In this document: in pieces, positions 1 to 64,000 of the stretch
How the letters are laid out: each line of letters starts with the position of its first letter
Position numbering within the stretch: position 1 is the first letter of the stretch
Source of the DNA: a phage
Length of the DNA: 64,000 bases
Sequence record: PV730299.1
Strand: one strand, 5' to 3'
Notes under the pieces: generated by a model
What the model was told of the DNA's origin: nothing
Database searches by the model: none
What the model saw: the letters and a program-made list of their open reading frames with translations, nothing else
Translations under genes and position numbers: made by a program

Positions 1-696
1 TTCTGATACGCCATCGTCTTCACCTTCTCCATTCGGCTCTGCCTGAACGTCGATTACATCTTCTTCGGGATCAGGTCCTTTGGACGCAGCTTTCGCTGCA
101 GCACGTTCTTCAGCACGTTTACGGGCGTCTTCGATGGTCTTCAGTAGATCACGGGAAGACCTGGCCTGTTTACCGACGTTGACCGTGGTTGTGCCATCAG
201 GGGACGTGGTGACCTCGACGGTTGTTTCGTCTCCAGGAGGTGGCTCTCTGTCGCCCGTGACTGCCTTGATAGTTTTCTGGTTCTCCATCAGGTCTTTGTT
301 CAGACCGCGCATGAGTTCACCCAACTCTTTGAAGACTGTGAAAGCACGGGGTGCTTCAGTCGTCGTCGCAAGTTTGGCTGCCTGTCCCATCATGAACATC
401 GTGGCTTCCTGCATGGCATAAGTCGTGTCACGGATGCGTTTGTAGTCGGTGGTGGCATCAGTATCTTCGAAGTCTGGAACCTTAGACTCCTTGGGCTTCA
501 GCTCTTCTGGGTCCAATGAAGGAGGAAACACCACAGGCTCATACCCCGCAGGCTTTTCACTCAACCATTCGCCTGTATCCGGATCGTAATCTTTTCCGGC
601 CATAGGCGAGGTCTTCTCCATGACTTCTTGAGCGACCTCATCCCGCGCTTGGATAGCACTGAGGGTGGATAATAGGCGTTCTGACATAGCACTCAT
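1..696 (-). CDS. hypothetical late protein, N-terminal 232 codons only (gene continues beyond window start)
   Basis: Manual translation of minus strand from ATG at 696 (GGAG RBS, 2 nt after stop of upstream gene) to position 1 found no stop; acidic protein-like sequence; absent from ORF track because no stop lies inside window. Confidence 0.45.
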   Translation of the reverse strand, partial: MSAMSERLLSTLSAIQARDEVAQEVMEKTSPMAGKDYDPDTGEWLSEKPAGYEPVVFPPSLDPEELKPKESKVPDFEDTDATTDYKRIRDTTYAMQEATMFMMGQAAKLATTTEAPRAFTVFKELGELMRGLNKDLMENQKTIKAVTGDREPPPGDETTVEVTTSPDGTTTVNVGKQARSSRDLLKTIEDARKRAEERAAAKAASKGPDPEEDVIDVQAEPNGEGEDDGVSE

Positions 697-698
697 AA

Positions 699-1394
699 TC
701 AATCTCCAGGATGATGTACACCGTCTTTGTCAACACGGAACCACTCCGGCAGTTCCGTCCACGGTGTTTTCAAATCATTAGACATTTCGATAATTATCTC
801 TTTGATCCCGTTAGGATCCCCGCCTCCCTCGTTGTCCACCCAATAGTCATACCCGTAGATGAAGCCGCTCAGCTGGAACATGAAGGAGCAGTCGACGTGT
901 GGTGAATCAGAAGCATCCCCTTCCCAGTTATCGGACATCTGGTGGCTGACCAGTTGGATCTTGATCTTCTGGTCTTGCTGTAGTGTATCGTTGTCCTTGA
1001 TACCACAGTCTAGAGAGGGAGTGAATACCGAATAAACCTGCTCTAGCACCTGTAACATCTCAACCAATTTCTTGGTTCGGATATTGTACTCAAAATCGAT
1101 AATCAGGGGGATTCGCTGCTTCGCCCCTGCTGTTGGTGTCGATTGTCGATTGTGGTACGTCTTCGTCACCTGTTTGTTGATCTCAAACTGACCAAAAGAG
1201 AAGGTCGCAAATGGAAGCATGTTGGACGGCACGTTCCTGTTGAGGTCATTGCGTCTCCCGATGGCCATGTGTAATGGGACTTCCATAAGACCACGCTCTG
1301 TGTTCACCTTCAGATCAGACATAATGGTGGCAAACAGATTGATGTATTTCATCAATGAATCATGGTAGAAGTAATTTTCAAATGGTCTGGCCAT
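699..1394 (-). CDS. hypothetical late protein, 231 aa
   Basis: ORF track; ATG with GGAG RBS; 2-nt spacing to neighbours in minus-strand late operon. Confidence 0.6.
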   Translation of the reverse strand: MARPFENYFYHDSLMKYINLFATIMSDLKVNTERGLMEVPLHMAIGRRNDLNRNVPSNMLPFATFSFGQFEINKQVTKTYHNRQSTPTAGAKQRIPLIIDFEYNIRTKKLVEMLQVLEQVYSVFTPSLDCGIKDNDTLQQDQKIKIQLVSHQMSDNWEGDASDSPHVDCSFMFQLSGFIYGYDYWVDNEGGGDPNGIKEIIIEMSNDLKTPWTELPEWFRVDKDGVHHPGD

Positions 1395-1396
1395 GA

Positions 1397-2047
1397 TTAT
1401 TCTCCAAAGTCGATCTTTATCTTGTCTGTTGCAAGCCCCTTCTCAAGATCATCTGCTAAAGCATTGTCGGTCTGAAGAGAAGAATCCTTGTACACGTCCG
1501 GTTCGTTCTCTTCGTCCAAGATGGACAGACGTTTGTCGATATCGTCGATCTCCGGAACGCCCGTATCGAAGTTTTCGTTGCCGTACTGGAACAACGTGCA
1601 CGGCAGAGAGAACGTATACCATTTGCCAAATTGCATGAAGTCTTCATCGTTGTTCGGGTTGTTGACCTTGAAGATCTTGTTCGCCAGTGGTAGATAGATC
1701 AGGTCACCTTCCTGAGGTTGTTGTTCAAACCCAACACCGTTGCCTATCACCTCGGCAAATCGGCGGCGCGAGATAGAGAACGTCACTTCGTCTTGCAATT
1801 GGATACCCCCAAACTTCTCCCACATCTGGGTGTTGAAGCCCTGATAATCCTGCATGTATGCTTCGATGTCGAACGCCTGATCGAATCTGTGGTTAGCATC
1901 GTTGGTGATAGGAAATTTTTCAACGATGGAACGGGGTATATACTTGATGTCTATCCCGCGCAACTCAATCATTTCCTGTACCAAATCTTCAATCAGCTTC
2001 TGTGTGCCTTGGTGATTGGTGGCGTTGAAATATTTAGAAGTGGCCAT
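1397..2047 (-). CDS. hypothetical late protein, 216 aa
   Basis: ORF track; CTAAATA late-promoter-like motif about 25 nt upstream of ATG. Confidence 0.65.
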   Translation of the reverse strand: MATSKYFNATNHQGTQKLIEDLVQEMIELRGIDIKYIPRSIVEKFPITNDANHRFDQAFDIEAYMQDYQGFNTQMWEKFGGIQLQDEVTFSISRRRFAEVIGNGVGFEQQPQEGDLIYLPLANKIFKVNNPNNDEDFMQFGKWYTFSLPCTLFQYGNENFDTGVPEIDDIDKRLSILDEENEPDVYKDSSLQTDNALADDLEKGLATDKIKIDFGE

Positions 2048-2070
2048 ATCGATACCCTCAATTTTGAAGG

Positions 2071-2077
2071 TATTTAG
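2071..2077 (-). promoter_or_regulatory. late-promoter-like motif CTAAATA
   Basis: About 25 nt upstream of ATG 2047. Confidence 0.45.
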
Positions 2078-2106
2078 TCGAAGTTTATTCTTTTGAGGAA
2101 TAGCTC

Positions 2107-2319
2107 ATGCAAGTGGAAGACATTAAAGAAGTTCGCAGCGGTCGTCGCGTCCGAATCATCTGTGTGGACGCCAAGATTGGAGGTGGTGATTACGACATCG
2201 TCGGTCTGGTGAAAGAAGTAGATGGCACAGACTTCATTGAGTGGTGGAACTCCAAAGACAAGACAGAAGACGGTCTGCTGCGTGGTAGTGGCAACGGAAA
2301 CCTGGATTTGAAAATCTAA
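2107..2319 (+). CDS. small hypothetical protein, 70 aa, opposite-strand gene embedded in late module
   Basis: ATG with GAGGA RBS 8 nt upstream; stop followed immediately by hairpin terminator shared with convergent gene. Confidence 0.4.
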   Translation: MQVEDIKEVRSGRRVRIICVDAKIGGGDYDIVGLVKEVDGTDFIEWWNSKDKTEDGLLRGSGNGNLDLKI

Positions 2320-2321
2320 AA

Positions 2322-2345
2322 GAAGGGCGGGTAATCCCGCCTTTC
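2322..2345. terminator. bidirectional rho-independent terminator
   Basis: Stem GGCGGG/CCCGCC, loop TAAT, T-runs on both strands. Confidence 0.6.
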
Positions 2346-2346
2346 C

Positions 2347-3105
2347 TTATCCCATGTAGAAGTCGATAGGGTACTGCTGGCCAGTGCGCAGTTCTTCCTC
2401 TAAACGCTCGATCTCCGCTTCAGCCTCACTGAACATACTATCGCCATCCAGCTCGATACCGCCAGGGAGACGGATGCCTCTTGCCTTCTTGAGCACTTCT
2501 GCCCAGCGGCGCTTGACCAACGCAGTTGCATATGCCTTCAGCCACATATCATTCCATGCTTCTTCATTACCCTCAACCTCTGGGTCGATGTTCTGGAAGC
2601 ATTTGAACGCCAACACCTCGTCCTTTATCAGGGCGAATTGTGGGTAGAGTTTGCGCTGGAATTTCTTGTAAACGAAGGTGCGCTTCACGTTCAGCACACT
2701 GGTGATGTCAGACAAACGCTGTTGCATTGAAACATAGTCGACCAAGCGGATGGAAACGAGGGCGGCCTTTGGTACCAACATGGCTTGGGCCATCTGCCAT
2801 TGAGGGGTTGCCCAGTTACCGATCGATTCAATCGGAGGGCCAACGATGACTTCAACCACGTCGTCGATGTCTTTGGGGAATTCGATGTAACCATTGGTGA
2901 TAGTTTCTTCAGTCACCTGGTGAACAAAGAATGCGTCCTGACTGCCATCACGATGATACTCCCAAAACTTCTGTAGAGCATCGTCTACAGCATCCGAAAC
3001 TTGCGTTGGGTCAAGGTTGATCTGAATTACAGGTGCCCCCAATTTCTTGAGAATGTAATTCATAAATCCTTTACGATCAACAATAGAATTAACGGCCATT
3101 GCCAT
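2347..3105 (-). CDS. hypothetical late protein, 252 aa (start may be ATG at 3099)
   Basis: ORF track; AAGGGGA RBS better spaced for ATG at 3099. Confidence 0.6.
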   Translation of the reverse strand: MAMAVNSIVDRKGFMNYILKKLGAPVIQINLDPTQVSDAVDDALQKFWEYHRDGSQDAFFVHQVTEETITNGYIEFPKDIDDVVEVIVGPPIESIGNWATPQWQMAQAMLVPKAALVSIRLVDYVSMQQRLSDITSVLNVKRTFVYKKFQRKLYPQFALIKDEVLAFKCFQNIDPEVEGNEEAWNDMWLKAYATALVKRRWAEVLKKARGIRLPGGIELDGDSMFSEAEAEIERLEEELRTGQQYPIDFYMG

Positions 3106-3427
3106 TCCCCTTGTTGCTCTGGATATCAGCGACGGTGATACGTAAAGTGCGAACGTCGTCGGATAGACTGTTGCTATTGAGTTTCAACTCAGCAACGTTC
3201 TGCTTGACGTAGTTAACGTCTGTGTTTAACACAGCAATCTTCTCATTCATATCGTTCACCTTGGTGAGGATTAGGTCGACCTTGTTGGAGTCACGCTCAA
3301 CCACATCAAGGCGATTCTCAAATTTACCCATCATCCAAACAACCGAGCCAACAGAGACTATCGTCGCCGTCAGCACCCCGGTGAGGATCGCTTTCACATC
3401 GATCACAGTGTCAGTTTGGGTTGCCAT
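3089..3427 (-). CDS. small membrane / coiled-coil protein, 113 aa
   Basis: Start placed at internal ATG 3427 with AGGAGG RBS (ORF track extends to 3451); hydrophobic helix then heptad-like segment. Confidence 0.5.
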   Translation of the reverse strand: MATQTDTVIDVKAILTGVLTATIVSVGSVVWMMGKFENRLDVVERDSNKVDLILTKVNDMNEKIAVLNTDVNYVKQNVAELKLNSNSLSDDVRTLRITVADIQSNKGNGNGR

Positions 3428-3659
3428 CTTGGCCTCCTGACGGGAGTTCAATCCCGAGGTGTTCTGCCATGAGTTGTACCATCGCTGTCAGTTGATCTAT
3501 TTGCGCTGCCTGCGCTGCAATAGTTCTGTCCTTTTCTTCCTGATTTCGACGAGCGTTAAGTGCTGCCAAACCGGCAGCATTGTCTGTGCAGATGATAGCC
3601 CCAGGGCAAGAGCTACTTCTCATCATCGATGCATGCCCTTGTACTTTTACACCACGCAT
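3411..3659 (-). CDS. hypothetical protein, 82 aa
   Basis: ORF track; ATG preceded by GAGGA RBS and a GC hairpin. Confidence 0.5.
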   Translation of the reverse strand: MRGVKVQGHASMMRSSSCPGAIICTDNAAGLAALNARRNQEEKDRTIAAQAAQIDQLTAMVQLMAEHLGIELPSGGQDGNPN

Positions 3660-3708
3660 GATAATATCCTCTGTTAATGGCGGGGCAACCCCGCCTTGTT
3701 AATACTAC

Positions 3709-6700
3709 TTATGCCAGAGCAATCAAACGGAAATCTTTGAATGACGGCGGTGCTGTGCGGTTGCCTCTGACCAGCAGGCGGATCTTCAGGCCAACGAAAG
3801 GATTGGTGCTGTCTACAGTCTTGTCATACTCATATTCGAAGAATGTAGAACCGTCATTGACCAGAGGGGATGTCGGTGTCACAGTTTCCCATGCCACATC
3901 ATCCATCTCCTGGCCTGCGCGCAGCAGTTTAACTTGCACAGTCATTGAAGACTGAGAAGGTAGCATCGCGCCGAAGTATTGCTTCAGAGTGGTACAAGGG
4001 TTATCGAATCCGATATCCTTGGTCACATAGCTGAACACATCTTCAAACGGATCCACCCCGTAGGTGTTGAAGATGATAGTGAAATCATCACCGTCGATCA
4101 TTGGAGCCGTGTAGACATTACTCTCGTTGCGAGTCATGGTTGCACGAACCTGGAAGTCGCCCACCTGACGATAGATACCTTCCGTCGGCAGAGGCACGTC
4201 CGTATCGGATTCGAACTCAACCCAATCAGAGAATGAGTTGGAGGTCGCATCGCGATAGCGGTATTCCAGTTTCAACACAGATCCTTCCAGGGCTGAATTG
4301 GTGACGCTTGCGTAGAACATGTCTACCAAGTAGTTGCCTAGGAAAGAAGCCGCTTCACCACCAATCTGACCGTCGGAGTCGGCGTTGGAACTCAGAACGA
4401 ATTTGAACGTCGTGAACGTCGCATCAGTCACAGTGTGTTGAGCGTTCAGTTGCTCAGGAGTGAAACCGCAACCACCCGTCAACCCAGACAGAGTAACACT
4501 TTCACCCGCAGTCAGGCCATGCCCCGGAGCGTACACAGTAACAGTTGAAGAACCGTTGACACATTTCACGGTGTTCAGACCCAGAGGACGGATCTTCGGA
4601 CCGACTTTAGCATCGAAGGTCACGATGTTTGAACCAGCGGAGAAGTTGCAGCGATATACACGGAACTTCATATCGGCAGTCTGGTTTGGAGTCCAGGTCG
4701 TACCATTTGAAGATGTGAAGAACACGCCAGTGTACGGCTGTTTGGCAATGAACTCGTTGGTCAGCAAGTTCTTCTTGCCCATCTCTGCGATGTATGCGTT
4801 GTAGTCCTGAGTGTTGGCCAAGAGAACAATCGCGAACTCAGTCTGTGCCTGCAGATACACAGGATAATCAAACTTGAACATCGTTGGTACAGAAGAGTCT
4901 GTGGAGACGGAAACTTCTGATGGATTCAGAGTCTTACGAGTGACGACAGTCGTCGCTGGCAGACCATTGCTCATCTCGCGGATTTCCAGAGTGATCGGGA
5001 TATCACGGGACTTGGTAGAGAAGAAGACTTCGATGCCTTCGATGTATTCGCCGCCGATATTGGTGGCAACCATGAAGGACTGGGCGATAGGATCTTTCCA
5101 CTTCGCGACTTCAACCGTCTCTGTTTTGTTTTCCGTAGACTTGGTCGCAGTGTATCCCAGGACGCGGGTGTTGACATAAGTCTTCTGGATGCCCTGTTTC
5201 TTGCCGAAGGACTTATGAACAGCCTCAGCATTGGTCAGGGTATCATCAGCAGACTTGCTGTCCACAGGACTGTCAGTCAGACGGAAGACGTTGTCACCCG
5301 TGTTAAACTTGATAGTCTCGTTCTGAGGAACCGCAAACACACCTTTGATGTTGCCGTTGGCATCAGTGTTCAACGCACCACCCAGTACACCACCGTTTGG
5401 GGTACAGTACGCGCTCACATCACGTCCAGAGAAGAACGGATACACACGAGTGAACGGACGCAGCCCTGTGGCTTCGAAGTTGATGTTCGTTTTGCGCATG
5501 TATGGGATTACCTGCGTTTCAACGATCTGCTCGCCAGTCAGGGTAGTGGTCGTCTTGTCGGTGTACGTGTACGTGGTGACGTCACGGGTAGACACAGTCG
5601 TGCGGTAGCGATAGCCCCACCATACACCACCTGCACCATGCGGTTCCCACACACGCTCAGACACGGACACAGTACGCCATGTGCCATACACGGAACCTTC
5701 TTTGATCGCACCACGGGTGTTGATCGTTTCGTTGATCACACGTGGAGTAACATAGTAGTTCTCAAACCAGTAATCAGTAGTCGGGTTCAGCTTCAAGAAG
5801 CCTTCCCAGTTGAACACCGCATACGGGTTCACGTTGATGGTCGTGGTTGCATAGTCCTGGCGGACAGAGATCTCACGGGTGTAGTTGCATACAACCATGC
5901 CATCCTGAACGTTGTTCCAACCGACTGGCGTCAGGTCAATCGCGTTCTGCTGAACAAACGGACGCAGGCGACCATTGTCAGTGTCAATTGAACCCACCCA
6001 GTCTGCAGACAAATCGTCGATCAGACGGAAGTCTTTGAACGGGTCTGCTGCGATACCGTTCTTGAAGCGCGGGTTGCCAGTAATTGGATCGAACACCTGT
6101 TGTGACATCGCCGAGGATTCTAGCTGTGACAGTGAGGTGTAATATTCGACATTGGAGATACGGGTCTCCAGTTTACCGATATCGCGCATCGTGTAGCGGC
6201 GGTTGTCGATAGTACGAATCTGGATGTCGTCAATGTTGGCCGTGTAAGGCGGGATCATCAATTCATACAGGCGCATGCCGTTGTCTGGGATCGCAGGGGA
6301 AGCCAGGTTGTTGGAACTCACACCACGAGCAACGTTGAACACACCGTTGTCTGCCAGATACACAGCATCAATACGAGGCAGATAGTACTCTGCATCTAGG
6401 ATGATCGCGGTATTCGGGCGAACCATGTCCGTGTCCGACGCTCCGCTGGTGATCTTGGGACGGAAGTCCAGACTATCGGCCAACCCATACACAGTACCAG
6501 AACTGGATGAAACATAGTTCGGGATGTCTGGGTAGTTGATGGACGAATAGGAGTCCGCTGTGAAGAAATCACCAGAGCTGTGAGCGAAATACTGATACAC
6601 CACCGTGAACGTCCCTGAAATGGCTCCTGTGGACGATATGAGGTTAGAAAGGTAGTATGCAGCATCACGCTGACCGCCGTCCAGAGTGAAGTTAGAGGTG

Positions 6701-8547
6701 ACGTCAGCGCCATTTGCGTTCTTCACGCTGATCAGCTTGTAACCATCATGGTTCCCAAGTTGTGCGCTGGCTGCCGCAGTAAACGTCACAGTCTCGGTGA
6801 CTTCGGTAACAGTCTTGGTCTTGATCGTCGCTGTGGTGCGGACCATCAATGCCAACAGGTTGATAGACTGGTTGGCGTACCCCGCGCCCAGGGAAATCTG
6901 TAGTGCTGAACCAACCGGAGTACCAGCCAGGGACAGCCCCGAAGAGATATCAAACTGAGCTGCAGTGCCATCTGCTTTCGCTGCGGAGTACAGTGAAAAC
7001 TCAGGGCTGAAGCTGTAACCCAGAGGAGCGGAGATTGAGCCTGCACCAGCGGCGTTCAACGTGATCTTGTTTGACCGCAGGACAGTGTAGTTGATGTCGA
7101 TGGTGCCTGTAGGTGCTAGAGTCTTCACACCAAATACAGGCAGAGGGAAGATCAGGTCAATTGCTGAACTCTGACTGAACTGATTGGACTCCAGTTCGCA
7201 GGAGAACATCGTTGTACCGCTTTCTTCATAAGCGACTTTGGTCACCGTGCCCATGTCCCCAGTCACAACCAGGTCGCGCATATACAGACGGAATTCAGTA
7301 CCAGAGCGCTCTGCCGAAATCAGCAGGGCGGTGGCCTGCACATCGCTGGATGCGTTCAGGAACTTGTAGCGGATTGTGCGGGAGACAACCGGAACCCCTT
7401 TGGAGTTCTTGGACACCAGATAGTTGCCAGTCGAAACAGCCACAGGGTTGTTGTTCAGGATATCAGTGTCACGGGCTTTGTCAATTATGACCAGCTCTTC
7501 GCCGAGGTTTTCGATACGACGACCACGAACGTAGGAAATGCCTGGCTTCATAACCGCCACGAATTTGCTTTCGTCGCCACCTTCGGCCGGAGTGTATACG
7601 CCACCGTTGTTGTTCTCTTTCAGATGTTCGCGCAGGTCGATCTGGTGAGTAGAGACGTTGTAATCCCCGTTGGTCTCATAGGTACGCTGAGCCATGGCGT
7701 CTTCGAGGATGTTGTACGTTGACTGGGTGACCATGGACTGAATGCGACCGTCTTTCACCTTCGCCAGTTCAACGAAGTCGGCCACTTCTTCATCATAACC
7801 GTAGCGAGACAACACGAGGTCGACGCGCAGGCGATGCGCACCAGGGGCTTTAGAGTTCGGAGTACCCTGAGCATTGGAGAACAGACTTTCATCTTCTGCT
7901 TCGGTCACGATTGTTTCTGTCACTTTGAAGCCAATGCGGTGAGATGTAGAGTTCGATGCGTTGTCTACGATCAGAGTGGCTGGTTCAACATCCAGGAACA
8001 TACCACGAACGAAATAAACACCCTTTGTCATGCGAGCGACAATCGAACCGCCAACAGTATCGGCCACACCATAGCCGACACGGATGAAGTTATCGTTCAC
8101 GTCATAGGTGTTGAAGTATAGATTGTCACCAGCTTCGAAACCGTCTGAACTACCACTCTCAGTCATCTCTAAGATGGCATACATTGTATCCGGCTCAGCT
8201 GGATAACGTTCCAAGGACAGGACGCGTGCTTTCGCATTGTTGTCCTTGCCCAGAACATAGAGTTCGGAGATACCTTCCAGATCAGTGAACTCACTACCAC
8301 CAGCCAGAGTGAACTTCATGGACACAGCAGTATTGGTGATCGTTAGGCCGCCGGGGATAACCATTGAACCGTCTTTGAACAGATGGTTGCCAAGTTTCTC
8401 CAGTTGATCCTGGAAGATGGTCTGCATCTGGTTCAGTTCACGCGTCTGAACTTTGATAGGTGCCGGACGGAATAGGATGCGCGAAAAACGCTTCTCTGGA
8501 TTCCAGTCATCCCAATATGGGCGGCGATTGAGGTTCATTTCTTGCAT
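3709..8547 (-). CDS. large late structural protein, about 1612 aa, function unknown
   Basis: ORF track start 8595 is TTG; first in-frame ATG at 8547 has GGAG RBS and a CTAAATA-like motif about 35 nt upstream; Thr/Ser/Gly-rich composition. Confidence 0.7.
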   Translation of the reverse strand: MQEMNLNRRPYWDDWNPEKRFSRILFRPAPIKVQTRELNQMQTIFQDQLEKLGNHLFKDGSMVIPGGLTITNTAVSMKFTLAGGSEFTDLEGISELYVLGKDNNAKARVLSLERYPAEPDTMYAILEMTESGSSDGFEAGDNLYFNTYDVNDNFIRVGYGVADTVGGSIVARMTKGVYFVRGMFLDVEPATLIVDNASNSTSHRIGFKVTETIVTEAEDESLFSNAQGTPNSKAPGAHRLRVDLVLSRYGYDEEVADFVELAKVKDGRIQSMVTQSTYNILEDAMAQRTYETNGDYNVSTHQIDLREHLKENNNGGVYTPAEGGDESKFVAVMKPGISYVRGRRIENLGEELVIIDKARDTDILNNNPVAVSTGNYLVSKNSKGVPVVSRTIRYKFLNASSDVQATALLISAERSGTEFRLYMRDLVVTGDMGTVTKVAYEESGTTMFSCELESNQFSQSSAIDLIFPLPVFGVKTLAPTGTIDINYTVLRSNKITLNAAGAGSISAPLGYSFSPEFSLYSAAKADGTAAQFDISSGLSLAGTPVGSALQISLGAGYANQSINLLALMVRTTATIKTKTVTEVTETVTFTAAASAQLGNHDGYKLISVKNANGADVTSNFTLDGGQRDAAYYLSNLISSTGAISGTFTVVYQYFAHSSGDFFTADSYSSINYPDIPNYVSSSSGTVYGLADSLDFRPKITSGASDTDMVRPNTAIILDAEYYLPRIDAVYLADNGVFNVARGVSSNNLASPAIPDNGMRLYELMIPPYTANIDDIQIRTIDNRRYTMRDIGKLETRISNVEYYTSLSQLESSAMSQQVFDPITGNPRFKNGIAADPFKDFRLIDDLSADWVGSIDTDNGRLRPFVQQNAIDLTPVGWNNVQDGMVVCNYTREISVRQDYATTTINVNPYAVFNWEGFLKLNPTTDYWFENYYVTPRVINETINTRGAIKEGSVYGTWRTVSVSERVWEPHGAGGVWWGYRYRTTVSTRDVTTYTYTDKTTTTLTGEQIVETQVIPYMRKTNINFEATGLRPFTRVYPFFSGRDVSAYCTPNGGVLGGALNTDANGNIKGVFAVPQNETIKFNTGDNVFRLTDSPVDSKSADDTLTNAEAVHKSFGKKQGIQKTYVNTRVLGYTATKSTENKTETVEVAKWKDPIAQSFMVATNIGGEYIEGIEVFFSTKSRDIPITLEIREMSNGLPATTVVTRKTLNPSEVSVSTDSSVPTMFKFDYPVYLQAQTEFAIVLLANTQDYNAYIAEMGKKNLLTNEFIAKQPYTGVFFTSSNGTTWTPNQTADMKFRVYRCNFSAGSNIVTFDAKVGPKIRPLGLNTVKCVNGSSTVTVYAPGHGLTAGESVTLSGLTGGCGFTPEQLNAQHTVTDATFTTFKFVLSSNADSDGQIGGEAASFLGNYLVDMFYASVTNSALEGSVLKLEYRYRDATSNSFSDWVEFESDTDVPLPTEGIYRQVGDFQVRATMTRNESNVYTAPMIDGDDFTIIFNTYGVDPFEDVFSYVTKDIGFDNPCTTLKQYFGAMLPSQSSMTVQVKLLRAGQEMDDVAWETVTPTSPLVNDGSTFFEYEYDKTVDSTNPFVGLKIRLLVRGNRTAPPSFKDFRLIALA

Positions 8548-8581
8548 TTTGATGCTCCATCGATAGGTGCCATTATAGAGA

Positions 8582-8588
8582 TATTTAG
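8582..8588 (-). promoter_or_regulatory. late-promoter-like motif (ACTAAATA)
   Basis: About 35 nt upstream of ATG 8547. Confidence 0.45.
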
Positions 8589-8605
8589 TATACAACCAAC
8601 CGAGG

Positions 8606-8633
8606 AATAGAAAGAAATAAGCCCGAAGGGGCT
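8606..8633 (-). terminator. hairpin with U-tract on minus strand
   Basis: Stem AGCCC/GGGCT, loop GAAG, then TATTTCTTTC on minus strand. Confidence 0.35.
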
Positions 8634-8653
8634 TTGATTATCTTTCTGCGGTT

Positions 8654-8959
8654 ATGGTCATGGATTCGAGACCTCCGCATTCTTCAGGAACTATTGCAGG
8701 GGGTGCTGGTACAGCAAGAGAGTGGAGAACACAAACAAGACGAACCAATGGAATTACAGTAGTAGGTTCAGATGCTAGTGTTAAGGTACAGGGAACAGAC
8801 ATTGCTAACAGAGATAATGTATTAGCCACATACACACTTGGTTCAACCGATCCTTTCATGGTGAATGGTATTCAACTGGGTATGTTTAATATATCTGGCC
8901 AAGTAATTACTCTAACGGCAGTATCGGTTAGGGTAATACAAACAGTAAACTCTATATAA
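8654..8959 (+). CDS. possible small protein (101 aa) inside intergenic repeat copy 1; may be non-functional
   Basis: Only intact ORF among three homologous intergenic segments; copies 2 and 3 are frameshifted or truncated; no clear RBS. Confidence 0.25.
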   Translation: MVMDSRPPHSSGTIAGGAGTAREWRTQTRRTNGITVVGSDASVKVQGTDIANRDNVLATYTLGSTDPFMVNGIQLGMFNISGQVITLTAVSVRVIQTVNSI

Positions 8960-8970
8960 GAAATATTATT

Positions 8971-9004
8971 AATAAACAAAAGCTAACCCCGCAGAAGCGG
9001 GGTT
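8971..9004 (-). terminator. rho-independent terminator after the 733-aa tailspike gene
   Basis: 8-bp stem AACCCCGC/GCGGGGTT, loop AGAA, U-tracts on both strands. Confidence 0.65.
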
Positions 9005-9009
9005 ATGTT

Positions 9010-11211
9010 TTACTGAATAACAATACTACATTCAAGGTCTGAGATTACACCTGAATTGTTGTATGTCGTAATAGTCCATGATGTTGTTGATGTTTTATTA
9101 ACAACAACATACCTTCCAGTACCAGGCGAAGAAAAAGTGTAGCCTGCACGTGACATGTCAGTAGGGAAGTTGATGACCAAAACACCAACGGATGATTTAG
9201 TCGCGACACAACCCGTGGCAAGAGCAATCGCACCTGAAGAGTTGATATTAACTACGCACGGCGAACTTACCAGCTTAACCACACCAGAGTTGAGAGCATA
9301 TGTATCGTATACTGTGCCGATGCGGTTCATCCCAAGATAGGTCACCGCAGAAGAAGCCAATCCATCCCGGTTACGGAGCACGACAGACACACCAAGACCT
9401 GAGCAGTTAGTCACTTGCTGGTCAGAAACCATACCGGAAGTAGAACTGTATTGTTCAAGCACTGCGTCAACCGTGTTTGAACCGTTATAGCAGTTGAACG
9501 TTACATTTTCCAATCTGTTTCTTCGCACGCTTTTCCCGAAATCAGACCTAACATTACATATACGGTTATATTGTCCCGGTGTATTTATAATGACCATGCC
9601 GCCGCTGATAACGTTATCTAAGCAGTCTGTTAAAGAAATTTGATGGTCAAAGAAACCATAAGCACTTTTATAGTCACCGTTGTTTTGCATGAAGATCTGA
9701 ACATTTTCAAACCTGTTATTACTACATCCCTGAATTGCTAATACATGGTCGTTCCCATTAAAAGACCCATTAGCTACACTCGTGAACTTGCCACCTATAA
9801 CTTTACAGTTAGAGCACCCTCTAGAGAATTTAAGATTGTTATTACCGCCTACGGAGCCGTCAACGTTCCCCAAAACGGATGAATTCATAATACCCTCACA
9901 ATCTATGAATTTAAAATCCGTGGTCGGGAACCCAGTGCCATCTGCTGATGTGGCATGGAAGTTTATTAGTAGCCCGTTTTCTGCATATCCTTCTGACACA
10001 TAGCCACCTTTCACACCTAATATTTCCATGTTACCGCCAGCCCTTGATTGGCCTATAAATCTTGGAAATGTTATTTCAGGGTAAATTGCCCCTATTACTA
10101 CAAAATTGCCGTGGTTAGCTCCTTTGAAGCCTGTTCCGTCGAAGGTACAGCTGTTAGACCTTATTCCTTCCCTGCGTGAAGAGTCAGAGGCACCGTAAGA
10201 AGTATTTCCCATTCTCAATGGAGTTACCGATGTGCTAACGGTGTTGAACTTAATGCCTGAAACTTCCGTATAGTTACCGGTTAACTCAATCGCCCCTTTT
10301 GTGGTATCAAATGCTGAACCTGTCAAAGAGATCACAGCACCACCAATACCTATAATTCTTACACCGTCTGAAGAACTTATGACATTATTAGACAAAGAAA
10401 CTGGGATATCTATGTAGATGGTCTTGAAAGCCAATACTAGAGCGTTCATTAAGGAACTAACATCAGAACCAGAAGAAGTCCACTCTGAAATATAAGTTTC
10501 AATATGTCTGTTGTATTGCCTCAAAAACACAATTTCATCATCAACCACCACATGATCACGAGATAGTGATGAAATTACTCCGTTCACCTTGGGTTGCATC
10601 TCAAACAGTCCGTACTCAGTATTTATGAATGATGTCCCAGCAGGTATTGAGTCGCCAACATGAGCAACTTCAGACATGTTGAATGGATAAACGTTACCAC
10701 CAATCATTCTATTTCTTAAAAAATTAACGTCGCTTCTTACTACTGCATCCCCTACGCTAATCCATGCATAATGGCCTATACCACCAGTACTATCCGGGGT
10801 TGAACTAGCAGGTACAACTTTTGGAAGTTCTCCGCCCCATGAGTATTGCAATCCATTGTGGGTAAGTAACTCATTTCGAGTATTAACAGTAGAACCAGAA
10901 GTGAATGAACCAGGTAGTGTTACATATTCATTTCGCTCTGCTGCTAGTTCACCCAAATCAACAGTACCAGCTGAATGAACCAGGACTGCATGTTCATTGA
11001 GGCTTACAGCAGTAGTTCCTACAGGAAGTACAGGTAATGAGTAAGCACGTTGGGTAGACTTATCATAGATTACTTTGTAACCGCCTAAGTCTACACCTAC
11101 AGAAAAGTAGACTACTTCATTTTGCTTAACACCAAACTTACGGGCAATGGCTTGCTTATTGGTAAGAATACCAGTGGAGCCTTTACCACCTTGTGAGAAC
11201 ATTTCGTTCAT
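9010..11211 (-). CDS. tailspike protein, 733 aa, C-terminal region with beta-helix-like Gly/Asn/Ser-rich repeats
   Basis: N-terminal ~150-aa module (VVYFSVGVDLGGYKVIYDKSTQRAYSLP ... HSAGTVDLGELA ... NTRNELL) shared with three neighbouring genes; AAGAGG RBS. Confidence 0.8.
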   Translation of the reverse strand: MNEMFSQGGKGSTGILTNKQAIARKFGVKQNEVVYFSVGVDLGGYKVIYDKSTQRAYSLPVLPVGTTAVSLNEHAVLVHSAGTVDLGELAAERNEYVTLPGSFTSGSTVNTRNELLTHNGLQYSWGGELPKVVPASSTPDSTGGIGHYAWISVGDAVVRSDVNFLRNRMIGGNVYPFNMSEVAHVGDSIPAGTSFINTEYGLFEMQPKVNGVISSLSRDHVVVDDEIVFLRQYNRHIETYISEWTSSGSDVSSLMNALVLAFKTIYIDIPVSLSNNVISSSDGVRIIGIGGAVISLTGSAFDTTKGAIELTGNYTEVSGIKFNTVSTSVTPLRMGNTSYGASDSSRREGIRSNSCTFDGTGFKGANHGNFVVIGAIYPEITFPRFIGQSRAGGNMEILGVKGGYVSEGYAENGLLINFHATSADGTGFPTTDFKFIDCEGIMNSSVLGNVDGSVGGNNNLKFSRGCSNCKVIGGKFTSVANGSFNGNDHVLAIQGCSNNRFENVQIFMQNNGDYKSAYGFFDHQISLTDCLDNVISGGMVIINTPGQYNRICNVRSDFGKSVRRNRLENVTFNCYNGSNTVDAVLEQYSSTSGMVSDQQVTNCSGLGVSVVLRNRDGLASSAVTYLGMNRIGTVYDTYALNSGVVKLVSSPCVVNINSSGAIALATGCVATKSSVGVLVINFPTDMSRAGYTFSSPGTGRYVVVNKTSTTSWTITTYNNSGVISDLECSIVIQ

Positions 11212-11262
11212 AACGACCTCTTTGTTTTTCTAGTAAAGACCCTCCGAGGAGGGGGATTAATA

Positions 11263-13560
11263 TCACATAGTTAGCACACGTCTAACAATCAGAGAACCAG
11301 TAACGCCAGTAATAGACAGTCCTGTGGCAGTAAACCGACAGGACATATAACCAGTACCATCGCCAATATAGAGAGTTGTAGCATTTGTAACGTAATAGCT
11401 AATCTCATCTCTTGTGAATTTATATGGGGTTACTGGGTTATCCCCACTGGTATGAGTGATGTGGATTACCAACTCATTACAGTTTGCAATACCGGAAACT
11501 GTTATTGTAGAGGGTGCTGTTGCAACAGTAGTCCCCTCATAAGCAAGTGCTACTGGTTTAACACCACGTAAAAACTTAGGAGCACTCTGCACAGACCCGT
11601 AGATACCAACGTATGATACAGCACATACCTGCGACGGAGTTAAACCAGAACTGGCTTCTGTAGTTACCACATTAATTCGGTAAGCATTTATACGAGTAAT
11701 TTTACATACACCAAACCCAATGCCCGTATCGGCAAGTAATGCTGCTTCGTTGCTTATGGAGAAGGTTACATCAGAGTTATCAGGCATTGCTGCTGCAATT
11801 GTAGCTAGAGCAGAACCAGCAACCAACGATGCTGTATTAATGCCAAGCTCATCAAGAGAGTAGTAGCTAACCCAAAGGTTTTTTGGTACAGCACGTATTG
11901 CACTCCCCTCAGAATCTTCAGTAAAGATTACGGCATTAGTTGCAGAAGAACTACCGATATACTGTAAGAAAGACAGCTTACCTTCAAACCAAGACACTGC
12001 TTGTGGTTCATGTGAAGTAACTGTAATACCTCCAGCCAAAACGCCCATAGAGTTCCTACGGAACATTGCTCGCTCTATAACTTGACCAGTTAAGGAAACT
12101 TTAAAACAAGCCCAGTAATCATTCCATGTACCAGTAGAGGCAGCAGACCAAGAATTACCACAGGTAACGTACAAAAAACTTCCATCTGTAGTAATACCTT
12201 GTGGATACCCTGGCTTAACTAACTTACGGTCAATAGAGTTATCAGAGATAAAACCAGCGGTACGGCTAAGTACAGCAATACGAGTAATATTAGCTGTTGT
12301 ACCATCAGCATCCTGCAACTGGTAAATCAAATCTGTTTTACTGTCATAGCAGAAAGGAAAATCTTTCATAAAGCCAATACAGGCTACTTGGGAAGAAGTG
12401 CCTGCTGTGAAGTTAATTACAGTAATAGAACTGTTAGTAGCTCCCCCAATAAATACTTCACCAGACGAAAGAATACCAATACCTTGGCCGTGTGTACCAA
12501 ACGTACCTGGGAATGTTTCTTTGGCATTGGTAACTTTATTAATGCGGCTTAGGGTACAAGTGTAAGCACCACCAGAAGAAGTATCTTCTGTAATGTACCA
12601 ATAAGTGGCATCCTGGGCTAATCCTTGTGGATTAACTGATGCTACCATTACCTGGGAATAGTCTGGGGAATACTTAACAGGTATTGGTTTATAGATACTA
12701 TTCTTTAGAATCACTGATGTTTCTTCTAGTGTACCCAGCTCTTCTTGAACAGTCTTACCAGACTCAGTTCCAATAGTGGAAGCCCCTACATTTAAAGTGA
12801 GATTATCTTTAAACTCTTCTACAGAGCCTGGGACCGGTAAAAGGTCTACAATCACTGAACCGGGATTATAAGTCAGCTTACCATTGGCAACAGAATGGAT
12901 ATATACGTTAGAGGGTAATGTTGGTAATCCATATGCCTTCTGCTCACTAACAGAGTAAACAACCTTCTTACCATTGAGGTATTGAGTAGTATTAGAACTA
13001 AGGATTACTTCACTATCTTTAACGTTAGCAGTACGAGCGATTTCTTGAATACTTCGGTCAAACAACGGACTGATATTCGGTTGTTTAACAGACATTTCAG
13101 CGACTACCCAAACGCCTGCAGTCAGCGCAGTTTGTAAAGACACTTTCCCTGTCGTGCTGTCATAGGAATATTCAATTTCGGGTGTTTTGTACTCACCACC
13201 GATATAAAGAGATTGGACTCCATAAGATGTGTAATCAGGAGTGAACTCGGTTTCACCTCCTATAGCCTGAAACTTATAGATTCGAATCCCAGTTTTATAA
13301 TCTTCTGGAGACAGAATCTTATCAAACAGACAGAACACAACGTCACCTTTGGATAATGCGCGCCCGAGATTCAACGTATTTCCATCGATTTCGAAGTTGT
13401 CTAACGGAACTTGCACACCACCGTTGATTGTGACTATACCAGTGACAGGGTAGAAAGGGAGGGAGATAAACTTCTCTCCGCCCGTTGCTGTGTAAGTGTA
13501 TGGAATCTGGTGCGGAGCTGTTACGACCGCTCCAAAGATGCTCTCGACGTTTCTGGTCAT
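11263..13560 (-). CDS. tailspike protein, about 765 aa, N-terminal extension before the shared anchor module and a distinct C-terminal domain
   Basis: Shared module present internally; start set to ATG 13560 (ORF track 13575) to leave a normal leader after the CTAAATACCCC motif at 13597-13603. Confidence 0.75.
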   Translation of the reverse strand: MTRNVESIFGAVVTAPHQIPYTYTATGGEKFISLPFYPVTGIVTINGGVQVPLDNFEIDGNTLNLGRALSKGDVVFCLFDKILSPEDYKTGIRIYKFQAIGGETEFTPDYTSYGVQSLYIGGEYKTPEIEYSYDSTTGKVSLQTALTAGVWVVAEMSVKQPNISPLFDRSIQEIARTANVKDSEVILSSNTTQYLNGKKVVYSVSEQKAYGLPTLPSNVYIHSVANGKLTYNPGSVIVDLLPVPGSVEEFKDNLTLNVGASTIGTESGKTVQEELGTLEETSVILKNSIYKPIPVKYSPDYSQVMVASVNPQGLAQDATYWYITEDTSSGGAYTCTLSRINKVTNAKETFPGTFGTHGQGIGILSSGEVFIGGATNSSITVINFTAGTSSQVACIGFMKDFPFCYDSKTDLIYQLQDADGTTANITRIAVLSRTAGFISDNSIDRKLVKPGYPQGITTDGSFLYVTCGNSWSAASTGTWNDYWACFKVSLTGQVIERAMFRRNSMGVLAGGITVTSHEPQAVSWFEGKLSFLQYIGSSSATNAVIFTEDSEGSAIRAVPKNLWVSYYSLDELGINTASLVAGSALATIAAAMPDNSDVTFSISNEAALLADTGIGFGVCKITRINAYRINVVTTEASSGLTPSQVCAVSYVGIYGSVQSAPKFLRGVKPVALAYEGTTVATAPSTITVSGIANCNELVIHITHTSGDNPVTPYKFTRDEISYYVTNATTLYIGDGTGYMSCRFTATGLSITGVTGSLIVRRVLTM

Positions 13561-13596
13561 TTGAAGATACCCCATAGAGGATTTGCCAATATGGGG

Positions 13597-13603
13597 TATT
13601 TAG
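13597..13603 (-). promoter_or_regulatory. late-promoter-like motif CTAAATACCCC with inverted partner
   Basis: Upstream of ATG 13560; TACCCCATA / TATGGGGTA inverted repeat. Confidence 0.5.
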
Positions 13604-13863
13604 TCTGAACTAATAAAATTTATGAACAAAGGTATAACAAGACGAACCAATGGAACTATGGTAGTGGGTTCAGACGCTAGTGCAAAACGGACATTGCTAA
13701 CAGAGATAACGTATTAACCACACACTTGGTTCACATGGTAGATGGTATTCAGTTAGGTATGTTTATATATCCGGACAAGTAATCACCTTAACGACAGTGT
13801 CAGTTAGGGTGATGCAAACAGTGAACTCTATATAAGAAAAGCCCCCGAATTGGGGGCTTATTT
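13604..13863. repeat. inter-tailspike repeat segment, copy 2 (frameshifted)
   Basis: Same block with indels breaking the copy-1 frame; shares GGTATTTAG-CTGAACTAATAAA-TTTATGAACAAAGGTATAACAAGA with copy 3. Confidence 0.7.
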
Positions 13864-13866
13864 TTA
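13840..13866 (-). terminator. rho-independent terminator after the 768-aa tailspike gene
   Basis: Stem AGCCCCC/GGGGGCT, loop GAATT, T-run. Confidence 0.65.
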
Positions 13867-16170
13867 TACCACAGGTACTCCATTAACTCTAAATTCTTCT
13901 GTGCCGTTACTTGTACCGACGCCGCCGTTGGAAAACCGGTTTGGCGTAGCGGCATCGTAGTAGTTAGGTTCTACCTTGGCTACGCTGGTGCCGGTTGTCC
14001 TTGCGAAACGGTGCGCGTTAATGCAGCCGAAGAACTGGTTATTTCCCCACGGGAATATTGTTGTGGTATCCACATAGGTGTTGTACCACAACCCGTATGC
14101 AAAACCATAAATTTGATTCCCTCTTATATTTATGTTTTGCCCGTTTTGGTTTACCCGAATAGCGCAGTTTGATGTTGAGTCCGTAGAAGTACCATGGATT
14201 TCGTTGTTTTTAATATTTGCGCGAATTACGCCGCTAGACACAAATATTCCGTAACCGTCAGTCACGCGCTCAATACGACATCCGTCAATAGTATGCAACC
14301 GGAATAGTGTTGCGCCGCCTTTTGGCTCAAGAAAAATTCCAGCGCCAGTAGGTTCTATGCTTCTGTGCCCAATAACCATTACGTTAACCGATTCTGTCGC
14401 TATATGCACACCGTAGCCCGCGGAACCCTTATCAACACAGTTAGCTATTGTCAGCTTACCTGTACCTACAGAATCCTGAATTTTATACGCACCGTTATTA
14501 GCGTTGGCGAACCCTTCCACATAACAGTTGTTGATCATGTCTCCGTCCACTACGTCACCAAACAGAATACCAGCACCGATGTTGTCTTGATTTATACCAA
14601 AACCGCAATCGTACACGGAAACATTAGAGACTGTTGCTGGTTGGTATCGAACAGCTCCATCCAGGCCGCCGGACCGATATAAGCCCGTCCACCCTTTATC
14701 ACGGATGATAACATTGCTGACTTTTATGCCACCGCCGTATGTCTGATTGGAGTTGTAACCTATCGTAATTCCGTGACGAGCTTTAATATCTGAACGAGTC
14801 TTTGGCGTAAAATCTGTGGCGTCATACGTGAAACAGCGCCCATTGCTAATTAATATGTTTCTCCCAAAAGATAGAGAGTTTACGGAAATGCTCTGGCTGC
14901 CGTCAGAAAGACACGCAAAATTAGTTATACTGCATGATTTCGCCAACCCGGCGTTAGAAGTCCACTCAACCAAATCACCGCCAGAGGAGAATAGCGGGGA
15001 GCCGTCCCAATCATTTCGCCACCCAACAAAACCATCTATGGTCATGCTGTTGACTTCGAACCACATGACACCAGCGTTTTTCCATCCCTCACAACGGATA
15101 TCATTTAACGTAACTTCACGGCTACCTGCGATGTAAAAACCGTTTGCTTTATTTCTGTCCGTGGCTGTTAGCGAATAATCACCAAACGATTCCAGCCCTT
15201 CGATAATTATTCTGCGGGATGTGTCTTGTGGGAGTTCCACACCGTTTACGTTAGCTACAGTAGTCATCAGCCGCATTCCTTTAGCATCAATGTATTGTGG
15301 ATACGCTGGCGGTGATGGAATTAAGGCAGTTGTTTTATAAAAGACACCAACGGAACCGATACAGTGCTGCTGAGATGCCCATCTGTTAAGTGCCACGCCA
15401 TTATCAAATGATGGGTCATTAGGTATGCATCCACACTCTTCTGGTGTTAACCTGCCACGTTTAATGTTAATCCATCGACCAGCGCCAGTTACTGACGAAG
15501 GTTGAATAACCGAGAACCCATCATCGGCGGTTGTCGCAAGTGGGTGCCACTGAAAAATCCCACCGCCTACGTTATACCCAGCCAGGAAACTACGGACTAC
15601 CACTCTGTCTCCGTCAGAAAAAGGGGATAAATCGACTAAGGCTTTTAATGCCGCCACTGAAGGGAATGACCCTATTAGCGCTGCGCCTTGCTCAGATTTA
15701 AGGTCGTCGCGTAAATACGGGTCTGTCTGTGGTTTCCAATTAGCGTTTCCTACCGGGTCGGTTTCTGTAGAAATAGTTATGGGGAGGGAACCTAAGTAGG
15801 TGTAACCTATACCATTATGAAACAGTAACTCATTTCGAGTATTCACGACTAAACCGGCATCAAACGAGTCGGATAGGTTCACGAATTCTCTACGTGTAGC
15901 AGCCAGTTCACCTAAATCAACTGTGCCTGCGGAATGAACCAGGATTGCCTGTTCGTTCAGACTTATCGCAGTCGTTCCTGAAACAATACCTGAAGGAAGA
16001 GAATAAGCCCGTTGGGTAGACTCATCATAAATTACTTTAAATCCACTGAGATCAATATCAGAAGAGAAATAAACGACTTCGTCTTCTTTGACACCGAAAT
16101 TTCGAGCGATAGATTGTTTGTTAACTTCTATGGAAGTGGAGCCACGTGGTTGATTGAATTGAGAAATCAT
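13864..16170 (-). CDS. tailspike protein, 768 aa, beta-helix-like C-terminal domain
   Basis: N-terminal module highly similar to the 733-aa paralogue; CTAAATACCCC motif 30 nt upstream; hairpin terminator downstream. Confidence 0.8.
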   Translation of the reverse strand: MISQFNQPRGSTSIEVNKQSIARNFGVKEDEVVYFSSDIDLSGFKVIYDESTQRAYSLPSGIVSGTTAISLNEQAILVHSAGTVDLGELAATRREFVNLSDSFDAGLVVNTRNELLFHNGIGYTYLGSLPITISTETDPVGNANWKPQTDPYLRDDLKSEQGAALIGSFPSVAALKALVDLSPFSDGDRVVVRSFLAGYNVGGGIFQWHPLATTADDGFSVIQPSSVTGAGRWINIKRGRLTPEECGCIPNDPSFDNGVALNRWASQQHCIGSVGVFYKTTALIPSPPAYPQYIDAKGMRLMTTVANVNGVELPQDTSRRIIIEGLESFGDYSLTATDRNKANGFYIAGSREVTLNDIRCEGWKNAGVMWFEVNSMTIDGFVGWRNDWDGSPLFSSGGDLVEWTSNAGLAKSCSITNFACLSDGSQSISVNSLSFGRNILISNGRCFTYDATDFTPKTRSDIKARHGITIGYNSNQTYGGGIKVSNVIIRDKGWTGLYRSGGLDGAVRYQPATVSNVSVYDCGFGINQDNIGAGILFGDVVDGDMINNCYVEGFANANNGAYKIQDSVGTGKLTIANCVDKGSAGYGVHIATESVNVMVIGHRSIEPTGAGIFLEPKGGATLFRLHTIDGCRIERVTDGYGIFVSSGVIRANIKNNEIHGTSTDSTSNCAIRVNQNGQNINIRGNQIYGFAYGLWYNTYVDTTTIFPWGNNQFFGCINAHRFARTTGTSVAKVEPNYYDAATPNRFSNGGVGTSNGTEEFRVNGVPVV

Positions 16171-16203
16171 GATAATACCCCATAAAGGATGACCAATATG
16201 GGG

Positions 16204-16210
16204 TATTTAG
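16204..16210 (-). promoter_or_regulatory. late-promoter-like motif CTAAATACCCC with inverted partner
   Basis: 30 nt upstream of ATG 16170. Confidence 0.5.
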
Positions 16211-16466
16211 GCTGAACTAATAAATTTATGAACAAAGGTATAACAAGAACCCTGCCGAAGAGGGGGTTTGATTTTACTCTCCAAAATCACGATTACATGT
16301 GTAACCCCTAACAATTGTTGTGGATGGTATTCAGTTGGGTATGTTTAATATCTCAGGGCAAGTAATCACCATAACAGCAGTGTTAGTTAAGGTAATGCAA
16401 ACAGTAAACTCTATATAAAAAGTATCATTAGTAGGTAAAACTAACCCCGCCTGAGCGGGGTTGTTT
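16211..16466. repeat. inter-tailspike repeat segment, copy 3 (5' and 3' parts only)
   Basis: 3' part 16318-16430 could encode DGIQLGMFNISGQVITITAVLVKVMQTVNSI, matching the copy-1 C-terminus. Confidence 0.65.
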
Positions 16467-16468
16467 TT
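16443..16468 (-). terminator. rho-independent terminator after the 1047-aa tailspike gene
   Basis: Stem AACCCCGC/GCGGGGTT, loop CTGA, T-run overlapping stop codon. Confidence 0.65.
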
Positions 16469-19400
16469 ACATTGCGCTACCGTCTGCGTACTTCCATGCC
16501 TGAGCGTAAGCATCAAAGAAAGCAGGTTTCTTAGTATCAGTGTTATATATAACATGTCCATAACCGAGTAATGCCTTGTTCACCGCGTTTATTTGCGAAG
16601 TTGTTCCTGCTTTAATAATGCCTACATATCCTGCTGACTGGAGAACCCAGTTAGAGCCAGTCCAAGTAATCATTGTAGCTGAATCTGTTTGGTAGAATTT
16701 AAGACCTTCACGAAGTCTAGTGGGTCTGCCAGTAGATAAACCAACTACTGGATACCCATCTTCATCTTCCCACAATCCAGCTCCTGCACATCTTATGAAT
16801 TTAAGAAAGCTAGGGTCGTAGTATGAGAACCCTACAATTGCGGTAGCCGTGTAATCCTTCCACACCGCCGTGTTATCAAGACCCCGTACTTTTACATTCT
16901 GGACAGTAGCGCCGGATGCATTCAGTGGGTTCTGAGTGTTAACAGCATTACGACATGATATATCAATGTATGTGTATGTTGGAGCCATTTCACGAGTAAT
17001 GTTCTGGAACCCCTGATAATAGCAAGATTCTGACCTAAAACTTTCAGTTCGTATGCGGTCTGTTTTTGGATAGTAAACAGCTAACGCATTCACCGTCGCA
17101 AATGCCTCGTTTACATACGAACTTCCAACATCACTAACCCTATACGTGTTACGCCACTCTGCACCATTACTTATCCCTGCAACTGCCTCACGCATACGGA
17201 AATGGTTGTCAGCCATTTGTAATTCATCAACGTACCATGTTGCGTCTGGGTCCGCTGAGGCTTCATTTTGACCCGCAATAATAATACCTCTTGCATAAGT
17301 ACGTGCGCGGTTGTTATCAATACGGATATTTTCTATACTTTGGGATTTATGCAGCGTAACAAGACAGAATCCATATCCACCACGTAATGTGTTATGATGA
17401 AGATGTACTCGGTTTGTACCAATGAATTTAAAGCAAATTTCAACTGAAGTTTCAGCTGTTTCTGTGGTGTAGTCACGCATCACTGCCGTGTTGTTGTAGA
17501 CGAAAGCCTGACGTGTGGCACCCGTCCCGTCAGCTTGACTAGAACAATAAACCGCATGTCGATCAAGCGGAGCCCCTGAAACACCAAAGATACAACTGTC
17601 AACTGACACCAACTCACAATCAATTGGCACAGTGCCGTAACCGTATACACCCGCACTCCAGTCTTGAGACGCAAGTTGCTGGAAAACATTGTAATACTTA
17701 ACCCCATAACAAATATGAAGCTGGGCGGTAACTGTGTTTACACATGCGCTGATATTCCTCATCTCTGAGCTTTCATAATGTGCGTAAACGTTATTTACCG
17801 TAATCCCTACAACAGCCCGACCTACACCGCGAACTTTACCACCGTCTATCTTGACTTTAGTGGTTACACTTTCCACTCCCGTTCCGTCAAAAGTAAGAAT
17901 TTGATAATACGTGTTGGTATCCGTTGGAGTGAAGTTAATCCATCCGTCTGGGGTGGAGATTATTTTAATATCCTTTCCATTTAGAGATTTTCTAATTGGT
18001 GTTGTTATATTTTGCACACTATCAATAAGAACATCCGCATCGTTAGCAAGTGCGGTCTCTATAGCTGCCAGTAAAGATCCTGCTTCCGATGTCTTGACAA
18101 GCCCCCTTACTCCACCTATCAGAGAAAATCCATTATTTTTTAATAAATTACTACGCAAAGATGTGTCACCAACACTAACCCAAGCACCTAAATCAACGCC
18201 ACCAGAATTTTCTGGAGTTGAGCCAGCAGAAACTTCTTTAGGTAACACCCCATCCCAGCGATACTTACCATCAGCAAAGACAACCAGTTCGTTCTTAGTA
18301 TTAACAGTTACACCTGTTTCAAATGTCCCGGACAATGTGACGTACTCTTCACGAGATACAGCCAATTCCCCGAGATCTACAGAACCCGCTGAATGCACAA
18401 GTACAGCGGAAGGACTAAGACTGACAGCAGTAGTACCAGGGACAATATCAGCAGGCAAGGGATAAGCCCTTTGCGTCTCCTTGTCATAAATAACTTTATA
18501 CCCACTTAACGCAGCACCAACACTAAAATAAACGACCTCTGTATCTTTAACATTGGCTACACGAGCCACTTCCCGCAAAGTATAATCAATTTGATTATAG
18601 ATGTTTGGTGTTCCATTGATAATTACAACAACTTCATCTTCTGGTTCCAGTTCTTGTGCAAGAGAGATTTTACTGGTTAATGGATCGAATGTGAATCCCA
18701 GATTTTTATACTGGCGACTTCCGTTTATATCAATGGCCGGAACATCATCAACAACGACGTCCAACGTGATTTCGGTTTCACCGCCAATCGCTGAACCCCC
18801 ATTATAGACCCAGGTAATCGTAGAAGAACCAGAACCACCGACATTACCCAATTGAATAGGAGTATATTCAATCACCTGAAGTTCTGTGTTGGCTGGCAAA
18901 GAAGGACTGAAAGTGATTACATTCCCATCTAGTGAATATTTGGATTCCGCAAGACGTTTTCCGTCAGCATACACGTCCACAATTGTTGGTGGAGTATTGA
19001 GATTGACAGTACTTGTTTCAGACGCCAAAATTTTTGTAAAGATTTCACGACTGTAGACACGACCTTGGCCAAGACCGACGCCGGATGTAATAATCCAACC
19101 TTGTTCAGGTCCTGACCAAGTGAACGTTGCTGATACGTTATCAGTTGTTATAGCCATGTCTTCAGTGGAGCCATACAAATTATTCCCAGAAGGAGACACG
19201 GTCAATGGGTAAGTGGCAAATTTCCCATAAGCGTCACAAATAGTAACAGAATCCCCAACGCGCGTAGGGGAAGGGAGAACCACTGTAGATACCCCTGTGG
19301 TATTATTAATGAGATAGCCTCGCCCTCCAGTGAGCGTTGCCGTAGAGGCATGCGGAAGGACTTCCCAGCGGATACCACCGCCACCCAGCGGCAACCATCC

Positions 19401-19610
19401 ACCATTTTCATAGAAGCCCTCAAATTCGTCGGAGTCGGCATTGTAGCGAACGGAAGACGGGAGTCCTGCGCTGGCATTACCCTCGGGTAAAGTCAGGACA
19501 GCATCTGGTCCATGCTCAATCGTACCCGTGTTGAGGACACCAGCCAAAGTAGACTGCTCTTCAGCCGCCAGACCGAGAGGGAAAACAGGCTGTGTTGGTT
19601 TATTAGCCAT
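16467..19610 (-). CDS. tailspike protein, about 1047 aa, with ~350-aa N-terminal extension (likely baseplate attachment)
   Basis: Shared anchor module internal; start moved to ATG 19610 (MANKPTQ) because ORF-track ATG at 19640 lies 4 nt from the promoter motif. Confidence 0.75.
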   Translation of the reverse strand: MANKPTQPVFPLGLAAEEQSTLAGVLNTGTIEHGPDAVLTLPEGNASAGLPSSVRYNADSDEFEGFYENGGWLPLGGGGIRWEVLPHASTATLTGGRGYLINNTTGVSTVVLPSPTRVGDSVTICDAYGKFATYPLTVSPSGNNLYGSTEDMAITTDNVSATFTWSGPEQGWIITSGVGLGQGRVYSREIFTKILASETSTVNLNTPPTIVDVYADGKRLAESKYSLDGNVITFSPSLPANTELQVIEYTPIQLGNVGGSGSSTITWVYNGGSAIGGETEITLDVVVDDVPAIDINGSRQYKNLGFTFDPLTSKISLAQELEPEDEVVVIINGTPNIYNQIDYTLREVARVANVKDTEVVYFSVGAALSGYKVIYDKETQRAYPLPADIVPGTTAVSLSPSAVLVHSAGSVDLGELAVSREEYVTLSGTFETGVTVNTKNELVVFADGKYRWDGVLPKEVSAGSTPENSGGVDLGAWVSVGDTSLRSNLLKNNGFSLIGGVRGLVKTSEAGSLLAAIETALANDADVLIDSVQNITTPIRKSLNGKDIKIISTPDGWINFTPTDTNTYYQILTFDGTGVESVTTKVKIDGGKVRGVGRAVVGITVNNVYAHYESSEMRNISACVNTVTAQLHICYGVKYYNVFQQLASQDWSAGVYGYGTVPIDCELVSVDSCIFGVSGAPLDRHAVYCSSQADGTGATRQAFVYNNTAVMRDYTTETAETSVEICFKFIGTNRVHLHHNTLRGGYGFCLVTLHKSQSIENIRIDNNRARTYARGIIIAGQNEASADPDATWYVDELQMADNHFRMREAVAGISNGAEWRNTYRVSDVGSSYVNEAFATVNALAVYYPKTDRIRTESFRSESCYYQGFQNITREMAPTYTYIDISCRNAVNTQNPLNASGATVQNVKVRGLDNTAVWKDYTATAIVGFSYYDPSFLKFIRCAGAGLWEDEDGYPVVGLSTGRPTRLREGLKFYQTDSATMITWTGSNWVLQSAGYVGIIKAGTTSQINAVNKALLGYGHVIYNTDTKKPAFFDAYAQAWKYADGSAM

Positions 19611-19647
19611 TTCAAATACCCCTAAATGTGTTCGTTTCATCTAGGGG

Positions 19648-19654
19648 TATTTAG
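19648..19654 (-). promoter_or_regulatory. late-promoter-like motif CTAAATACCCC with inverted partner
   Basis: 34 nt upstream of ATG 19610. Confidence 0.5.
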
Positions 19655-19662
19655 TTTTCACT

Positions 19663-20853
19663 TTAGAAAGAAGCTACAATAGAATAATCGACCGAACAAG
19701 CAGTTGTTGTATTCGCATTAACAACGGAAATTCTCAATTTACCACCCACCACAGCCCCTGTGAACGTCACTGTACCGCTCGTACTTTTCTGAACCAACAA
19801 CTCCGATTTGATCGTTCCGTCGCGAGTTATGGTTACTCGATATGTATCAACAACGTTACCTGTTCCCCATTGCGCGGTCACCAGTATTTGACAAAGGTTC
19901 ACCAAATCAAAATCTGGAAGAGCCGTCGTCCCAGAAGCCGAAACCGTGTAAGAAGACAAATTCGTTTTGGTACGATAAACGGCGTTCCCTAAACTATTGT
20001 CGACAGAGGTCATCTTGGCATTATACGTTGATACACTAACTTTATCACTGGAAAGAGAACTGATGCTGTTATCCAGAGATGTCATCTTCGTGTTGTACGT
20101 GCTGACCTCGACTTTATTACCCAGAGACGTATTGATATTGGAGATACTCAAATCCAACGACGCCATCTTAGTGTTGTAAGTCGATGTGTTGACTTTCCCG
20201 TTCAACGATGTGTTGATGTTATTAATCTGGGACTCTAGACTCAGCATATCTGCGTCATACGCTGTCTTTGTCACATATCCATTAAATCGGTTATCTGCAA
20301 ACAACGCATCAAAAAATGCAGTCATTGTCCAATAACGTGCTCCAGAATCTGTTTGTACTGGAATTGAAGTCGGCATCGTTGATCCGGTATACGCAGACAA
20401 TCTGGTGAAATCCAAATTGAATTTGTAATATCCGGATGCCAACAACTCCCCAGCCAAACCAGAACCAGGTGGGGTAGTGTCTTCACTGACACCATGCTTT
20501 CTCAACATGCTCAGGTTAACACCATCTGTCGCTACTATAGGCTCATCCGCGATAGACAGTTTCTTTCCAGCCGGAACAGTCAGGCCGCCGTTGGCTGTCA
20601 ACAACGCAGCAAAAGTCTTGTTCCCGTTGATCGTTTGTTCACCACCGTCGGTGCGGATCACTTTGTTTTCCAGTGTGTCGTAGATATTATCCACAGAACG
20701 CTTCAGCTCGTATGTCAAATGAGCTGAAGGAGGGAACAACGGATCATCAACAGCGAAATCGTTGACAACATCAGTCTTGCTTATTTTGTCGTCAACAGAA
20801 GAAAGGATTGCATCAATCTGCTGACCTGTGTATCGACTCAGAAAATCGGCCAT
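19663..20853 (-). CDS. tail fibre-like protein with tandem ~20-aa repeats, 396 aa
   Basis: AAGGAG RBS; repeated STYNTKM-SLD-SIS-INTSLGNKV units in the central region. Confidence 0.6.
   Translation of the reverse strand: MADFLSRYTGQQIDAILSSVDDKISKTDVVNDFAVDDPLFPPSAHLTYELKRSVDNIYDTLENKVIRTDGGEQTINGNKTFAALLTANGGLTVPAGKKLSIADEPIVATDGVNLSMLRKHGVSEDTTPPGSGLAGELLASGYYKFNLDFTRLSAYTGSTMPTSIPVQTDSGARYWTMTAFFDALFADNRFNGYVTKTAYDADMLSLESQINNINTSLNGKVNTSTYNTKMASLDLSISNINTSLGNKVEVSTYNTKMTSLDNSISSLSSDKVSVSTYNAKMTSVDNSLGNAVYRTKTNLSSYTVSASGTTALPDFDLVNLCQILVTAQWGTGNVVDTYRVTITRDGTIKSELLVQKSTSGTVTFTGAVVGGKLRISVVNANTTTACSVDYSIVASF
19986..20256 (-). repeat. in-frame tandem repeats (~60 bp units) inside fibre-like gene
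   Basis: Repeated protein units STYNTKM-SLD-SIS-INTSLGNKV with matching nucleotide periodicity. Confidence 0.55.
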
Positions 20854-20855
20854 TT

Positions 20856-21710
20856 TTAACTCCTTGAACTTTCTAGGAATACAGTAAACCCAGCAGGATG
20901 GAAATGCTGACGGAAGACGCGATCAAACACACCTTCAAAATCAGATACGTTGCCAGGAACTCTTATCACATACGTGAATTCATCATAGTAGTAATCGTCA
21001 CGCATTCCTGTCGCGCCGTCACATTCAAAGTTGTCATCCAGGCCACCAATTGCTTCCTTGGGATAATACACACTCACTGGGCAACCAAAGTAAATCCAGA
21101 AGAACAATTCAATCGCTTTCTTCGTCCCGCGAATGCGATAAATGTGTTTAAGTAACTTCAACCAGCGTACATGGTCCAGTGTCCGGCGTTCAGTTCCCTC
21201 GACATACACAGAGAGTGTGTCTCCGTCTGAAGTCACCAAACTGTCCGAGCCAACTGGCACAAACTTCCCGAACTCCAGGAAGGACTTATCAACCGTTCTC
21301 TGGAATCCAAAATCAGCATACCAATCGTCGATGCGTTCGTTCTTGTCTTCCATTGAGATTAATGGTCGACCGTCCACGTCCAGCAAATCTTCGAAGTCTA
21401 GCGCCATCATGTTCTCAAACGTGCGCGTCAGGAACTTGTCTTCCAAGAAGTCTTTGGCCTCAGTACCTGGCGTCTTGCGCTTCTTGATGTCAATCAACTG
21501 CTCAATAGGAGACTGATCCGTATTTGGGTTCACCCAACCACCAGTGTCTGCCAGATACGCCAAGATCTCCTCTTCGGTGAATCCCTGCTGGCAATACAAC
21601 CAGTTGAAGAACGTATCCATAAACTCAATGAATACTGGGAATTCATTCTGGTAAAACAATGGGGTTTCATATTTCACCCCATTGTGTCCGTTATTAAGAT
21701 CTTTGGACAT
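20856..21710 (-). CDS. hypothetical late structural protein, 284 aa
   Basis: ORF track; GGAGGTG RBS; overlaps end of upstream gp6-like gene. Confidence 0.6.
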   Translation of the reverse strand: MSKDLNNGHNGVKYETPLFYQNEFPVFIEFMDTFFNWLYCQQGFTEEEILAYLADTGGWVNPNTDQSPIEQLIDIKKRKTPGTEAKDFLEDKFLTRTFENMMALDFEDLLDVDGRPLISMEDKNERIDDWYADFGFQRTVDKSFLEFGKFVPVGSDSLVTSDGDTLSVYVEGTERRTLDHVRWLKLLKHIYRIRGTKKAIELFFWIYFGCPVSVYYPKEAIGGLDDNFECDGATGMRDDYYYDEFTYVIRVPGNVSDFEGVFDRVFRQHFHPAGFTVFLESSRS

Positions 21711-23472
21711 AACGCACCTCCGGCTCCACAGTTACAGCACCGATGCGGAGCACCTGATTCTGTGTGGCCTGAATGTTCTGGTCAAGACCGTCTGGAGATA
21801 CAATTATTGTCACACCCTCAGTGTTGTAGTTGGATACTATGATACGCTGGAGTTCAACAACGCCAGTTGCATAATCAACCGTTCCAACAGCTTGTACCAG
21901 ATATTCCTTGGTCGTATCTGTTGTACTCACCTTGTACATATTCAGGACACCACTGACGTCGCGTATGTAGTAAGTGAATTCGACCTCGGCCGGAAGCGGC
22001 TTAAACCCACTGATACGCACAGAACCAGACGCAATCGAGCGCCCAAACTCGAATGTGAAGCTGTCCAGTACCCCGTAGTCTGGCTTGAAATGGCGTTTAT
22101 ACTTCACAGAAGTGATGTTTGACACTATCGATCTGTCCATGTCGGTGATGGCCGACTGTAACTGCTCTTTATCGAACAGTTCGTCGAATCCTTCTAGATT
22201 CCCCAAGCCCCAGTTGACAACACCGTTCTTCACGACTGTCTTCAACTGCTCTTCGGTATAGGACGTGGAAGTCGGATCCCAGAACACGCGGGTGGTGACA
22301 TCAACATAAGTCAGTTCAGCGTCGACAATCTTGGGTGTGATCGTGCCCACATTGTACTTGTCCAACGTCGCCACGATATCTGCCTTCTCAGCGCCCGAGA
22401 GAGCCTCACCAACAGAAGGTATCACAGCAATGTAAACGTATCCGGAGTCGGGCGGAGAGAGCGTGTCGCCGCCATATGCTTTGGCGCGGGAGACGTTGGA
22501 GAACAGACGCTCGGTCAACACAGCATAATCGACTTCGGCCACTGCCGCACCCTCAGCCTGATAAGCCAGCGGAGCAAGGCGCTTGATGTCCTCAATGCTC
22601 TCTGGGTCCTTACCACCAGAAGAACGTTCTGACACCAGCTCAACATCTACAAGGTTGAATCCCCCGATGGAAGACGCGGAGGACAAGGTAGTGATGTCAT
22701 TGCCGTCTGCACCAGCTGTCTCCAGATACTGGAGGTACACGACGTTCCCGTCTTCTACTCGCTTACAGATATACCCATCACCGAATTCGAACGTGTACAA
22801 CCCGTCCAACCCCAGCTCAACGAAGTAAAGTTGCGCATACTGGCTCAAATCGAACGGGCTGACATATCGTGAGAAGGTAGACCGCACGTCAGATGTCTCA
22901 GATTCCTGCACCTGCACCACCATATGGTCGATGTCCACGGAAGAAGATGGGATCACATAGGTAGAGATCGCGCTGCCTTCCACATCATAGGACTTGTACA
23001 GCCAGTTACCTTGTATGAGTTTGATGTTCTCGAACTTGTAAGAGCCGTCTACAAGAGAGGCACTCACAGGTTGGTCAACCGTGAAGTTATAGGATTTGCC
23101 ATCCTTCACCCCAATGAACATCGCGCGGCGATCCATTACAATCGTGTCTGGAGCCGTGCTGGCGTCATATGGAGTGACTGTGACGTTTGCGTACAGGTAC
23201 GCGGCCTGGTAGTTGTGAGGGGTGTAAGATAAGAACCCCGCCGCCAGACCGACATTAGAACGCTGTTGAGCAGAGTGAAGATGGCTTTCGCCATTCAGCA
23301 TGTTCTGCATGAACCCGATAGAGTTGGCATCCGAGGCCAAGATACGCACGATTGCACTGAGACCAGAACCTTCAAAGTCATAATCCTTGAAAGTTGGATC
23401 AGCTTTCATGCGCTTCTTGATAAGATACTCGAAAGCCCTGACATCGAGTGAAGGGACTGTTTGCGTGGCCAT
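21694..23472 (-). CDS. baseplate wedge protein, T4 gp6-like
   Basis: N-terminal DYDFEGS motif and MATQTV start resemble T4 gp6 as I recall it; start set to ATG 23472 (ORF track 23523); CTAAATA motif about 40 nt upstream. Confidence 0.7.
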   Translation of the reverse strand: MATQTVPSLDVRAFEYLIKKRMKADPTFKDYDFEGSGLSAIVRILASDANSIGFMQNMLNGESHLHSAQQRSNVGLAAGFLSYTPHNYQAAYLYANVTVTPYDASTAPDTIVMDRRAMFIGVKDGKSYNFTVDQPVSASLVDGSYKFENIKLIQGNWLYKSYDVEGSAISTYVIPSSSVDIDHMVVQVQESETSDVRSTFSRYVSPFDLSQYAQLYFVELGLDGLYTFEFGDGYICKRVEDGNVVYLQYLETAGADGNDITTLSSASSIGGFNLVDVELVSERSSGGKDPESIEDIKRLAPLAYQAEGAAVAEVDYAVLTERLFSNVSRAKAYGGDTLSPPDSGYVYIAVIPSVGEALSGAEKADIVATLDKYNVGTITPKIVDAELTYVDVTTRVFWDPTSTSYTEEQLKTVVKNGVVNWGLGNLEGFDELFDKEQLQSAITDMDRSIVSNITSVKYKRHFKPDYGVLDSFTFEFGRSIASGSVRISGFKPLPAEVEFTYYIRDVSGVLNMYKVSTTDTTKEYLVQAVGTVDYATGVVELQRIIVSNYNTEGVTIIVSPDGLDQNIQATQNQVLRIGAVTVEPEVRYVQRS

Positions 23473-23512
23473 GATAATCTCCATCACCTGAGTTTGAATA
23501 TGGTGTTGAAGA

Positions 23513-23519
23513 TATTTAG
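23513..23519 (-). promoter_or_regulatory. late-promoter-like motif CTAAATA
   Basis: About 40 nt upstream of gp6-like ATG 23472. Confidence 0.4.
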
Positions 23520-23838
23520 CCAACGGGAATCAAAACGGCTCGCGCGCGTTTAATTTATTCGAATATAACTCGCGAGGGGGCTGACGCCCTCGCTCGTAAC
23601 ACCGCCCTGTGCGGGCAGCACCATTCCACAGCCATGGAGGCTGCTTCTCGTTGTTCGTTGACACTCACAACTCGAAGGGCACTGCGTTAGGATACAGTTT
23701 CTTGATGTTGTAGAAAAGTAGTTTTTACCTATTAATAATCACTGTCATTATTTTATTGGTCATTCCTGTGTTTATATTCAATAAACATACTCCCAATATA
23801 ATAACGGAGACATTTAATCAATCCAGTGAGGCTCCGGA

Positions 23839-24408
23839 ATGCACATTAACACAGCAATCATGAAACACATTATTCCTTTGTTAGCAAAATACGAAGGGGA
23901 ACGCGCCACGAAAATCCCTTTTGGAACAATCACCGATGAAGTGAAACGCCTGACAGGTAAAAGTATCAATTTCCGTCGCGTTATTGAATCTGCGTTAGAG
24001 TTGGCCCGTTCTGATTTACGAAATCCAACATTTTCATTTAATATTGACATAACTTCTTCTCTTCGACAAGAAATGGAAGAATCATCACAAGCGCGGCGCA
24101 ATCGTTTCCGTCATTTATATGTTCGTAACGAATTCTCTGAAGGTCGTGTTGGTATGAAACTGGAGTCTATTCGTTCTGACATTTGCTTCACTGTCAACTA
24201 TGTTTTAGAGCCAGAAAGCGGGCGCATTTATTTTGGCGCGATTATCGGTTTCTATGGGAACTCTATTAATGGTTGGGCTGAACGCGTTGGATTAAAAGAA
24301 ACCCAGAACACTCATTCCACACCTTCTACCCATTATATGACGCATGAAGCTGCTGGCGAATATGTTTACCTTCTGCGTCGTATTGTGAAGTTAGAAGTGT
24401 TAAAATAA
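23839..24408 (+). CDS. hypothetical early protein, 189 aa
   Basis: ORF track; first plus-strand gene after AT-rich divergent control region. Confidence 0.55.
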   Translation: MHINTAIMKHIIPLLAKYEGERATKIPFGTITDEVKRLTGKSINFRRVIESALELARSDLRNPTFSFNIDITSSLRQEMEESSQARRNRFRHLYVRNEFSEGRVGMKLESIRSDICFTVNYVLEPESGRIYFGAIIGFYGNSINGWAERVGLKETQNTHSTPSTHYMTHEAAGEYVYLLRRIVKLEVLK

Positions 24409-24465
24409 CGCTTTATTCAATAAATAATTGCAGTAAAGTTAGTTGCATGGAAGGGAGGGAACACT

Positions 24466-24612
24466 ATGTTTTACATGATGTTACTCCTCATCCTCCTGAT
24501 CGGGATTACCTTTACTCTCCTGGGTCTACCCGATCAGTCCGGTAAACAGACGCCCACTTCGGCGCATCCGGTTTTGTGCGAAGGTTCGTCCGCACTGCTG
24601 TGGGCAGTGTAG
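24466..24612 (+). CDS. small hydrophobic peptide, 48 aa
   Basis: ATG with AAGGGAGGGA RBS 6 nt upstream; single hydrophobic helix; below ORF-track size cutoff. Confidence 0.35.
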   Translation: MFYMMLLLILLIGITFTLLGLPDQSGKQTPTSAHPVLCEGSSALLWAV

Positions 24613-26439
24613 CTCAAAGAGGAGAGGACTTTTCAAATTAGCTGGGCTGCAGTAAAGTATTAAGCGTGAGGCGAACAACGCATCGAGTTAGGCATCTAAA
24701 GCCGACCTCGCTAATCCCAGTCTCAGGGGCATGCGTGAATAGAGGCGTGATATCCACCTTGCATGGTGTCAGTGGACGCACTTGACCGTCGGAGAACGAA
24801 ACTCCCTGTTGTAGCGTGATTAGCTCAGAATCAGAGAGCACCCCGTTGGCAAGTCGACACCAACGCAAGGGGAGGTCGGGGGCGCTAATCTCCATCACGC
24901 CGACAACATTATGAGTCTTCCATAGAGGGTTCATAATGTTGCGTCAAAGGGCAACAAGGTTCCTGTTGGTTGAATTAACTTGATTCATAGTTCCTACTGA
25001 TCTTCCCGGATTCGAAGGAGCACCAACAGGCGAGGCCGGATGCGTAAGTTCCGGTAAATCGATGGTGATACCCTCGCCAACAAAAATAAAAGGTTTTATC
25101 AATAACGGGTTACAAAGTATAGTTAACCCACTGAAGCGAAAAGCTGTTTGGGCATTAGACAAACACTTCGATGTGAACCCAGGACATGGTGTCTTGTGCT
25201 CAAACAGGTTTTCGTTTTCGTTGTGAGTGACTTTGCGGGTTTTTAGAAACTGACCAAGCAAATAACTGCTAATGATTCCGAAGTTCTGATGGCGGCGTAA
25301 CAGCCTATAAGTCAGTGAGGTCTTCCGATTCCTCATCACCAAATTCGGCGCACTAAAATAGACGGGAGGGTGTGATTAATAATCTCCCGTCGACAATGCC
25401 GTTATATCTGACTGTCCAAAGGGGATAAGCTCCTGAGTAAGCAGAGGTGGGTTGCCTAAGTCAGATGGGATGTAAGGTCAGCGCTGGCCAAGCATTTGGG
25501 TTCGACTCCTAAAAACGGCTCCACATCTTTGAGGATATTCTCACGAGTATCTTGAAAGATGTGAGCGAAGTCTTGCCATCAGCCCTGATCCCTGGCAGGT
25601 GAAGGGCACACAAATCGAAGTGTCTTGACAATTTATCTTAAACCCAAAGGTTGATCTAGAAATTGGGCGGCCAATCCGGTGGACGATAACAGCATATTGG
25701 GCCATACTGTTGAGTCAGGGCACTTCGATTTGTGAACTTGAGAGAGCATTGGGTGAAATAGACCATGCCTTGCAGATTGCGATGTCTACACACATTCCGG
25801 ACACTGGTGGGCACCAAGAAGAACTCAGTAGCAGACGAGCCATCAGGGTTAGCTACCCGGCGCGGCGAGGACTGGGAGGCCGAACTAAGGGGAAACCCGA
25901 GACAGGCGTAGTATTCTCAAGTTCACAAAATGAAGAGCATTTAAAGAGTTCGATTCTCTTTCAGGCCATTCGTGGTGTGATGTGAGTCATGAATGTTCTT
26001 CATCTTTGGGTGATTCTATGTTGCCGGGCTATCAACCCATGCTTGCTGGAGCAACCAGCGGCTCTGAATCAACCAGCCAGCCTAGTTTGGTCCGAGCGTT
26101 AGAGGACAAGTTGCTTCTGTATGGAAGCTGCGAGTTGTAACATTTGGTTGCAACTTTGATGGCTCTGGATTTTATAAACCATGTCTATGGGTGACGCGGG
26201 ATCTTTAGTACCAGAGCTATCAAAGTTGTGTCCAACCCGATCTTACAAGCCCGTATCCCGGTCTGGTTAAGACTTGTAAGTGGAAAGCCCTGGAAAAATA
26301 AACGCCTGTGGCGAGGCTATGGTGCAAGCCAAAGACCCACAGAAGCGCATGCCGTGAGGCGCACAAACAGGCATGCATGAACTGATCATGCACAAACGGG
26401 ATAAAGGGTTGACAGTCCTTGGTTGGTACACAATAATTT

Positions 26440-26516
26440 GGTCCTGTAGCTCAGTCGGTTAGAGCAGTGAACTCATAATTCATTGGTCATTGGTTCAAAC
26501 CCAATCAGGATCACCA
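26440..26516 (+). tRNA. tRNA with CAT anticodon (Met, or Ile2 if lysidine-modified)
   Basis: Manual cloverleaf: acceptor GGTCCTG/CAGGATC, D-arm GCTC-AGTCGGTTA-GAGC, anticodon loop CTCATAA, T-arm ATTGG-TTCAAAC-CCAAT, encoded CCA. Confidence 0.85.
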
Positions 26517-26769
26517 TGTTAAGGGGTGTGAAACATAACACTCCGACAAACACAGTAAGCGTTGCAGCCAGCTGTGTATAAAATGGGGATGACTCCGCAT
26601 CGGAAACGATGCCCCAACTTCCAGAAATGGTCGGGCGCAAAGCCTGTAAAGTTCCAGGAGATCGAACCAGAAGGCACTGGTCGCCAGTTAACCAATCGGC
26701 GCTGAGAAGCGCGGGGAGTTGGGCTACGGCAGATCAAATGCTCAATCGGGTGTGAAGCCCGTCCAAATT

Positions 26770-26858
26770 GGAAGGTTGCCCGAGAGGTTTAAGGGACTCG
26801 ACTGCTAATCGAGTGGGGCTTTTAGCCCCCGAAGGTTCGAATCCTTCACCTTCCGCCA
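26770..26858 (+). tRNA. tRNA-Ser (GCT anticodon), type II with long variable arm
   Basis: Manual cloverleaf: acceptor GGAAGGT/ACCTTCC, anticodon loop CTGCTAA, variable arm GTGGGGCTTTTAGCCCCC, T-arm GAAGG-TTCGAAT-CCTTC, discriminator G plus CCA. Confidence 0.85.
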
Positions 26859-27228
26859 AATTACGGGCGTGACTTCCTGAAGAGTTAGAAGATGTGCATG
26901 TCGACTCTCTCGTAATCGGGGTGTTTAGGAAGTTAAGAAAATCGCGGCGAGGATAGTGAAATGCAAATAGCTTTCTCTACGTCGACGACTTCAGGTTCGA
27001 CTCCTGACGCGCTCTCCCATAGGGTAGTACCAGTGCAAGCGTGTAGTCTTTCAACCCATCCCATCGATGTGGTATAGCCGGATATCCTATCCGGCTTTCT
27101 TTTTATCCCTGTCTTATTATCTTCTTATCGGCCCAAGCATGTCCTCCTTTATCATAGTTTGTTCAATGATACAAAGGGGGTTTAAAATTTAACCGTTAAC
27201 CCCCTGTCATAGATTTGAGGATACACCG

Positions 27229-27417
27229 ATGCGTAATGTTTCTATCTGGGAATTGAACGAAGTGATTTCCCGTGACACCCCTCCAATTGTCAGACTCTTC
27301 CGATACAAGGGTGTCAAGCGCACTCTGAATGAGTTCCTGTCGCCTGTTTACGTCTACCGTGATGGCGGGTTCTTCCGCCGCGATAAAAAACATCCCGAAC
27401 CTTGGTATGACGTTTGA
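27229..27417 (+). CDS. hypothetical protein, 62 aa
   Basis: ORF track. Confidence 0.4.
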   Translation: MRNVSIWELNEVISRDTPPIVRLFRYKGVKRTLNEFLSPVYVYRDGGFFRRDKKHPEPWYDV

Positions 27418-27886
27418 TTTGAGTATCAAAGGCCAGGTTGTGCTGATGGGTTATGGTAGCCTGGAACAATCTGAGAAAGGCCAGGGCGCTCCACTTATGG
27501 TCTTCGGTTCGTTTGAACAAGCCGTGCACTGGCTGATCAGAAACGGATATGATTTCTATGGCGAAGAAAGCGCCAATTGGCGTCGTCGCAAGGTCAAGTC
27601 TGTTGATCTGGTGGATTTGAATCTGATGTACCAGGCCATGGCTCGCGAGTATGAAAAGAATCTCGTCAAGCCTGTCGCTCAGGAGAACAATGTTGTTAAC
27701 GACGCAACTGAGTCTTCTCATCATGACGTGAACATCGTTCCAGCCTGTGAAACGAAAGCACCGACACCGCCTACTCCTCCGGCCAGTCGTGTTCTGAATG
27801 ATCAGGGTGCTCCAGTAAAACAAAAGGTCAAAAAGCCAACTTTCATGGATAACATGATGAAGTTCCTTCGTCTGTTCAAGAAGTAA
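27407..27886 (+). CDS. hypothetical protein, about 160 aa (start uncertain, alternative ATG 27446)
   Basis: ORF-track frame; first ATG overlaps stop of upstream ORF. Confidence 0.45.
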   Translation: MTFDLSIKGQVVLMGYGSLEQSEKGQGAPLMVFGSFEQAVHWLIRNGYDFYGEESANWRRRKVKSVDLVDLNLMYQAMAREYEKNLVKPVAQENNVVNDATESSHHDVNIVPACETKAPTPPTPPASRVLNDQGAPVKQKVKKPTFMDNMMKFLRLFKK

Positions 27887-27908
27887 TCCGAGATTCTCCT
27901 TTTCTATA

Positions 27909-27948
27909 CTCCTGTAGATACACTATGATAAGCCAATGTCTACAGGAG
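27909..27948 (+). promoter_or_regulatory. perfect 10-bp inverted repeat hairpin sequestering the RBS of the PLP-enzyme gene
   Basis: CTCCTGTAGA (27909-27918) pairs with TCTACAGGAG (27939-27948); 3' arm contains the AGGAG RBS. Confidence 0.45.
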
Positions 27949-27956
27949 AAAATAGA

Positions 27957-29150
27957 ATGAACAAGACCATCTTCGATATCCTTTCCCTCGACCGCAACCT
28001 GGTCCATTGGGAAGATTATCTCTACAAGCACACCCCGTGCGAACTTGTCGTCAACCCCGAAACCAATCAGCAGGTCTGGTTCAAGCGTGAAGATTATTTT
28101 GCGCCGCTGTCCAATTATGCAAATGGCCAGCAGGGCATCAACGGCAGCAAACTCCGCCAGGCCATCTGGTTGATGGTTGAGCACCTCAAGGCCGGAGGCT
28201 CCCCTGACATCATCCATGGTACTGTCGTTGGTAGTCCGCAGTCCCCTATGGCGACAGCAGTCTCTCGGCACTTCGGCGGCAAGACAACCACTGTACTCGG
28301 AGCGACCAAACCCACCACCTGTATGAACCACGACATGGTGGCAATGTCAGCCTGGTTTGGTAGTGAGTTCAACTTCGTCGGCTCGGGTTACAACAGCACG
28401 ATCCAGCCGCGCTGTAAGAAGTTGATCGAACAACAGAATCCAAAGGCGTATTATCTGGAATATGGTATCACCCTCGACCATACAGCGCATTCTCCTGAGC
28501 GCATCGCTGGCTTCCATATGCTGGGTGGCGAGCAGGTTGCCAACATCCCTGACCATATTACCGATCTGATTATCCCAGCCGGATCGTGCAACTCTTGCAC
28601 AAGTATCCTGACCGGGCTGGCAATGCATCCGAAGCCTAATCTGAAGCGTGTGTATCTGATTGGCATCGGTCCGAACCGCCTGGACTTTATCGAGAGCCGT
28701 CTGCGCATCATCGGCAAACATGCCAATCTGCCGCACATTGTCGACTTCACCCGTCGCTATCACGACAACCCAGACTATGTACACGGCAAGAAGGAGCTTC
28801 AGCATGCCTCTAAGAGCGTTTCGCTGGCTGGCCTCCTAAGTGGTATCAGGCAGAAGGAAGAGCCACAGGTCGTGCTTCCTCGCTTTGAGGTACACCATTG
28901 GGATCTTCACACCACTAATTGGGTTCGTTATAATGACCTGATGGAATATCAGTGGGGTGATATTGAGTTGCATCCTCGCTATGAAGGCAAGGTCATGACC
29001 TGGATCCAGCAGAACAAGCCCGAGTTGCTCAATGAGAAAACTCTGTTCTGGATTGTGGGAAGCAAGCCGTACATCGAGCCGATGAAGGCTGCATGTCCTG
29101 AACTGGCTATCCCCGAAGCAGTACCTGTAAACGAATTCACCCCTTCCTGA
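27957..29150 (+). CDS. PLP-dependent enzyme, fold type II (ACC deaminase / D-cysteine desulfhydrase-like)
   Basis: KREDYFAPL ... GINGSKLRQ pattern resembles the family motif K-R-E-D ... GGNK-x-RK with PLP lysine; start set to ATG 27957 with AGGAG RBS. Confidence 0.6.
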   Translation: MNKTIFDILSLDRNLVHWEDYLYKHTPCELVVNPETNQQVWFKREDYFAPLSNYANGQQGINGSKLRQAIWLMVEHLKAGGSPDIIHGTVVGSPQSPMATAVSRHFGGKTTTVLGATKPTTCMNHDMVAMSAWFGSEFNFVGSGYNSTIQPRCKKLIEQQNPKAYYLEYGITLDHTAHSPERIAGFHMLGGEQVANIPDHITDLIIPAGSCNSCTSILTGLAMHPKPNLKRVYLIGIGPNRLDFIESRLRIIGKHANLPHIVDFTRRYHDNPDYVHGKKELQHASKSVSLAGLLSGIRQKEEPQVVLPRFEVHHWDLHTTNWVRYNDLMEYQWGDIELHPRYEGKVMTWIQQNKPELLNEKTLFWIVGSKPYIEPMKAACPELAIPEAVPVNEFTPS

Positions 29151-29156
29151 TTCCTC

Positions 29157-29167
29157 CTAAATACCCC
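29157..29167 (+). promoter_or_regulatory. late-promoter-like motif CTAAATACCCC (distal copy)
   Basis: Followed by ATACCCCATAC / GTGTGGGGTAT inverted repeat. Confidence 0.4.
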
Positions 29168-29255
29168 ATACAACCAGTGTGGGGTATCTATGAAACCTTC
29201 CTCCAATATTTCCTAGAGGCGTCCTGTACAAACCAGGCCTCGCCAAGCGGGAAGC

Positions 29256-29266
29256 CTAAATACCCC
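29256..29266 (+). promoter_or_regulatory. late-promoter-like motif CTAAATACCCC (proximal copy)
   Basis: 29 nt upstream of ATG 29295. Confidence 0.5.
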
Positions 29267-29294
29267 ATATGGCTAACCCACTGAGGAACCCAAC

Positions 29295-29753
29295 ATGCCA
29301 ACCTCCAAATTGTTTGAATCAGAATACACCAATGACATCCCTGTATGGACTGGTGTTCAAGACGGTATCACGATTGAGCTGTTTGATCGTGAAGAGACAG
29401 GCGCGGAAGAGATCTATGCAGGCGTTGAAGGCACTGATGTTGTCCGCGCCGCCGTAGCTCTTGCCACCTTCCTAGAAGATGCACCGATTGATGGTGTGCC
29501 GTTCGAGGCGCACGTAGATCCCAAGGATCCGACCTCTATCATCATTACAGTGAATGGGGTGCCATACACTTCGTACAGTATCGAGACGGACGAAGAAGGC
29601 AGTGGAGCGCTGTATATTGCCACCGACCTGCAGCTGGAAGACGATGAGATGGATTATCTGATTCAGAACGGGGTGCTGCCACCGTTTACCGATGAAGAAC
29701 TGGACACGGAACTGGCCGCCGTCGGGGACGACGAAGACTTCTGGGAAGAATAA
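29295..29753 (+). CDS. acidic hypothetical protein, 152 aa, apparently late-expressed
   Basis: GAGGAA RBS; two CTAAATACCCC motifs upstream; strong terminator downstream. Confidence 0.65.
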   Translation: MPTSKLFESEYTNDIPVWTGVQDGITIELFDREETGAEEIYAGVEGTDVVRAAVALATFLEDAPIDGVPFEAHVDPKDPTSIIITVNGVPYTSYSIETDEEGSGALYIATDLQLEDDEMDYLIQNGVLPPFTDEELDTELAAVGDDEDFWEE

Positions 29754-29756
29754 GAA

Positions 29757-29785
29757 AAGGGGCTTAACGCCCCTTTCTTTATTTC
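29757..29785 (+). terminator. rho-independent terminator
   Basis: Stem AAAGGGGC/GCCCCTTT, loop TTAAC, then TCTTTATTT. Confidence 0.7.
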
Positions 29786-29914
29786 ACCTTCCGGTGCTCT
29801 GCTTCGGTATATTCGATTGCCATGATATAGTCCTTCTCTTCAGATTGTTGTTCCGTACTACAATTAGAAGTATACACCAGTTATTGAAGAAGTAAACTTT
29901 ATTCAATAAATATT

Positions 29915-30127
29915 TTAATAAATTTTGAACTCCGCTCCTTTATACACCGCCGACCCTCGTTCTATGAGGCCATCGGGAACAATCACTTTTGTTGGCCAAC
30001 CACCATCTGGAGCCTTAACAGTCAGGCGTGTCTTGTGATCGCCCAGCTGTGTCTGTTCATAGATCCTTCCGCGCACTATCGTCGCCCCGCCTTGGGTGAC
30101 GAGCAATCTCTTGTTTACCACATTCAT
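29915..30127 (-). CDS. small hypothetical protein, 70 aa
   Basis: ORF track; only 20 nt downstream of a minus-strand terminator, so would need read-through. Confidence 0.35.
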   Translation of the reverse strand: MNVVNKRLLVTQGGATIVRGRIYEQTQLGDHKTRLTVKAPDGGWPTKVIVPDGLIERGSAVYKGAEFKIY

Positions 30128-30136
30128 TCCCTAAAC

Positions 30137-30164
30137 ACCAAAAGAAAGGGGAGTTTCCTCCCCT
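30137..30164 (-). terminator. rho-independent terminator after minus-strand membrane protein gene
   Basis: 7-bp stem AGGGGAG/CTCCCCT, U-tract on minus strand. Confidence 0.55.
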
Positions 30165-30169
30165 TGAAC

Positions 30170-30742
30170 TTATTTCTTCAGATCAGGCCACGCACCAGAG
30201 GTCGCAGTAGACCCAGCTGGGGGAGCAGACTCAAGATCGGGAGAACCCGACTGAGTAACAACAGTGGGATCTTTCTGTACGACCCGAACCCCAAATTGCT
30301 TGAGAGCATCCATAGCTTGGGCTTTTCGCCTGTTGCTTTTGTAGTGGTTGTAGCCTTTGATACCGAATGATGCACTAATTGCTGTCAATAACGAATAGGT
30401 ATACCATTCAGGCGCGGTATCTAGTGCCTGAAGGCCACCGATTACTGCTTTGATGAAATCCCCTTTATGATACTCACCAGGGAACAAAATCAGTTCCACA
30501 ACTGGAGCAGTCATGACGAGGATGGCGGGTATGGCCAACACGATAGTCCAGAATTCGTCTTTCCAAGACCCGCCGACTTCGGTAATCTTAGACAGCTCCC
30601 AATCTGAGGAGGACTTGATGGCCTCCAGCTTGACGTCGTGTTTGGCCTGTACAACTTCCCGCTTATATTGGATCAAATCAGTCCCGAGGTTCCAGAGTTG
30701 CTTGAGCACCCCTGGGATCATACCAACGAGGGGGATTGCCAT
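30170..30742 (-). CDS. membrane protein, about 190 aa
   Basis: ORF-track start 30760 is TTG; ATG 30742 has AAGGAG RBS 7 nt upstream; hydrophobic segments; hairpin terminator downstream. Confidence 0.6.
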   Translation of the reverse strand: MAIPLVGMIPGVLKQLWNLGTDLIQYKREVVQAKHDVKLEAIKSSSDWELSKITEVGGSWKDEFWTIVLAIPAILVMTAPVVELILFPGEYHKGDFIKAVIGGLQALDTAPEWYTYSLLTAISASFGIKGYNHYKSNRRKAQAMDALKQFGVRVVQKDPTVVTQSGSPDLESAPPAGSTATSGAWPDLKK

Positions 30743-30821
30743 AATAAACTCCTTGGTCAATGAATGGCTCTATGGTTAAATATGCCCACGTGCTAACGGC
30801 ACGGATAACCTGGAGAATTAC

Positions 30822-33821
30822 ATGACCGTTTTCTATACGAACGTTGCCCGAAGGGGCAATGACCTGTTGATTCGAATTGCAGATGACATGGGTAATCGCC
30901 GTCTGTTGAAAAAGAAATTCGAACCCACTCTCTATTTACCCACGGCTGACTATTCAAATGTTGAAAAGGTCGGTCTTCTCAATGAACCCCTGGTAGCCAA
31001 GCAGTTCCCTTCCATGCGTGACGCTGACAACTATCTTGAAGAGTACAAGGAAGTCCAGGGTGCTGCCATTTACGGACAGACCGATTATGCATACCAGTTC
31101 ATCGCCCATAGCTTTCCTGGAAAGATTGAGCCGGATTATTCCAACATCCATATTGCTAACCTCGATATCGAAGTGTTCTCCGCCGGGTGGAAAGACGGAA
31201 AGATGACCAAAGGTCCATTCCCTCACCCAACCATTGAGCAGCAGACGTTCAAAGGGAATGAGGCGCGCATTCGCCGCTTCCATAAACAAGTGCTGGCCAA
31301 CCATGAATTTGTCCGTGAGCACTTCCCTGGTTCTTTCATCAGCAACAACGTCACTGATCAGTTCCCTATCATTGATAGCAATGGTAAGATCACCCAGGAC
31401 ATGAATGCGGCGTTCCCCATTACCCTGATCCAGCTTCAGGATATGGCGACCAATAAGTTCATGGTCTGGGGTATGCCCTGTGCCAAAGACCGCAATAAGT
31501 TCGCATACGACACCGAAGACAAAGAGATCGGCGGCCTTGAGGTTGTTTATCAGGAGTTCACCACCGAACAAGATCTGCTGCGCTCGTTCCTAGACTTCTG
31601 GTCGGAGCGTCAGTTCGACGGATGGACTGGCTGGAACATTGAGACGTTTGATAGCCCTTATCTTGTTGAGCGCATGAATCAGGTTCTGGGTGAGGCTGAA
31701 ACGTCGCGCCTCAGTCCTTGGGGTATCATTAAGAAGCGTATCATTCGCGATAAGAAGGGCGATATCACGACGTATCAGTTCGTGGGCTGTCCTATGCTCG
31801 ATTATATGCAGATCTACAAGAAACACACGTACACCACCCGTGAACGCTACTCTCTTGACTGGATTGCGTATTGTGAGCTGGGTGAGAAGAAGATGGACTA
31901 CAGTGAGAGCAAGTCGCTCTTTGATCTGTACTTCAACGACTACTGCAAACACACCCGATATGGTATCAAAGACGTTAAGCTGGTATGGCGACTTGAACAG
32001 AAGCTGCGCCTGCTCCAGCTGATGTTCGTCCTTGCTTACCGCACCAAGTCCAACTATGAGGACGGCCTGGGTACTGTGGCTCCGTGGCTGGCCATGTGCT
32101 ACTATCGCCTGTACGAGAAGGGGATAGTACCTAAGATCCAGCGTGTATACGATGGTCCGACCGACTTTGAGGGTGCATACGTCATGGATGTGACACCAGG
32201 AATCTACTTCTGGGTCTTCTCGGAAGATTTGAACTCCCTGTATCCTCACATCATTCAGCAGTACAACCTCGGTCCAGAGACTATCGTTGGCGACAAACAC
32301 CAGCGCCGCGAGATTATTGAGGCTATGTGTGAAGAGCTGGCTGCTCAGATGAATAACATGGCAACGCCGATGCACAAACGTCGGTTGATGAAAGCCCTTC
32401 ACGACAAGCTGTTGCGTGCGGTTGATGAACGCCTGCAGGTTGTTGATGAGTTGGTTGCCCTGGGTGAGTTCCACTTTGAAACCCTGCGCCGCTACAACGT
32501 GTCGTTCACACCGAACGTTCAATTCTTCAGCAACGAGAAGATGTCGTTCCTGTCTGAAATCATGCGCGGTATCTACAGCGACCGTAAAGTAGAGAAGGCC
32601 AAGGGGCTGAAGTACGAGCAGTGGGCTGGTTGGTGTAAAGAGATGTCGAAGGGCGACTTCCATCTTGAGTCTGCCATGAAGTCTCGCTACTATGACCCAG
32701 AGTGGTATGAAGAGCACAAGAACATTGATCTTGATGCCCTGACCGAAGTGATGAAGAAGTGGGAAGACCTGGGCGTCGCTCAAGATACCCTTCAACAAGG
32801 TCTGAAGATCTTGATGAACGCAGGTTATGGCGCGATCTCAAACGTCTGGTTCAAAGAGTACTTCAACCTCAACATTGCCGAAGCCATCACCACATCCGGT
32901 CAGCTGATCAACAAGTGGAACAAGCGTTACACCGATGATTATCTGAACAAGCTGTGTGGTACAACAGGCCAGGACTTCGTCATCGCAGGGGATACCGACT
33001 CCAACTACATCTGCATTGAGCGTCTTGTCAAGCATTTGTGGCCTGATGTTACTGACCATCATGCTATGGTTGATAATATCGACCAATGGATCAAAGACAA
33101 CTACCAGCCGAAGACCAATGAGTGGGCACAGCTTCTGTGTAACACCATGAACGGATTTGAACAGCGCATGGTGTGGGAGCGTGAGGTCATTGCGTCAGCC
33201 GCTGTCTGGCGAGCCAAGAAGATGTATGCCATGGCCGTGTACGACAGTGAGGGTATCAAGTACGAGAAGCCGAAGATCAAGTTCAAAGGTCTGGAAGCCC
33301 GCAAGTCCACCACACCGGAATGGTGTCGTGAGCGTCTTGTCAAGTGCTATGAGAAGATCCTACTCGGCACCGAAGAGGAAGTGCAGACGCTCATCTCCCA
33401 GTACAAAGAGGAGTATATGAAACTCTCTGTAGACGATATCGCCAAGGCGTCAGGTGTGTCCGACATAGAGAAGTGTGTGGCTGCTGACGGATCGTTTATA
33501 TCTGGTGCTCATTTTGCTGCCAAGGCGTGTGTGGGCTACAACCGTCTGGTTGAGAAGAACGAAGATCTGGGTCTACCGATGATCGAGTCGGGTGATAAGG
33601 TACAGATGGTGTTGTTGAAGCCGGGCAACCCGTTTGGGCAGAACTACTTTGCATATCCTGAGTTCTTCCCCGAGGAGCTTGGTCTGGGCAAATGGGTGGA
33701 TTATCAGGCGGCCTTTGAGAAGTCCTTCATTGATCCGATTCAGTCTATCCTCGACGTGGTCGGCTGGTCACACAAGCGCCGTGTGAACCTTCTTGCCATG
33801 ATGCAAAAGAAGAAAGGTTGA
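30822..33821 (+). CDS. DNA polymerase, family B, T4 gp43-like
   Basis: FPSMRDA N-terminal motif, SLYPHII and GDTDS polymerase motifs, AITTSGQ; TGGAG RBS. Confidence 0.95.
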   Translation: MTVFYTNVARRGNDLLIRIADDMGNRRLLKKKFEPTLYLPTADYSNVEKVGLLNEPLVAKQFPSMRDADNYLEEYKEVQGAAIYGQTDYAYQFIAHSFPGKIEPDYSNIHIANLDIEVFSAGWKDGKMTKGPFPHPTIEQQTFKGNEARIRRFHKQVLANHEFVREHFPGSFISNNVTDQFPIIDSNGKITQDMNAAFPITLIQLQDMATNKFMVWGMPCAKDRNKFAYDTEDKEIGGLEVVYQEFTTEQDLLRSFLDFWSERQFDGWTGWNIETFDSPYLVERMNQVLGEAETSRLSPWGIIKKRIIRDKKGDITTYQFVGCPMLDYMQIYKKHTYTTRERYSLDWIAYCELGEKKMDYSESKSLFDLYFNDYCKHTRYGIKDVKLVWRLEQKLRLLQLMFVLAYRTKSNYEDGLGTVAPWLAMCYYRLYEKGIVPKIQRVYDGPTDFEGAYVMDVTPGIYFWVFSEDLNSLYPHIIQQYNLGPETIVGDKHQRREIIEAMCEELAAQMNNMATPMHKRRLMKALHDKLLRAVDERLQVVDELVALGEFHFETLRRYNVSFTPNVQFFSNEKMSFLSEIMRGIYSDRKVEKAKGLKYEQWAGWCKEMSKGDFHLESAMKSRYYDPEWYEEHKNIDLDALTEVMKKWEDLGVAQDTLQQGLKILMNAGYGAISNVWFKEYFNLNIAEAITTSGQLINKWNKRYTDDYLNKLCGTTGQDFVIAGDTDSNYICIERLVKHLWPDVTDHHAMVDNIDQWIKDNYQPKTNEWAQLLCNTMNGFEQRMVWEREVIASAAVWRAKKMYAMAVYDSEGIKYEKPKIKFKGLEARKSTTPEWCRERLVKCYEKILLGTEEEVQTLISQYKEEYMKLSVDDIAKASGVSDIEKCVAADGSFISGAHFAAKACVGYNRLVEKNEDLGLPMIESGDKVQMVLLKPGNPFGQNYFAYPEFFPEELGLGKWVDYQAAFEKSFIDPIQSILDVVGWSHKRRVNLLAMMQKKKG

Positions 33822-33834
33822 TTCAATAAACCAA

Positions 33835-33854
33835 AGGGGGATATAATTCCCCCT
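33835..33854 (+). terminator. hairpin after DNA polymerase gene (weak U-tract)
   Basis: Stem AGGGGG/CCCCCT, loop ATATAATT; preceded by TTCAATAAA. Confidence 0.35.
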
Positions 33855-33883
33855 GTTAACCCTTTGACAAACAGGTGATTGAA

Positions 33884-34225
33884 ATGAAACTCAATAAGAT
33901 TCTTCTGGTGTGCGCTCTGGCTTTCTCTACCACTGCGTGTTCCACCCTTCTGGACGTTGCTTCTACTGTAGACCTTGACGCGCCGACGTTCACCAATGAG
34001 CAGGCCGTGTCCAAGATGGAAGACACCATCAAGGCGCATGCAGCACTGGACAACACTACCCCAGGTCCGCTCCAAACTGTCTGCAACTATGACGATTCCA
34101 TCCAGGAAGACGAAACTTACCACTGCATCACCTACGTGAAGCAGGCCTCCGTCGTTCTGTATGCAGATTGTACCGAAGAACAGTGTGTTGCTACAGGCTA
34201 CGATAAAGTTGAGGAAGACAAATGA
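33884..34225 (+). CDS. putative secreted protein or lipoprotein, 113 aa
   Basis: Signal-peptide-like N-terminus ending LAFSTTAC; start set to ATG 33884 with AGGTGA RBS. Confidence 0.5.
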   Translation: MKLNKILLVCALAFSTTACSTLLDVASTVDLDAPTFTNEQAVSKMEDTIKAHAALDNTTPGPLQTVCNYDDSIQEDETYHCITYVKQASVVLYADCTEEQCVATGYDKVEEDK

Positions 34226-35001
34226 ACAACCTGGTTTGTATCTATGATATGAAATCAAAGGTCGGTGGCCTGTATCGCGTCCTCGTGGATGTTGACCTGA
34301 CGTTGGTCGACAGCCTCTCCCCTTGGGTGCAGTGGTTTAACGAAGAGAACATCGCCGCCGCTGCTATCGCTACGGGGGAACATAAGTCATACCAGTTCCA
34401 GCCGATTACCAAAGAGTGTTATATGTCCCATGCTGGCGACCTGGCTATTCTGATGCGTGAACGTGCGCATCCGGCGTGGCTATACCATGAAGTCCAATTG
34501 GGGATGCACAAACAACGTGTGCCAAGCGGTAACGATCCTATGGACTGGTGGCGTCGCCCTGACTTGTACGCCAAGATGAACCCACTTCCTGGTGCTTACG
34601 AGTTCCTGGTGAATCTGAAGAAGATTCTGCTCGAAGACTTTGACAATGTTGAATTCATCGCGGTGTCGAAGTGCGAGCCGGAACACGAGCGCAGCAAGCG
34701 TCAGTTTGTCTATGATAAGTTCCCTGGTATCTTCAACGGGTTTGTCAGCACCGACGAAAAGCATCTGCTGGCTGGCGATGTCCTGATTGATGACAATCCG
34801 AAGTATGTCGAGCCATGCGGTCTGAACAACATCTTTGTCATCTTTGTTCCTCAGGGCAATTATGAAAAACTGGATCTTTCGAATTCGGAAGACATGCTTT
34901 ATATTAAACCAGTAGAAGGCCAGAATCACTTCGACTTCCTGAACCGCAATATTGTTGAAGTGGTTAACCGCCTGATTAGTCATTATCAATACGTCCGATA
35001 G
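34222..35001 (+). CDS. HAD-superfamily hydrolase, possible nucleotidase/phosphatase
   Basis: N-terminal DVDLTLVD (DxDxT) HAD motif; ATGA start/stop overlap with upstream gene. Confidence 0.6.
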   Translation: MNNLVCIYDMKSKVGGLYRVLVDVDLTLVDSLSPWVQWFNEENIAAAAIATGEHKSYQFQPITKECYMSHAGDLAILMRERAHPAWLYHEVQLGMHKQRVPSGNDPMDWWRRPDLYAKMNPLPGAYEFLVNLKKILLEDFDNVEFIAVSKCEPEHERSKRQFVYDKFPGIFNGFVSTDEKHLLAGDVLIDDNPKYVEPCGLNNIFVIFVPQGNYEKLDLSNSEDMLYIKPVEGQNHFDFLNRNIVEVVNRLISHYQYVR

Positions 35002-35010
35002 GAGGACATC

Positions 35011-35316
35011 GTGCAAGAACAATCCAAGTTTGGGGAAACCCCAGACAAGCGTTCCGGTGATAGCGACATGGATAGCGTGATTAACCATGTGAACAACTTC
35101 ATTCGTCAGCAGGAGACTCCAACTCCTATCGGTGCAGCCAAGGCTCTTCATGATGTACTGGTGAAGATCGGCCAGCGCTCTGAAGCGGATGAAATCTTCT
35201 ATAACTTTGAAGACCAGTATAAAGTGAAGTTTGAAGAAAACGGTCGTCCGCAGGTTGCTGTGTTCTGGGCACCTTGGCTGGGCGGCGTGAGCTGGCGTAT
35301 TGAGGATGCTGTGTAA
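35011..35316 (+). CDS. hypothetical protein, 101 aa (GTG start)
   Basis: AGGAGG RBS 5 nt upstream of GTG. Confidence 0.5.
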   Translation: MQEQSKFGETPDKRSGDSDMDSVINHVNNFIRQQETPTPIGAAKALHDVLVKIGQRSEADEIFYNFEDQYKVKFEENGRPQVAVFWAPWLGGVSWRIEDAV

Positions 35317-36002
35317 TGCTGTCGCTCTACCTGATCACGAATCTCGTCAATCATAAATTCTATATCGGTGTCACCTCAGAACCGGATAGGCGGTTGGCTG
35401 AGCATAAGTGTGGTCAGGGGAGCATTGCATTACAACGAGCGTTCAAGAAATACGGTGAAGACCAGTTCAAGTTTGAAGTTCTGTTCCGAGGGAAAGATTC
35501 GGTTATCCTTGAGATAGAGTCTGAACTGGTCTGCCAGGAGATCCTTGACTCTGGGTGGTGCTACAACATGGTCGTCGGGGGTGGGAAGCCTCCATTGGCC
35601 ACGCCAGAGTCATCCGCAAAGAGCGCCGCAACCCGCAAACGTTTGATCGCTGAAGGTAAGATTAAACCTCCACCAAGACTCACCCCTGAAGCACAAGCCA
35701 GAAAGGGTAAGATCATAAGCAAATTGATGTCAGAAGGGAAGATCCCCAAACCACCAAGACCTTCCTCTGAATCTCAAACGCGTGGAGGGGGAACTAGGAA
35801 GAGGCTGCATGCTCTTGGTCTGATAGACATTGGTCCTGGTCGCGATGAAAAGATTTACAAATGGCAGCACAAAGATGGTCGCATCGTTGAGTTAAGAAGA
35901 TGCGACATGGAACTTCAATATGGCCTCCCTTCCGGTAATATAACGAATCTCTTGAAAGGTAGGGCTAAAACATGTCTCGGTTGGAGAATATTAAATGGCT
36001 AA
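35316..36002 (+). CDS. GIY-YIG homing endonuclease (Seg-like), free-standing
   Basis: N-terminal LYLITN-x-KFYIGVT with downstream Arg and EH residues; basic repetitive C-terminal DNA-binding-like region. Confidence 0.75.
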   Translation: MLSLYLITNLVNHKFYIGVTSEPDRRLAEHKCGQGSIALQRAFKKYGEDQFKFEVLFRGKDSVILEIESELVCQEILDSGWCYNMVVGGGKPPLATPESSAKSAATRKRLIAEGKIKPPPRLTPEAQARKGKIISKLMSEGKIPKPPRPSSESQTRGGGTRKRLHALGLIDIGPGRDEKIYKWQHKDGRIVELRRCDMELQYGLPSGNITNLLKGRAKTCLGWRILNG

Positions 36003-36912
36003 AATAATTGTAGTGAAAGGCACCTCGGCCACGGGCAAGGGTACGAGAGTGGTCCAGTTCATCGAATGGCTGCGCACTAAGCTGGAGCCTACCGAACTGA
36101 CCTACACCGTTGGTGACAAGACTCGCCCGTTTGGCCTGAAGTTCGGAGAGCTGAAGTTAATCTTCGTTGGGCAGTACACCGTGTCTAACAAATCCGGTCT
36201 GGCTTCCTGGACTTCAATGGATGCAATCCATGCTGCTACAGGCTCAGGCGATATTGCTCGTGATCTAATCAAGTGCTGGTTGGTTCAGGGATACACTCTG
36301 GTGTGTGAGGGCGAACCTCTCATGCTATCGGACAAATGGCGTCCTGAATGGATGTTCAAGAACTATCCGATTGAATCATTGGCGCTGCTGTACTTTGCGT
36401 ACCCCGACCGCTATCAGTACGATGCTCGTATCCGTGGTCGATCTGGTAAAGAAGCAGGGAACTCCGGCTGGTCGCGCAACGAATCTTACTACAAGGAGTT
36501 TGAGAAGTCGAAGGCCGAAATGCTGGCGCTGGGCTTCACTGTGGCTGTTGATGATTACAGCGGACAGGATATCCTGTATAAATCACCGGATGCCAACACC
36601 AAGGAGTTCACAACCAAACAGCAGTCTGAGTTGGCGGTACTACCGTTCGACGCCCCGCTGTGGGTTGTGGGTAATGCGATTTGTCATCAGATCCGCTCTG
36701 AACTGCGTGGTGTTGACATGCACACCAAAGACTTCTACGCCTACTGTGAAACCAATCCGATGACTCGTGAAATCGGCGGCCAGGATCCTTTGGCGCACAG
36801 AGTCCCTGAGAAGCCGCAGAAGGCATCCAAAACTAAAACCAAGGCGAGCGCCCAGCCAGAAGCACCGAAGGCAGCGTCGCGCTCTCTCCTTGACCTGATG
36901 AAGAAGGGGTGA
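35995..36912 (+). CDS. P-loop kinase-like protein (candidate nucleotide or DNA-base kinase)
   Basis: N-terminal KGTSATGKGT Walker-A-like motif; overlaps stop of homing endonuclease gene. Confidence 0.55.
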   Translation: MAKIIVVKGTSATGKGTRVVQFIEWLRTKLEPTELTYTVGDKTRPFGLKFGELKLIFVGQYTVSNKSGLASWTSMDAIHAATGSGDIARDLIKCWLVQGYTLVCEGEPLMLSDKWRPEWMFKNYPIESLALLYFAYPDRYQYDARIRGRSGKEAGNSGWSRNESYYKEFEKSKAEMLALGFTVAVDDYSGQDILYKSPDANTKEFTTKQQSELAVLPFDAPLWVVGNAICHQIRSELRGVDMHTKDFYAYCETNPMTREIGGQDPLAHRVPEKPQKASKTKTKASAQPEAPKAASRSLLDLMKKG

Positions 36913-36914
36913 TC

Positions 36915-37112
36915 ATGAAACGGTTGTCTAATTATCTGTTGTTCATTGGTCTGGTTATGGCAGCCGTTTCAATGTGTACTGCCCTAGCCTATCATTTCAC
37001 CCCTCTGGACTTAACAACCTCAGAGAAGTTGAACGTGACTGTGATGTACTGTATTGGCGCGGTGATGTCTATCGGCGCTGCTGGTTACAAAATATTCAAG
37101 GAACCAAAATGA
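36915..37112 (+). CDS. small membrane protein, 65 aa
   Basis: Two hydrophobic helices; ATG with AGGGGTGA RBS. Confidence 0.45.
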   Translation: MKRLSNYLLFIGLVMAAVSMCTALAYHFTPLDLTTSEKLNVTVMYCIGAVMSIGAAGYKIFKEPK

Positions 37113-37489
37113 AAATTCAAATCCCTCGCGATGCTGTGGCTGTTGCGATCGACTACACCGGAAACGCCAAGCACATTACTGCCGTGCGCCTGATTCCTGA
37201 AAAGAACTGCGTCATCCCTCAGTTCCAACTGAATGCCAATCCGTCGTCCAAAGACTTTGGCAAGTGGTTGCAGGCTGCTCCGTTCCGTACCCAGACGAAC
37301 GCTCAGATGTTCATCTCGAGTAAGACCCACACCGCAGCCCGTCTGTGGTTCGTGACCGCTGACCGTCGCTTTGTCGATATGTGGGAACGTCCGATGGGGT
37401 TCGTGAAGCCGGAAGATATTCAGCTGGCTCCTGAGCCTGAAGCTGTGGCTCCTGAAGAGGAAGCGAAAGATGAAAATCAAGCAGGTTGA
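37109..37489 (+). CDS. hypothetical protein, 126 aa
   Basis: ATGA overlap with upstream stop. Confidence 0.55.
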   Translation: MKIQIPRDAVAVAIDYTGNAKHITAVRLIPEKNCVIPQFQLNANPSSKDFGKWLQAAPFRTQTNAQMFISSKTHTAARLWFVTADRRFVDMWERPMGFVKPEDIQLAPEPEAVAPEEEAKDENQAG

Positions 37490-37655
37490 TTTTATCTTCA
37501 TGATGTTGATGTTCGTTATCTTTACGGTTTCGCTGGTCGGCGTCATGGTCACAGAAGGAGTGCAACAGCGCCCATTCTTGGTGATATGTCCTGTATCTAT
37601 CGCCACTTTCTTCTATCTGGCGTTCCGTGTTGAACTCGGGAGTAAAATCGGATGA
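37470..37655 (+). CDS. small membrane protein, 61 aa
   Basis: ORF track; hydrophobic; overlaps neighbours at both ends. Confidence 0.45.
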   Translation: MKIKQVDFIFMMLMFVIFTVSLVGVMVTEGVQQRPFLVICPVSIATFFYLAFRVELGSKIG

Positions 37656-38887
37656 CACATCTGTCTAAAATGCCGCAGGGATATAAAGCCCCTGAAAAAT
37701 GGAAATACCCGATTGATCTGGCAATAGATTATCGTAAGCCAGAAAATCGCATGTACCTACTCAAGGCTTGGGTGGAGGCGCTGTCCTACACCGAAGAGCA
37801 CAACCAGCAGATGCGTCTGATGGACTATGCGATCGAAGTCACTGAAGGTATCAGCCTCGAACAGAAAGTCGAGCGCAAGATCTGGATGGCATTCCTGTGG
37901 GGTTGTTGCTATAACGCCGTCGGGCCGTGGACGATCTACAGTGAGTTCCCTGTACCACCCCAGTCCAAAGAAGGGATGCAGCGCTTCTCTGATTGGTATA
38001 ATCTGAACTTTGATCGCATGCGATTCGATACCGACTGTCGCTACCGCAAGTCCAAGATGATTCCGTGTGTTCAGTCCTATATTGACTGGCTGGCTGGCCG
38101 TACTCAATATGACGCTTTCCGTGGGATGTTGGTGTGCATCGATAAGACAGAACAATTCACCCAGCTGTGGGACACGGCGATGTCCTGGAAATACTTCGGT
38201 CGCCTGAGCGCCTGGAACTTCCTGGAAGCCCTGAACATGGTCTTCGGGAACGAATACACCATTGACGTCCCTGGCTTCATGCTGCGTGATCGTGATGGAA
38301 GCGAGTCCAACCGTAATGGCGCGGCGTTCTTGTCCAACCGTGACGATTGGGTGACTAAACACGGGAAGAAAAAGATCAACGGTTGTCCTATCACGGATGA
38401 AGAGTGTGACATCCTTGAGGCCGACCTTGAGCAGGCGTTCCAGGATTGTGTGGCTGAGTTCGGGCACCTGACGTTCATCAACCGCCTGAACTTTGAAACC
38501 TCCGGCGCTTGTTGGCTGAAGAAATTCTTCCGACTGAAGAATACCCGTTACATCGGGTGGGACGCAGAGCGTACCTGGGATGAGATAGACTACATGGAAC
38601 GCGTCTGGCCTGAATACTCCTGCGCAGAGCTCTGGGAAGCCCGTTCGCTCTGGCTGCCAGATACCCTGTTATGTGAAAAGGCTCCTGCAGGGCACGTTCC
38701 AGGCGTCCAGAAGTGGAAGATGCCTGTATTCTTTGAGACTGGTGTTCCTCTGCATATCTGGCACCTGCAAAAGGGTACGCGCTGGGAACCATCCGAGGTA
38801 TGTACGAACCTGAAGATGCCTGTGCGCAAGGTTGAGGACAAGTCGAAGTCCAGCAGCGTCAACCTCATGGCACTCTTGAAACGCTGA
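37652..38887 (+). CDS. hypothetical protein, 411 aa, Trp/Cys-rich; possible partner of the kinase
   Basis: ORF track; ATGA-coupled to upstream genes; no motif I can assign. Confidence 0.6.
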   Translation: MTHLSKMPQGYKAPEKWKYPIDLAIDYRKPENRMYLLKAWVEALSYTEEHNQQMRLMDYAIEVTEGISLEQKVERKIWMAFLWGCCYNAVGPWTIYSEFPVPPQSKEGMQRFSDWYNLNFDRMRFDTDCRYRKSKMIPCVQSYIDWLAGRTQYDAFRGMLVCIDKTEQFTQLWDTAMSWKYFGRLSAWNFLEALNMVFGNEYTIDVPGFMLRDRDGSESNRNGAAFLSNRDDWVTKHGKKKINGCPITDEECDILEADLEQAFQDCVAEFGHLTFINRLNFETSGACWLKKFFRLKNTRYIGWDAERTWDEIDYMERVWPEYSCAELWEARSLWLPDTLLCEKAPAGHVPGVQKWKMPVFFETGVPLHIWHLQKGTRWEPSEVCTNLKMPVRKVEDKSKSSSVNLMALLKR

Positions 38888-38895
38888 TATAAATA
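38888..38895 (+). promoter_or_regulatory. TATAAATA, canonical T4-type late promoter sequence
   Basis: 29 nt upstream of ATG 38924; overlaps 5' arm of a hairpin. Confidence 0.35.
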
Positions 38896-38923
38896 TCCTC
38901 GCCTATAAAGCGAGGATATTATC

Positions 38924-39091
38924 ATGTTACAAGATCTGCTGGTTTATGCGCTTCCTGGCGCGGTTGTCGGCTTCATTGCTGGTGCTCTGGTCTTCCGTAA
39001 ACACGCGCAAGATGGTGAAGTGATTGTTCAGAAAGGCAAAGAGATTCTGGACCAGATCGAAGCCAAACTGGAAGAGCTGAAGAAAAAGTAA
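38924..39091 (+). CDS. small membrane protein, 55 aa
   Basis: Manual ORF; hydrophobic N-terminal helix; strong terminator downstream; TATAAATA 29 nt upstream. Confidence 0.4.
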   Translation: MLQDLLVYALPGAVVGFIAGALVFRKHAQDGEVIVQKGKEILDQIEAKLEELKKK

Positions 39092-39119
39092 TCTGACTGG
39101 GGTTGCTTCCTTCAATAAA

Positions 39120-39158
39120 GGGGAATGGGTTATTATTAGCCCATTCCCCTTTCTTTTT
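39120..39158 (+). terminator. rho-independent terminator
   Basis: 10-bp stem GGGGAATGGG/CCCATTCCCC, loop TTATTATTAG, then TTTCTTTTT; preceded by TTCAATAAA. Confidence 0.75.
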
Positions 39159-39259
39159 GCAAGAATATACATCATGGCAATGCAACGAATTGAAGATATG
39201 TCTCTACTCAACATGGAAGCGACTTTTGGCGCTTCCGTTATCGTCATGGGAGAATCCAA

Positions 39260-39478
39260 ATGATCAAGAACACCCGAACAATGAAGCGCGCAATCGCTCA
39301 CTGTGTCCATTCAGTGGCAACTATTATGTTCCGCCACCACATCACATTTGATGAAGCACTGGACCCACAGTACCATGAAGAGCGTTGGGATTTGTTGTTA
39401 AAGAACGGCGCCAATCCTGAGCATAAAGATCAACTCCTTGGTATGACCAAGGCGCAGCTCGTCGGTGAATCCAAATGA
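39260..39478 (+). CDS. hypothetical protein, 72 aa
   Basis: ORF track. Confidence 0.45.
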   Translation: MIKNTRTMKRAIAHCVHSVATIMFRHHITFDEALDPQYHEERWDLLLKNGANPEHKDQLLGMTKAQLVGESK

Positions 39479-40590
39479 TCTACCTCCTGTTTGGTGTGCC
39501 ATTGGTACTGGCTATCCTGTTTGTGACCTACCACCGCAAGACCCATGAGCCGAAAGAGACTCTGATAGCGACCGCGATTGTAGTGGTGCTATCCTGTCTG
39601 ATTCAGGCGGGGACTTATGCTGCGTTCTCCCTTGGTAGTTCAGGGGATGTTGAGATCCTGAACGGGTACGTCACTGCAAAGGAGCGGAATGAGGTGAGCT
39701 GTGAGCATTCATATGAATGCAACTGTTACTACACCACATCTTGTACAGGTTCAGGAAATAACCGATCTTGTACACAAACGCGTCATTGCAGCACATGCTA
39801 TGAGCATTCATATGACGTGGACTGGGATGTGTTGACGACTGTCGGTAATCTGACGATTGACCGCATTGATCGTCGCGGCCTTGGTCAGCCCCCGCGCTGG
39901 GCGCAGGTTCAGATCGGCGAACCCGCAGCCCGTGAGCATTCCTACATGAACTATGTGCTGGGTAACAAGGACTCTCTGTTCTCTCGCTCGGACCAGCAGT
40001 TTGCTGAGCGCTTCAAAGACAAGATTCCGAAGTATCCCGAAGTCTATGACTACTATCGCGTCACTCGTGTACTGAATGTGTCTGGTCTGGCGTTACCGAC
40101 CACATACTGGAACGACTATCTGAACAATACTCTGAAAACATTAGGCGCTTCACGTCAGGTCAATATCGTCTGGGTTGTGACTTCCGGTCAGCCAGTTGAA
40201 TACTTCCAGGGCTTGGTCTATGCTTGGGATGGTGGTAAAAAGAACGACGTTATCGTCGTGACCGACATCAACAAAGACCTGAAGATCAACTGGGGTAAGA
40301 GCACTTCGTTCGCTGATGGTATGCATAACCGTGAACTCCACTCTCGCAATGGCATGGCTCTCACAGGCCACGACATGGGTGTCGGTGTCATGGCTGATGT
40401 TGTCGCTAACATCACCAAAGGCTACAACCGCGTTGAGATGAAGGAAATGGAGTACCTGAAGTGGCGGGAACTCAAGACCTGGGAAGTTGTGATTGTTGTT
40501 CTGCTAGGCTGTCTACCGTTCACCGCAATTTTCATATTACAGCGAATGGAGTACAATGGTGGCCGTCGTCGTTATCCGTTTAATTTTTAA
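39475..40590 (+). CDS. membrane protein with Cys-rich extracytoplasmic region, 371 aa
   Basis: N- and C-terminal hydrophobic helices; cluster of eight Cys in CEHSYECNCYYTTSCTGSGNNRSCTQTRHCSTC; immediately upstream of LemA-like gene. Confidence 0.6.
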   Translation: MIYLLFGVPLVLAILFVTYHRKTHEPKETLIATAIVVVLSCLIQAGTYAAFSLGSSGDVEILNGYVTAKERNEVSCEHSYECNCYYTTSCTGSGNNRSCTQTRHCSTCYEHSYDVDWDVLTTVGNLTIDRIDRRGLGQPPRWAQVQIGEPAAREHSYMNYVLGNKDSLFSRSDQQFAERFKDKIPKYPEVYDYYRVTRVLNVSGLALPTTYWNDYLNNTLKTLGASRQVNIVWVVTSGQPVEYFQGLVYAWDGGKKNDVIVVTDINKDLKINWGKSTSFADGMHNRELHSRNGMALTGHDMGVGVMADVVANITKGYNRVEMKEMEYLKWRELKTWEVVIVVLLGCLPFTAIFILQRMEYNGGRRRYPFNF

Positions 40591-40608
40591 TCAAAAGAGG
40601 AAGTAAGA

Positions 40609-41178
40609 ATGTCTCAATCTAAGGGTATCGCAACAGGTTGGATAGTTGGTTTGGCTTTGCTGGGTATAATGATTCTCGGCATCGGTACAGTCATCAGCTA
40701 CTTCAACGACTTCAACCGCACTGAGCAGCAGGTCAAGAAGTTCAACAAAGACTCCGAGAACTACCTGAGCAACTACACGCTCAAAGTTCAGGAGACGGCG
40801 CAGATTCCTGACATGTATAAAGACGGCCTGAAGGAAGTGATCAAAGGCACGTTCGAAGGGCGTTATGGCGCTGATGGTTCCAAGGCCGTCATGCAGTGGA
40901 TCCAGGAGCAGAATATTCAGTTCGATTCCAGCCTGTACAAAGAGATCCAGGTGGTGATCAGTTCTGGGCGTGATGAATTCCGCATCAGCCAGACCAAGAA
41001 GCTGGATATCTGCACAATATACGAAACTAAGCTGGCTCAGTTCCCTGGTTCGTTGATTGCTGGCATGTTCGGCTACCCGCGTATCGACCTTGACAAGACC
41101 TGTCAGGTGGTGAGTGATACCCGTACCCAGGCCGCGTTCGACGCTGGTATTCAGAAACCGATTAACTTCAAAGGCTGA
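40609..41178 (+). CDS. LemA-family protein
   Basis: N-terminal TM helix and C-terminal FPGSLIAGMFGYPRI resembling the LemA signature; AAGAGG RBS. Confidence 0.6.
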   Translation: MSQSKGIATGWIVGLALLGIMILGIGTVISYFNDFNRTEQQVKKFNKDSENYLSNYTLKVQETAQIPDMYKDGLKEVIKGTFEGRYGADGSKAVMQWIQEQNIQFDSSLYKEIQVVISSGRDEFRISQTKKLDICTIYETKLAQFPGSLIAGMFGYPRIDLDKTCQVVSDTRTQAAFDAGIQKPINFKG

Positions 41179-41182
41179 TGTC

Positions 41183-41596
41183 ATGAGCGTGAAACTCACT
41201 GAATCCCTGACACTGGACCAACAGCAGGCTTTGTTGGATGAGGTAGTGATCTCTGCTATCAAGCAAGGGATTATCAAAGACGACTTGTTGATTGACCGTC
41301 CCGAGATGATCCATCATCTGGTGGTGTGCCTGGGTGAGGCCAGCAACCCTCGCAAGAAGATCGTGCTGTTTACTGATGGTGTGATCCTTCCGAGCGGGAA
41401 ATGTGCGTTCTTGGATGTGGTTGAACATCCGAACACGAAAGGCAAAGAGGTCAAGACTTCTGTTCCGGTGACTCCATACACCGAGGGTGTTGACCATCTG
41501 TCTTGGTTTGAGACAATCAACACCATTTATGTGATGACACCGGACGGTAAACCAGTTCGGGATCTACGAGGCGGCAAAGTAGAATCTGAAGACTAA
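41183..41596 (+). CDS. hypothetical protein, 137 aa
   Basis: Start set to ATG 41183 after LemA stop. Confidence 0.5.
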   Translation: MSVKLTESLTLDQQQALLDEVVISAIKQGIIKDDLLIDRPEMIHHLVVCLGEASNPRKKIVLFTDGVILPSGKCAFLDVVEHPNTKGKEVKTSVPVTPYTEGVDHLSWFETINTIYVMTPDGKPVRDLRGGKVESED

Positions 41597-41612
41597 TCGT
41601 TCTTCAATAAAA

Positions 41613-41646
41613 GGGGATAGGGTATTATTGCTCTATCCCTTTTTCG
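41613..41646 (+). terminator. rho-independent terminator
   Basis: Stem GGGATAG/CTATCCC, loop with TATTATT, then TTTTT; preceded by TTCAATAAA. Confidence 0.7.
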
Positions 41647-41707
41647 TGGACAGGAACATGACAGACAAGCCAAGAAAGATGAAGAACAAACACCGGAGCA
41701 AACGCTG

Positions 41708-42163
41708 ATGACTACCAAACCAACTTATGAAGAACTGGCGCAGACCGTTCTGACCTTTGACAGCACCCTGAAGAATCTTTACAAGGTGCTGGGAAATAAC
41801 CCGACTTCAGAGTCAGGAGAAACAGTTAATCTTCTGTTACTGATGAACCCTCTGTGGGATATTGATGCCACTATTGCTGCCCTGAAAGATCCTGGGGCAC
41901 AGGAGCCGGAGCCAACCCCTGTATCCACTGGGATTCAGAAATACCTGGAGAACTTTGACGAGTACTCCTTCACAGATCTGCTCCTGCGTGATATGATCAA
42001 CACAGAACGCCGTCGCCAGGGGAAGAACTGTCCTGTGGTCCAGTCTGATGAAGAAATAGAGCAGAGTGTTCGGGAAGATCTGAACAGCACCTACTCGCCT
42101 ATCGATCTGGCTGTAATGATTGTTCAGGCGCTGTCCTACGCCGCCAAAGGAGAAACGAAATGA
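41708..42163 (+). CDS. hypothetical protein, 151 aa
   Basis: ORF track. Confidence 0.5.
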   Translation: MTTKPTYEELAQTVLTFDSTLKNLYKVLGNNPTSESGETVNLLLLMNPLWDIDATIAALKDPGAQEPEPTPVSTGIQKYLENFDEYSFTDLLLRDMINTERRRQGKNCPVVQSDEEIEQSVREDLNSTYSPIDLAVMIVQALSYAAKGETK

Positions 42164-42363
42164 AGCCGAAGATGTCTTCAGTTGTTGTGGCTGCGGCTCT
42201 GGCGTTGTCAGAGAGCGTTCAGGTTGCCCAACACCGTGGTGATTTCTGGGATGAAAGTCGCTACGTCAACAGTGGTCCTGGAACCGCCGGACATGGTCGC
42301 CCGTCTGTAACCCGCAAGAAGAAGGCGAAGACCAATGGAAAGAACAAGCGCAAACGTAAGTGA
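42160..42363 (+). CDS. small secreted/basic protein, 67 aa
   Basis: Signal-like N-terminus and Lys/Arg-rich C-terminus; ATGA overlap. Confidence 0.4.
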   Translation: MKPKMSSVVVAAALALSESVQVAQHRGDFWDESRYVNSGPGTAGHGRPSVTRKKKAKTNGKNKRKRK

Positions 42364-42504
42364 GGAGTGCCTGAAGGATCTTTCTACAGGCAATCCAAAG
42401 TTGGCCAGATCATGGGTGATGTTTGATGACCGACGAGATAATCTTCCTTCGAGCAGAGGTCGCTCGATTAAGTAAAACCGAACCCAAAAAGTAGAGGATA
42501 TGTT

Positions 42505-42852
42505 ATGAGTTCTATTGAACAGCTGATCACCCCACAGTATGTGTACTCCAACATTGTTGAGCACCTGCGCTCACAGTTGAACGTGGGAACCCTGAGCAGC
42601 ACTGACCTGAAAGATCTACAAATCGTTGAAGTCGAAGTGGCGGCCTTTGGTTCTCGCTATCACTTCAATGTGGAATACACGCGTGTAGAAGAGCAGCAGT
42701 CCTCTATCATCGCGCTGGCTACTCCAGTCAACCCACGCAAAGAGCCTGTGTCGGTCACTCGCACCATCATCGGCTATCTGGAAGAGAAGTTGGAACCTGG
42801 TGCCCAGCGCCCAACATTCGACTTCCAGGCGCGATTTGCCACCGAAGATTGA
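42505..42852 (+). CDS. hypothetical protein, 115 aa
   Basis: GAGGA RBS; terminator downstream. Confidence 0.5.
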   Translation: MSSIEQLITPQYVYSNIVEHLRSQLNVGTLSSTDLKDLQIVEVEVAAFGSRYHFNVEYTRVEEQQSSIIALATPVNPRKEPVSVTRTIIGYLEEKLEPGAQRPTFDFQARFATED

Positions 42853-42861
42853 TCTGAACAA

Positions 42862-42884
42862 AGCCCTCAGTCGAGGGCTTTTTC
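42862..42884 (+). terminator. rho-independent terminator
   Basis: Stem GCCCTC/GAGGGC, loop AGTC, then TTTTT. Confidence 0.7.
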
Positions 42885-42958
42885 AATTGAAGACACCCAC
42901 CGTATTATACCCACTCAACCAATATGTTCCCCTTTGACATTGATAGGATTTCTATACT

Positions 42959-45715
42959 ATGAAAATGCGCAAGTCCGAGCACTTTATCCGCTCGTCGTCT
43001 TCCATTCAGGGGCAGGCGTTCAACGTTAAAATGAACGATAAGATGTTTGAGACTCTGTTCTCATCATTGTATCGTTACAAAGAGGCTGCAGCCCTGCGCG
43101 AAACCGTCTGTAACGCCATCGACTCCCATGGCATGCGTGATCGTATGCACCGTGTGATGGCATCCCACTACGCGCCTCTCACTCCCCCTCCTGCCCGCCA
43201 CAGCAAATACCTTGCACCGAAGGGTAAGCAGGTTGTTGTGCATCTACCTGATGACTTTGAGCCATGGCTGGAAATCCGTGATTACGGCATCGGTCTGCCA
43301 CTTGAGAAGATCATTGGTGAGCCTATCCCAGCACAGGAAGATGAGGTGCTGCTGGAAGGCAACATGGTGGTCAAGGAAGATGAGATCCCTGACTCAGCTG
43401 AGGTCATCGGCGTGCCTGCGTTCTATAATGGTGGTCTAGTGTTCCGTCGCGAAGATGGTGAAATCATTCGTACGCCTGGGTTGTATACCACTCTCTTCCA
43501 CAGTACGAAGGAAGAAGATGATGATCAGATTGGGGCATTCGGTCTTGGCTCCAAATCACCATTTGCGGTATCGGATTCGTTCACTGTGGAAAGCCGCATG
43601 GACGGTAAACTCCATCGCTTCCTGATGTACCTGAATGCCAAGCGCATCCCGACTGTTGATCTGATCACCAAAGATCTTGAAACCCGTGATCCTAAGCCGG
43701 AAGACACCGATGAGTTCAACGGCATGACGGTGAAGATCCCGGTGAAGAACGCTCGCTTCTCCGCATTCTCCGATGAGCTGGTTCGCCTTGGTCGTGTTAT
43801 ACGCCCTGAACAACGTCCAATTGTTGAGAACGCTTCATACCGCTTCGGCTGGGAAGATATCAGTTATGAATTCAAGGTCAATAACACATACATCCAGCCG
43901 AAAGGCCAGGGGAACATCCATTATGCTGTAATGGGTGGCGTGTCGTACCCGATTGACCTGGACCAGCTGGACCCGGACACTGCTTCCATCATGAGCAAGT
44001 TTCCATCGTCCTATACGTTCTTCGAACTCGGCTCGCTGAACGTACCACCGTCGCGTGAAGACCTTTCATATGACGAATTCACGCGTGAGACGCTCTCTGA
44101 GGAGTTTAAGGGCACCGCCAATGCAATCTTGACAGAAAAGATGCGTGACCTGGAGCTGGCGTGTAAGCGTGGTCCTCTTGCCCTGTATATGGAGAAGGTA
44201 AAACTGAGTGAAATGTTCGGCAGTGGGTTCCGCAAGATGGTTGAAAAGGAATACCCGGCAGACAAGCGCTTTCATGATTCATATTACCGTTACCCGCTGC
44301 CTGTTGAGATCGACCGTGACTATGACCACACCGCGCCGTTCAATGAATTGTCATCGCCGTTCTCTATGGAGATCTTCTATGACTGGGGTGAGTCCAGTAA
44401 TTTGACCATTTCAGAAATCCAGAAGTGGATTGATCGCGGCCAGCATGTTACTGTGGTGATCGAAGATAGTGTTCGTGCTCGTAACCTGAAGATCAAGCAG
44501 CTGAAAGATACAGGGACGATAGTCATCGTGGCCAAGCCGAACACATCCTATGTCACCAAGCGCAACCAATCTAAGGACAACCCTGCGTTCAAGAATTCTC
44601 AGGCTCTCTATGATTTCTTTGAAACTTGGATTGGTAAAGAAGAAACGACGGTTGATTATCTGTGCTTCGCCGACAAGTTCGTCGATTGGCTGAGTGCGGT
44701 GTTGGAGCCTGCTGAAGTCAAGTTCATGAACGAACTGTCGTATGTCACGCCCCCGGTCACCAAAGACCCTGGCCTGTTTCCGTTCACGCGCAGCAACTTC
44801 GACATATACCAGTATGAAGAACTAACGGGCGACCAGATCTCAGATATCATCAACAAGGGCGAGCGCATCGTCTATATTGAGGTGTCTGGCCATGCGTGTA
44901 TCCATCAGGTGATGGACAGAACGTTGACGACTGCGGCGGCGCGGGGTATTCGTAAATCTCTGTATGAGCACGCAGTCAGTGTCGACGATGAAGGCAAGCC
45001 AGTGTACATCAGCGATATGTTGAACGTTCACAACCGAATCTTCTTGGCTCGTCGTAAATCCGTGCCAATGATGAAGAAGTTCCCAGAGGTCTTCATACCG
45101 ATCGATGAAATCCTGAAGATCATGTTGGAAAACGTGAAGCCTATGATGGAGCGCGATAGCGCCAGGCGCATACTGGAATCATACCGCCGCATGCGCCTTG
45201 GGGCGGATCGATTAAAATACGGGAGCCATCTGGTTCATCAGGCGTTTGGTGATGTTGAAGACGATCGTTATGGCAAATTGGTCAGCCGTTACAACAAGTT
45301 AATGAAAGTTGTGGACGATATCTTGGATGAGCAGACTGTACGTCATTACCAAAGCCTGGCGAAAGCCCCGGTTTCAATCAATGACAAGCGTCGATTTAGC
45401 CATTTCCAGGACACAATACATTCTCTTAACGTGAATTTGTACGCCAACGAGCGTGACGAAAAGATCTTCCGTTCAGAACATCAGATGCTACAGATCTTTG
45501 AATGCGCTTCGGATGTGTTGCGGTTTCATGGATTTACACCGTTTGATATATCGAGGACTCCGTCATTGAAAGCAAGGCGGGAAAACCGATTGACCATCGA
45601 GCGTCATCGTGTTGTCCGGTTCTTGAAAGAGAATTACAAACCAAGCGCCCTGAACCCGATTGAAAAATCTTCGGATTACTTGGACGTTATTTCAAATTCC
45701 ATTATCAGGGCATAA
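42959..45715 (+). CDS. rIIA: rIIA-like protein with GHKL-type ATPase domain
   Basis: N-box-like ETVCNAIDSH, G1-like IRDYGIGLP, G2-like GAFGLGSKS; large size and position beside rIIB-like gene and topoisomerase genes. Confidence 0.6.
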   Translation: MKMRKSEHFIRSSSSIQGQAFNVKMNDKMFETLFSSLYRYKEAAALRETVCNAIDSHGMRDRMHRVMASHYAPLTPPPARHSKYLAPKGKQVVVHLPDDFEPWLEIRDYGIGLPLEKIIGEPIPAQEDEVLLEGNMVVKEDEIPDSAEVIGVPAFYNGGLVFRREDGEIIRTPGLYTTLFHSTKEEDDDQIGAFGLGSKSPFAVSDSFTVESRMDGKLHRFLMYLNAKRIPTVDLITKDLETRDPKPEDTDEFNGMTVKIPVKNARFSAFSDELVRLGRVIRPEQRPIVENASYRFGWEDISYEFKVNNTYIQPKGQGNIHYAVMGGVSYPIDLDQLDPDTASIMSKFPSSYTFFELGSLNVPPSREDLSYDEFTRETLSEEFKGTANAILTEKMRDLELACKRGPLALYMEKVKLSEMFGSGFRKMVEKEYPADKRFHDSYYRYPLPVEIDRDYDHTAPFNELSSPFSMEIFYDWGESSNLTISEIQKWIDRGQHVTVVIEDSVRARNLKIKQLKDTGTIVIVAKPNTSYVTKRNQSKDNPAFKNSQALYDFFETWIGKEETTVDYLCFADKFVDWLSAVLEPAEVKFMNELSYVTPPVTKDPGLFPFTRSNFDIYQYEELTGDQISDIINKGERIVYIEVSGHACIHQVMDRTLTTAAARGIRKSLYEHAVSVDDEGKPVYISDMLNVHNRIFLARRKSVPMMKKFPEVFIPIDEILKIMLENVKPMMERDSARRILESYRRMRLGADRLKYGSHLVHQAFGDVEDDRYGKLVSRYNKLMKVVDDILDEQTVRHYQSLAKAPVSINDKRRFSHFQDTIHSLNVNLYANERDEKIFRSEHQMLQIFECASDVLRFHGFTPFDISRTPSLKARRENRLTIERHRVVRFLKENYKPSALNPIEKSSDYLDVISNSIIRA

Positions 45716-45746
45716 TAGTCCTGTTAACCAACGTGGGAACTACAAG

Positions 45747-47309
45747 ATGAACAAGATTGACGAAAAGATCCTGAAGTATTTGAAGGAAGGCAAAAGCCAG
45801 AGTGCAATTGCTACTCTGTTGGGCATACCCCGCTCGACTGTACAACGTGTTGCAGACACGGAACTCGGTGTCAACCCGTTATCGCTGAAATCTCTTACCA
45901 CTGAAGAGATTCAGCAGATTCAGATGAAGAGCAAGGCTGGTGAAAGCAACCGTGCCCTGGCTGAGTTCTTTGCTGTAAGCGCCAAGACGATCGCCCGTGC
46001 CCTGTTGGTCCGCATTACCGAGGAGGAAAACAAGGTAACTGTGATCTCTCCTATCAAGCCGGAAGAGCAGGAAGTATTCGAGGTCCAACCGGGCGGCACG
46101 GCCAAAGACAAAGATGGCACAGAATGGTATGTTGGGGCATATCTGCCGAACCACAACAAGTATCTGTGTCTCACTAACAACGGCAATTTCAAAGGGGCTT
46201 TCTTTGAAAAGTCTGAATTGACTCCTGTGGAAGGTGATAGTTGCGCTTTCGATGTTGAAGCTATCGGCGAGATGGCAGAAATTTCTGTGGCACTGTCAGA
46301 AGGTGCGGACAAAGTTCCGAGCAACGTTGAAATCAGCGTTGTGGTTGACGGGGAAACCTATCCTATCCGTGGATCCTTGGATGCCCGTCGCCGTGTTGGT
46401 TACTTTGATGGCATCCTCGGTCGCACCCTGCGTCTGGCTCTGTCTTCTGTAGAATTCGCCGTCGCTGTCAAAGACGTTGAAGAAGTGGCTGATGATAAGA
46501 AGACCAAGCAGGACTTCGGCGCGAAAGACCTGGACGTGTTCCTGAACGAACACCAGATCCTGATTCTTCCTGACAGCGTTGTTATCGCGATTGACGGCAA
46601 GCCGGAAACGATCACCACTTCACACCCGGCCTATGACCGCATCGTACAGGCGATCAAAGACAAAGACGTGAAGCTGGCATACTCGCTGATGCGCCCCCGT
46701 GAAGCCATCGCGAAGTACGCTGCTGGTCTGGTAGACGTGTCTGACAACCGTGTCCGCTGGTCTGGCCATGACATCACAGGCACATCCATCGCCAAGCGTG
46801 TACTGGCGCTGATGCTGAAGGGTGACTTCCACAACCTGGACCGCATGGCGAAGTTTATGGACAAAATGTTCCAGAACCCGTCAGCTTCTCTGGTTCAGTC
46901 TGGGCGCATCTATGAGTTCATGGCGTACTCTGACATCGAAATTGACGACGATGGTGACATCATCCTCTACAAATCGGTGCGCGGCAACTACATGGACAAG
47001 CACAGCAACACGATCAGCAACGCCCCAGGCACTATCGTGCGGATGGCTCGCTCATTCGTGAACGACAACAACTCTGAACTGTGTTCATACGGTTTGCACG
47101 TTTGCTCCCTGGCCTACCTGAAGGAGTGTTTCGGTTCTGTTGGCCAGCGCGTCGTTCGCTGTAAGCTGAACCCGCGTGATATCGTGTCGGTCACCGATGA
47201 TTTTGGTTCAAGCAAAATCCGCTGCTGTGAATACCTGGTGTTGGATGACTACACCGCTGAGTACAACCGCCAGCACAAGTCTATTGACGTGACAGGCCTG
47301 TACAAGTAA
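45747..47309 (+). CDS. rIIB-like protein (by synteny) with two N-terminal helix-turn-helix motifs
   Basis: ORF-track start 45660 is TTG and overlaps rIIA-like gene; ATG 45747 chosen; HTH-like GKSQSAIATLLGIPRSTVQRV and SNRALAEFFAVSAKTIARAL. Confidence 0.4.
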   Translation: MNKIDEKILKYLKEGKSQSAIATLLGIPRSTVQRVADTELGVNPLSLKSLTTEEIQQIQMKSKAGESNRALAEFFAVSAKTIARALLVRITEEENKVTVISPIKPEEQEVFEVQPGGTAKDKDGTEWYVGAYLPNHNKYLCLTNNGNFKGAFFEKSELTPVEGDSCAFDVEAIGEMAEISVALSEGADKVPSNVEISVVVDGETYPIRGSLDARRRVGYFDGILGRTLRLALSSVEFAVAVKDVEEVADDKKTKQDFGAKDLDVFLNEHQILILPDSVVIAIDGKPETITTSHPAYDRIVQAIKDKDVKLAYSLMRPREAIAKYAAGLVDVSDNRVRWSGHDITGTSIAKRVLALMLKGDFHNLDRMAKFMDKMFQNPSASLVQSGRIYEFMAYSDIEIDDDGDIILYKSVRGNYMDKHSNTISNAPGTIVRMARSFVNDNNSELCSYGLHVCSLAYLKECFGSVGQRVVRCKLNPRDIVSVTDDFGSSKIRCCEYLVLDDYTAEYNRQHKSIDVTGLYK

Positions 47310-47326
47310 CCAAACCCCATCCACCA

Positions 47327-47348
47327 AGGAGGCTCCGGCCTCCTTTTC
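47327..47348 (+). terminator. rho-independent terminator after rIIB-like gene
   Basis: Stem GGAGGC/GCCTCC, loop TCCG, then TTTT. Confidence 0.7.
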
Positions 47349-47534
47349 AGTTCGAAGGCGAGACCAGGGAATACTCCCACAAGAACTTTCCTCCCCGTGA
47401 AGTTCATGAACAACAGTTCGTGAAATTGTTCTGTCGCTGTGGTGGGTGTGATTTCACGGATGATGGTTACGCGATGCACGTATACTGCTGCAATTGCTGT
47501 GGTAAATACGTAACAGTCTATAGGAGAACCGAAC

Positions 47535-47960
47535 ATGGCGAAGAAACCTGAAGTCAAGAAAGTTGAAATTAAAACCGAAGCCCCAGTCGATGACATCCAG
47601 GCGAAGGAGGAAGGTGTGTTGCCTACCTACCTACAACGCGCCATCGATAACATCCCTCCAGGGGGAGACGGAGGCGTCGTCTACGCTGGCGGGTACGGTT
47701 GGGTGTGCGAATACCAAGACGGCACGAAGGAACTCCTCCAGGAGCTTCCAGGGCTGGCTGCGACCCTCAAGCGTTATGGTCGCGACAAGTTCGGCAAGCC
47801 GTTTGAAACCGGGGCTGTGATTGAAACTAACATCACAGTCGAGACTCTGAACCTGCTGGGTGAAGATGATCTCAAGTTGTTGGCTGCGCCGCTGGGTATC
47901 ACAGAAGAAGATCGCATTCAGCTGATTGCGAAGCTGATCGAAAAATTGCAGATTAAATAA
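47535..47960 (+). CDS. hypothetical protein, 141 aa
   Basis: TAGGAGA RBS. Confidence 0.55.
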   Translation: MAKKPEVKKVEIKTEAPVDDIQAKEEGVLPTYLQRAIDNIPPGGDGGVVYAGGYGWVCEYQDGTKELLQELPGLAATLKRYGRDKFGKPFETGAVIETNITVETLNLLGEDDLKLLAAPLGITEEDRIQLIAKLIEKLQIK

Positions 47961-47990
47961 GCCGACGTACAACAGCTGAACTTATTCAAT

Positions 47991-48383
47991 ATGCCTATCG
48001 TTGACGAAAGCAACTTGATGGATTATGCACTGAGGCATTATATTGTAGATTCTGTCTCGTGGGATGAACTGCTGGTAGACATTCAGCGGATTTCGCTAAT
48101 TAATCAATCATTGAAGAGATTTGTCCCTGGTAAGAGTCCTCGGTTGATTCTCAATCAATTGATTACTGTCTTCAATACGTTCGAAACAGAGGCCGCTTGC
48201 CGTATGCTCGTTTTGAAGGTGGATAAGCCCCAGTTGCCACGCCTCAAGGCTGCTTTGTTGACATTAGGCGTATGGCGCGATGATTTATGTTCCGGTTCAT
48301 ACGAACCAGATAATGAGCTGATGATGGCTCTGAACAACGATTTGGATGAGTGGAGGAAACCATGCCAACGATCACTGTATTAG
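47991..48383 (+). CDS. hypothetical protein, 130 aa
   Basis: ORF track. Confidence 0.5.
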   Translation: MPIVDESNLMDYALRHYIVDSVSWDELLVDIQRISLINQSLKRFVPGKSPRLILNQLITVFNTFETEAACRMLVLKVDKPQLPRLKAALLTLGVWRDDLCSGSYEPDNELMMALNNDLDEWRKPCQRSLY

Positions 48384-49171
48384 TAGCACCGGAAGTTGTT
48401 CGCAACAAACCGGAAACTGAGCGTCTTCACACTGTAACAGGTACTGCTCGGGGTTGGGAAAAGACCAGTCTTAACCAAGACCCAGACGAGATCCTGACTG
48501 AGTGTAAAGGTCTGGATGCACTGCTGACCAAGAGCAATTTGCAGGCCGATGGCGTCACCAAAGTGGATCCAACCAAGCCCGTTGGCTTCCAGCTGTCTTA
48601 TGAAATCCACGACCCAAGCGCTGTGCTGACCACTGGCCTGACCATCACCCCTGAAACTGCTAATGGTGAAGTCGGTCAGGTTGTTGAACTGAAGGCGGTC
48701 GTCGCTCCGGAGAACGCGACCTACCAGGGTGTCAACTGGTACTCTGGCGATCTGACCAAAGCTGTGCACATCGGTGGTGGTAAATTCAAGCTGCTGGCGC
48801 CGGGTTCAGTGACTGTTTACGGTGTAACCATCGAAGGTGACCACACTGACTCTACCGTCATCACAGTGGCTGGCGCTCTGTCTCTGTCTACCGATCTGGC
48901 TGCTTCTCAGGATGTAACAACAGGTGAATCCGCAACCTTCACCATCGCTGCTACAGGCGGCACTACCCCATACACACATACTTGGTACTTCTCTGATGTC
49001 CCTGGTGGTGAAGGTGAGGTGATCGATGCTGGCACTAACCCCACTGCTGCAACTGCGAGCCTGGTTATCACTACAGTTGCTGCCGAAAACGAGGGTGAGT
49101 ACTGGTGTGTTGTTGAAGACGCTGACGGCCACTCTGTGACCTCTACTCGTTGCGAAATGGCTGCGGTCTAA
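48362..49171 (+). CDS. Ig-like domain protein (Hoc-like / Big_2-like)
   Basis: Ig-like segments GQVVELKAVVAPENATYQGVNWYSGD and ENEGEYWCVVEDADG; GGAGGA RBS. Confidence 0.55.
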   Translation: MPTITVLVAPEVVRNKPETERLHTVTGTARGWEKTSLNQDPDEILTECKGLDALLTKSNLQADGVTKVDPTKPVGFQLSYEIHDPSAVLTTGLTITPETANGEVGQVVELKAVVAPENATYQGVNWYSGDLTKAVHIGGGKFKLLAPGSVTVYGVTIEGDHTDSTVITVAGALSLSTDLAASQDVTTGESATFTIAATGGTTPYTHTWYFSDVPGGEGEVIDAGTNPTAATASLVITTVAAENEGEYWCVVEDADGHSVTSTRCEMAAV

Positions 49172-49173
49172 TC

Positions 49174-49407
49174 ATGAAAGGCTTCCAGGACTTCCTTGAA
49201 GACTCAGTAGCCCCTGGAACCACGACCGCCGATGTGGGGAAACCCGAAGGCGGTATGGTGAAAGAGCCTGTCAAGAAGCCCAAGGATCTTGAGGAAGAAC
49301 AAGAGCAGACCTCCTTCCAAAAGATCTTTGGAAACATCTTCAAAGACCTCGACCTGAAGAATGCGCGAAAGTGGAACTTCAGGACAGGCAAATATGAAGA
49401 GGAATGA
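49174..49407 (+). CDS. hypothetical protein, 77 aa
   Basis: Start set to ATG after upstream stop; terminator downstream. Confidence 0.4.
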   Translation: MKGFQDFLEDSVAPGTTTADVGKPEGGMVKEPVKKPKDLEEEQEQTSFQKIFGNIFKDLDLKNARKWNFRTGKYEEE

Positions 49408-49437
49408 GCCATGAACGCGATGATCATGGGTTAACAA

Positions 49438-49458
49438 AAGAGGCTCCGGCCTCTTTTT
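49438..49458 (+). terminator. rho-independent terminator
   Basis: Stem GAGGC/GCCTC, loop TCCG, then TTTTT. Confidence 0.7.
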
Positions 49459-49525
49459 CATTTCCAGCATTTGGTGTATAATGGACCCGTTCCCCATGAG
49501 CGGAACCTAACTGAGGATACACCAA

Positions 49526-50026
49526 ATGAAATCCATGGTCAAACGTAAAGTCGAAATCTCCCTGACTGCCCATATTGAAATGGTCCAACAACTTATCCTG
49601 GATGCGTATGAAATCCAGAAAGATCGCCAATCGAGGGGAGGTGTGACGGACCCCACCTGTCCTGGAAACATACTGTACTATCGCATGCTGCGCCAGACTG
49701 GGCACACCGCCGCGCTGAAGAAGATTCTGTCCTATGATTTCCAGACAGAGAACAACCTCAACATCATGGGTGTCTTCCATAGCGTTAGTGAACGCGATTC
49801 TTTCTTCCGCTCCCGAGCAGGCGCGGATGTATCATTACCCGATGTAGACAAGAAACAGCACACGACAACCATCTCCCATTACATGGGCACGGGCATCGAT
49901 AAAGCAAACATCATCGTGTTCTCTGATACGTTGCATGACCCCAAGCGCCTTGCATCTGCGCATGAAATGCTGCGGGAAGGCCGCAGCGCCCTCACTAATT
50001 TGACTTTAGTAGTGTTTCTGGGCTAG
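49526..50026 (+). CDS. hypothetical protein, 166 aa
   Basis: GAGGA RBS. Confidence 0.5.
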   Translation: MKSMVKRKVEISLTAHIEMVQQLILDAYEIQKDRQSRGGVTDPTCPGNILYYRMLRQTGHTAALKKILSYDFQTENNLNIMGVFHSVSERDSFFRSRAGADVSLPDVDKKQHTTTISHYMGTGIDKANIIVFSDTLHDPKRLASAHEMLREGRSALTNLTLVVFLG

Positions 50027-50035
50027 ATAGTTACA

Positions 50036-50057
50036 GGGGAGTTTCCTCCCCTATTTC
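50036..50057 (+). terminator. hairpin terminator
   Basis: Stem GGGGA/TCCCC, loop GTTTCC, then TATTTCCC. Confidence 0.5.
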
Positions 50058-50075
50058 CCTAACAGGAGGTGCGCA

Positions 50076-50273
50076 ATGTACAAGTTCAGAATTAACAGAG
50101 AACGTAATTCGTTCAAATTCGGTGTAATCGCTGGGGTGTGTTTGTTCCTGGCGCTCGAAAGCGTTATCGGCCTGCTTACAACACCACAAATGCAGGTGAC
50201 TCGTTACCTTCTTGCCATTATATTTTCTGTTGTCGGTTTACTCTGCTCCTATTTGGGGTGTGTGAAGAAATAA
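50076..50273 (+). CDS. small membrane protein, 65 aa
   Basis: AGGAGG RBS; two hydrophobic helices. Confidence 0.5.
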   Translation: MYKFRINRERNSFKFGVIAGVCLFLALESVIGLLTTPQMQVTRYLLAIIFSVVGLLCSYLGCVKK

Positions 50274-50315
50274 ACTGGCTGCACACAGCAATACTTTGAT
50301 TTGAGAAACTACATC

Positions 50316-50804
50316 ATGATGCTGTTAATGAGCGTTCCACAGAACAAGATGACCCCTGCAACAGAGGGTAAGAATCACTTCAACATCTACAGCCGGAGCC
50401 AGACGGAACTCGGGCGCTTCCTCTCGCATTTTACCCATCATCCAATGACTACCCATGAACATGGTGTGTTTAACTCCATGGAGGGGTACTGGTATTGGCT
50501 GAAGTATAGGGATGACAACCTGCGCCTGCTCGACGGTTATGAGGCCAAGCAATATGGACAGGGATTGGCGGCTTCCCGCGTCATTGTCCTGGATCCGTCT
50601 ACCGAAGAATTCAAGCGCGATATCCTATTTGCAACTAGCATGAAACTCCAGACAATGCCTGAACGTCTGAAGATCAGATTGGCTTACAGTCGCCTACCCC
50701 TGATCCATGCATATGTTCAGAACGGGAAATACAGTTTTCAAAACTCTATGGACTATATCATTGCCCACATTAATCGTCTCCGCATACAAGGAACTTTGAA
50801 ATGA
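50316..50804 (+). CDS. NADAR (YbiA/DUF1768-like) domain protein, candidate ADP-ribosyl hydrolase
   Basis: HFNIYSRS ... LSHF ... FNSMEGYWYWLKY pattern resembles the NADAR signature; ORF-track start is TTG, start uncertain. Confidence 0.5.
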   Translation: MMLLMSVPQNKMTPATEGKNHFNIYSRSQTELGRFLSHFTHHPMTTHEHGVFNSMEGYWYWLKYRDDNLRLLDGYEAKQYGQGLAASRVIVLDPSTEEFKRDILFATSMKLQTMPERLKIRLAYSRLPLIHAYVQNGKYSFQNSMDYIIAHINRLRIQGTLK

Positions 50805-51382
50805 AATTTCTACACACTATCGTCGACACTTCTTATGACTGCACTGCTCATACCCCAGACCGTTCGCCTGTGTTTGTTCTGAACAAACTAGGTGAAGAGA
50901 TCTGTGAACTGTCTGATGTGTTTCATGGCATAGTATCTTCCGAGCCGTTGAATGGCGAAGTTGCTGATGTCATTATCTCTGCTATTGACCTTCTGTACGT
51001 CATGGATTATGACGACGTCCAAATGCGCGGCTCTATGAACAAGGCCGAAATGATCGACTCTGTCATCAACCACATGGCGACAGTGAACGATATTTCTTCT
51101 AATCTGTTGGAAGAAGACTGGTTCCGTCTGATTGATCGTGATCCTCAAAAGCATCTGAATCTTATTCATCACTATCATGGCCGGATTATCCGATTGTGCA
51201 ACCAGCCTTATCGCAGTCAAGACAGATTGGATCATCTTGTCAATGACCTAATCAAGCATGTTGCGCGCATGGGGTGTGGGGAAGGGGCGATCCGTGGATC
51301 CTCTTTGATGGCCACTCGCATTAAAGTGGAGCACGCTATTGAACACAAGGTTGAAAAGTGGCGTAGCAAATTTGGTCTATAA
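50801..51382 (+). CDS. MazG-like all-alpha nucleoside triphosphate pyrophosphohydrolase
   Basis: NKLGEEICELSDV and GEVADVIISAIDLLYVM resemble EExxE / ELADV motifs; ATGA overlap. Confidence 0.5.
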   Translation: MKFLHTIVDTSYDCTAHTPDRSPVFVLNKLGEEICELSDVFHGIVSSEPLNGEVADVIISAIDLLYVMDYDDVQMRGSMNKAEMIDSVINHMATVNDISSNLLEEDWFRLIDRDPQKHLNLIHHYHGRIIRLCNQPYRSQDRLDHLVNDLIKHVARMGCGEGAIRGSSLMATRIKVEHAIEHKVEKWRSKFGL

Positions 51383-51431
51383 GCCGACCCCATACATAAT
51401 CTTGTGTGTTTACCATTGACGGGATAGGCCG

Positions 51432-53342
51432 ATGTCCAACAAAATTGATATTGAACGCAAGTACAAGAAGCTCACTCACGTTGAGCATATCCTACTCCGC
51501 CCAGAGCGTCATCTGGGCAGTATTCGTTCGTCTGTGGGGACGGTGTGGGTGTATGACCCAACTAAGGATAAAGTCATCTTCCGTGACAACTTTGAGTACT
51601 CCCCCGCGCTGATCAAACAGTTTGATGAAATTATCACCAACTGTGTTGACCACAGCAAGACCCCTGAGGGCAAATCCCTGACGGAAATCACCGTCACAGT
51701 TTCCCCGATGAACGGTCAAATCATCGTTGCTGACAACGGGGGTATCCCTGTGGTCAAGCATGGCGTCACCAACGAGTGGCTTCCTGAAATGTTGTTCGGC
51801 TCTCTATATGCGGGATCGAACTTCAACGACGAAGACGAAGAGTACAACAACCAGAAGTCCGGTGGTCAGAATGGCGAAGGGGCGTCCCTCGTCAACGTGT
51901 TCTCCAAATGGTTCCGCGTCACGACTAATGACGGCAAGAAGTCTTATACTCAGACGTTTGAAGACAACATGAGCAAGAAATCTAACCCAGTCATCAGCAA
52001 CGTGAACAGTCCTGGCACATCCATCGCCTGGATCCCTGACTATGCTCGTCTAGGCGTCAAAGGACTTGACCAGAACAACCTGCTGATGATCTATCGCCGC
52101 GCGTTTGAAGTGGCTGCGTGTAACCCGCGCCTGAAGATTGTTCTCAACGGGAAGCAAATCCGGATTGACCGCTTTGGCCACTTCGTTGATTACTTCCATG
52201 CTGGCTCGGCTGTTGACGAAACCGGGGATTGGTCTGTTGCTGTAGCCCCTTCATCCGGTACGTTCATGCACGCATCATACGTGAACTCTATTGCCACCCA
52301 CATCGGTGGTCCTCACGTTGATTATGTTGCCGACCAGATCGTGGCAGCGATTCGTCCCCAGCTGGTGAAGAAGTTCAAGACCGAACTGAAGCCAGCAATG
52401 ATCAAGAACCACATGTCCTTGTTCATCGCTGCCGACATCAACAACCCGCGCTTTGACAGCCAGACCAAGGAGCGCATGACCACTCCTGTCAGCCAGTTCG
52501 GTACGTCGTACAAGCCCAGTGATAAACTCATCCGCAAGGCGCTTGAGTTCGTTATGGCTGGTCTGAGCAAAGAACTGGCTTCCCTGCGCAATGAGCAGGA
52601 TGATGCTGAGTTTGAAAAGGCCAAGAAGGACATCAGCAAGCGGGATTATCGTGAGATTGAGAAGTATTACCCGGCGACCGCCCGTGGTGACCGCAGCGGA
52701 TGCTCCCTGTTGCTGACAGAGGGTGATAGTGCCTCCAATCCTATCCTGAACGCCCGCGACACCAAGAAGATCGGGTTGTTCCCGCTTCGTGGTAAGTTCA
52801 TCAACTGCCTGAACGCCCCGCGCTCAAAGGTGATGAACAATGAAGAGTTCAAGAACCTGTGTACGATCCATGGCGGCGCAGTGCCAGGCCAGCCCCTTGA
52901 TATCACCCGTTACCCACAGACTGTTGTGGCTACCGATGCGGACGATGACGGCATCCACATCCGTGGGTTGTTGATCACCCTGTATTGCACCTACTGGCCG
53001 GAGTACGTCCGTCAGGGCAGGCTGAAGCTCCTGCGCACCCCTTACATGCGTGTGTGGTGTGGTAAGGTGATGCATGAGTTCATGAACAACGCAGAGTATG
53101 AGGAGTTCCTGAAGACGCCTGATGCCAAGAAGATCACGAAGAAGAAATATCTGAAAGGTCTGGGTGGTAACAGCACTGAAGACTTCAAACGTATTCTAAA
53201 CAACCTGGATGCGTATACTACGACGGTCACGCTGGACGATGGTTATCAACAGTCACTGAAGAATGGCTTCGGTGATGAGGCCGCCGATTACCGCAAAACC
53301 TGGTTTAGCGATGTTTGCCTGTTTGAAACTGAGGATGAATAA
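51432..53342 (+). CDS. DNA topoisomerase II large subunit, fused T4 gp39+gp60-like
   Basis: N-terminal LTHVEHILLRPERHLGS and FDEIITNCVDHS resemble the T4 gp39 N-terminus; 636 aa matches the fused form. Confidence 0.9.
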   Translation: MSNKIDIERKYKKLTHVEHILLRPERHLGSIRSSVGTVWVYDPTKDKVIFRDNFEYSPALIKQFDEIITNCVDHSKTPEGKSLTEITVTVSPMNGQIIVADNGGIPVVKHGVTNEWLPEMLFGSLYAGSNFNDEDEEYNNQKSGGQNGEGASLVNVFSKWFRVTTNDGKKSYTQTFEDNMSKKSNPVISNVNSPGTSIAWIPDYARLGVKGLDQNNLLMIYRRAFEVAACNPRLKIVLNGKQIRIDRFGHFVDYFHAGSAVDETGDWSVAVAPSSGTFMHASYVNSIATHIGGPHVDYVADQIVAAIRPQLVKKFKTELKPAMIKNHMSLFIAADINNPRFDSQTKERMTTPVSQFGTSYKPSDKLIRKALEFVMAGLSKELASLRNEQDDAEFEKAKKDISKRDYREIEKYYPATARGDRSGCSLLLTEGDSASNPILNARDTKKIGLFPLRGKFINCLNAPRSKVMNNEEFKNLCTIHGGAVPGQPLDITRYPQTVVATDADDDGIHIRGLLITLYCTYWPEYVRQGRLKLLRTPYMRVWCGKVMHEFMNNAEYEEFLKTPDAKKITKKKYLKGLGGNSTEDFKRILNNLDAYTTTVTLDDGYQQSLKNGFGDEAADYRKTWFSDVCLFETEDE

Positions 53343-53343
53343 G

Positions 53344-54675
53344 ATGGTTGCTAAGAGCATTACTGTAACGGACTTTGTCAACACTGACCATAAGCAGTTT
53401 TCTGTGGTCAACAGCATCCGTCAAATCCCTCAGCTGATTGACAGCCTCAAGCCAAGCCAGCGCAAGATCCTTTTCGCTGCTCTTGAGTACAACAAGGAGG
53501 AGATTGTTGACCGCCTTGGTATGTTCGCCGCCGCTCGCACCAACTACAAGTCTGGTGGGGAGAATATGAGCGGCACTATCGTGAACATGGCTCAGGGGTT
53601 CCCAGGCACGAACAACATCCCGTACTTTGACCGCGATGGCCAGTTTGGTTCTATCATGGGGCGTGATGCTTCATCTGCCCGATACATATCCGTCGCTGTA
53701 TCTGACGTTATCCGTAAGATCTTCCGCAAGGAGGATGAGGGTATCTTGGAATACAACTACCTTGGTGAAGAAAGGCTGGAGCCGAAGTTCTTTCTGCCCA
53801 TCCTACCCATGTTCCTGGTGAATGGGATCAATGGTATCGGCACCGGATATTCCACCGACACCCCGTGTCATTGCGTTAAGTCCGTGCTCAGTGCCCTGAG
53901 AGCGCTTCTCCGTGGCGAAGACCCGAAAGACTTAAAACCGTACTGGAACGGCTTCAAAGGAGAGACAGGCTATACTGAGGAAGGAAGAGCATACAGTCGC
54001 GGCATCTTCCGTCGCGTCAATGCCACGACCCTGCATATCACCGAAGTCCCAGTGGGTTGGTTCGCCAAAACCTATGAGACCAAGGTGTTGCTGCCTCTGT
54101 ACAAGGCAGGTATCCTCACCGAGTACGCCAACGACACGACGGAAGATGGCTGGGATATCACGGTTGTGTTTAAGCGCGGCGAACTCTCTAAGCTGAGTGA
54201 CGAGCAGGTTGAGCAGATGTTCAAGCTGTATTCAGCCACCAAGCCTGTTTGGACGGCATGGGATGAAGACGGTGTTATTCATCGTTATTCTGGTTGGCGG
54301 GACATGTTGCTGCCGTTCTTCAATTATCGCCTGTCACGGTACGAAGACCGTCGCCAGTATCTGTTGAAGGACATGGCAGACAGGATCCGCAAGCTGGGTG
54401 ACCGGGCGGTGTTCATTGAATGGGCGACGCGTGTTGATCTCCGCCAAAAGATTGACGTGCTGAAGTCTCTGTTCATGCAGGATTACCCGGACTTTGGTGG
54501 TGATCTTGACGAGTTGTTCAAGATGCCTCTGTCGTCTATTACTCTGGACGCCCGTGAGCGCCTACTGAAGCAGATTGAGAACCTTGAAGCACAGCACAAG
54601 GAATTAAGTAAGAAAGAGGATATCGATCTTTACACTGAAGACCTTGATGACCTTGAAAAGGCTCTTGGCCTATAA
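53344..54675 (+). CDS. DNA topoisomerase II medium subunit, T4 gp52-like
   Basis: LKPSQRKILFAA, DGQFGS ... SSARYISV and FFLPILPMFLVNGINGIGTGYST align with gp52 motifs; start set to ATG 53344 after gp39-like stop. Confidence 0.9.
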   Translation: MVAKSITVTDFVNTDHKQFSVVNSIRQIPQLIDSLKPSQRKILFAALEYNKEEIVDRLGMFAAARTNYKSGGENMSGTIVNMAQGFPGTNNIPYFDRDGQFGSIMGRDASSARYISVAVSDVIRKIFRKEDEGILEYNYLGEERLEPKFFLPILPMFLVNGINGIGTGYSTDTPCHCVKSVLSALRALLRGEDPKDLKPYWNGFKGETGYTEEGRAYSRGIFRRVNATTLHITEVPVGWFAKTYETKVLLPLYKAGILTEYANDTTEDGWDITVVFKRGELSKLSDEQVEQMFKLYSATKPVWTAWDEDGVIHRYSGWRDMLLPFFNYRLSRYEDRRQYLLKDMADRIRKLGDRAVFIEWATRVDLRQKIDVLKSLFMQDYPDFGGDLDELFKMPLSSITLDARERLLKQIENLEAQHKELSKKEDIDLYTEDLDDLEKALGL

Positions 54676-54716
54676 CATCGGAGGGGTTCGCCCCTCCTCA
54701 CCTGGAGGGTTGCGCT

Positions 54717-55004
54717 ATGTTCTATCTCCGTTCTGCAGCACCTGTGGTATTCATCATTATCCTATTTGATTTCCTGGTTCCTCGCTTTATCAAAGAGGAG
54801 GTAGCGTTTGGTCTCTATGGTGAGACGGAAGACCCAGAGGTCGATGAATATTACCCAATGTGCGCCCTGAAAGATATCGAGGAAGGGGAAGATGTTTCAA
54901 TGGTCGGCACCATGCGTTCTTTCAACCTGTTCGGGATTGCACTCTTTCCGAAACTAGTTGGTGAACTGCGCCCCTACGTTCCTGAAGCCACTGTAGACGG
55001 TTGA
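54717..55004 (+). CDS. hypothetical protein, 95 aa
   Basis: GGAGGG RBS. Confidence 0.5.
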   Translation: MFYLRSAAPVVFIIILFDFLVPRFIKEEVAFGLYGETEDPEVDEYYPMCALKDIEEGEDVSMVGTMRSFNLFGIALFPKLVGELRPYVPEATVDG

Positions 55005-55039
55005 TCGTAACATAGCTTCTGAGTCCTAAACTTCTGCCT

Positions 55040-55318
55040 ATGGATGATTCCTTGTATTTTCATTGTCCTGGGTGTGGTATACTTCATCTATATCGCATTA
55101 AGGGCGAAGCCCAAGGTCCGATGTGGATGTGGAACAACAATGTTATTGAGCCTACGTTCACACCGAGCCTGCTGGTGAATGCAACCGATCCAGCATTATT
55201 TTGCCATCTGTTCCTGACCGACGGCAAAATACAATTCCTCGGCGACTGTTTCCATGATCTGAAGAACCAGACAGTGGATATGGTCGACATCTCTGAACCT
55301 GAAATTTGGATTGAATAG
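55040..55318 (+). CDS. small Cys/His-rich (zinc-binding?) protein, 92 aa
   Basis: HCPGCG near N-terminus with later FCH and CFH. Confidence 0.5.
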   Translation: MDDSLYFHCPGCGILHLYRIKGEAQGPMWMWNNNVIEPTFTPSLLVNATDPALFCHLFLTDGKIQFLGDCFHDLKNQTVDMVDISEPEIWIE

Positions 55319-55321
55319 ATT

Positions 55322-55732
55322 ATGAAATTACTGGGATATTTTCGTGAACTCCCAACGGGCACTGAAGGCAAGTTGTTCTCACAGGTGAAGGGGGATGACA
55401 TCGGTGATACGATGATTCCATTGTACACTCGTGAACTTCCTGCCGAAGGTGCCTGGGAGCGCCGTGTGGTCGCTGCCGCCAACAAATATGGTGACGTGAT
55501 CGTCGTTGCTGACCGTCACCACAGCCGATTCATGAACAGCCAGCTCAAGATCCTGAAAGAAGCAGGCGTCATTAAATCCATCCATACCCGCGAACAGGGC
55601 TTCATCGACAACCAGGGCAACTTCCTCACTCGTGAAGAGGCGTGCATCGTAGCCCGTGAAGCTGGACAGATTAATCAGGTGCGCCTGAAGACAACCCCTT
55701 TCCGAGAACTCTTTTCCGAAGACCTCTATTGA
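55322..55732 (+). CDS. hypothetical protein, 136 aa
   Basis: ORF track; hairpin downstream. Confidence 0.55.
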   Translation: MKLLGYFRELPTGTEGKLFSQVKGDDIGDTMIPLYTRELPAEGAWERRVVAAANKYGDVIVVADRHHSRFMNSQLKILKEAGVIKSIHTREQGFIDNQGNFLTREEACIVAREAGQINQVRLKTTPFRELFSEDLY

Positions 55733-55739
55733 AGAAAAA

Positions 55740-55757
55740 GGCGGTATTATTACCGCC
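55740..55757 (+). terminator. hairpin, terminator-like (weak U-tract)
   Basis: Stem GGCGGTA/TACCGCC, loop TTAT. Confidence 0.4.
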
Positions 55758-55782
55758 TCGACCCCTTGTTTGGTAACATCAA

Positions 55783-56025
55783 ATGAGCCCAGAATTTGAA
55801 AATCTGTTCGAGCGATGCTTCGAACCAGGTTCTGTGTCCGGTTACATGGACCGCCTTTGCACTGCCATTGTAATACGCCTTGCTGCCAAGGGTATCGTTG
55901 TCAACACCATTATCCGCAATGGGAACAACTTTATCATGCAGATGACTGATTATCACCGCCGCACAGGCATCATCCAGGTGTCATGTGTTGACAACAGCAT
56001 TATTGAATGGAGACAGTACGCATGA
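55783..56025 (+). CDS. hypothetical protein, 80 aa
   Basis: ORF track; ATGA-coupled to macro domain gene. Confidence 0.45.
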   Translation: MSPEFENLFERCFEPGSVSGYMDRLCTAIVIRLAAKGIVVNTIIRNGNNFIMQMTDYHRRTGIIQVSCVDNSIIEWRQYA

Positions 56026-56621
56026 CAACCTATGTAATCAATGGCGGCGATTTACTGAAAGCCGCCTGTAGTTTCAATCTGATCGACATCTTTGCCCACG
56101 GTGCCAACTGTTGGTCTACCATGGGCGCGGGCATTGCTCTGCACATCGGTAACAACTTCCCAGCCCTGCGTGAAGTCGATGCGAACGACCCTCGTGGTCC
56201 AGAGCAACGCCTGGGTGGTATGTCCTATGCATTTGACCACAGCAAGGGCGTTTGGGGCGCGAACCTCTACACTCAGTTTTATCCAGGTCCGAACGCTCGA
56301 ATGCCGTCAGTCATCAGTTCTGTTCAGACCCTGTTTGAGCAGGTGCATGAAATTGTGGAAGCAACTAAAGACGAAACTGTCTATGTCGGCCTGCCTGCTG
56401 TCGGCTGTGGCATTGGTGGCCTGAACCTCTACAGTGTAGTGCGCCATATCAATCGAATCTCTGAAAGCGTGTATGAAGAGACCCGCCGTCGTGTCGTCCC
56501 AGTCTTCTATATCAGGGAAGGAGACGGGTTCGATGATGATCTGATGGAACTTTCTCATCTGGACACAGAAAGTATCATGATTGTCGAAGATGAGCAAGAA
56601 ATCATCGACGAGGAGGCGTAA
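56022..56621 (+). CDS. macro domain protein (ADP-ribose binding / hydrolysis)
   Basis: DIFAHGANCWSTMGAGIA aligns with macro motif VNAAN-x-L-x-GGGV-x-GAI; later VGLPAVGCGIGG; start at ATG 56022 overlapping upstream stop. Confidence 0.55.
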   Translation: MTTYVINGGDLLKAACSFNLIDIFAHGANCWSTMGAGIALHIGNNFPALREVDANDPRGPEQRLGGMSYAFDHSKGVWGANLYTQFYPGPNARMPSVISSVQTLFEQVHEIVEATKDETVYVGLPAVGCGIGGLNLYSVVRHINRISESVYEETRRRVVPVFYIREGDGFDDDLMELSHLDTESIMIVEDEQEIIDEEA

Positions 56622-57254
56622 ATGTACAAGTCTAATTTCCTTGCAGTTGCCGACAGCGAAACCCTGGGTCGCTGGGATGATGCAGTCATGTTGTCCTGGG
56701 CGCACACCATCGCTGACCTGACCAAGCGTTATACTCTTCAGCAGCTGGTTGAGGAGCGCACGACGTTCATTAAGCTGAATGTCAAAGAGCAGCTCGAACT
56801 TGGTCGCGTGAAGGACGCTGGGACAGTTGAATGGTGGCTGGGGGCGGGTAAACGTAACCCGTGTGATGCGGCTCGCGCCGTCAGTCTGTACCCGACTGAG
56901 CAGGACATCTCTATCTTCCAATTGGCCGATGAAATCCGCAAGGGTTGTCATCGTCTTGGGGTAGACCCGCGCTCGGTTGACTGGTGTGACCGTAACTTGT
57001 TCGATCTGCGCAAGGCTCAGCACATCATTGAGGTGACGTGTAAGCAGGACTCCAACGAGCCTTGGGATTACCACCACACCTTCGACATCGTGAGTTGGCT
57101 GAAGGGTGTTGGACAGCAGGATCGGTATGCTGGCATCAAGGCGTGGGAACTGGAAGGTATGGTCTATCACGACCCTCGTTATGACGCTGCGCTTGACTGG
57201 CTGCGTATTCAGAAGACCATGGAAGATCTGATGGGGCTGGAGGTTGTGGGATGA
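56622..57254 (+). CDS. DEDDh-type 3'-5' exonuclease (DexA-like)
   Basis: Exo I-like AVADSET and Exo III-like YHDPRYDAALDW; GAGGAGG RBS. Confidence 0.55.
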   Translation: MYKSNFLAVADSETLGRWDDAVMLSWAHTIADLTKRYTLQQLVEERTTFIKLNVKEQLELGRVKDAGTVEWWLGAGKRNPCDAARAVSLYPTEQDISIFQLADEIRKGCHRLGVDPRSVDWCDRNLFDLRKAQHIIEVTCKQDSNEPWDYHHTFDIVSWLKGVGQQDRYAGIKAWELEGMVYHDPRYDAALDWLRIQKTMEDLMGLEVVG

Positions 57255-57553
57255 TTGTATTCACTGTCATCGGTGTGATCGTAACAGCTGGGGTGTTCGC
57301 AGCCATATTGGGCTACCTGTACTTCATGTTCCTTCATCCGTTATTTCAGGCGTTCAGTCTCACGAATTGGTGCTTGGCCTGCCTAAAGGCCGACGGCGGC
57401 GTGAACACGGCCTCTCTTCCTTACTGGCGGCTGGTGGCGCATTACTACTCGGTCGGTGGCTGGCCTGGGGAAAGGACATGGAACTCTATCGGTGAGTGGT
57501 ATGGAATAGGTCGATGGCGTATATTCCCTGATGAAGACGATCAAGCCCCGTGA
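57251..57553 (+). CDS. membrane protein, 100 aa
   Basis: ATGA overlap; hydrophobic N-terminus; terminator overlaps stop. Confidence 0.5.
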   Translation: MIVFTVIGVIVTAGVFAAILGYLYFMFLHPLFQAFSLTNWCLACLKADGGVNTASLPYWRLVAHYYSVGGWPGERTWNSIGEWYGIGRWRIFPDEDDQAP

Positions 57554-57564
57554 GGGGCTTTTCT
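57544..57564 (+). terminator. rho-independent terminator overlapping stop codon of the 57251 gene
   Basis: Stem AGCCCC/GGGGCT, loop GTGA, then TTTTC. Confidence 0.6.
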
Positions 57565-57617
57565 ATATCCGGGATAGAGTATCATTGGTTTCACCAACGA
57601 ATCCTCGGGAAACTGTT

Positions 57618-57830
57618 ATGACTACAGAAAGAAGTTACAGAAAGAACTTCAATATCGAAGGGATTGAGTTCTACCACCATTACGCCCAGGACACCCATGG
57701 CACTGTATGCAACACATATATGCTTGACGGTCACCCTGTAAGTTCCGATGAGTTCTATCGTGTTTTGCGCGAGTCTACAGAAGAATCCCTGTCTTACATT
57801 ATCAATGCCAACGGATTGATTAAACCATGA
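57618..57830 (+). CDS. hypothetical protein, about 70 aa
   Basis: ORF-track start 57531 overlaps upstream gene and terminator; internal ATG 57618 chosen. Confidence 0.4.
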   Translation: MTTERSYRKNFNIEGIEFYHHYAQDTHGTVCNTYMLDGHPVSSDEFYRVLRESTEESLSYIINANGLIKP

Positions 57831-58516
57831 TCAACGTATCAATAAACGACCGTGATTTCGTTCGCGATGTTATGACAAACAACAAAGACCCTCTTGCGTA
57901 CAACGGGGAGAAGGTTACTCTGTTCTGGTCAGGCGGCGTGGACAGCACGTACATGCTATTCTGGCTGTTGGCTCACGGGTACGAAGTTCACACGATCTAC
58001 TGCGAACTGGAGAACAACTCCTTCAAGGTGAAGCGTGAGAACTGGGCGCGCAAGAAGATCAGGGAGTGGGTGACCACCAATTCACCGAGGTTGAACACTC
58101 ATTGGCATCACAGGGAAACCCCGATCAGCAAAATGAGCATCCAGTCTGGTGGGTTCCGGCCTTGTCTGGCTCAAGCCCCTGTATGGTTAGTGAACACTCA
58201 ATTCGTGGGCGGCCATTTTGATCGAGGACTGCCAAGAACTTATGTGATGGCATACGTCAACGGAGACGACGCTCTCCACTGGATTCCAGCCTTCAACAAG
58301 ATCGTGGAGGGTTATAACATGTTGGCCAAAGACGGACATGAGATCACCGTTCTCTTCCCTCTCGCCAGCATGAAGAAGACATGGTTCTACGAAGCCCTGA
58401 AACCGATCTATGGCCTGATGACCTGGTGTGAATATCCCGTTCTGAAAAAGAACTGTGATTGCCCCGCTTGTGTCCGCCACCGTCATGAACTTTCCGTGTT
58501 TGAGGGGAAACAATGA
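57827..58516 (+). CDS. PP-loop ATP pyrophosphatase, QueC-like
   Basis: LFWSGGVDST PP-loop motif; C-terminal CDCPACVRHRH resembles QueC zinc site. Confidence 0.6.
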   Translation: MINVSINDRDFVRDVMTNNKDPLAYNGEKVTLFWSGGVDSTYMLFWLLAHGYEVHTIYCELENNSFKVKRENWARKKIREWVTTNSPRLNTHWHHRETPISKMSIQSGGFRPCLAQAPVWLVNTQFVGGHFDRGLPRTYVMAYVNGDDALHWIPAFNKIVEGYNMLAKDGHEITVLFPLASMKKTWFYEALKPIYGLMTWCEYPVLKKNCDCPACVRHRHELSVFEGKQ

Positions 58517-58854
58517 AACCGTCTGTTGTGGTGAACGACATCACGAGATTGATAAACCTTGTCAAAGATGTGTTTCCACAACAGGTGGATGTCGAGTACG
58601 TGGGGAAGAACGGGAAGTGTTACCAGGTCGCTCTGTTGTTGAAGCACGTGTACCCTCAAGCAGAGATCCATTACAGTCAGATTGAAGGTCATGTGTATAC
58701 TCTGATTGATGGGCATTACTACGACATCGAAGGTATCCACTTCAGTGTCCCACCGGATACGTGTTTGCTCGAACACAACAGAGGCCATAAACCACATCGC
58801 TGGCATAAAGGGTTTGTGAACGTACCGATTTTAGAATGGTTGAGGAGACCATAA
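58513..58854 (+). CDS. hypothetical protein, 113 aa
   Basis: ATGA overlap. Confidence 0.5.
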
Positions 58855-59414
58855 TGGCGGGAATTGTGAAGTATCTGGGAGACACCCACCTCGGACACAA
58901 GAAGGTCTTCAAGCCCCGTGGGTTCGATACCCAAGAAGCGCATGATGCTGCAGTTATCGACAGTATCTTTCAGGGGCTGAAGTCCCGAGATGTCCTTGAA
59001 CTGGCTGGGGACATCTGCTTCATCGGGGCTGAGGGGGTCATTCGCCTGATGCGCGAGGGTGCCAAGCGGAATATTGATGAGTTCAAGCGCCGCCCGGTTC
59101 CCGATGACTGGCGACCGAACTTTATCATCAGGGTGGCGCAAGGCAACCATGACAGCTTCAAGATGTTGATGAAGCTGTATCAAGAGGGATGGATTAGCTC
59201 CTTTGGTGCGATGTATGAGCGTGATACTCCGGTTGGTCGTGTGCTGACCACTCACGTTCCTTATCAATTAGACCGCTGGGCGTATAATATCCATGGTCAT
59301 CTTCACAGTGAAATGCGTGAAGAGCGCGAATACCTGAACTGTAGTTGGGAACAATTCAAGCGCCCTGTAACCCTGTCTGAGTTGTTATACACCAATCTGG
59401 GGATTGAAATATGA
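58854..59414 (+). CDS. calcineurin-like metallophosphoesterase
   Basis: GDTHLGH, GNHD and GHLH motifs; start set to ATG 58854 with GAGGAG RBS. Confidence 0.6.
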
Positions 59415-59611
59415 AAATTTATTTTTCTGGACAAAAAGTGCCTTATAAAGTGCAGAAGGTCACAATCACAGGCTACCGGAAAGGGGATCCATATCTGCGC
59501 TTCTCCTCTCCATGTATCTTGAAGCAAACTAAAACGGGTTATTATATCAGGCCGATTGTGTTGATTATTGGTGTGCTTTCCGTTTTAGCTCTGAAAGGAG
59601 TATTGTCATGA
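59411..59611 (+). CDS. small protein with C-terminal hydrophobic helix, 66 aa
   Basis: ATGA overlap. Confidence 0.4.
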
Positions 59612-59946
59612 AAAAGCCGCGTATTACAGGACACCAACTCTTGGTTCTCTACGGGATAGAGAACTTTGAGAAAGGTCATTACCGTTATGGTGAATGGTAC
59701 TTGCATCCCAAATCCTGGACCAATGACAAGGGCAACACCGTCTGGACGTTCCAGGTATGCCCGAACACTGGTGGTTTCACCTCCGTCAAAGGCGACCCAT
59801 GGGACACCCGCACAGGGGCTTCCCTGCTCGCCAAGGGGTTGATCGAACCAGCTGGCTCAATGGTTCATGACGGTTCTTACGTGAACTGGCCGAACACTGA
59901 GGTGACGTTCTATCGCCTGACCGAACTCGGTAAATCTTATCTCTGA
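59608..59946 (+). CDS. hypothetical protein, 112 aa
   Basis: ATGA overlap; terminator downstream. Confidence 0.5.
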   Translation: MKKPRITGHQLLVLYGIENFEKGHYRYGEWYLHPKSWTNDKGNTVWTFQVCPNTGGFTSVKGDPWDTRTGASLLAKGLIEPAGSMVHDGSYVNWPNTEVTFYRLTELGKSYL

Positions 59947-59969
59947 ATAAAGATTCAGCGGTTATTGAA

Positions 59970-60000
59970 GAAGGGGGAGTATATACTTCCCTTCGTTTAT
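59970..60000 (+). terminator. rho-independent terminator
   Basis: Stem GAAGGG/CCCTTC with palindromic AGTATATACT interior, then GTTTATT. Confidence 0.6.
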
Positions 60001-60015
60001 TAAGAGGAACCGGAA

Positions 60016-60330
60016 ATGACCCCATTAAAAGAAATGTATGAGCGTCTGGCTGAACTACAGGCGAAGGAAAAGCGCTTCTCAGAAGAAGAGTCTGAAATTG
60101 CCGAGCTGAACAACCTGATCGCCACTCGTGAGAAGTACCTGCAGCGCTACATTAATCACCCGCCGCGCATGGTAGACCGCGTCAGCACTATCATGGACCT
60201 GGATGAAGTTACTCCTGGCAAAGAAATCATTGTCAGGGAAGTCCACCAGATGGTCGCCATGGGTCAGATCTTTGGTCGTGCAGACCAAGACGACATGATC
60301 TTCCTCCTTGAAAAGAAACTGGTGATGTGA
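60016..60330 (+). CDS. hypothetical protein, 104 aa
   Basis: ORF track. Confidence 0.5.
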   Translation: MTPLKEMYERLAELQAKEKRFSEEESEIAELNNLIATREKYLQRYINHPPRMVDRVSTIMDLDEVTPGKEIIVREVHQMVAMGQIFGRADQDDMIFLLEKKLVM

Positions 60331-60836
60331 TGGCTATCAAACCCCGTATGTTATTTGCGCATATGCGCTCGGCTCATGCATACGCTCTGTCCAGCTATGC
60401 CCAGCGCCTGAAGGTCGGCTGTGTTATCGTTGACCCGCGTGTTGACCAGCCCCTGTCTATCGGTTGGAACGGGACTGCTCCTGGCGCTCCTAATGTCTGT
60501 GAGAAGGAAGTAGACGGTCAACTGGTATCGGTGGGTGTTATCCACGCCGAGGAGAATGCTCTGAGCAAACTCCCCCAGCACACCGAAGACTGTTGTGGTC
60601 TGGTGATGTTTGTCACTCATAGTCCATGCCCAGAGTGCACCCGTCGTATTATCGACAGTGGCAAGATCGCTAAAGTGTTCTATGACCGACCATATCGTAT
60701 CATAGACGGCATTATTGAAATGCTGGCTGCTGGGATTGAAGTATATCGCATGGTCGATCAGATTGTTGTAGTCCAGCATTCTGTGAAGAACGGCGAACTG
60801 GTATCCACCCCTGTTTTAGTGAACCCTGACAAATAA
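60330..60836 (+). CDS. cd: dCMP deaminase (cytidine/deoxycytidylate deaminase family)
   Basis: HAEENAL and SPCPECTRRI zinc-binding motifs; ATG overlaps upstream stop. Confidence 0.8.
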   Translation: MAIKPRMLFAHMRSAHAYALSSYAQRLKVGCVIVDPRVDQPLSIGWNGTAPGAPNVCEKEVDGQLVSVGVIHAEENALSKLPQHTEDCCGLVMFVTHSPCPECTRRIIDSGKIAKVFYDRPYRIIDGIIEMLAAGIEVYRMVDQIVVVQHSVKNGELVSTPVLVNPDK

Positions 60837-60846
60837 GGAATTTATC

Positions 60847-61254
60847 ATGCGTTATGTAGATCGTATGCTCGGCAAAGACGAGCACGTTATTGCCTTCACC
60901 CGCCCGACTTGGTGGAGCGGTTTTTGGATTTACGTTCTGGTTATTTTAACGTTTATCCCAACATTTGGATTCAGCTTGTTATTTCTGATACCAACAATTT
61001 TAAATGTATTGACAACTGAATTCGCTGTGACTAACAAGCGTGTCATCGTCAAACGTGGTTTCATCCGTCGTGATGCTGATGAGTTGCGCATCGGTAAGGT
61101 GGAAACAGTGAAGGTTGATCAGTCCATCACAGGCCGCATCTTGGGCTTCTCAACAATCAGCGTGATCGGTACGGGCGGCACCCGCCTGCTGGCCAAGGGT
61201 TGTGCTGGTGGTAATGCGTTCCGTCAGAAGATCTACGATCACCTAGAAGACTGA
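60847..61254 (+). CDS. membrane protein with bacterial PH-like domain
   Basis: Two hydrophobic helices then TNKRVIVKRGFIRRDADELRIGKVETV, typical of bPH membrane-flanked domains. Confidence 0.45.
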   Translation: MRYVDRMLGKDEHVIAFTRPTWWSGFWIYVLVILTFIPTFGFSLLFLIPTILNVLTTEFAVTNKRVIVKRGFIRRDADELRIGKVETVKVDQSITGRILGFSTISVIGTGGTRLLAKGCAGGNAFRQKIYDHLED

Positions 61255-61256
61255 TC

Positions 61257-61469
61257 ATGATCATTTCAGGTTACACCATCGATCTTTATTGTGAATGCTC
61301 AGATTGCAAGGCATGCAGTTGGGCTTGGGAAGAGCATCACCCCAAGTGCGGGTTCAAACAATACACTGGTGAGACTTGGGGTGAGTGTGTCAAACAGGCG
61401 CGAGCAGACGGCTGGCAAATTGGGCGCGACAGGCATACCTGTTACGCCCCTGGCCACAAGAGAAGTTAA
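61257..61469 (+). CDS. small Cys-rich protein, 70 aa
   Basis: Seven Cys and several His in 70 aa; ATGA overlap. Confidence 0.45.
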   Translation: MIISGYTIDLYCECSDCKACSWAWEEHHPKCGFKQYTGETWGECVKQARADGWQIGRDRHTCYAPGHKRS

Positions 61470-62080
61470 GGTAAGAGCAGTCCATCATCCCGCTCCGTTG
61501 GGGCGGGTTTAATCTCCTTCCGCATCTGTTCCTTCAGCACCCTGACACGCTCAGCATGGCGACGGTCTTGCATCTCCATATCCCGTTTCTTTTTCGACTT
61601 CAACTCAAACTGTTTACGAACATCCGGATCTTCACCCGGAACAAGATGCTCTTCGGTCCATATAATGAACTTCCAGTTCTTCTTGGCACACAGTTCGCGG
61701 GTGGCCTCCCACTTGGCAGAGTTGACCAACCAGGTTCGCATCGCATTGTTGAATGTCGACTCCTTCATGTTCGGAGTCTTCTTCGGCTGCTTGATCTGGT
61801 CTTTGGGCTTGATCTCAATGAGGGTGACCTGTAGTTCCTCTTGCCCTTCACGGCGCGTCCAGACCTTGAGGTCCATGAAGTAACGATGGGTGCGCCCGTC
61901 GACTGGGGAAATGTAAGGGATTACGGTCTCCTCACTAGACCACTTCACTATCGCGGAGTTCATATCACAGAACTTGAAAGCCACCAACTCCAACGAAGAG
62001 CGGAAGATGATGTTATTCACATTCCCCTGATACTTCTTGGGATTAACTGGGGTGTACTTCCCCTGAAGATAGTTGCTCAT
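61466..62080 (-). CDS. possible head completion protein (T4 gp4-like), PD-(D/E)XK-like
   Basis: N-terminal IIFRSSLEL ... KWSSEETVIPY ... RYFMDL ... LIEIKP from memory of the gp4 family; sits at late-module boundary with TTAAATA motif upstream. Confidence 0.4.
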   Translation of the reverse strand: MSNYLQGKYTPVNPKKYQGNVNNIIFRSSLELVAFKFCDMNSAIVKWSSEETVIPYISPVDGRTHRYFMDLKVWTRREGQEELQVTLIEIKPKDQIKQPKKTPNMKESTFNNAMRTWLVNSAKWEATRELCAKKNWKFIIWTEEHLVPGEDPDVRKQFELKSKKKRDMEMQDRRHAERVRVLKEQMRKEIKPAPTERDDGLLLP

Positions 62081-62089
62081 AATCTAGTC

Positions 62090-62096
62090 CTAAATA
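62090..62096 (+). promoter_or_regulatory. late-promoter-like motif CTAAATA
   Basis: 35 nt upstream of ATG 62131. Confidence 0.45.
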
Positions 62097-62112
62097 GCCA
62101 TAACACTCTATC

Positions 62113-62119
62113 TATTTAA
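62113..62119 (-). promoter_or_regulatory. late-promoter-like motif (TTAAATA variant)
   Basis: About 30 nt upstream of minus-strand ATG 62080; divergent from the promoter at 62090. Confidence 0.3.
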
Positions 62120-62130
62120 GGGCTGAGACC

Positions 62131-63099
62131 ATGGCCGACTTCAAGAAGACAATCGATAAGATCAAGGTTCTGAACACGAAGGGATTGTCCCAGGCTCAGA
62201 AGCAATTGTCTTATCCCCTGGACGTCACTGGGGGTAAGACATTAGGACACTATGTCCTATTCAACATCAACCGTATCTCCGGTTCATCTTATGGCAACAC
62301 GGCTACTCAGACTATCGAGAACCCAATACAGAACCCTCTGGGGAATACTCCTGTGGTCTATGGGTCCAAGTCTGGTTCCATCACCAAATATGCATGGGCG
62401 CGTCACGTTCGTTCAAACGAGTCTATCGTACTTTGTATGCCCGAGTCCATTACAACCAACTATGGCGTTGGCTGGAATGGTAGTGAGCTGGGGTTGGCTG
62501 GTATGGGGGCACAGTTCCTTTCCCGCGCCGCCCAAGACATGACTCAATTTAAACTGGGTGATGCGCTCAACGTCGGGAAGGAGATGGGGCGATTCGCTGC
62601 CACCAAGGCTATCCAATCTGCGTCGGAGGCTATTCCATTCCTGCCGAGCATTAACGCCCATGACACCCTTGAGTTGTTCACAGGCACCATGACCAACCCA
62701 TATGTGGAGATGATCTTCCAGGGTGTTCGCAACCGTGAGATTCCATTTACATTCAAATTCACGCCGCGATCTCAGAAGGAAGCCAAGATGGTCCGTGAGA
62801 TCATCCGCATGTTCAAGATGCACATGTACCCAGAGTACAAGTACAACAAGAATTCCAGCGCGTTTTACTTGCATCCTTCAACATTCGACATTACGTTCAT
62901 GGTCAATGGGGAGCGTAACCAGTGGCTGCACCGCATCTCCACTTGTGTACTTTCCAACATGTTCGTCAACGAGACGCCGGACAGTTCATACGCGGTTCAC
63001 AAAGATGATGGTATCGTGTCCACGCAGGTTGACATGACCTTCATCGAACTGGAGCCTCTACACAAAGGGCGCTTTGAAACCGAAGGCGATAGCTTCTAA
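62131..63099 (+). CDS. late structural protein, 322 aa (baseplate/tail-associated candidate)
   Basis: CTAAATA motif 35 nt upstream. Confidence 0.55.
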   Translation: MADFKKTIDKIKVLNTKGLSQAQKQLSYPLDVTGGKTLGHYVLFNINRISGSSYGNTATQTIENPIQNPLGNTPVVYGSKSGSITKYAWARHVRSNESIVLCMPESITTNYGVGWNGSELGLAGMGAQFLSRAAQDMTQFKLGDALNVGKEMGRFAATKAIQSASEAIPFLPSINAHDTLELFTGTMTNPYVEMIFQGVRNREIPFTFKFTPRSQKEAKMVREIIRMFKMHMYPEYKYNKNSSAFYLHPSTFDITFMVNGERNQWLHRISTCVLSNMFVNETPDSSYAVHKDDGIVSTQVDMTFIELEPLHKGRFETEGDSF

Positions 63100-63110
63100 G
63101 AGAGGATGCC

Positions 63111-63665
63111 ATGAAATATTTTGAGAAGTTTCCACTTGTTTGGCATCAATTGCAAGATGTCCAAGAGAATGATCAGGTGCTGTTACAGAATTTAACGCGC
63201 CGGGTGATGATCTTACAGAAAATTAAGGACATCGAAGGGCTTCTCCTGCCGTATACGATCCAAGATGGGGAAACCCCAAGGTCTTTCGCAGAACGCGTTT
63301 ACGGATCCTTCGAGTTGTTTTGGATACCTTGTCTGATAAACGGCATCATGGACATCAATAAGGACTGGCCGAAACCGGAACGCCGTATTGTTGAAGAACT
63401 GACTGCAGATTACGGCATCGATGGTATGTGGGATACAGCCTATTATGTCGACCAGTTCAACAATGTGACCGACGCCCGTGCTATCAAATTTGCATATAAC
63501 CTAGACCTAGATGAGCCGTCCATAATTGCTAACTATGGTCTGACGGCAGTTTCATACCATGATGATGCAATCAGTAAGAATGAAGCCAAACGGAACATCC
63601 AAGTACTCGACCCAGATTATGTGTCTTCGTTTGTCAATCAGCTGGAGCAGGAGTTGGCGAAATGA
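63111..63665 (+). CDS. late structural protein, 184 aa
   Basis: AGAGAGGA RBS. Confidence 0.55.
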   Translation: MKYFEKFPLVWHQLQDVQENDQVLLQNLTRRVMILQKIKDIEGLLLPYTIQDGETPRSFAERVYGSFELFWIPCLINGIMDINKDWPKPERRIVEELTADYGIDGMWDTAYYVDQFNNVTDARAIKFAYNLDLDEPSIIANYGLTAVSYHDDAISKNEAKRNIQVLDPDYVSSFVNQLEQELAK

Positions 63666-64000
63666 TCGAAAACAGAGAGACCCAAGACGGTATTGTAACA
63701 CCGTCAACAACATTTGACCTGAAGTATATGGCGATACTCCCTCATACACCCCAGGGCGGATCACCAACGCCATATGACCTGACGGCGTTGTTTGAGGAGT
63801 TCAACGTCTTCCAGGATCTGGGTCTTGAAGGGAAGTCATCTCCATCACTTACAGCCAATGTCTTGATAAAAGAAGGGTGGGACATTCTTGACACAATGCC
63901 TATCTTGGGTGGTGAAGAAGTTGTGGTGTCATTCAAGAGTCCGGCGGCCTCGGAATATACCACTCTCTCCCTGCGCGTAGCGCGTGTTGGGCGCGTAGCT
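63662..64000 (+). CDS. late structural protein, N-terminal 113 codons only (gene continues beyond window end)
   Basis: ATGA overlap with upstream stop; open frame to window end. Confidence 0.45.
   Translation, partial: MIENRETQDGIVTPSTTFDLKYMAILPHTPQGGSPTPYDLTALFEEFNVFQDLGLEGKSSPSLTANVLIKEGWDILDTMPILGGEEVVVSFKSPAASEYTTLSLRVARVGRVA

Follow-up and report, generated by a model that had tools for sequence, protein, structure and literature searches.

The window analysed here, a stretch of 64,000 nucleotides (one strand, sequence record PV730299.1), comes from an Ackermannviridae (ViI-like) phage and contains, at positions 24613-26439, a region free of credible protein genes. The longest open reading frame in this region reaches 132 aa and lies on the minus strand, and the majority are shorter than 60 aa. 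None of the seven longest frames matched PHROG or Pfam; as a positive control, the flanking 48-aa peptide gene (24466-24612) matched phrog_8415 at 7.7e-33. ARAGORN and Rfam called just two tRNAs, tRNA-Met (26440-26516) and tRNA-Ser (26770-26858), and an Rfam scan at the gathering score and at E<=10 returned, besides these, only sub-threshold tmRNA_permuted matches. Hundreds of Ackermannviridae records carry the stretch at 73-98% identity, most of them with no annotation in it and some with 'hypothetical proteins' entered by the depositors. A gene-free gap of 1.2-3.5 kb occupies the same position, after a baseplate-wedge gene and a 189-aa gene, in every genus checked, and alignments of relatives reveal conserved folds with compensatory pairs all along the stretch. 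The region stays non-coding throughout the Ackermannviridae. Sequence beneath the 132-aa minus-strand frame is conserved because of RNA pairing in a module, M2, that the frame overlaps on the opposite strand.

A preliminary description, made from the letters of this DNA, had found no convincing protein-coding frame here and had suggested a structured non-coding RNA, related to tRNA or tmRNA, beside the tRNA genes; both statements are borne out, and the short inverted repeats it mentioned amount to eleven pairs. Of the additional tRNAs, the intron and the structured RNA that it considered, the last stands; no further canonical tRNA and no intron was found. The ARAGORN and Rfam searches it recommended gave the two known tRNAs and no family match at the gathering threshold, and the covariation analysis it recommended uncovered compensatory pairs in M2 and along the stretch. 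It had also counted the lack of an RNA family hit among the grounds for giving up the idea, a rule by which the element would have been discarded in error.

The promoters, the tag frame and the RNA modules described here all lie on the plus strand. The first module, tRNA-like RNA 1 (24814-24901), has an acceptor stem GCGUGAU/AUCACGC, a D-arm GCUC/GAGC, an extended anticodon arm and an atypical T-arm; it forms a cloverleaf both in the single fold and with RNAalifold on 10 Ackermannviridae (99% paired, 0 compensatory changes). A conserved 17-bp hairpin (24904-24941, 13-sequence alignment) follows, and then a domain closed by the stem CCUGUUGGU/ACCAACAGG (24962-25030, RNAalifold consensus) that has no Rfam match and is replaced by the 3' part of a tRNA in five relatives (L041, L015, L025, L050 and L114). 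Inside this domain lies CTGATCTTCCCGGATTCGAAGG (24997-25018), which had been likened to the 5' end of tmRNA. The sequence is indeed there, outside M2; as a tmRNA 5' end it is rejected, having no complementary 3' strand, being enclosed by the domain and giving way to the tRNA part in relatives. The real tmRNA-like signal, the tag frame, begins approximately 250 nt further downstream. A remnant of a tRNA 3' end is found at 25068-25079.

A sigma-70-type promoter, TTATCA-16-TATAGT (25096-25123), was identified by promoter scan, with a predicted start near 25130, and is kept in all aligned Ackermannviridae, including Serratia phiMAM1 and Erwinia Bue1, despite differing upstream sequence. No terminator was predicted between 25130 and 26400. 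Downstream of this promoter are a 5' hairpin (25143-25208), M2 (25208-25392) and a tRNA-like domain, M3 (25398-25523). The stem of the hairpin, CUGUUUGGGCA/UGCUCAAACAG, has an extension that covaries, being AGUCCU/AGGACU in Kuttervirus and GGGGUUAAG/CUUAACCCC in phiMAM1.

M2 resembles the mRNA-like domain of tmRNA. It spans approximately 185 nt, was matched by our covariance model R1 with 158 bits (E=4e-41), and consists, from 5' to 3', of the motif GUUUUCG, an upstream stem-loop, the tag frame (25268-25300), helix 5 (25286-25315), the pseudoknot PK2 (25316-25348) and a hairpin (25361-25391) with the loop GGUGUGAUUAAUAA. The tag frame, GCU AAU GAU UCC GAA GUU CUG AUG GCG GCG UAA, encodes ANDSEVLMAA* without a start codon; it begins at GCU, and a conserved UAG lies in frame 8 codons upstream. 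Ten codons and a stop are present in 123 of the 123 M2 copies that a search pattern retrieved from unrelated phage groups, with TAA, TAG and TGA interchanging at one site. The copies of P1 (tag ANDDLMMVAA), Erwinia Bue1 and Serratia phiMAM1, which are not among the 123, have 10-codon AND... frames as well. Among the retrieved copies, 27 nucleotide variants of the tag reduce to 15 peptides, 12 of the variants being purely synonymous, and not one copy has an indel within the frame; the middle is hypervariable, the length strictly 10 codons. Entropy in the tag codons is greatest at the third position (9.9 vs 6.0 at position 1 and 4.6 at position 2). The tag frame evolves like coding sequence. Its ordinary translation from an AUG in the +1 frame was considered and rejected: the AUG is absent in the phage's own lineage, which nevertheless retains the Ala-Asn-Asp frame.

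M2 is a genuine structured RNA with covarying pairs, collinear with the tag, helix 5 and PK2 region of tmRNA. Across 41 sequences, 91.4% of cells in its proposed pairs are paired; the slid controls gave 32-50%. In 14 pairs both bases have changed. Helix 5 holds the stop codon in its loop, and its outer stem covaries between A-U and G-C (18 vs 22 sequences). In the same 41-sequence alignment, 3 pairs covary in PK2 stem 1 and 2 in stem 2, which is 100% paired and occurs as CCGA/UCGG, CCAG/CUGG and CCAA/UUGG, with GUCG/CGAC in P1 and phiMAM1. At the position of PK1 there is a stem-loop, CUUUG/CAAAG with GG/CC, that is 93% paired and whose register slips between lineages, and a possible second stem, GUUUU/GAAAC, is invariant and hence beyond a covariation check. 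The most conserved parts of M2 are the RNA motifs AUAAAUGCAAACGA and UUUAGAAAC and the loop GGUGUGAUUAAUAA; inspection by eye for pairing partners of this loop, the 16S 3' end among them, gave just a 4-bp match (GGUG/CACC). Nucleotide -4 before the resume codon is A in 42 of 42 aligned sequences, and nucleotide -5 is U in all except two, which have C. The equivalents of these nucleotides in E. coli ssrA are U85 and A86, of which A86 is essential (PMC2481249). Applied to the E. coli ssrA locus, model R1 gave a single match (12.5 bits, E=0.024), and this was the genuine tag and helix 5. Conversely, alignments of the Rfam tmRNA_permuted model to five phage groups fall on the tag, with 21-33 bits, all sub-threshold; RF04321 scores 24.1 bits on M2 in this stretch, against a gathering score of 47. 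An attP or ssrA integration remnant does not account for the resemblance, as the match covers the tag region and not the ssrA 3' end, and the phages that carry it include virulent ones.

M3 (25398-25523) folds to a cloverleaf-like four-way junction, with the acceptor stem GCCGUUA/AAACGGC, a long arm, a variable-arm hairpin, a T-arm (25496-25512; UUGGG-UUCGACU-CCUAA), discriminator U and an encoded CCA (25521-25523). The T-loop-like GGTTCGACTCC pointed out in the preliminary description is present at 25499-25509, within this module. Mean column identity over 12 phages is 97% in M3 vs 73-85% in the flanks; a compensatory change from C-G to U-A occurs in the variable arm, and the discriminator varies between U and A while CCA is invariant.

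The 3' acceptor strand of M3 (25513-25519) has two candidate partners. GCUGUUU (25143-25149), at the base of the 5' hairpin, is complementary at 7 of 7 positions and would enclose the tag, whereas the strand at 25398-25404 pairs at 6 of 7 positions and would not. Since all of these strands are invariant in relatives, covariation cannot decide between them. Position 3:70 would be U3:G70 with the former and C3-G70 with the latter, and G3:U70 with neither; the tRNA-like scaffolds of other phages, among them one of the form UGUGGUG...CACCACA, have U3-A70. Under relaxed settings (-ps70), ARAGORN reports 25143-25523 as a standard 381-nt tmRNA with the tag ANDSEVLMAA and 25143-25149 as 5' acceptor strand; default settings gave no tmRNA call in this stretch, in L001-L004 or in 125 loci. 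Folding of a 393-nt segment gave z=-3.4. As a general rule a one-piece topology is not supported: the aligned positions in Bue1 show no compensation, and in many siphoviruses a promoter immediately precedes M2, which places the tag domain 5' of any tRNA-like domain. The siphovirus transcript appears to start at M2, and enclosure of the tag by a tRNA-like domain is therefore excluded there. For this stretch itself, the one-piece topology may hold. We know of no tmRNA with the tag domain 5' of the tRNA-like domain. In Kuttervirus, the 5' partner of an extra T-arm/CCA piece (CUCCAAU-C-CCA) was not found within 1.3 kb.

Structured modules continue to the tRNA genes and past them. Right after the CCA of M3 is a 19-bp hairpin (25522-25563, inverted repeat I4), at the tip of which relatives have an insertion of T-arm-containing sequence. 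Module M4 (25609-25938) includes the long stems 25609-25629/25714-25734 (I3) and 25720-25743/25915-25938 (I1); from 11 sequences RNAalifold derived 54 pairs, and compensatory changes occur in 14. In M5 (26076-26436), which includes a hairpin at 26144-26168/26211-26235 and is conserved in part in Dickeya and Serratia phages, RNAalifold on 13 sequences gave 92 pairs, 97.6% paired and 15 with compensatory changes. A second promoter, TTGACA-17-AATAAT (26409-26437; 11 of 12 consensus positions), precedes tRNA-Met. Past tRNA-Ser and outside the gene-free region, tRNA-like RNA 3 (26865-27019) has the acceptor stem GGGCGUG/CGCGCUC and the T-arm UCAGG-UUCGACU-CCUGA, with compensatory forms in Kuttervirus relatives (acceptor GAGUGUG/CGCACUC, T-stem UCGGG/CCCGA). 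A second 'AAAUGCAAAU' frame, at 26962, was rejected as another tag on account of a 1-nt indel in a relative. None of the three tRNA-like elements (24814-24901, 25398-25523 and 26865-27019) matched RF00005 at E<=10 or was called by default ARAGORN. Long-range complementarity links modules, for example 25163-25175 with 25611-25623.

M2 was found in P1, where it lies in the ban operon, in lambdoid prophages, where it lies in the late-leader region and has the tag ANDDVVLMAA, and in N4-like, T1-like and ViI-like phages. It is borne by virulent and temperate phages of unrelated families, sometimes alone and in very different contexts, and approximately 12% of complete E. coli genomes have a copy, chiefly on P1-like plasmids. 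None of the records inspected, including the detailed P1 record, annotates M2, and no description of it was found in the literature on phage tmRNA-like elements, tag peptides, P1, Ackermannviridae and trans-translation. Among relatives, modules are gained, lost and swapped independently, and extra tRNAs and HNH endonuclease genes occur at module junctions: L114 and L025 keep M2 and have lost M3, while Dickeya phage JA15 is without M2. In other phages, closure by a tRNA-like structure is enriched downstream of M2, with 46 of 106 loci (43%), ordinary tRNA genes included; the opposite strand gave 19 and shuffled sequence 9. Some phages have no recognisable tRNA-like domain near M2.

We interpret the core of the locus, bounded by the promoter (25096-25123) and the CCA (25521-25523), as a phage-borne tmRNA analogue with a non-canonical architecture, an interpretation whose chances we judge to be even. 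The stretch would be a transcribed array of structured RNA genes ending in the two tRNA genes, in which M2 would supply the start-codon-less template for ANDSEVLMAA and the adjacent M3, with its T-arm and NCCA, the aminoacyl-acceptor end. In the infected cell, the RNA would enter ribosomes stalled on broken mRNAs, translation would resume on the phage-encoded frame, and the ribosome would be freed at the stop codon of the frame; the truncated protein would leave with a phage-specified C-terminal tag resembling, yet differing from, the host SsrA degron. This presumes that the tag frame is translated by trans-translation, that M2 has its partner in M3 or, elsewhere, in the tRNA-like scaffolds of other phages, and that SmpB and an aminoacyl-tRNA synthetase accept the RNA. 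In favour of the interpretation are the coding-type conservation of the tag frame, the likeness of M2 to tmRNA in sequence and structure, the T-arm, CCA and 97% conservation of M3, the conserved promoter, the relaxed ARAGORN model, the z of the 393-nt fold and the enrichment of tRNA-like closures in other phages. Counted against it are C3-G70 or U3:G70 and the lack of an enclosing canonical tRNA-like domain, the double role of 25143-25149 as base of the covarying hairpin, the 5' position of the tag domain in many siphoviruses, the loss of M3 in L114 and L025, the absence of M2 in JA15, the closure of only 43%, and the lack of a tmRNA call by default ARAGORN and at Rfam gathering thresholds. 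Extending it to an unrecognised class of trans-translation RNAs in enterobacterial phages (P1, lambdoids, N4-like, T1-like and other siphoviruses, ViI-like), with the template 5' of or separate from a non-alanine tRNA-like domain, is a tentative step, to which we give somewhat less than an even chance. Were such a class real, phages could, during infection, free stalled ribosomes and label truncated proteins with degrons of their own that diversify rapidly, of the form ANDxxxL[AM][AV]A.

M2 could instead be an untranslated mimic of the tmRNA mRNA-like domain, a decoy or sponge for factors that bind the template region of host tmRNA, such as S1, SmpB or RNase R, or for a host nuclease, by which host trans-translation would be modulated or blocked during infection. 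That transcripts often start with M2, that some phages lack a recognisable tRNA-like domain nearby, that L114 and L025 keep M2 without M3, and that conservation peaks in AUAAAUGCAAACGA, UUUAGAAAC and the loop GGUGUGAUUAAUAA are all in keeping with such a role, and a TLD-only phage RNA proposed to inhibit tmRNA offers a precedent for phage interference (PMC4131195). A decoy, however, needs no strict 10-codon length, no interchange of stop codons and no synonymous excess at third positions, and we consider it unlikely. The dense compensatory structure over approximately 1.8 kb, the complementarities between modules (25163-25175 with 25611-25623), the lack of a predicted terminator from 25130 to 26400 and the adjoining tRNA genes, as with GOLLD and ROOL, would suit one large ornate non-coding RNA or scaffold of that kind, the tag-like frame being an evolutionary relic. 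This we hold to be distinctly improbable: no GOLLD, ROOL or other large-RNA family in Rfam matched even at E<=10, the modules vary independently, M2 stands alone in other contexts, and the frame is conserved in the manner of coding sequence.

There is less to be said for reading the stretch as the remains of decayed tRNA and tmRNA genes, scarred by recombination in a homing-endonuclease hot spot and serving at most as spacers and processing signals for the tRNA operon. The tRNA remnant at 25068-25079, the tRNAs and HNH genes at module junctions of relatives, and the failure of the tRNA-like elements to match tRNA models speak for it; but M3 is 97% conserved, M2 covaries family-wide and persists in unrelated virulent and temperate phages and in 12% of the complete genomes of E. 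coli, and pseudogenes would gather frame indels, of which there are 0 in 123 copies. We therefore regard decay as very improbable. Small protein genes overlooked in the stretch, as some depositors' 'hypothetical proteins' and the 132-aa minus-strand frame might imply, are the most doubtful explanation, scarcely credible given that seven frames lack the PHROG or Pfam match that the neighbouring 48-aa gene has, that most records leave the stretch unannotated and that pairing in M2 explains the conservation of the 132-aa frame.

tmRNA is viewed as a nearly universal bacterial housekeeping RNA of fixed architecture, and the phage tmRNAs known to us so far are canonical genes only, in Bacillus phage G, a handful of mycobacteriophages and huge phages. 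M2 carries the hallmark tag template, yet standard detectors all miss it, and it has gone unannotated in model phages and in the therapy-relevant ViI-like ones. If the phage tmRNA analogue is active, phages would directly manipulate ribosome rescue and protein-degradation tagging; the elements would constitute a natural test of the architecture required for trans-translation (domain order, G3:U70, pseudoknots), and the gene-free regions beside phage tRNA genes, long a puzzle, would have an explanation. If M2 is a decoy, phages would have in it a counter-measure of a new kind, directed at a quality-control pathway of the host.

As in E. coli ssrA, the tag is a start-codon-less 10-codon frame of the form Ala-Asn-Asp...Ala, ANDSEVLMAA here vs ANDENYALAA in the host. 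Further features common to the one-piece tmRNA are U/A at -5/-4, the stop codon in the helix 5 loop, a pseudoknot directly after helix 5, and a T-arm, acceptor strand and CCA approximately 220 nt downstream of the tag stop; the span 25143-25523 measures 381 nt, compared with 363 nt in E. coli ssrA. Unlike one-piece tmRNA, the phage element lacks G3:U70, PK3, PK4 and any recognisable D-loop analogue or P2 helix, falls below the Rfam gathering score and goes unseen by default ARAGORN, and its tRNA-like part looks to be self-contained and 3' of the tag domain rather than enclosing it. Two-piece tmRNAs (alpha- and some beta-proteobacteria, cyanobacteria; RF04321, RF01849, RF01850) gave the best sub-threshold matches, on the AUAAAUGCAAACGA resume region, and share the idea of separable tag and acceptor pieces. 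In permuted tmRNA genes the acceptor piece precedes the coding piece, at whose start lies the 5' acceptor strand, whereas the phage locus has its tag domain ahead of a tRNA-like unit that appears to carry both acceptor strands. GOLLD and ROOL are large phage- or prophage-associated RNAs adjoining tRNA genes; their models, which we take to be RF01998 and RF03087, had no match at the gathering score or E<=10 in 24300-27300, nor had any other large RNA in Rfam, and unlike them the locus is built of modules and does not form a single large conserved fold.

The phage tmRNAs of the mycobacteriophage Bxz1 group and Bacillus phage G were found by standard tmRNA-detection tools in a 2014 survey, and mycobacteriophage DS6A has a TLD-only RNA proposed to be a tmRNA inhibitor (PMC4131195). 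These, like the element as interpreted here, are phage-borne components of trans-translation, DS6A showing that a phage can have just one of the two tmRNA domains; unlike the tmRNAs of Bxz1 and phage G, M2 was overlooked by that survey of RefSeq phages. The three tRNA-like RNAs of the window (24814-24901, 25398-25523 and 26865-27019) may, by description, be analogous to RNAs C and D of T4. The latter (species 1 and 2) are small stable RNAs of unknown function, partly tRNA-like and co-transcribed with the phage tRNAs; unlike the RNAs here, they are not known beside a tag template. In the plant RNA viruses TYMV and BMV, coding RNA is followed at the 3' end by a tRNA-like structure that can be aminoacylated, and although these eukaryotic plus-strand viruses are unrelated in sequence and have no tag template, their domain order is the order seen here.

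By megablast, the window belongs to an Ackermannviridae (ViI-like, Aglimvirinae) phage and shares ~98% identity with Escherichia phages vB_EcoM-ZQ1, RPN242 and A221. The preliminary description had seen no convincing protein gene at 24613-26439, and this stands: the longest ORF, on the minus strand, is 132 aa, and the seven longest have no PHROGs or Pfam match in searches whose positive control, the adjoining 48-aa gene, returned phrog_8415. The stretch is 73-98% conserved across hundreds of related phages, left without annotation by most depositors, and a gene-free gap of 1.2-3.5 kb occupies the same position in Kuttervirus, Taipeivirus, Limestonevirus, Miltonvirus and Nezavisimistyvirus. Ackermannviridae alignments reveal conserved folds with compensatory pairs throughout, bearing out the structured RNA proposed earlier, and the T-loop-like and tmRNA-like motifs then quoted were located at 25499-25509 and 24997-25018. 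Additional tRNAs, also proposed, were not called: ARAGORN and Rfam checks of the region return only tRNA-Met (26440-26516) and tRNA-Ser (26770-26858).

A sensitive BLAST search of all phage records showed that stretch positions 602-771 (window ~25214-25383) share 70-83% identity with unannotated intergenic DNA of unrelated phages: N4-like Gamaleyavirus IME11, Deseoctovirus DS8, Sashavirus, Jedunavirus and several Klebsiella and Salmonella siphoviruses. A tmRNA-style tag emerged from the alignment of five such phages (...AUAAAU GCA AAC GAU GAU GUU GUU CUG AUG GCG GCG UAA, ANDDVVLMAA), and the Rfam permuted-tmRNA model gives sub-threshold matches in all of them (21-33 bits against a gathering score of 47), its alignments centred on the tag in every case. 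The window frame, 25268-25300, reads GCU AAU GAU UCC GAA GUU CUG AUG GCG GCG UAA, or ANDSEVLMAA, compared with ANDENYALAA in E. coli tmRNA. Among the matches listed, which were retrieved with a pattern that excluded the tag itself, all 123 copies have 10 codons followed by a stop (TAA, TAG or TGA) and none has an indel; the middle three codons are hypervariable, 27 nucleotide variants yield 15 peptides, and entropy summed over third positions is 9.9 bits, against 6.0 for first and 4.6 for second positions. Copies found independently of the pattern also carry 10-codon AND... frames (P1, ANDDLMMVAA; Bue1, ANDNEFKVAA; phiMAM1, ANDNAYLMVA). The frame has no start codon, and an in-frame UAG is conserved 8 codons upstream. 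An A is invariant at -4 and U, rarely C, occupies -5, corresponding to U85/A86 of E. coli tmRNA, where frame setting requires A86 (PMC2481249). Judged by its pattern of variation, the tag frame behaves as coding sequence.

A hand-derived structure of the surrounding element was evaluated on 41 distinct sequences, with partners slid by 1-3 columns as controls; its parts are a stem-loop on the upstream side, helix 5 with the stop codon inside it, pseudoknot PK2 and a terminal hairpin. Paired cells amounted to 91.4% (32-50% in controls), 14 pairs changed on both sides (3-5 in controls) and the covariation score was 0.251 (0.05-0.09 in controls). The pseudoknot stem is 100% paired through the variants CCGA/UCGG, CCAG/CUGG and CCAA/UUGG, and is GUCG/CGAC in P1, Bue1 and phiMAM1. 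A covariance model (R1) derived from 42 sequences gives the window 158 bits (E=4e-41, 25214-25392) and also picks up copies in Erwinia phage Bue1 and Serratia phage phiMAM1 (82.7 bits each); with it, none was found in Dickeya phage JA15. At the E. coli ssrA locus the model has a single match, which covers the genuine tag with helix 5 (12.5 bits, E=0.024); this makes the phage element collinear with true tmRNA from the resume codon to helix 5. We consider it very probable that 25208-25392 functions as a structured RNA and that its likeness to the mRNA-like domain of tmRNA reflects homology or convergence.

Searching IMG/VR with an exact pattern placed the element at no fewer than 120 loci; among the matches listed, carriers are siphovirus- and N4-like contigs of 40-72 kb, prophage-like contigs of isolate genomes and ~155 kb Ackermannviridae. 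It occurs in 656 of 5426 complete E. coli genomes, where P1-like plasmids of ~90-100 kb account for 554 places and chromosomes for 150; in E. coli 55989 it belongs to a lambdoid prophage, flanked by the genes for the Q antiterminator and the holin. One-genome-per-species bacterial data hold it only in Enterobacterales and three MAGs. In P1 itself (NC_005856; locus L141, 1133-1690), whose very detailed record does not annotate it, the element follows the "dicF-like region" and its terminator and precedes trnA and trnT; since this is the C1-repressed ban operon, it should be expressed on induction.

Directly 3' of the tag element lies a tRNA-like gene, 25398-25523, with acceptor GCCGUUA/AAACGGC, a long arm, a variable-arm hairpin with one compensatory pair, a canonical T-arm (UUGGG-UUCGACU-CCUAA), a U/A discriminator and an invariant encoded CCA. 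Its mean column identity across 12 phages of several genera is 97%, against 73-85% in the flanks. The best-supported mechanism we infer, at about even confidence, is that the frame would be translated by trans-translation with 25398-25523 acting as acceptor domain; under the main rival reading, the tag element would go untranslated and act as a mimic of, or decoy for, the template region of tmRNA.

An attractive model joins both parts into a standard 381-nt tmRNA, 25143-25523, with tag ANDSEVLMAA. ARAGORN at a lowered threshold models exactly this, using GCUGUUU (25143-25149) as 5' acceptor strand; a conserved promoter is predicted at 25096-25123 (TTATCA-16-TATAGT), leaving a ~13-nt leader before that strand, and folding of the 393-nt RNA gives z=-3.4. 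However, 25143-25149 is also the base of a hairpin with a covarying extension, and the acceptor strands are invariant, so that covariation cannot choose among candidates. Moreover, in many siphoviruses a strong predicted promoter (TTGACA-17-TAGATT, then AGAUAGUUUUCG) abuts the element, which would make the tag domain the RNA 5' end there. Relatives L114 and L025 keep the tag element and have lost the tRNA-like gene. In Kuttervirus loci L041, L053, L057, L107 and L119 an extra T-arm with a CUCCAAU-C-CCA end sits ~120 nt after the element, between it and the tRNA-like gene, with no 5' acceptor partner within 1.3 kb. A 19-bp hairpin (25522-25563) directly follows the CCA of the window gene; the relatives L050 and L067 have an insertion at its tip that includes a T-arm of its own.

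BLAST blocks show that modules of the stretch are gained, lost and swapped independently, so that small structured RNAs are arrayed here as modules and do not form one large RNA; junctions in relatives hold extra tRNAs and HNH endonuclease genes. On the plus strand, an 88-nt tRNA-like cloverleaf (24814-24901; 99% paired, no compensatory changes), not called by tRNA finders and partly conserved in phiMAM1, has a D-arm, a 7-bp acceptor without mismatches, an additional hairpin on its anticodon arm and an unusual T-loop. It is followed by a 17-bp hairpin (24904-24941), a stem-closed domain (24962-25030) containing the segment at 24997-25018 earlier likened to a tmRNA 5' end, long stems (25609-25734 and 25720-25938; 54 pairs, 14 compensatory) and a structured module (26076-26436; 92 pairs, 15 compensatory). 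After tRNA-Ser, a plus-strand tRNA-like RNA of ~155 nt (26865-27019) has compensatory acceptor and T-stem in Kuttervirus relatives; AAAUGCAAAUAGC within it resembles a resume region but was rejected as a second tag, as an indel in a relative breaks the frame. ATACCCTCGCCA (25068-25079) forms the 3' terminus of a tRNA that is intact in Kuttervirus relatives, and its complement GGCGAGG is found 1.2 kb further downstream (26309-26320), which suggests a rearranged or split tRNA gene. The conserved 5' hairpin loop motif ACACUUCGAUGUG (25163-25175) is complementary at 12 of 13 positions to CACAAAUCGAAGUGU, 435 nt downstream (25611-25623), and the motif recurs at 25721-25732; long-range or alternative pairing between modules is possible. 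The unrelated 144-kb Klebsiella phage KP13-26 has intergenic DNA that shares 96% identity with a 49-nt hairpin-forming segment of the window (26238-26286).

Among the matches listed, a tRNA-like scaffold follows the element at a distance of 80-600 nt in 49 of 125 loci; it is tRNA-shaped, with constant ends and two hairpins (UGUGGUG ... T-arm-like hairpin ... CACCACA); examples from lambdoid, N4-like and T1-like phages are L002 1997-2122, L001 1749-1878 and L130 ~6248-6376. The hairpin loops are complementary (GCUGAU/AUCAGC), co-varying to GUCGA/UCGAC in DS8 and L004, and the hypervariable middle of ~60 nt resembles a display cassette. tRNA-like closures, counts of which take in ordinary tRNA genes, are enriched on the sense strand: they occur there at 46 of 106 loci listed, the corresponding figures being 19 for the reverse strand and 9 for shuffled sequence. 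In many phages the RNA modules are set apart by "stalk" hairpins, CACAACAGGUAAGAGC...GCUCUUACCGUUGUG (L130 5923-5993 and 6173-6250; L131 4165-4250; L002 1676-1770; window analogue 25609-25734). These show compensatory changes and alternative pairings that overlap (CACAAC/GUUGUG repeats), and may serve as recombination joints or as sites of RNase III-type processing.

Full-text searches of the literature turned up no account of the element or its tag peptides, and in every GenBank, RefSeq and PLSDB record inspected the site is blank or a "hypothetical protein". An exhaustive 2014 ssrA survey lists phage tmRNA only in mycobacteriophages and Bacillus phage G, with DS6A having the TLD only (PMC4131195). 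The G3:U70 pair of tmRNA is absent from the acceptor stems of 25398-25523, of its 25143-25149 alternative and of the scaffolds. Without the tRNA-like-domain features that define the tmRNA family, the tag element is tmRNA-like in its template domain.

Follow-up and report, generated by a model that had tools for sequence, protein, structure and literature searches.

A conserved hairpin over the ribosome-binding site of a phage DNA hypermodification gene has a promoter-like element in its loop and may gate translation in the T4 manner

Immediately 5' of the gene for a PLP-dependent decarboxylase, an Ackermannviridae phage carries a conserved regulatory cassette of about 73 nt (27887-27959, + strand), which lies between the TAA of the upstream gene (27884-27886) and the PLP start codon, and which is predicted to fold into a stable hairpin that pairs the Shine-Dalgarno sequence (SD) and has a -10-like hexamer in its loop. 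All positions refer to the window, which is the whole stretch of 64,000 nucleotides that was analysed (record PV730299.1). We regard the cassette as a real conserved cis-regulatory element, most likely a member of the T4-type promoter-embedded, SD-sequestering hairpins. Such an element acts as a gate: transcripts that read through from upstream would be silent, and transcripts that start within the hairpin would be translated. For this full mechanism we estimate a probability of about 0.5. The safer statement, and one that we consider likely, is that the hairpin functions as a regulatory RNA of one kind or another by sequestering the SD. The kind of mechanism is most likely one that is already known, the controlled gene here being that of a hypermodification enzyme.

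The window comes from an Agtrevirus-like member of the Ackermannviridae, with 96.8% identity to Escherichia phage ZQ1 and 96.6% to Salmonella phage CECAV_050. The PLP gene occupies 27957-29150 (+ strand), and its product has 91.6% amino-acid identity over residues 3-396 to YP_004327553 of Salmonella phage ViI. The match to the Pfam family PALP has an E-value of 3e-7 and a score of 30.5 bits, which is below the curated cut-off of 35. The locus is also shared, since in the ViI record the cassette is found immediately 5' of YP_004327553. In ViI, gp226 has been established experimentally as the PLP-dependent decarboxylase by which O-serinyl-thymidine in DNA becomes 5-NeOmdU (PMC8989533). By these sequence comparisons, the regulated gene is identified as the gp226 orthologue, and would encode the enzyme that completes the 5-NeOmdU modification.

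The start codon at 27957-27959 comes 8 nt past the SD, AGGAG (27944-27948), and this cassette ATG opens the PLP reading frame in every main-clade locus. The original prediction had pointed out an alternative ATG in the loop. There is indeed an ATG at 27936-27938 (+ strand), but it sits at the boundary of loop and stem, has no SD, and is not conserved as a start. It is in frame only in the subgroup to which the window belongs (one extra A); in most relatives it opens an out-of-frame mini-ORF of seven codons (MSTGEIE), the TGA of which overlaps the real ATG. Because the frame of the upstream ATG is not conserved among relatives, the real start is taken to be 27957 and the upstream ATG is rejected. 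This corrects the annotation of some GenBank records, among them PQ306799, which begin the PLP gene at the upstream ATG. An antisense reading frame at 27876-28331 was likewise discarded, as it is not preserved where the PLP N-terminal region varies.

The N-terminal region itself contains a lineage-specific extension of 0 to about 59 residues, placed between an invariant MN and a conserved K(T/S)IF (loci L001-L022). Its position next to the ultra-conserved cassette suggests a hotspot of recombination or insertion at the junction. In Dickeya phage LIMEstone1 (L024, 3478-5085) an ORF of 535 aa is inserted between the cassette ATGAAC and the PLP gene, and uses the SD and start of the cassette. It matches DUF7487, with weak restriction-endonuclease-like and treble-clef matches, and looks like a mobile endonuclease-type insertion. 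The LIMEstone1 PLP gene, left with a duplicated GGAAAATAGAATG, is probably translationally coupled (TAGAATG).

The two arms of the hairpin, CTCCTGTAGA (27909-27918) and TCTACAGGAG (27939-27948), are perfect complements, as can be read from the sequence. This pairing, the AGGAG in the 3' arm and the ATGs at 27957 and 27936 had all been described earlier, and proved exact in coordinates and bases. In the RNAfold structure the upper stem grows to 12 bp by the addition of the pairs U27919-G27938 and A27920-U27937. It then consists of the 5' arm or anti-SD, CUCCUGUAGAUA (27909-27920), a loop of 16 nt that is nearly invariant among relatives (27921-27936), and the 3' arm containing the SD (27937-27948). 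A lower stem of 6 bp is formed between UUCUAU (27902-27907), which is paired in both the minimum free energy and the centroid structure and is invariant in the main-clade alignment, and AUAGAA (27952-27957), the last base of which is the A of the start codon. The stems of 12 and 6 bp are separated by an asymmetric internal loop of 1 x 3-4 nt, and all of these elements are on the + strand. A repeat search reports the same region as imperfect arms of 22 nt, at 27897-27918 and 27939-27960.

The folding energy, which had been proposed as a check, is in keeping with a stable structure. The 48-nt core of the hairpin has -16.8 kcal/mol (z -5.7, with none of 200 shuffled sequences as stable), a 76-nt segment has -20.8 kcal/mol (z -4.2), and in a context of 111 nt the value is -26 kcal/mol (z -3.9). 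Opening of the initiation region (-15 to +3) is calculated to cost 19.9 kcal/mol in a long transcript, as against 5.6 kcal/mol in a transcript that begins 7 nt past TATGAT. By pairedness of the initiation region, the PLP gene ranks 9th of 80 in the window, on crude gene calls. The original prediction had concluded from the burial of the ribosome-binding site that the PLP gene may be under post-transcriptional control, and this is supported by the unfolding cost of about 20 kcal/mol, by the conservation of the cassette, and by the SD-sequestering hairpins of distant genera, both of which are described below. A perfect 10-bp hairpin is by itself not rare: the window contains 10 of them with loops of 3-30 nt, compared with 1.45 +/- 1.26 expected from first-order Markov simulations. 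The distinctive features are the position over SD and AUG, the extension of the stem, and the conservation. No further copy of the cassette or of its sub-motifs was found in the window with up to 4 mismatches allowed. A search of 25300-29400 with the Rfam covariance models, at E-values up to 1, returned two tRNAs and weak chance matches, and nothing over 27887-27962.

Conservation in related phages was another of the proposed checks. The cassette is present in exactly one copy, with at least 90% identity, in 267 of 267 phage records, the hosts of the cassette being Kuttervirus, Agtrevirus, Limestonevirus and Taipeivirus, and it is more conserved than the coding DNA that flanks it. The surrounding 1.9 kb is only 80-90% identical to the window in 244 of these records. 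In a comparison of individual segments, loci whose PLP coding DNA has 80-88% identity to the window have 94-97% in the cassette, and the genes 5' of the cassette differ from phage to phage. Mean column identity in the main-clade alignment of the cassette is 96%. The stem variants C27909U and A27916G (LIMEstone1) keep their pairing as G-U wobbles on the sense RNA, and to judge from these substitutions would favour pairing of the sense-strand RNA. A further variant, U27939C, is present in 4 of 14 distinct sequences and disrupts a single pair close to the loop end of the stem. Nine of the 12 upper-stem pairs never vary, and two-sided compensatory changes are absent; because the element is nearly invariant, a covariation test has no power in the main clade. 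Loop variants are G27922A, found in the window and in a metagenome contig (L164), and A27932T, found in some lineages. The near-invariance of the whole loop and of positions 27890-27899 (GAGATTCTCC) exceeds what a promoter and a stem need.

Metagenomes were searched with a degenerate pattern of the cassette. There were 86 matches, 85 of which are chance matches, mostly in divergent promoter regions, and the remaining one is L164, a genuine and near-identical phage contig. When IMG/VR was searched for the two arms with any loop, the only matches outside the Ackermannviridae were one in a coding region (L043, L045) and one in a T4-like phage contig of 159.9 kb (L044). The latter, at 1056-1094 (- strand), has CTCCTGTAGA and TCTACAGGAG with TATAAT in the loop, 6 nt before a gene that we take to be denV-like from the N-terminus of T4 endonuclease V. 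These arms are probably a coincidence, because the number of matches is about that expected by chance for a 20-base pattern, although the architecture is alike.

A more distant set consisted of Serratia phages phiMAM1, 3M and Kevin (Miltonvirus), Serratia phage 2050H1, and Erwinia phages Bue1 and phiEa2809 (Nezavisimistyvirus). The PLP proteins of the Serratia and Erwinia phages are about 70% identical. In phiMAM1, 3M, Kevin, Bue1 and phiEa2809, a hairpin of different sequence is found at the same site, with UCUCCUU paired with AAGGAGA and an energy of -19 to -27 kcal/mol. In phiMAM1 the helix comprises about 23 bp and is interrupted by bulges, and a G-U pair in it is a G-C pair in Kevin. The 5' half (TTCTCCTTGGGTATTGAG ... 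GTATACAAT) is common to the Serratia and Erwinia lineages; the 3' half differs and pairs in other registers. The exchange of G-U for G-C and the constant 5' half combined with a register-shifted 3' half would be explained better if selection acts on the pairing of the RNA than if it acts on a half-site in the DNA. The comparison of folds shows convergent re-creation, in other genera and with a different sequence, of the SD-sequestering hairpin.

The block GAGATTCTCCTT (27890-27901, + strand) is common to all Ackermannviridae lineages examined, as seen in the cross-genus alignment and in the folds of phiMAM1, 3M, Kevin and Bue1. Within it is the anti-SD-like UCUCCUU, with which the SD pairs in the Serratia and Erwinia phages, and the candidate roles of the block in the window are those of an alternative anti-SD or a promoter-upstream element. 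The footprint that is retained across genera consists of four blocks, namely GAGATTCTCCTT, the -10-like hexamer, AGGAG and ATG. In ViI-type and Miltonvirus sequences, the drop in opening energy from the long to the short transcript is similar to that in the window. For Serratia 2050H1 and the Erwinia phages the drop is smaller, since 5-9 kcal/mol is enough to open the long form, and the SD is thus only weakly sequestered. Among more distant PLP homologues (at most 48% amino-acid identity in IMG/VR; Aeromonas and Pseudomonas phages) no cassette was found, and the gene abuts or overlaps its upstream neighbour.

The loop of the hairpin contains the putative -10 hexamer TATGAT (27924-27929, + strand), in the same register in every lineage, and a weight-matrix scan places a weak -35-like hexamer, TTTCTA (27901-27906, + strand), 17 nt 5' of it. 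The sigma70 matrix was a simple one built from textbook consensus frequencies, and on its approximate scores the main-clade site TTTCTA-17-TATGAT has 8.1 bits, ranking 255 of about 640,000 combinations of site and spacer, and the TTGGGT-17-TACAAT of the Serratia and Erwinia phages has 11.2 bits in the same register. In every lineage, this register gives the best sigma70-like site in the 80 nt 5' of the gene, and the distance from the -10 hexamer to the ATG is 26 nt, or 27 nt in the window. The site in the window is weak, matching the -35 consensus at 3 of 6 positions, and about 250 equal or better sites would be found by chance in 64 kb on both strands. A standard promoter scan does not list the sigma70-like site in the cassette. 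Transcription from TATGAT is predicted to start at about 27935-27938, and such transcripts would be without the 5' arm. Separately, the best sigma70-like site of the region, TTCACA-17-TATAAT (11/12), is located at 28906-28934, within the 3' part of the PLP gene.

Two regulatory motifs have been described for the Ackermannviridae, the early-type TTCAAT[N14]TATAAT and the late CTAAATAcCcc (PMC7283392), and a pattern search matched neither of them in the cassette. The cassette does contain TTCTAT-N16-TATGAT, which resembles the early-type motif with one mismatch per hexamer and has its -10 in a loop, as do several copies in the window; its spacing is, however, 16 and not 14-15, and the TTGGGT-N17-TACAAT of the Serratia and Erwinia phages has no resemblance to the motif. 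A literature search found no transcriptome, transcription-start data or mapped promoters for any Ackermannviridae phage, and the authors of the CBA120 genome paper write that they were unable to identify early promoters.

The same-strand gene upstream of the cassette (27229-27886, + strand) is frameshifted in the window: an extra A at 27380-27385, where there is A6 compared with A5 in CECAV_050 (intact, 218 aa), divides it into two frames that overlap. The extra A may be genuine or may be an error of sequencing. A terminator scan lists a terminator-like site at 27076-27096, and no site between 27097 and the cassette. Because there is no terminator between them, transcripts of gene 27229-27886 would be expected to enter the cassette. 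The tRNA cluster and the upstream gene are on the same strand as the PLP gene, and there is a strong sigma70-like site at 26409-26437. Translational coupling to the upstream gene was considered and judged unlikely, as 25 nt separate its stop from the main 5' arm and the gene varies among phages. The window has two tRNA genes (Met, Ser) compared with five in the close relative CECAV_050. A hairpin of about 110 nt at 26135-26248, 5' of the tRNA cluster, gives weak matches to Rfam miRNA precursors on both strands, which reflect its shape only.

In Erwinia phage Bue1 the tRNA and the cassette are separated by a terminator-like hairpin and U-run, so that the PLP gene requires a promoter of its own no more than about 95 nt away. 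In a Vibrio relative, a clear terminator precedes a TATAAT that is located 24 nt 5' of the ATG.

The proposed mechanism is that the hairpin acts in cis as an RNA, and that translation of the PLP gene would depend on which transcript carries it. Read-through RNA from the tRNA cluster and gene 27229-27886 would carry both arms; the anti-SD at 27909-27920 would pair with 27937-27948 including AGGAG, the lower stem would pair the A of AUG, and the 30S subunit would be blocked. A sigma70-type promoter with its -10, TATGAT, in the loop would produce transcripts from about 27936 that are without the 5' arm and could be translated. The enzyme would then be made when the gene's own promoter fires, irrespective of read-through. 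From the arrangement of these elements we infer the promoter activity of the hexamer, its start site, and the difference in translation between the two classes of transcript.

Arrangements of this type are known. In T4 genes e, soc and 49, I-TevI/II/III and segB, and in Aeh1 mobE, a hairpin blocks the ribosome-binding site, and transcripts from the promoter are without its 5' strand (PMC3014915, PMC2988022). As in the e/soc class, the cassette has a stable helix that holds the SD and touches the AUG, same-strand genes upstream with no terminator between, and a promoter-like -10 within the hairpin, whose transcripts would retain the 3' arm only. The phage is moreover a T4-related myovirus, in which three of the late promoters in the window are arranged alike. 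Unlike the T4 class, the embedded element is not late (gp55-type): CTAAATAcCcc is absent from the cassette, so the later temporal class typical of the T4-type gate is not seen here, and the element is a weak predicted sigma70-like site. The regulated gene also differs, being that of a DNA-hypermodification enzyme and not a lysis, capsid or homing-endonuclease gene.

The late motif CTAAATA occurs in 10 copies elsewhere in the window, and CTAAATA(cCcc) is found 8-35 nt 5' of nine genes. In three places the motif CTAAATACCCC is in the 5' arm of a hairpin, at 16168-16212, 13565-13605 and 2045-2079 (all - strand), 5' of minus-strand genes that end at 16170, 13575 and 2047. These hairpins have -10 to -20 kcal/mol (z about -4.6), and in them the promoter-proximal AAUACCCCAUA pairs with the SD/AUG region, the 3' arm being UAUGGGGUAUU or UUGAGGGUAU. 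This is the arrangement of T4 gene e, apparently used repeatedly. The early-type motif was found by pattern search as TTCAAT-N14-TAnnnT at 23777, 33822, 39111 and 41603, and with N15 at 27162 and 42882. Four or five of these TTCAAT-N14/15 promoter-like motifs have the -10 in the loop of a G+C-rich hairpin; such sites include 33822-33860, 39111-39155, 41603-41640 and 27162-27205, two of which are followed by a T-run, and they look like overlapping terminator-promoter modules. Since designs with a promoter inside a hairpin appear to be habitual in this phage, the same reading of the PLP cassette becomes more plausible. The original prediction had proposed control by the hairpin as such; that idea survives, but it missed both the -10-like hexamer at a fixed distance in the loop and the late promoters inside SD-pairing hairpins.

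Some further arrangements were seen in the neighbourhood. Two copies of CTAAATACCCC are located within 29157-29262, in the 144-nt spacer before ORF 29295-29753, and the first of them has a hairpin, AUACCCCA/UGGGGUAU, just 5' of a mini-ORF of eight codons. The DNA polymerase gene (start 30822) has its SD, GGAG, predicted to be paired in a hairpin at 30765-30830 (-24 kcal/mol, z -2.3), which recalls the autogenous control of T4 gene 43.

The alternative that survives best does without an internal promoter: the hairpin would repress or throttle translation of every transcript, any relief coming from RNase III or another endonuclease, an RNA-binding protein, or a helicase. We consider this possible, although rather doubtful. 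It draws on the same structural and conservation evidence as the T4-type gate, the weak promoter score is in its favour, and the invariance of the loop fits a sequence-specific binding partner. A comparison can be made with the operators of T4 gp43, gp32 and RegA, which share with the cassette a conserved RNA over the initiation region of a phage DNA-metabolism gene and a loop that is invariant within the clade (PMC3014915). The T4 gene 43 operator hairpin is, however, 5' of the ribosome-binding site and not paired with it, and is much smaller than the hairpin described here (PMC3014915); and, unlike these operators, the cassette has no known or predicted binding protein. The CBA120 genome paper reports no regulators of the RegA, MotA or AsiA type. 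Two observations are difficult for any model without a local promoter: the spacing between the -10-like hexamer and the ATG is constant even though the sequences of loop and arms otherwise differ among lineages, and the terminators just upstream in the Erwinia and Vibrio relatives imply a promoter nearby.

Within this alternative, processing by RNase III had been put forward in the original prediction, and no specific support for it was found. The layout of the helix, two stems and an asymmetric internal loop over the initiation region, does recall the leader hairpins of the lambda N and T7 R1.1 type. Such leader hairpins occlude an SD and are processed by RNase III. The cassette differs from them in having only 18 interrupted base pairs (12 + 6), which is short for RNase III, an enzyme whose sites are quasi-continuous double-stranded helices of about two turns (about 20 bp), and in having the internal loop between SD and AUG, where a cut would be expected to inactivate the message. 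The fixed position of the -10 hexamer is also left unexplained by an RNase III model. The hexamer in the loop and the late-promoter hairpins of the window would both favour the T4 mechanism over control by a repressor protein or by RNase III.

That the loop and GAGATTCTCC hardly vary at all goes beyond what the T4-type gate demands, and leaves room for a trans-acting partner. The cassette could on this basis be an autoregulatory operator or sensor with a sequence-specific partner in trans, either an unknown phage activator or repressor or the DNA-binding modification enzymes themselves, through which the last hypermodification enzyme might be produced according to how far the phage DNA has been replicated or modified. 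It would fit such a role that about 73 nt, including the loop and GAGATTCTCC, are conserved more tightly than the coding sequence of the enzyme in four genera. As a variant, leaderless transcripts from A27936 may have the 7-codon mini-ORF translated first, its stop overlapping the real start. We regard the reading with a trans-acting partner as unlikely.

An operator at the DNA level, in which the inverted repeat is bound by a dimeric repressor or activator around the -10 hexamer of the gene, is distinctly unlikely. The arms do flank the -10-like hexamer, with 27909-27918 in the spacer and 27939-27948 at about +3 to +13, and the whole cassette including the loop is nearly invariant; the 3' arm is constrained anyway, because the SD lies within it. 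The half-sites are, however, 30 bp apart from centre to centre, which is atypical for one dimer. The G-U wobbles kept by the natural variants are mismatches in the symmetry of the DNA, and in other genera the 5' half is kept and the 3' half re-pairs in a new register, with loss of the half-site sequence.

It is very improbable that the hairpin lacks a regulatory role and is merely a palindrome that arose by chance around a consensus SD and has been passed on among closely related genomes. About 1.5 perfect 10-bp hairpins are expected per window, and the main clade has no compensatory double changes, both of which would suit this explanation; but the cassette is more conserved than the adjacent coding DNA in four genera, unrelated sequences form SD-sequestering hairpins at the same position in Serratia and Erwinia phages, and the fold has z-scores of -4 to -6. 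An intrinsic terminator or attenuator of the upstream gene, suggested by a stable hairpin right behind a stop codon, is rejected because both strands lack a U-tract (behind the 3' arm come AAAAUAGAAUG and the PLP gene), and the hairpin is not listed by the terminator scan that lists 27076-27096.

The T4-type gate bears on a modification of some importance to these phages, as the thymidine hypermodification 5-NeOmdU protects the DNA of ViI-like phages from host nucleases, and the PLP enzyme completes it. Promoters and post-transcriptional control in the Ackermannviridae are almost unexplored, and the timing of the genes of the 5-NeOmdU pathway is uncharted. If the mechanism is true, the hairpin with its embedded promoter would provide the pathway with a concrete regulatory element that is easy to test. 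Along with the late-promoter hairpins, it would suggest that the T4 strategy of placing a promoter within an inhibitory hairpin is widespread in the Ackermannviridae, a family that is popular for therapeutic use.

Follow-up and report, generated by a model that had tools for sequence, protein, structure and literature searches.

The 64,000-nucleotide stretch of phage DNA analysed here (record PV730299.1, hereafter the window) very probably carries, at positions 27,957 to 38,887, the post-replicative half of a ViI-type thymidine hypermodification pathway. Its source is an Agtrevirus-like member of the Ackermannviridae, with approximately 96% DNA identity to the Escherichia phages AV101, A221 and RPN242. 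A kinase, a transferase and a PLP enzyme encoded in this region are syntenic orthologues of gp243, gp247 and gp226 from Salmonella phage ViI (84–92% identity). The gene module is real, yet it was previously described in ViI, the enzymes of which have been characterised biochemically by Lee et al. 2018 PNAS (PMC5889632) and Lee et al. 2021/22 NAR (PMC8989533).

The ViI route leads from 5-hmdU by way of 5-PmdU and O-serinyl-T to 5-(2-aminoethoxy)methyl-dU (5-NeOmdU; PMC8989533). Five genes sufficed for its reconstitution, namely gp67, gp160, gp226, gp243 and gp247 (PMC5889632). The product of gp243 is a kinase acting on 5-hmdU DNA, gp247 is a serine:DNA transferase for which activity and essential Cys and Glu residues were reported, and purified gp226 is a PLP-dependent decarboxylase of O-serinylthymidine (O-SerT) in DNA (PMC8989533). 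A nucleoside of 301 Da was detected in ViI, CBA6, CBA120 and Vibrio phage 1.255.O, and according to the same authors the remaining ViI-like phages in their table of 5-HMUDK phages, which includes phage Ag3, likely contain this nucleoside as well (PMC5889632). Ag3 is a close relative of the window phage. A review describes the modification genes as conserved throughout the Ackermannviridae (PMC11721090), and 5-NeOmdU replaces about 40% of T in ViI-like phages.

Results and Discussion

A first-pass annotation of the window had called four open reading frames in this region and had described them as flanking a DNA polymerase gene. All four were found, on the + strand, and an uninterrupted gene for a 999-aa family-B polymerase sits between them. 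The features are as follows.

27957..29150, +, PLP-dependent decarboxylase of DNA-borne 5-O-serinylthymidine, orthologue of ViI gp226 (YP_004327553); function predicted (92% identity)
30822..33821, +, family-B DNA polymerase, 999 aa (Pfam DNA_pol_B_exo1 and DNA_pol_B); context, not specific to the module
34222..35001, +, NT5C-like HAD phosphatase, putative pyrimidine 5'(3')-deoxyribonucleotidase, orthologue of ViI orf00239 (Pfam NT5C, fold)
35995..36912, +, 5-hydroxymethyl-dU DNA kinase (5-HMUDK, HMUD2 family), orthologue of ViI gp243; activity predicted (Pfam HMUD2)
37652..38887, +, serine:DNA transferase (clade-2 aGPT-Pplase, Pfam ADDT), orthologue of ViI gp247; activity predicted (Pfam ADDT)
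60330..60833, +, dCMP deaminase (64% identity to ViI dCMP deaminase by tblastn; Pfam dCMP_cyt_deam_1, E 4e-16)

The same annotation had proposed a post-replicative thymidine hypermodification module like that of ViI-like phages. This idea is borne out by the identity to ViI gp243, gp247 and gp226 (84, 88 and 92%, respectively) together with the shared gene order. Its further statement that this combination of genes fits no described pathway must be withdrawn, because the set exactly matches the published ViI 5-NeOmdU route. The polymerase gene is syntenic with ViI orf00236; it is uninterrupted here but split in RPN242 and in Dickeya phages.

Kinase and transferase

The kinase matches Pfam HMUD2 over its full length (524.6 bits, E 8.5e-158), is 84% identical to gp243 and contains the P-loop GTSATGKGT. 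A search of its sequence against all PDB chains returned no match. The transferase scores 203 bits against Pfam ADDT (E 6.5e-60) and is 88% identical to gp247 over all 411 aa. With this protein as query, phmmer gave no match among all PDB chains up to E 10, so the structure of its glycine-transferring counterpart, PaMx11 gp46, is not directly alignable. We therefore judged the catalytic residues by identity to gp247 and by alignment with distant ADDT proteins. The motif NFETSGACW, which carries E282 and C287, is identical to that of ViI; C287 is invariant even among ADDT relatives with 28–29% identity, and E282, the sole Glu nearby, is kept.

The transferase gene had been described as ATGA-coupled, and it does overlap, by ATGA, the 61-aa ORF that precedes it. 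Downstream of the gene lies a strong hairpin terminator (39117–39152). A scan of positions 27000–41000 for promoters and terminators gave no excess over shuffled controls (12 vs 13.8 and 16 vs 11.9).

The PLP enzyme

This protein is 92% identical to gp226 across 394 aa. The mechanically called ORF spans 27936–29150, but we prefer the start at 27957 given in the first-pass annotation: AGGAG is found 8 nt upstream, and the same ATG with the same context is used in ViI and RPN242. Compared with gp226 and the RPN242 protein, about 23 codons are missing at the N-terminus. Short forms exist in kutterviruses too (P0002, 400 aa). We also considered whether the PLP gene of AV101 is disrupted, as its annotation begins 300 bp late; the translation is intact, which identifies the late start as an annotation artefact.

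The Schiff-base lysine in the motif GSKLRQ (K65 here, K92 in ViI) is invariant in an alignment of 33 homologues. By sequence, the enzyme falls outside the ACC deaminase / D-cysteine desulfhydrase family: its score against Pfam PALP is below threshold (30.4 bits, cut-off 35, E 3.2e-7), and phmmer against all PDB chains found no match. An AlphaFold2 (AF2) model (pLDDT 90.7) best matches D-cysteine desulfhydrase 4d97 (E 6e-12) and the ACC deaminases 1tzk and 1j0a, with 13–17% identity, and gp226 itself was modelled on 1j0a by the pathway authors (PMC8989533). Since these three structures fit best, the earlier label of an ACC-deaminase-like fold-type II PLP enzyme holds as a description of fold. 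The accompanying remark that such an enzyme has no place in a described pathway does not, given that gp226 is the published O-serinyl-thymidine decarboxylase (PMC8989533). The PLP enzyme has the fold of ACC deaminases and D-cysteine desulfhydrases without the function of that family.

The 454 homologues of the PLP enzyme are spread far wider than those of the HAD enzyme. One of them, P0117, is a natural fusion of kinase and PLP enzyme that adjoins an ADDT gene, and on an unrelated contig of 183 kb the PLP gene abuts an ADDT gene. Together, these two arrangements link the PLP family to hypermodification by independent genomic evidence.

Proposed mechanism and product

The following scheme carries over to the window phage, by orthology, the steps published for ViI and for related hypermodifying phages. 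Replication would put 5-hmdU in place of part of the T in phage DNA, with the family-B polymerase (30822–33821) incorporating 5-hmdUTP, as in the published scheme for such phages; the source of this 5-hmdUTP would be a thyA-like dUMP hydroxymethylase, whose gene the window does not contain. The kinase (35995–36912) would then transfer phosphate from ATP to the 5-hydroxymethyl group in DNA, giving 5-PmdU. On the transferase (37652–38887), the conserved Cys would attack C6, expel the phosphate and form an exocyclic methylene, which would capture the hydroxyl of free L-serine to afford 5-O-serinylthymidine. Finally, the PLP enzyme (27957–29150) would decarboxylate the tethered serine by way of a Schiff base to its free alpha-amine, yielding 5-NeOmdU.

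The dCMP deaminase in the window would make dUMP, the substrate of the dUMP hydroxymethylase, and may in this way be linked to the pathway. By tblastn, the 64-kb window contains neither the genes for the pre-replicative 5-hmdUTP supply (thyA-like dUMP hydroxymethylase, dNMP kinase dnk, dUTPase) nor the paralogues gp67, which is the second kinase, and gp160; the nearest relative, AV101, has all of them, in genome parts beyond the coverage of the window. With the dUMP hydroxymethylase, gp67 and gp160 outside it, completeness of the pathway is not demonstrable for the window genome.

Orthology predicts 5-NeOmdU as the virion base of this phage, and the 88–92% identity with the assayed ViI proteins suggests serine as the donor. 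The same kit of enzymes could in principle make a different base, through a non-serine donor or a different PLP reaction. The donors of clade-2 aGPT-Pplases do vary (glycine in M6 and PaMx11, putrescine in PhiW-14, serine in ViI; PMC8989533), and about 12% of the residues of the transferase and 8% of those of the PLP enzyme differ from ViI. However, the identity of 88–92% extends over the full length of both proteins, the active-site motif is the same, and the 301-Da base is shared by the far more distant ViI-like Vibrio phage 1.255.O, so that we consider another product improbable. More improbable still is that the PLP enzyme serves amino-acid metabolism and has no role on DNA. This idea draws on homologue names in UniRef/JGI such as 'threonine ammonia lyase' and 'ACC deaminase/D-cysteine desulfhydrase-like', and on the top structural matches, D-cysteine desulfhydrase and ACC deaminase. 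The identity to those matches is only 13–17%, whereas purified gp226, at 92% identity, decarboxylates O-SerT in DNA (PMC8989533), and members of the family are fused to a 5-hmdU DNA kinase or adjoin ADDT genes elsewhere.

The HAD enzyme

The product of the gene at 34222–35001 is 76% identical to ViI orf00239. It matches Pfam NT5C with 35 bits (cut-off 24.8, E 1.6e-8), a match confined to residues 109–198. Across 23 homologues there is no variation at D23, D25 and T27 (DxDxT), S158, K159 or D190-D191, and the best PDB folds for the AF2 model (pLDDT 88) are the deoxyribonucleotidases 3bwv, mdN 1q92 and cdN 2jao. The protein thus combines the catalytic motifs of NT5C enzymes (DxDxT, S/T, K, DD) with an NT5C-like fold. 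Its gene is located between the polymerase and kinase genes, and its cap domain is enlarged. We considered a phosphoserine phosphatase feeding the serine co-substrate, a role that is unlikely because the Pfam and fold matches both indicate deoxyribonucleotidases. The most likely function is that of a pyrimidine dNMP nucleotidase, which would adjust dTMP/dUMP pools; a literature search for pyrimidine dNMP dephosphorylation by this enzyme found no assay.

The first-pass annotation had counted this enzyme as part of the module, but it is at most a putative member and stands outside the five-gene ViI reconstitution set. Two readings of its role deserve weighing. In the one that we consider evenly balanced between true and false, the protein would serve nucleotide salvage or pools in the Ackermannviridae generally, with no role specific to hypermodification, and would be found near the kinase only through synteny within the family. 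Besides its place outside the reconstitution set, a nucleotidase goes without mention in either ViI pathway paper (PMC5889632, PMC8989533). Nearly all of its 63 homologues are more than 40% identical, and those that are named or on long contigs are Ackermannviridae phages, compared with 454 widely spread homologues of the PLP enzyme; the gene is conserved across the family, and its close homologues follow phage family, not hypermodification system. The two distant clusters examined showed no HAD gene.

Against a purely general role stands the presence of mdN among the structural matches. This enzyme prefers dUMP and dTMP, and it is these pools that decide between hmdU and T in DNA. In addition, L007 encodes an analogous, non-homologous YfbR-like HD-type 5'-nucleotidase two genes 3' of a thymidylate-synthase (hydroxymethylase) homologue in the same cluster. 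A second, doubtful reading starts from the enlarged cap domain, the conservation across the Ackermannviridae and the gene position between polymerase and kinase; in it, the HAD enzyme would be an unrecognised sixth component, a dTMP-/dUMP-selective nucleotidase that sets the ratio of 5-NeOmdU to T (about 40:60) via competition between dTTP and 5-hmdUTP. Activities that degrade dTMP are a classical finding in Bacillus phages with hmU or U in their DNA, and a sixth component of this kind, if true, would parallel them.

Annotation and significance

The nearest deposited genomes mostly label these genes 'hypothetical protein', 'guanylate kinase' or 'threonine dehydratase'. They can be renamed with confidence as predicted 5-hmdU DNA kinase, serine:DNA transferase and O-serinylthymidine decarboxylase. 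Beyond correct annotation, the significance is small. The DNA of the window phage would be expected to contain 5-NeOmdU at a large share of T positions. According to the literature reviewed, this base blocks many restriction endonucleases; its expected presence bears on restriction digestion and some sequencing chemistries, as well as on likely resistance to host nucleases when Ackermannviridae phages are under consideration for therapy or biocontrol.

Comparison with known systems

The HAD enzyme shares the HAD core and the DxDxT and DD motifs with the NT5C family (human mdN and cdN, Staphylococcus epidermidis 3bwv), but at 16–18% identity and a TM-score of about 0.5–0.7, and with a much larger cap region. 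The transferase belongs to the same ADDT/aGPT-Pplase2 family as gp46 of PaMx11 (PUGT), a glycine:DNA transferase whose crystal structures are 8Z2M and 8Z2N, and shares its covalent-cysteine mechanism (Cys247 and Glu243 in PUGT; PMC11472151). The two differ in the donor, which is glycine in PUGT and predicted to be serine here, and in the Glu-Cys spacing, which is off by one residue (ETSGAC in the window, E243/C247 in PUGT); they are too distant for a sequence match.

Pseudomonas phage M6 makes 5-NedU with the kinase gp54, the glycine:DNA transferase gp51, the radical-SAM isomerase gp53 and the PLP decarboxylase gp52. Common to both systems is the order of kinase, amino-acid transfer by an aGPT-Pplase2 and PLP-dependent decarboxylation of the DNA-tethered amino acid. 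M6 differs in using glycine as the donor, attached through an N-C linkage that makes a radical-SAM isomerase necessary before decarboxylation, whereas O-attachment of serine leaves the alpha-amine free for PLP (PMC8989533). No radical-SAM gene was seen within the examined region of the window.

The closest system is that of ViI (Kuttervirus). Three enzyme families are shared at 84–92% identity, with the catalytic Lys, Cys and Glu in common, and the gene order is PLP enzyme, polymerase, HAD enzyme, kinase and transferase in both. The window phage belongs to another subfamily (Aglimvirinae, Agtrevirus-like), and its PLP enzyme is without the N-terminal stretch of about 23 residues. It has a GIY-YIG homing endonuclease gene inserted directly 5' of the kinase gene and the additional 61-aa ORF, encoding a membrane protein, immediately 5' of the transferase gene, and it does without two small ORFs that ViI has between the PLP gene and the polymerase gene. 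These differences from ViI leave the catalytic features untouched.

Identification of the Four Enzymes

All four ORFs described in the first-pass annotation were found on the plus strand. Pfam and PHROG searches of these genes and their neighbors gave the following matches.

27936–29150, plus strand: PLP enzyme (Pfam PALP, 30.4 bits, under the 35-bit cut-off)
30822–33821: family-B DNA polymerase, 999 aa (Pfam)
34222–35001, plus strand: HAD enzyme (Pfam NT5C, E 1.6e-8)
35995–36912, plus strand: kinase (Pfam HMUD2, "5-hmdU DNA kinase 2", E 8.5e-158, full length)
37470–37655, plus strand: 61-aa predicted membrane ORF (phrog_7943, E 5.5e-44)
37652–38887, plus strand: 411-aa transferase (Pfam ADDT, "amino acid:DNA transferase", E 6.5e-60)

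The PLP ORF as called mechanically starts at 27936. The previously proposed start at 27957 is sound, with an AGGAG motif 8 nt before it and an ATG and context shared with Salmonella phage ViI (NC_015296) and Escherichia phage RPN242. The ATGA overlap at 37652 is also real, and couples the transferase gene to the 61-aa membrane ORF upstream. The description of the PLP enzyme as an ACC-deaminase-like fold II protein was borne out by an AlphaFold2 model (33 homologues as input; pLDDT 90.7, pTM 0.89). Foldseek comparison of this model with the PDB returned D-cysteine desulfhydrase 4d97 as the top match (E 6e-12), followed by the ACC deaminases 1tzk and 1j0a, and then by serine/threonine dehydratases and tryptophan synthase beta.

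Orthology with the ViI Pathway

Pairwise BLASTP paired the PLP enzyme with ViI gp226 (92% identity over 394 aa), the kinase with gp243 (84%), the 411-aa protein with gp247 (88% over the full 411 aa), and the HAD enzyme with orf00239 (76%). The gene order is the same in ViI (orf00226, polymerase orf00236, orf00239, orf00243, orf00247). The first-pass annotation was therefore right to see a thymidine hypermodification module of the ViI kind, and mistaken that no described pathway matches this combination, since the ViI pathway to 5-(2-aminoethoxy)methyl-dU (5-NeOmdU) uses orthologous enzymes (PMC5889632, PMC8989533). The module is an already known system.

Lysates expressing gp67, gp160, gp226, gp243, and gp247 convert 5-hmdU DNA to 5-NeOmdU DNA (Lee et al. 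2018, PMC5889632), and the individual steps were assigned by Lee et al. 2021/22 (PMC8989533). In the latter work gp243 and gp67 were identified as 5-hmdU DNA kinases yielding 5-PmdU. Purified gp247 joins L-serine via its side-chain oxygen to give 5-O-serinylthymidine (O-SerT), an activity that requires a conserved Cys and a neighboring Glu. The purified gp226 protein, which is yellow, binds PLP and removes the carboxyl group of O-SerT to give 5-NeOmdU; K92 is the predicted Schiff-base lysine, and PDB 1j0a served as the authors' modeling template (PMC8989533).

In the window, the lysine of the PLP enzyme's GSKLRQ motif is retained (K65, numbered from 27957) and is invariant across the 33 homologues. 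ViI and the window share the transferase motif NFETSGACW without change, and C287 does not vary even among ADDT proteins of only 28–29% identity. Kinase, transferase, and PLP enzyme, the three defining enzymes, all carry the sequence hallmarks of a ViI-type 5-NeOmdU system. By orthology with ViI and related phages, we infer that 5-hmdU would enter the DNA during replication and that the kinase would add a phosphate to its hydroxymethyl group. The transferase would then form a Cys–C6 adduct and expel the phosphate, the resulting exocyclic methylene would capture the hydroxyl group of serine, and the PLP enzyme would decarboxylate the tethered amino acid.

By tblastn, ViI gp67, the thyA-like dUMP hydroxymethylase, dnk, dUTPase, and gp160 have no match within the 64-kb window. 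The nearest relative, Escherichia phage AV101, encodes all five (61–91% identity) in regions beyond the window's coverage. Two other genes do lie within it.

50801–51379: homologue of a ViI protein that carries a MazG-like pyrophosphatase annotation, with no Pfam match of its own
60330–60833: dCMP deaminase

Approximately 40% of T is replaced by 5-NeOmdU in ViI, CBA6, CBA120, and Vibrio phage 1.255.O, and the authors consider the other ViI-like phages in their table, Shigella phage Ag3 among them, likely to contain this base (PMC5889632). According to a 2024 review, the modification genes are conserved across Ackermannviridae, and 60% of commercial endonucleases are unable to cut such DNA (PMC11721090).

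The HAD Enzyme

The HAD motifs (D23-x-D25-x-T27, S158, K159, D190-D191) are intact and invariant. An AlphaFold2 model (pLDDT 88) best matches the deoxyribonucleotidases 3bwv, human mdN (1q92), and mouse cdN (2jao). Nearly all of the 63 detectable homologues exceed 40% identity, and those that are named or lie on long contigs belong to Ackermannviridae phages. The enzyme is not among the five ViI reconstitution genes and is mentioned in neither pathway paper (PMC5889632, PMC8989533). Given these motifs, fold matches, and homologue distribution, and its absence from the reconstitution set and papers, we consider it a probable pyrimidine dNMP nucleotidase that could plausibly be linked to hypermodification.

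Linkage in Other Genomes

A homologue search with the PLP enzyme gave 454 proteins, among them P0117 (620 aa, at 10001–11863 of a Logan SRR32390732 contig), a natural fusion of an N-terminal HMUD2 kinase with a C-terminal gp226-like PLP enzyme. It is followed by genes for an ADDT protein (Pfam E 4e-20), HMUDK_hel, a thymidylate-synthase homologue, and a YfbR-like HD 5'-nucleotidase; this cluster also holds a dUTPase and a NUMOD3 endonuclease, and adjoins a PolIII-alpha-type polymerase. On an unrelated 183-kb contig (GCA_964402715.1, 10001–15213), the PLP gene overlaps the start of the ADDT gene. This fusion and this adjacency provide independent support for a functional link between these enzymes.

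On the 183-kb contig, the gp226-like PLP and ADDT genes are followed by those for a 258-aa protein without Pfam match and a 713-aa protein with a weak radical-SAM-like N-terminus (under the Pfam cut-off) and a clear family-2 glycosyltransferase domain. This cluster may encode a further elaborated, so far undescribed thymidine hypermodification.

Genomic Context and Comparison with Known Phages

Megablast of window positions 27900–39000 against deposited phage genomes matched 284 records. The best matches were Escherichia phages AV101, A221, and RPN242 (95–96% identity); Ag3 matched with 92%. All four belong to the subfamily Aglimvirinae of Ackermannviridae. From the neck/tailspike region, the window extends past two tRNA genes to rIIA/rIIB, topoisomerase, and dCMP deaminase.

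26440–26516: tRNA-Met
26770–26858: tRNA-Ser
57830–58495, plus strand: homologue of the ViI "QueC-like" protein (61% identity)

RPN242 also has two tRNA genes, and AV101 has four. For the tailspike and VriC region (1–25000), sequence coverage by Salmonella phage vB_CECAV_050, the best deposited relative, reaches only 74%, which fits the receptor-binding-domain swapping known for Ackermannviridae tailspikes. Only the N-terminal part of the QueC-like homologue matches Pfam QueC (28.3 bits), and no further queuosine or 7-deazaguanine genes were noticed in the annotated relatives looked at.

Within the module, the PLP decarboxylase genes of the window (27957–28030) and AV101 lack approximately 23 N-terminal codons directly after the shared start codon that are present in ViI (15539–15630) and RPN242. 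The deposited AV101 annotation begins this gene approximately 300 bp downstream of its true start and overlays the 5' part with a spurious minus-strand ORF, although the reading frame is intact. Between the PLP and polymerase genes (29150–30822), the window lacks two small minus-strand ORFs of AV101 (3534–3998, 4532–5089) that have equivalents in ViI, and keeps three others (phrog_3852, phrog_4732, and phrog_2524, no assigned function). The polymerase gene is intact in the window; in RPN242 and Dickeya phages it is split by other homing-endonuclease insertions. In the window, a homing-endonuclease gene is inserted directly before the kinase gene.

35316–36002, plus strand: SegD-like GIY-YIG homing endonuclease (Pfam GIY-YIG, E 5.6e-8)

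It is flanked by the orf00240 homologue and the kinase gene, overlapping the start of the latter by 8 nt, and is shared with AV101 and RPN242 but absent at the same site in ViI. The 61-aa membrane ORF before the transferase gene is absent from both ViI and AV101 but common in kutterviruses; its 93.8% DNA identity to many of these (FEC14, 4HA11, LPST94) suggests exchange between genera. The differences from ViI are peripheral.

Follow-up and report, generated by a model that had tools for sequence, protein, structure and literature searches.

The window, a 64,000-nucleotide stretch of phage DNA (PV730299.1), carries a free-standing GIY-YIG homing endonuclease gene (HEG) at 35316..36002 on the + strand, with an ATG start and 228 codons plus stop. 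This is a real gene and not a chance frame, because it possesses Pfam and PHROG matches, full-length homologues in 40 phage records, and a dN/dS of 0.06-0.22. It is preceded by the 101-codon DUF7254 gene (35011..35316, + strand; Pfam DUF7254, E=1.4e-51), the TAA of which overlaps the HEG ATG. A HAD-type hydrolase gene (34222-35001), matching the Pfam NT5C deoxyribonucleotidase family (E=1.6e-8), lies one gene farther upstream. Directly downstream of the HEG is the gene of 5-hmdU DNA kinase 2 (HMUD2; 35995..36912, + strand; Pfam HMUD2, E=8.5e-158), after which comes an amino acid:DNA transferase gene (37652-38887). The HMUD2 kinase and this transferase show that the HEG lies within a ViI-like phage's thymidine-hypermodification cluster. 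The ViI homologue of the kinase, orf00243/gp243, is found at the equivalent position. It appears as "Kinase2" in PMC5889632, and is among the five ViI gene products that jointly reconstituted 5-NeOmdU synthesis in vitro (PMC5889632).

Over the 2.7-kb locus, the sequence closest to the window is that of Escherichia phage AV101 (96.3% identity), and Shigella phage Ag3 is also close. Both belong to the subfamily Aglimvirinae of the Ackermannviridae, and the window is that of an Agtrevirus-like Ackermannviridae phage. The preliminary description located the endonuclease gene between the HAD hydrolase and P-loop kinase genes, and reported overlaps with both neighbours. The kinase side of this description stands, the kinase being HMUD2, as do the two overlaps (1 base in 5', 8 nt in 3'). 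The HAD side has to be amended: the DUF7254 gene intervenes, and it is this gene, not that of the HAD hydrolase, that overlaps the HEG start.

The upstream edge of the HEG reads GTGTAATGC at 35311-35319, in which the DUF7254 stop codon (TAA, 35314-35316) and the HEG ATG (35316-35318) have one base in common. The downstream edge reads ATGGCTAA at 35995-36002; the kinase ATG at 35995 is located 8 nt within the HEG, which terminates with the TAA at 36000-36002. In relatives devoid of the HEG, the junction is a simple TAATG, which contains both the stop of DUF7254 and, overlapping it, the start of the kinase, as exemplified by phages MK-13 and SW16-7 (Agtrevirus), Cba120 and Vi01 (Kuttervirus), and UPM 2146 (Taipeivirus). 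Measured against this empty site, from one ATG to the next, the insert is therefore exactly 679 bp long. The translation start context of the HEG (35302..35318, + strand), formed by GAGG at 35302-35305 followed by TAATG, is the kinase gene's own in HEG-less relatives, as revealed by the junction sequences of 15 loci. The insert thus usurps the former translation start of the kinase. In exchange, its last codons provide the kinase with a replacement ribosome-binding site (35983..35997, + strand): a GGAG at 35983-35986, embedded in the C-terminal GWRI codons of the HEG, stands 8 nt ahead of the kinase ATG at 35995. With this new GGAG inside the insert, the operon stays functional. Every carrier keeps the GWRI/GGAG layout and the 8-nt overlap; even the HEG of the Vibrio phages, which is 50-61% identical, retains the same arrangement.

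A search of Rfam over positions 34000-37200 returned zero matches at E<=1 to an intron or any other RNA. A group I intron is therefore not found, and the HEG is free-standing, with its own start and stop between genes. No promoter or terminator specific to the HEG was found either: shuffled sequence contains at least as many consensus sites, and the promoter-like site closest to the gene (33818-33847) lies upstream of the entire operon. The base composition of the HEG is unremarkable, with a GC fraction of 0.482 versus 0.486 for the window. Among the stop-to-stop ORFs of at least 70 aa in the window, phmmer searches with this endonuclease and with the second type found at the junction (see below) retrieved only the HEG itself.

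The encoded protein

The HEG product matches Pfam GIY-YIG (PF01541) with 33.4 bits, above the curated cut-off of 22.6 (E=5.6e-8). It matches the "homing endonuclease" family phrog_19446 over its full length (E=6.6e-104), as well as the broad family phrog_314. A database search yielded only 24 full-length cluster representatives, mostly on contigs of ~115-160 kb, a length typical of Ackermannviridae genomes.

The protein is predicted to be composed of three parts. The catalytic GIY-YIG domain spans residues 1-95 (35316..35600, + strand) and harbors Y5, Y16, G18, R26, H30, E68, and N84. An alignment of 16 sequences, with identities as low as 27%, shows no variation at Y5, N9, K14, Y16, G18, R26, H30, G47, E68, Y83, N84, and G89, the canonical GIY-YIG catalytic set. 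The protein does not, therefore, lack the catalytic residues, and the GIY-YIG identity assigned to it in the preliminary description is borne out by the alignment. With phmmer, residues 4-57 align to I-TevI, placing Y5/Y16/G18/R26/H30 on Y6/Y17/G19/R27/H31. The AlphaFold model has a mean pLDDT of 80.7, reaching ~90 over the catalytic domain (residues 1-80), and its core displays the order beta-beta-alpha-alpha-beta-alpha. The top Foldseek matches of this model in the PDB are the I-TevI structures 1mk0/1ln0 (probability 1.00, TM 0.66-0.69 over 93-95 columns, 27-28% identity). The predicted structure thus shows an intact catalytic domain of the I-TevI type.

The catalytic domain is followed by a linker (residues 96-170; 35601..35825, + strand) with modelled helices at 97-112, 124-139, and 151-166. 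We read these helices as lying in Pro/Lys-rich repeats that would be of the NUMOD3 type. The C-terminal module (residues 171-228; 35826..35999, + strand), a putative DNA-binding domain, is modelled as a beta-hairpin followed by a helix-turn-helix. Residues 203-223 give a weak Pfam match to the I-HmuI NUMOD-like family (E=0.058, below cut-off), and I-HmuI comes at Foldseek rank 4 with a probability of 0.89 and a poor rmsd. As these Pfam and Foldseek matches are sub-threshold, the DNA-binding role of the C-terminus is just probable. Seven of its residues (Y181, W183, R195, Y202, I209, N211, and W223) are near-invariant. The dN/dS range given above was obtained over nine pairwise comparisons, and indicates that the protein is maintained under purifying selection.

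Distribution of the gene and divergence of its flanks

The 2.7-kb locus is matched by 241 phage records. The state of the DUF7254/kinase junction was scored in 54 evenly spaced rows spanning it: 40 are empty, 6 harbor the HEG type of the window (type A), and 8 a different insert of similar size (type B). The junction is thus empty in about three quarters of the ~240 related phage records. Type A is carried by 40 records, 22 of them from enterobacterial phages and 18 from Vibrio phages. The enterobacterial carriers fall in the genera Agtrevirus, Limestonevirus, Kuttervirus, and Taipeivirus. In all 40 carrier records the gene immediately precedes that of the kinase, and its frame is intact in each of the 17 carrier loci read. 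Type B, the other HEG, occupies the same junction in 29 records. An anchor scan of IMG/VR returned 21 loci, among which L021, L023, L027, and L033 were discarded as unrelated chance matches.

This comparison of presence and absence among relatives establishes that the site is variable and contested. The gene is far from universal at the locus, most of the sampled relatives (40/54) being empty. The suggestion, made from the window's sequence, that this junction is a mobility hotspot is supported by the occurrence of a second, different endonuclease gene at the identical position in the type B records. In Aglimvirinae phages, homing endonuclease genes have been reported to number 14-25 and to vary in position (PMC8472413), and a second paper likewise remarks on how numerous they are in this subfamily and how much their location varies (PMC5582154).

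The type B insert corresponds to F-LimXI (phrog_15209), known from Dickeya phage LIMEstone1 and its relatives and reported as a SegB-like free-standing endonuclease of the GIY-YIG type (PMC3296691). Its reading frame is fused with that of an HMUD2 kinase ~50% identical to the window's. Its sole Pfam match, SegE_GIY-YIG, is sub-threshold (E=0.078); type B is called an endonuclease on account of its PHROG matches and of the published report (PMC3296691).

The annotation of this region calls for a remark. In some records the kinase is mislabelled "homing endonuclease F-LimXI", an error that was taken from records in which F-LimXI is fused to the kinase and that has spread between records. Other mislabels have spread as well, the kinase being given as "guanylate kinase" and the DUF7254 gene as "thioredoxin".

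Between subfamilies, the synonymous divergence of the HEG is well under that of the flanking genes. When the window is compared with Kuttervirus pertopsoe, a member of a different subfamily, nucleotide identity reaches 92% in the HEG versus 74-80% in the upstream flanks (polymerase 3' end, NT5C, and DUF7254), and dS amounts to 0.31 in the HEG versus 0.78-1.26 in the flanks. With Taipeivirus FKP14, the HEG dS is 0.84, and that of the flanks ranges from 0.97 (ADDT) to saturated. With the nearer Limestonevirus XF4, the HEG dS (0.31) is not below that of the upstream flanks (0.30-0.43). Given the intergenus HEG dS values of 0.31-0.84, the transfers are not recent.

A short tract at the 5' end of the kinase gene (35995..36060, + strand), encompassing the P-loop codons, is identical in the window and in carriers from other genera. 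Nucleotides 1-66 of the window's kinase are 100% identical to those of the Kuttervirus carriers pertopsoe, maane, and SilasIsHot, and from nt 67 on, the nearest sequences are those of Agtrevirus. Over its first 150 nt, the window's kinase is 83% identical to that of its HEG-less congeners MK-13 and SW16-7. Two variants of the type A gene, A1 and A2, can be distinguished, the window carrying A1. Kinase nt 1-54 are exactly common to 11/11 A1 carriers, from three genera, which also have the upstream sequence GGATGCT(G/T)TGTAATG in common. The tract that moves with the HEG comprises the first ~57-66 nt of the kinase and ~12 nt upstream. Likewise, the Klebsiella-phage carriers differ from their HEG-less congeners in nt 1-66, the remaining kinase being 93-99% identical.

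The kinase allele linked to the HEG, termed K1, is found in 29 records, 17 of which are HEG-less. The latter all come from phages of Salmonella or E. coli that resemble Cba120, and are taken here as Kuttervirus, genus-level taxonomy having been read for Cba120 only. Outside Kuttervirus (AV101, ChubbyThor, XF4, Coodle, and the window), K1 is always found together with the HEG. K1 is native in Kuttervirus and looks imported elsewhere. Such a pattern is the one that would be expected of break-induced gene conversion from a Kuttervirus-like donor, and these comparisons show that the HEG has moved between phage genera along with a short piece of the kinase gene.

Probable homing, its alternatives, and the putative target

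Taken together, these data make it very probable that the gene at 35316-36002 is a free-standing, Seg-like GIY-YIG HEG that was inserted exactly between the DUF7254 stop and the kinase start, and that has spread by homing. During a mixed infection, the enzyme would cut both strands of the HEG-less allele of a related phage, the break probably falling within, or close to, the 5' part of the kinase gene that encodes the P-loop. Repair by recombination off the HEG-carrying genome would then copy the gene together with a short flanking tract. As hypermodified thymidine is part of the DNA of these phages, the substrate of the enzyme is presumably modified DNA. In the literature searched, no biochemical, cleavage, or homing study of this enzyme was found.

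A patchy distribution might also arise by deletion rather than by invasion, if the HEG were ancestral at the locus and had been lost many times. The conservation of the 8-nt overlap and of the GWRI/GGAG arrangement, even in the diverged Vibrio-phage copies, suggests an old association with the kinase, and the intergenus dS of the HEG is not close to zero. However, identical TAATG empty sites in three genera would demand repeated, perfectly precise 679-bp deletions, and between subfamilies the HEG dS is 2.5-4 times below that of the flanking genes. Furthermore, the kinase nt 1-66 common to the carriers conflict with the genus-level relations of the remaining gene. Ancestry followed by repeated loss is hence unlikely.

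The strong purifying selection acting on the protein, as well as the tight integration of its gene in an essential operon in which it has no promoter of its own, might instead reflect a domesticated nuclease. Its main role would then be to exclude or degrade the DNA of competitor phages or of the host, or to regulate the operon, rather than to copy its own gene. The T4 Seg enzymes bring about marker exclusion, and I-TevI acts as its own transcriptional repressor. Such a domestication is nevertheless hard to reconcile with the majority of relatives being without the gene and others having an unrelated HEG in its place, or with the transfer across genera and the co-conversion of flanks, which are typical of homing. 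Besides, marker exclusion in T4 itself results from homing-type cleavage, and does not constitute a clean alternative. Domestication thus has little to commend it as the main explanation. Finally, that the ORF is the inactive relic of a former homing endonuclease is highly improbable: homing endonuclease genes are expected to decay after fixation, and the literature searched reports no activity of this enzyme, but the frame is intact in all carrier loci read, no change of a catalytic residue is seen down to 27-35% identity, and dN/dS is far under 1.

If the gene spreads by homing, the adjoining kinase gene is its probable target. The preliminary description had the enzyme targeting a neighbouring gene in related phages, and we infer the same for the kinase gene from the co-conversion patterns. 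Within this gene, the target would most likely lie at the 5' end, in the P-loop codons. In HEG-less Kutterviruses, nucleotide diversity reaches 0.28 at kinase nt 31-60, versus 0.03-0.17 elsewhere in the first 540 nt. These 30 nucleotides encode the P-loop (GTSxxGKGTR), and codon swaps are observed there for Ser (AGC/AGT/TCG/TCT) and Arg (CGT/AGA).

Variant A2 of the HEG is carried by Ag3, RPN242, A221, and P46FS4. Nearly all of its difference from A1 is confined to the linker: between A1 and A2 (window versus Ag3), dS reaches 1.31 in the linker and 0.12-0.13 in the two terminal domains. In three of the A2 carriers the kinase is intact and has a 5' allele other than that of A1, and in the fourth, P46FS4, a 1-nt deletion in the P-loop codons shifts the kinase frame. 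These observations are compatible with a target at the 5' end of the kinase, but tight linkage would by itself account for them too. The possibility that K1 is an "immunity" allele pinpointing the target was considered and set aside as a firm conclusion, K1 being present in 17 HEG-less Kuttervirus records.

A more speculative view is that the junction is the seat of an ongoing conflict, in which the HEG would recognise the first ~60 nt of the kinase in hypermodified DNA, and A1, A2, and F-LimXI would each be associated with an allele of their own. This view is less likely than not. If true, it would explain the peak of variability at the P-loop, the multi-base synonymous swaps (AGC/TCG for Ser, CGT/AGA for Arg), and the frameshift of P46FS4.

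Comparison with known systems

With the Seg enzymes of phage T4, the HEG product shares an N-terminal GIY-YIG domain, 38-42% identical over ~85-97 residues to SegB of T4/T6; the named T4/T6/RB32 matches obtained with tblastn are all segB. It also shares a genetic situation with them, as a HEG located between genes of a lytic myovirus, patchy among relatives, and co-converting its flanking markers. In contrast, the tblastn matches to T4-type phages are limited to residues ~2-98, nothing being detected beyond the catalytic domain. The window's HEG, furthermore, resides in the Ackermannviridae, at a DNA-hypermodification kinase locus. As the similarity ends after the catalytic domain, neither SegB nor SegD is an orthologue of the protein, and "SegD-like" is a loose label. 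The orthology to T4 SegD that this label implies is rejected, since similarity over the full length of T4 SegD is not observed. Every feature by which a Seg-type free-standing homing endonuclease would be recognised from sequence is found here, bar the C-terminal module, whose match is weak.

With I-TevI, the common traits are the catalytic fold, the Tyr/Tyr/Arg/His/Glu/Asn set, and the predicted succession of a catalytic domain, a linker, and a small DNA-binding domain. I-TevI is, however, encoded by the intron of T4 td, whereas the window's HEG is free-standing and no intron RNA is detected, and the linker and C-terminal module of the two proteins display no detectable sequence homology. The comparison with SegA-G and I-TevI-like enzymes that had been proposed for this gene thus reveals a catalytic-domain similarity to both groups, with SegB as the best T4 match.

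F-LimXI shares with the window's HEG the same DUF7254/kinase junction and the match to phrog_314. The two genes, however, exhibit no DNA similarity, and their protein similarity is marginal. Moreover, the window's HEG ends at its own stop codon, whereas the F-LimXI type continues into the kinase.

On its own, the gene of the window matters little. What the analysis adds is the exact anatomy of the insertion, the presence of two HEGs at one junction, and a co-conversion tract in a DNA-hypermodification gene. Its value is modest: it documents well a natural case in which two unrelated endonuclease genes compete for the same junction, follows a short co-conversion tract from one phage genus to another, and points to a probable target within the thymidine-hypermodification pathway, which would imply an enzyme that cuts hypermodified DNA. 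Homologues 88-100% identical to the HEG product are already public, labelled "SegD-like protein", "homing endonuclease", or "GIY-YIG nuclease family protein". The genes of phages phiSboM-AG3, AV101, ChubbyThor, pertopsoe, and PWKp5, among others, belong to the same family, occupy the same locus, encode proteins 88-98% identical to that of the window, and differ in nothing substantive. The copy in the window is one more allele of variant A1, ordinary and known by annotation.

Mosaic structure of the endonuclease gene

Judged from sequence comparison, the GIY-YIG homing endonuclease gene (window 35316-36002, plus strand), which lies between the DUF7254 gene (35011-35316) and the gene of the 5-hmdU DNA kinase HMUD2 (35995-36912), is itself a mosaic. 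It exists in two variants, A1, found in the window, and A2. Their catalytic and C-terminal domains are nearly alike (dS of 0.12-0.13), and their central linkers (window 35601-35825, compared with the related-phage loci L036-L038 and L040) show a dS of 1.31 and a dN of 0.21. A1 and A2 are linked to different alleles of the kinase 5' end.

The only good sigma-70-like promoter match of the region (window 33818-33847, 10 of 12 positions) is located directly after the DNA polymerase gene, and the lipoprotein, NT5C, DUF7254, endonuclease, and kinase genes probably form a single transcription unit.

The P-loop segment of the kinase gene

Among Kutterviruses devoid of the endonuclease, nucleotides 31-60 of the kinase gene (window 36025-36054), which code for the P-loop, are the most variable 30-nt stretch of its first 540 nt, with a pi of 0.28 as compared to 0.03-0.17 elsewhere in these 540 nt. 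The P-loop-coding segment displays codon-family switches and short mosaic tracts, and the encoded residues are GTSATGKG in the window and GTSGTGKG in many relatives. In Salmonella phage P46FS4 (locus L040, about 3180-3245), the P-loop codons of the endonuclease-adjacent kinase carry a 1-nt deletion (GGGAAAGG-TACG), because of which the CDS has been annotated from 220 nt downstream. The deletion may stem from faulty sequencing, or may have been left by repair at the site where the enzyme is presumed to cut.

A second endonuclease type and mislabeled genes at the junction

In 29 records, the DUF7254/kinase junction harbors a different endonuclease, of the F-LimXI type (phrog_15209; "type B"). 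Its reading frame has no stop codon ahead of the HMUD2 kinase, resulting in a single ORF of 531-532 codons, as in phages vB_CECAV_050 (L003, 2595-4193), RC-2014 (L004, about 2592-4187, with a GTG start), and UTK0004 (L013, 2418-4013). This ORF may yield a fusion protein, or translation of the kinase may begin at Met codons within it. The kinase joined to this endonuclease is diverged, sharing ~50% identity with that of the window.

Wrong labels at this locus are propagated from record to record. Several records give the HMUD2 kinase as "putative homing endonuclease (F-LimXI)", the RefSeq entries of many relatives list it as "guanylate kinase", and the DUF7254 gene has been termed "putative thioredoxin". 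Annotation errors affect the loci of phages XF4 (L005, 3180-4109), Coodle (L045, 1880-2809), and SilasIsHot (L007, 3180-4085); in phage A221, the endonuclease ORF is intact but absent from the annotation.

The kinase 3' end and the following small membrane-protein gene of Kuttervirus UTK0004 are 95% identical to Agtrevirus window 36745-37112, to which other Kutterviruses are ~76% identical, with partial coverage. In UTK0004, the type B cassette seems to have introduced at least 1.8 kb originating from an Aglimvirinae donor.
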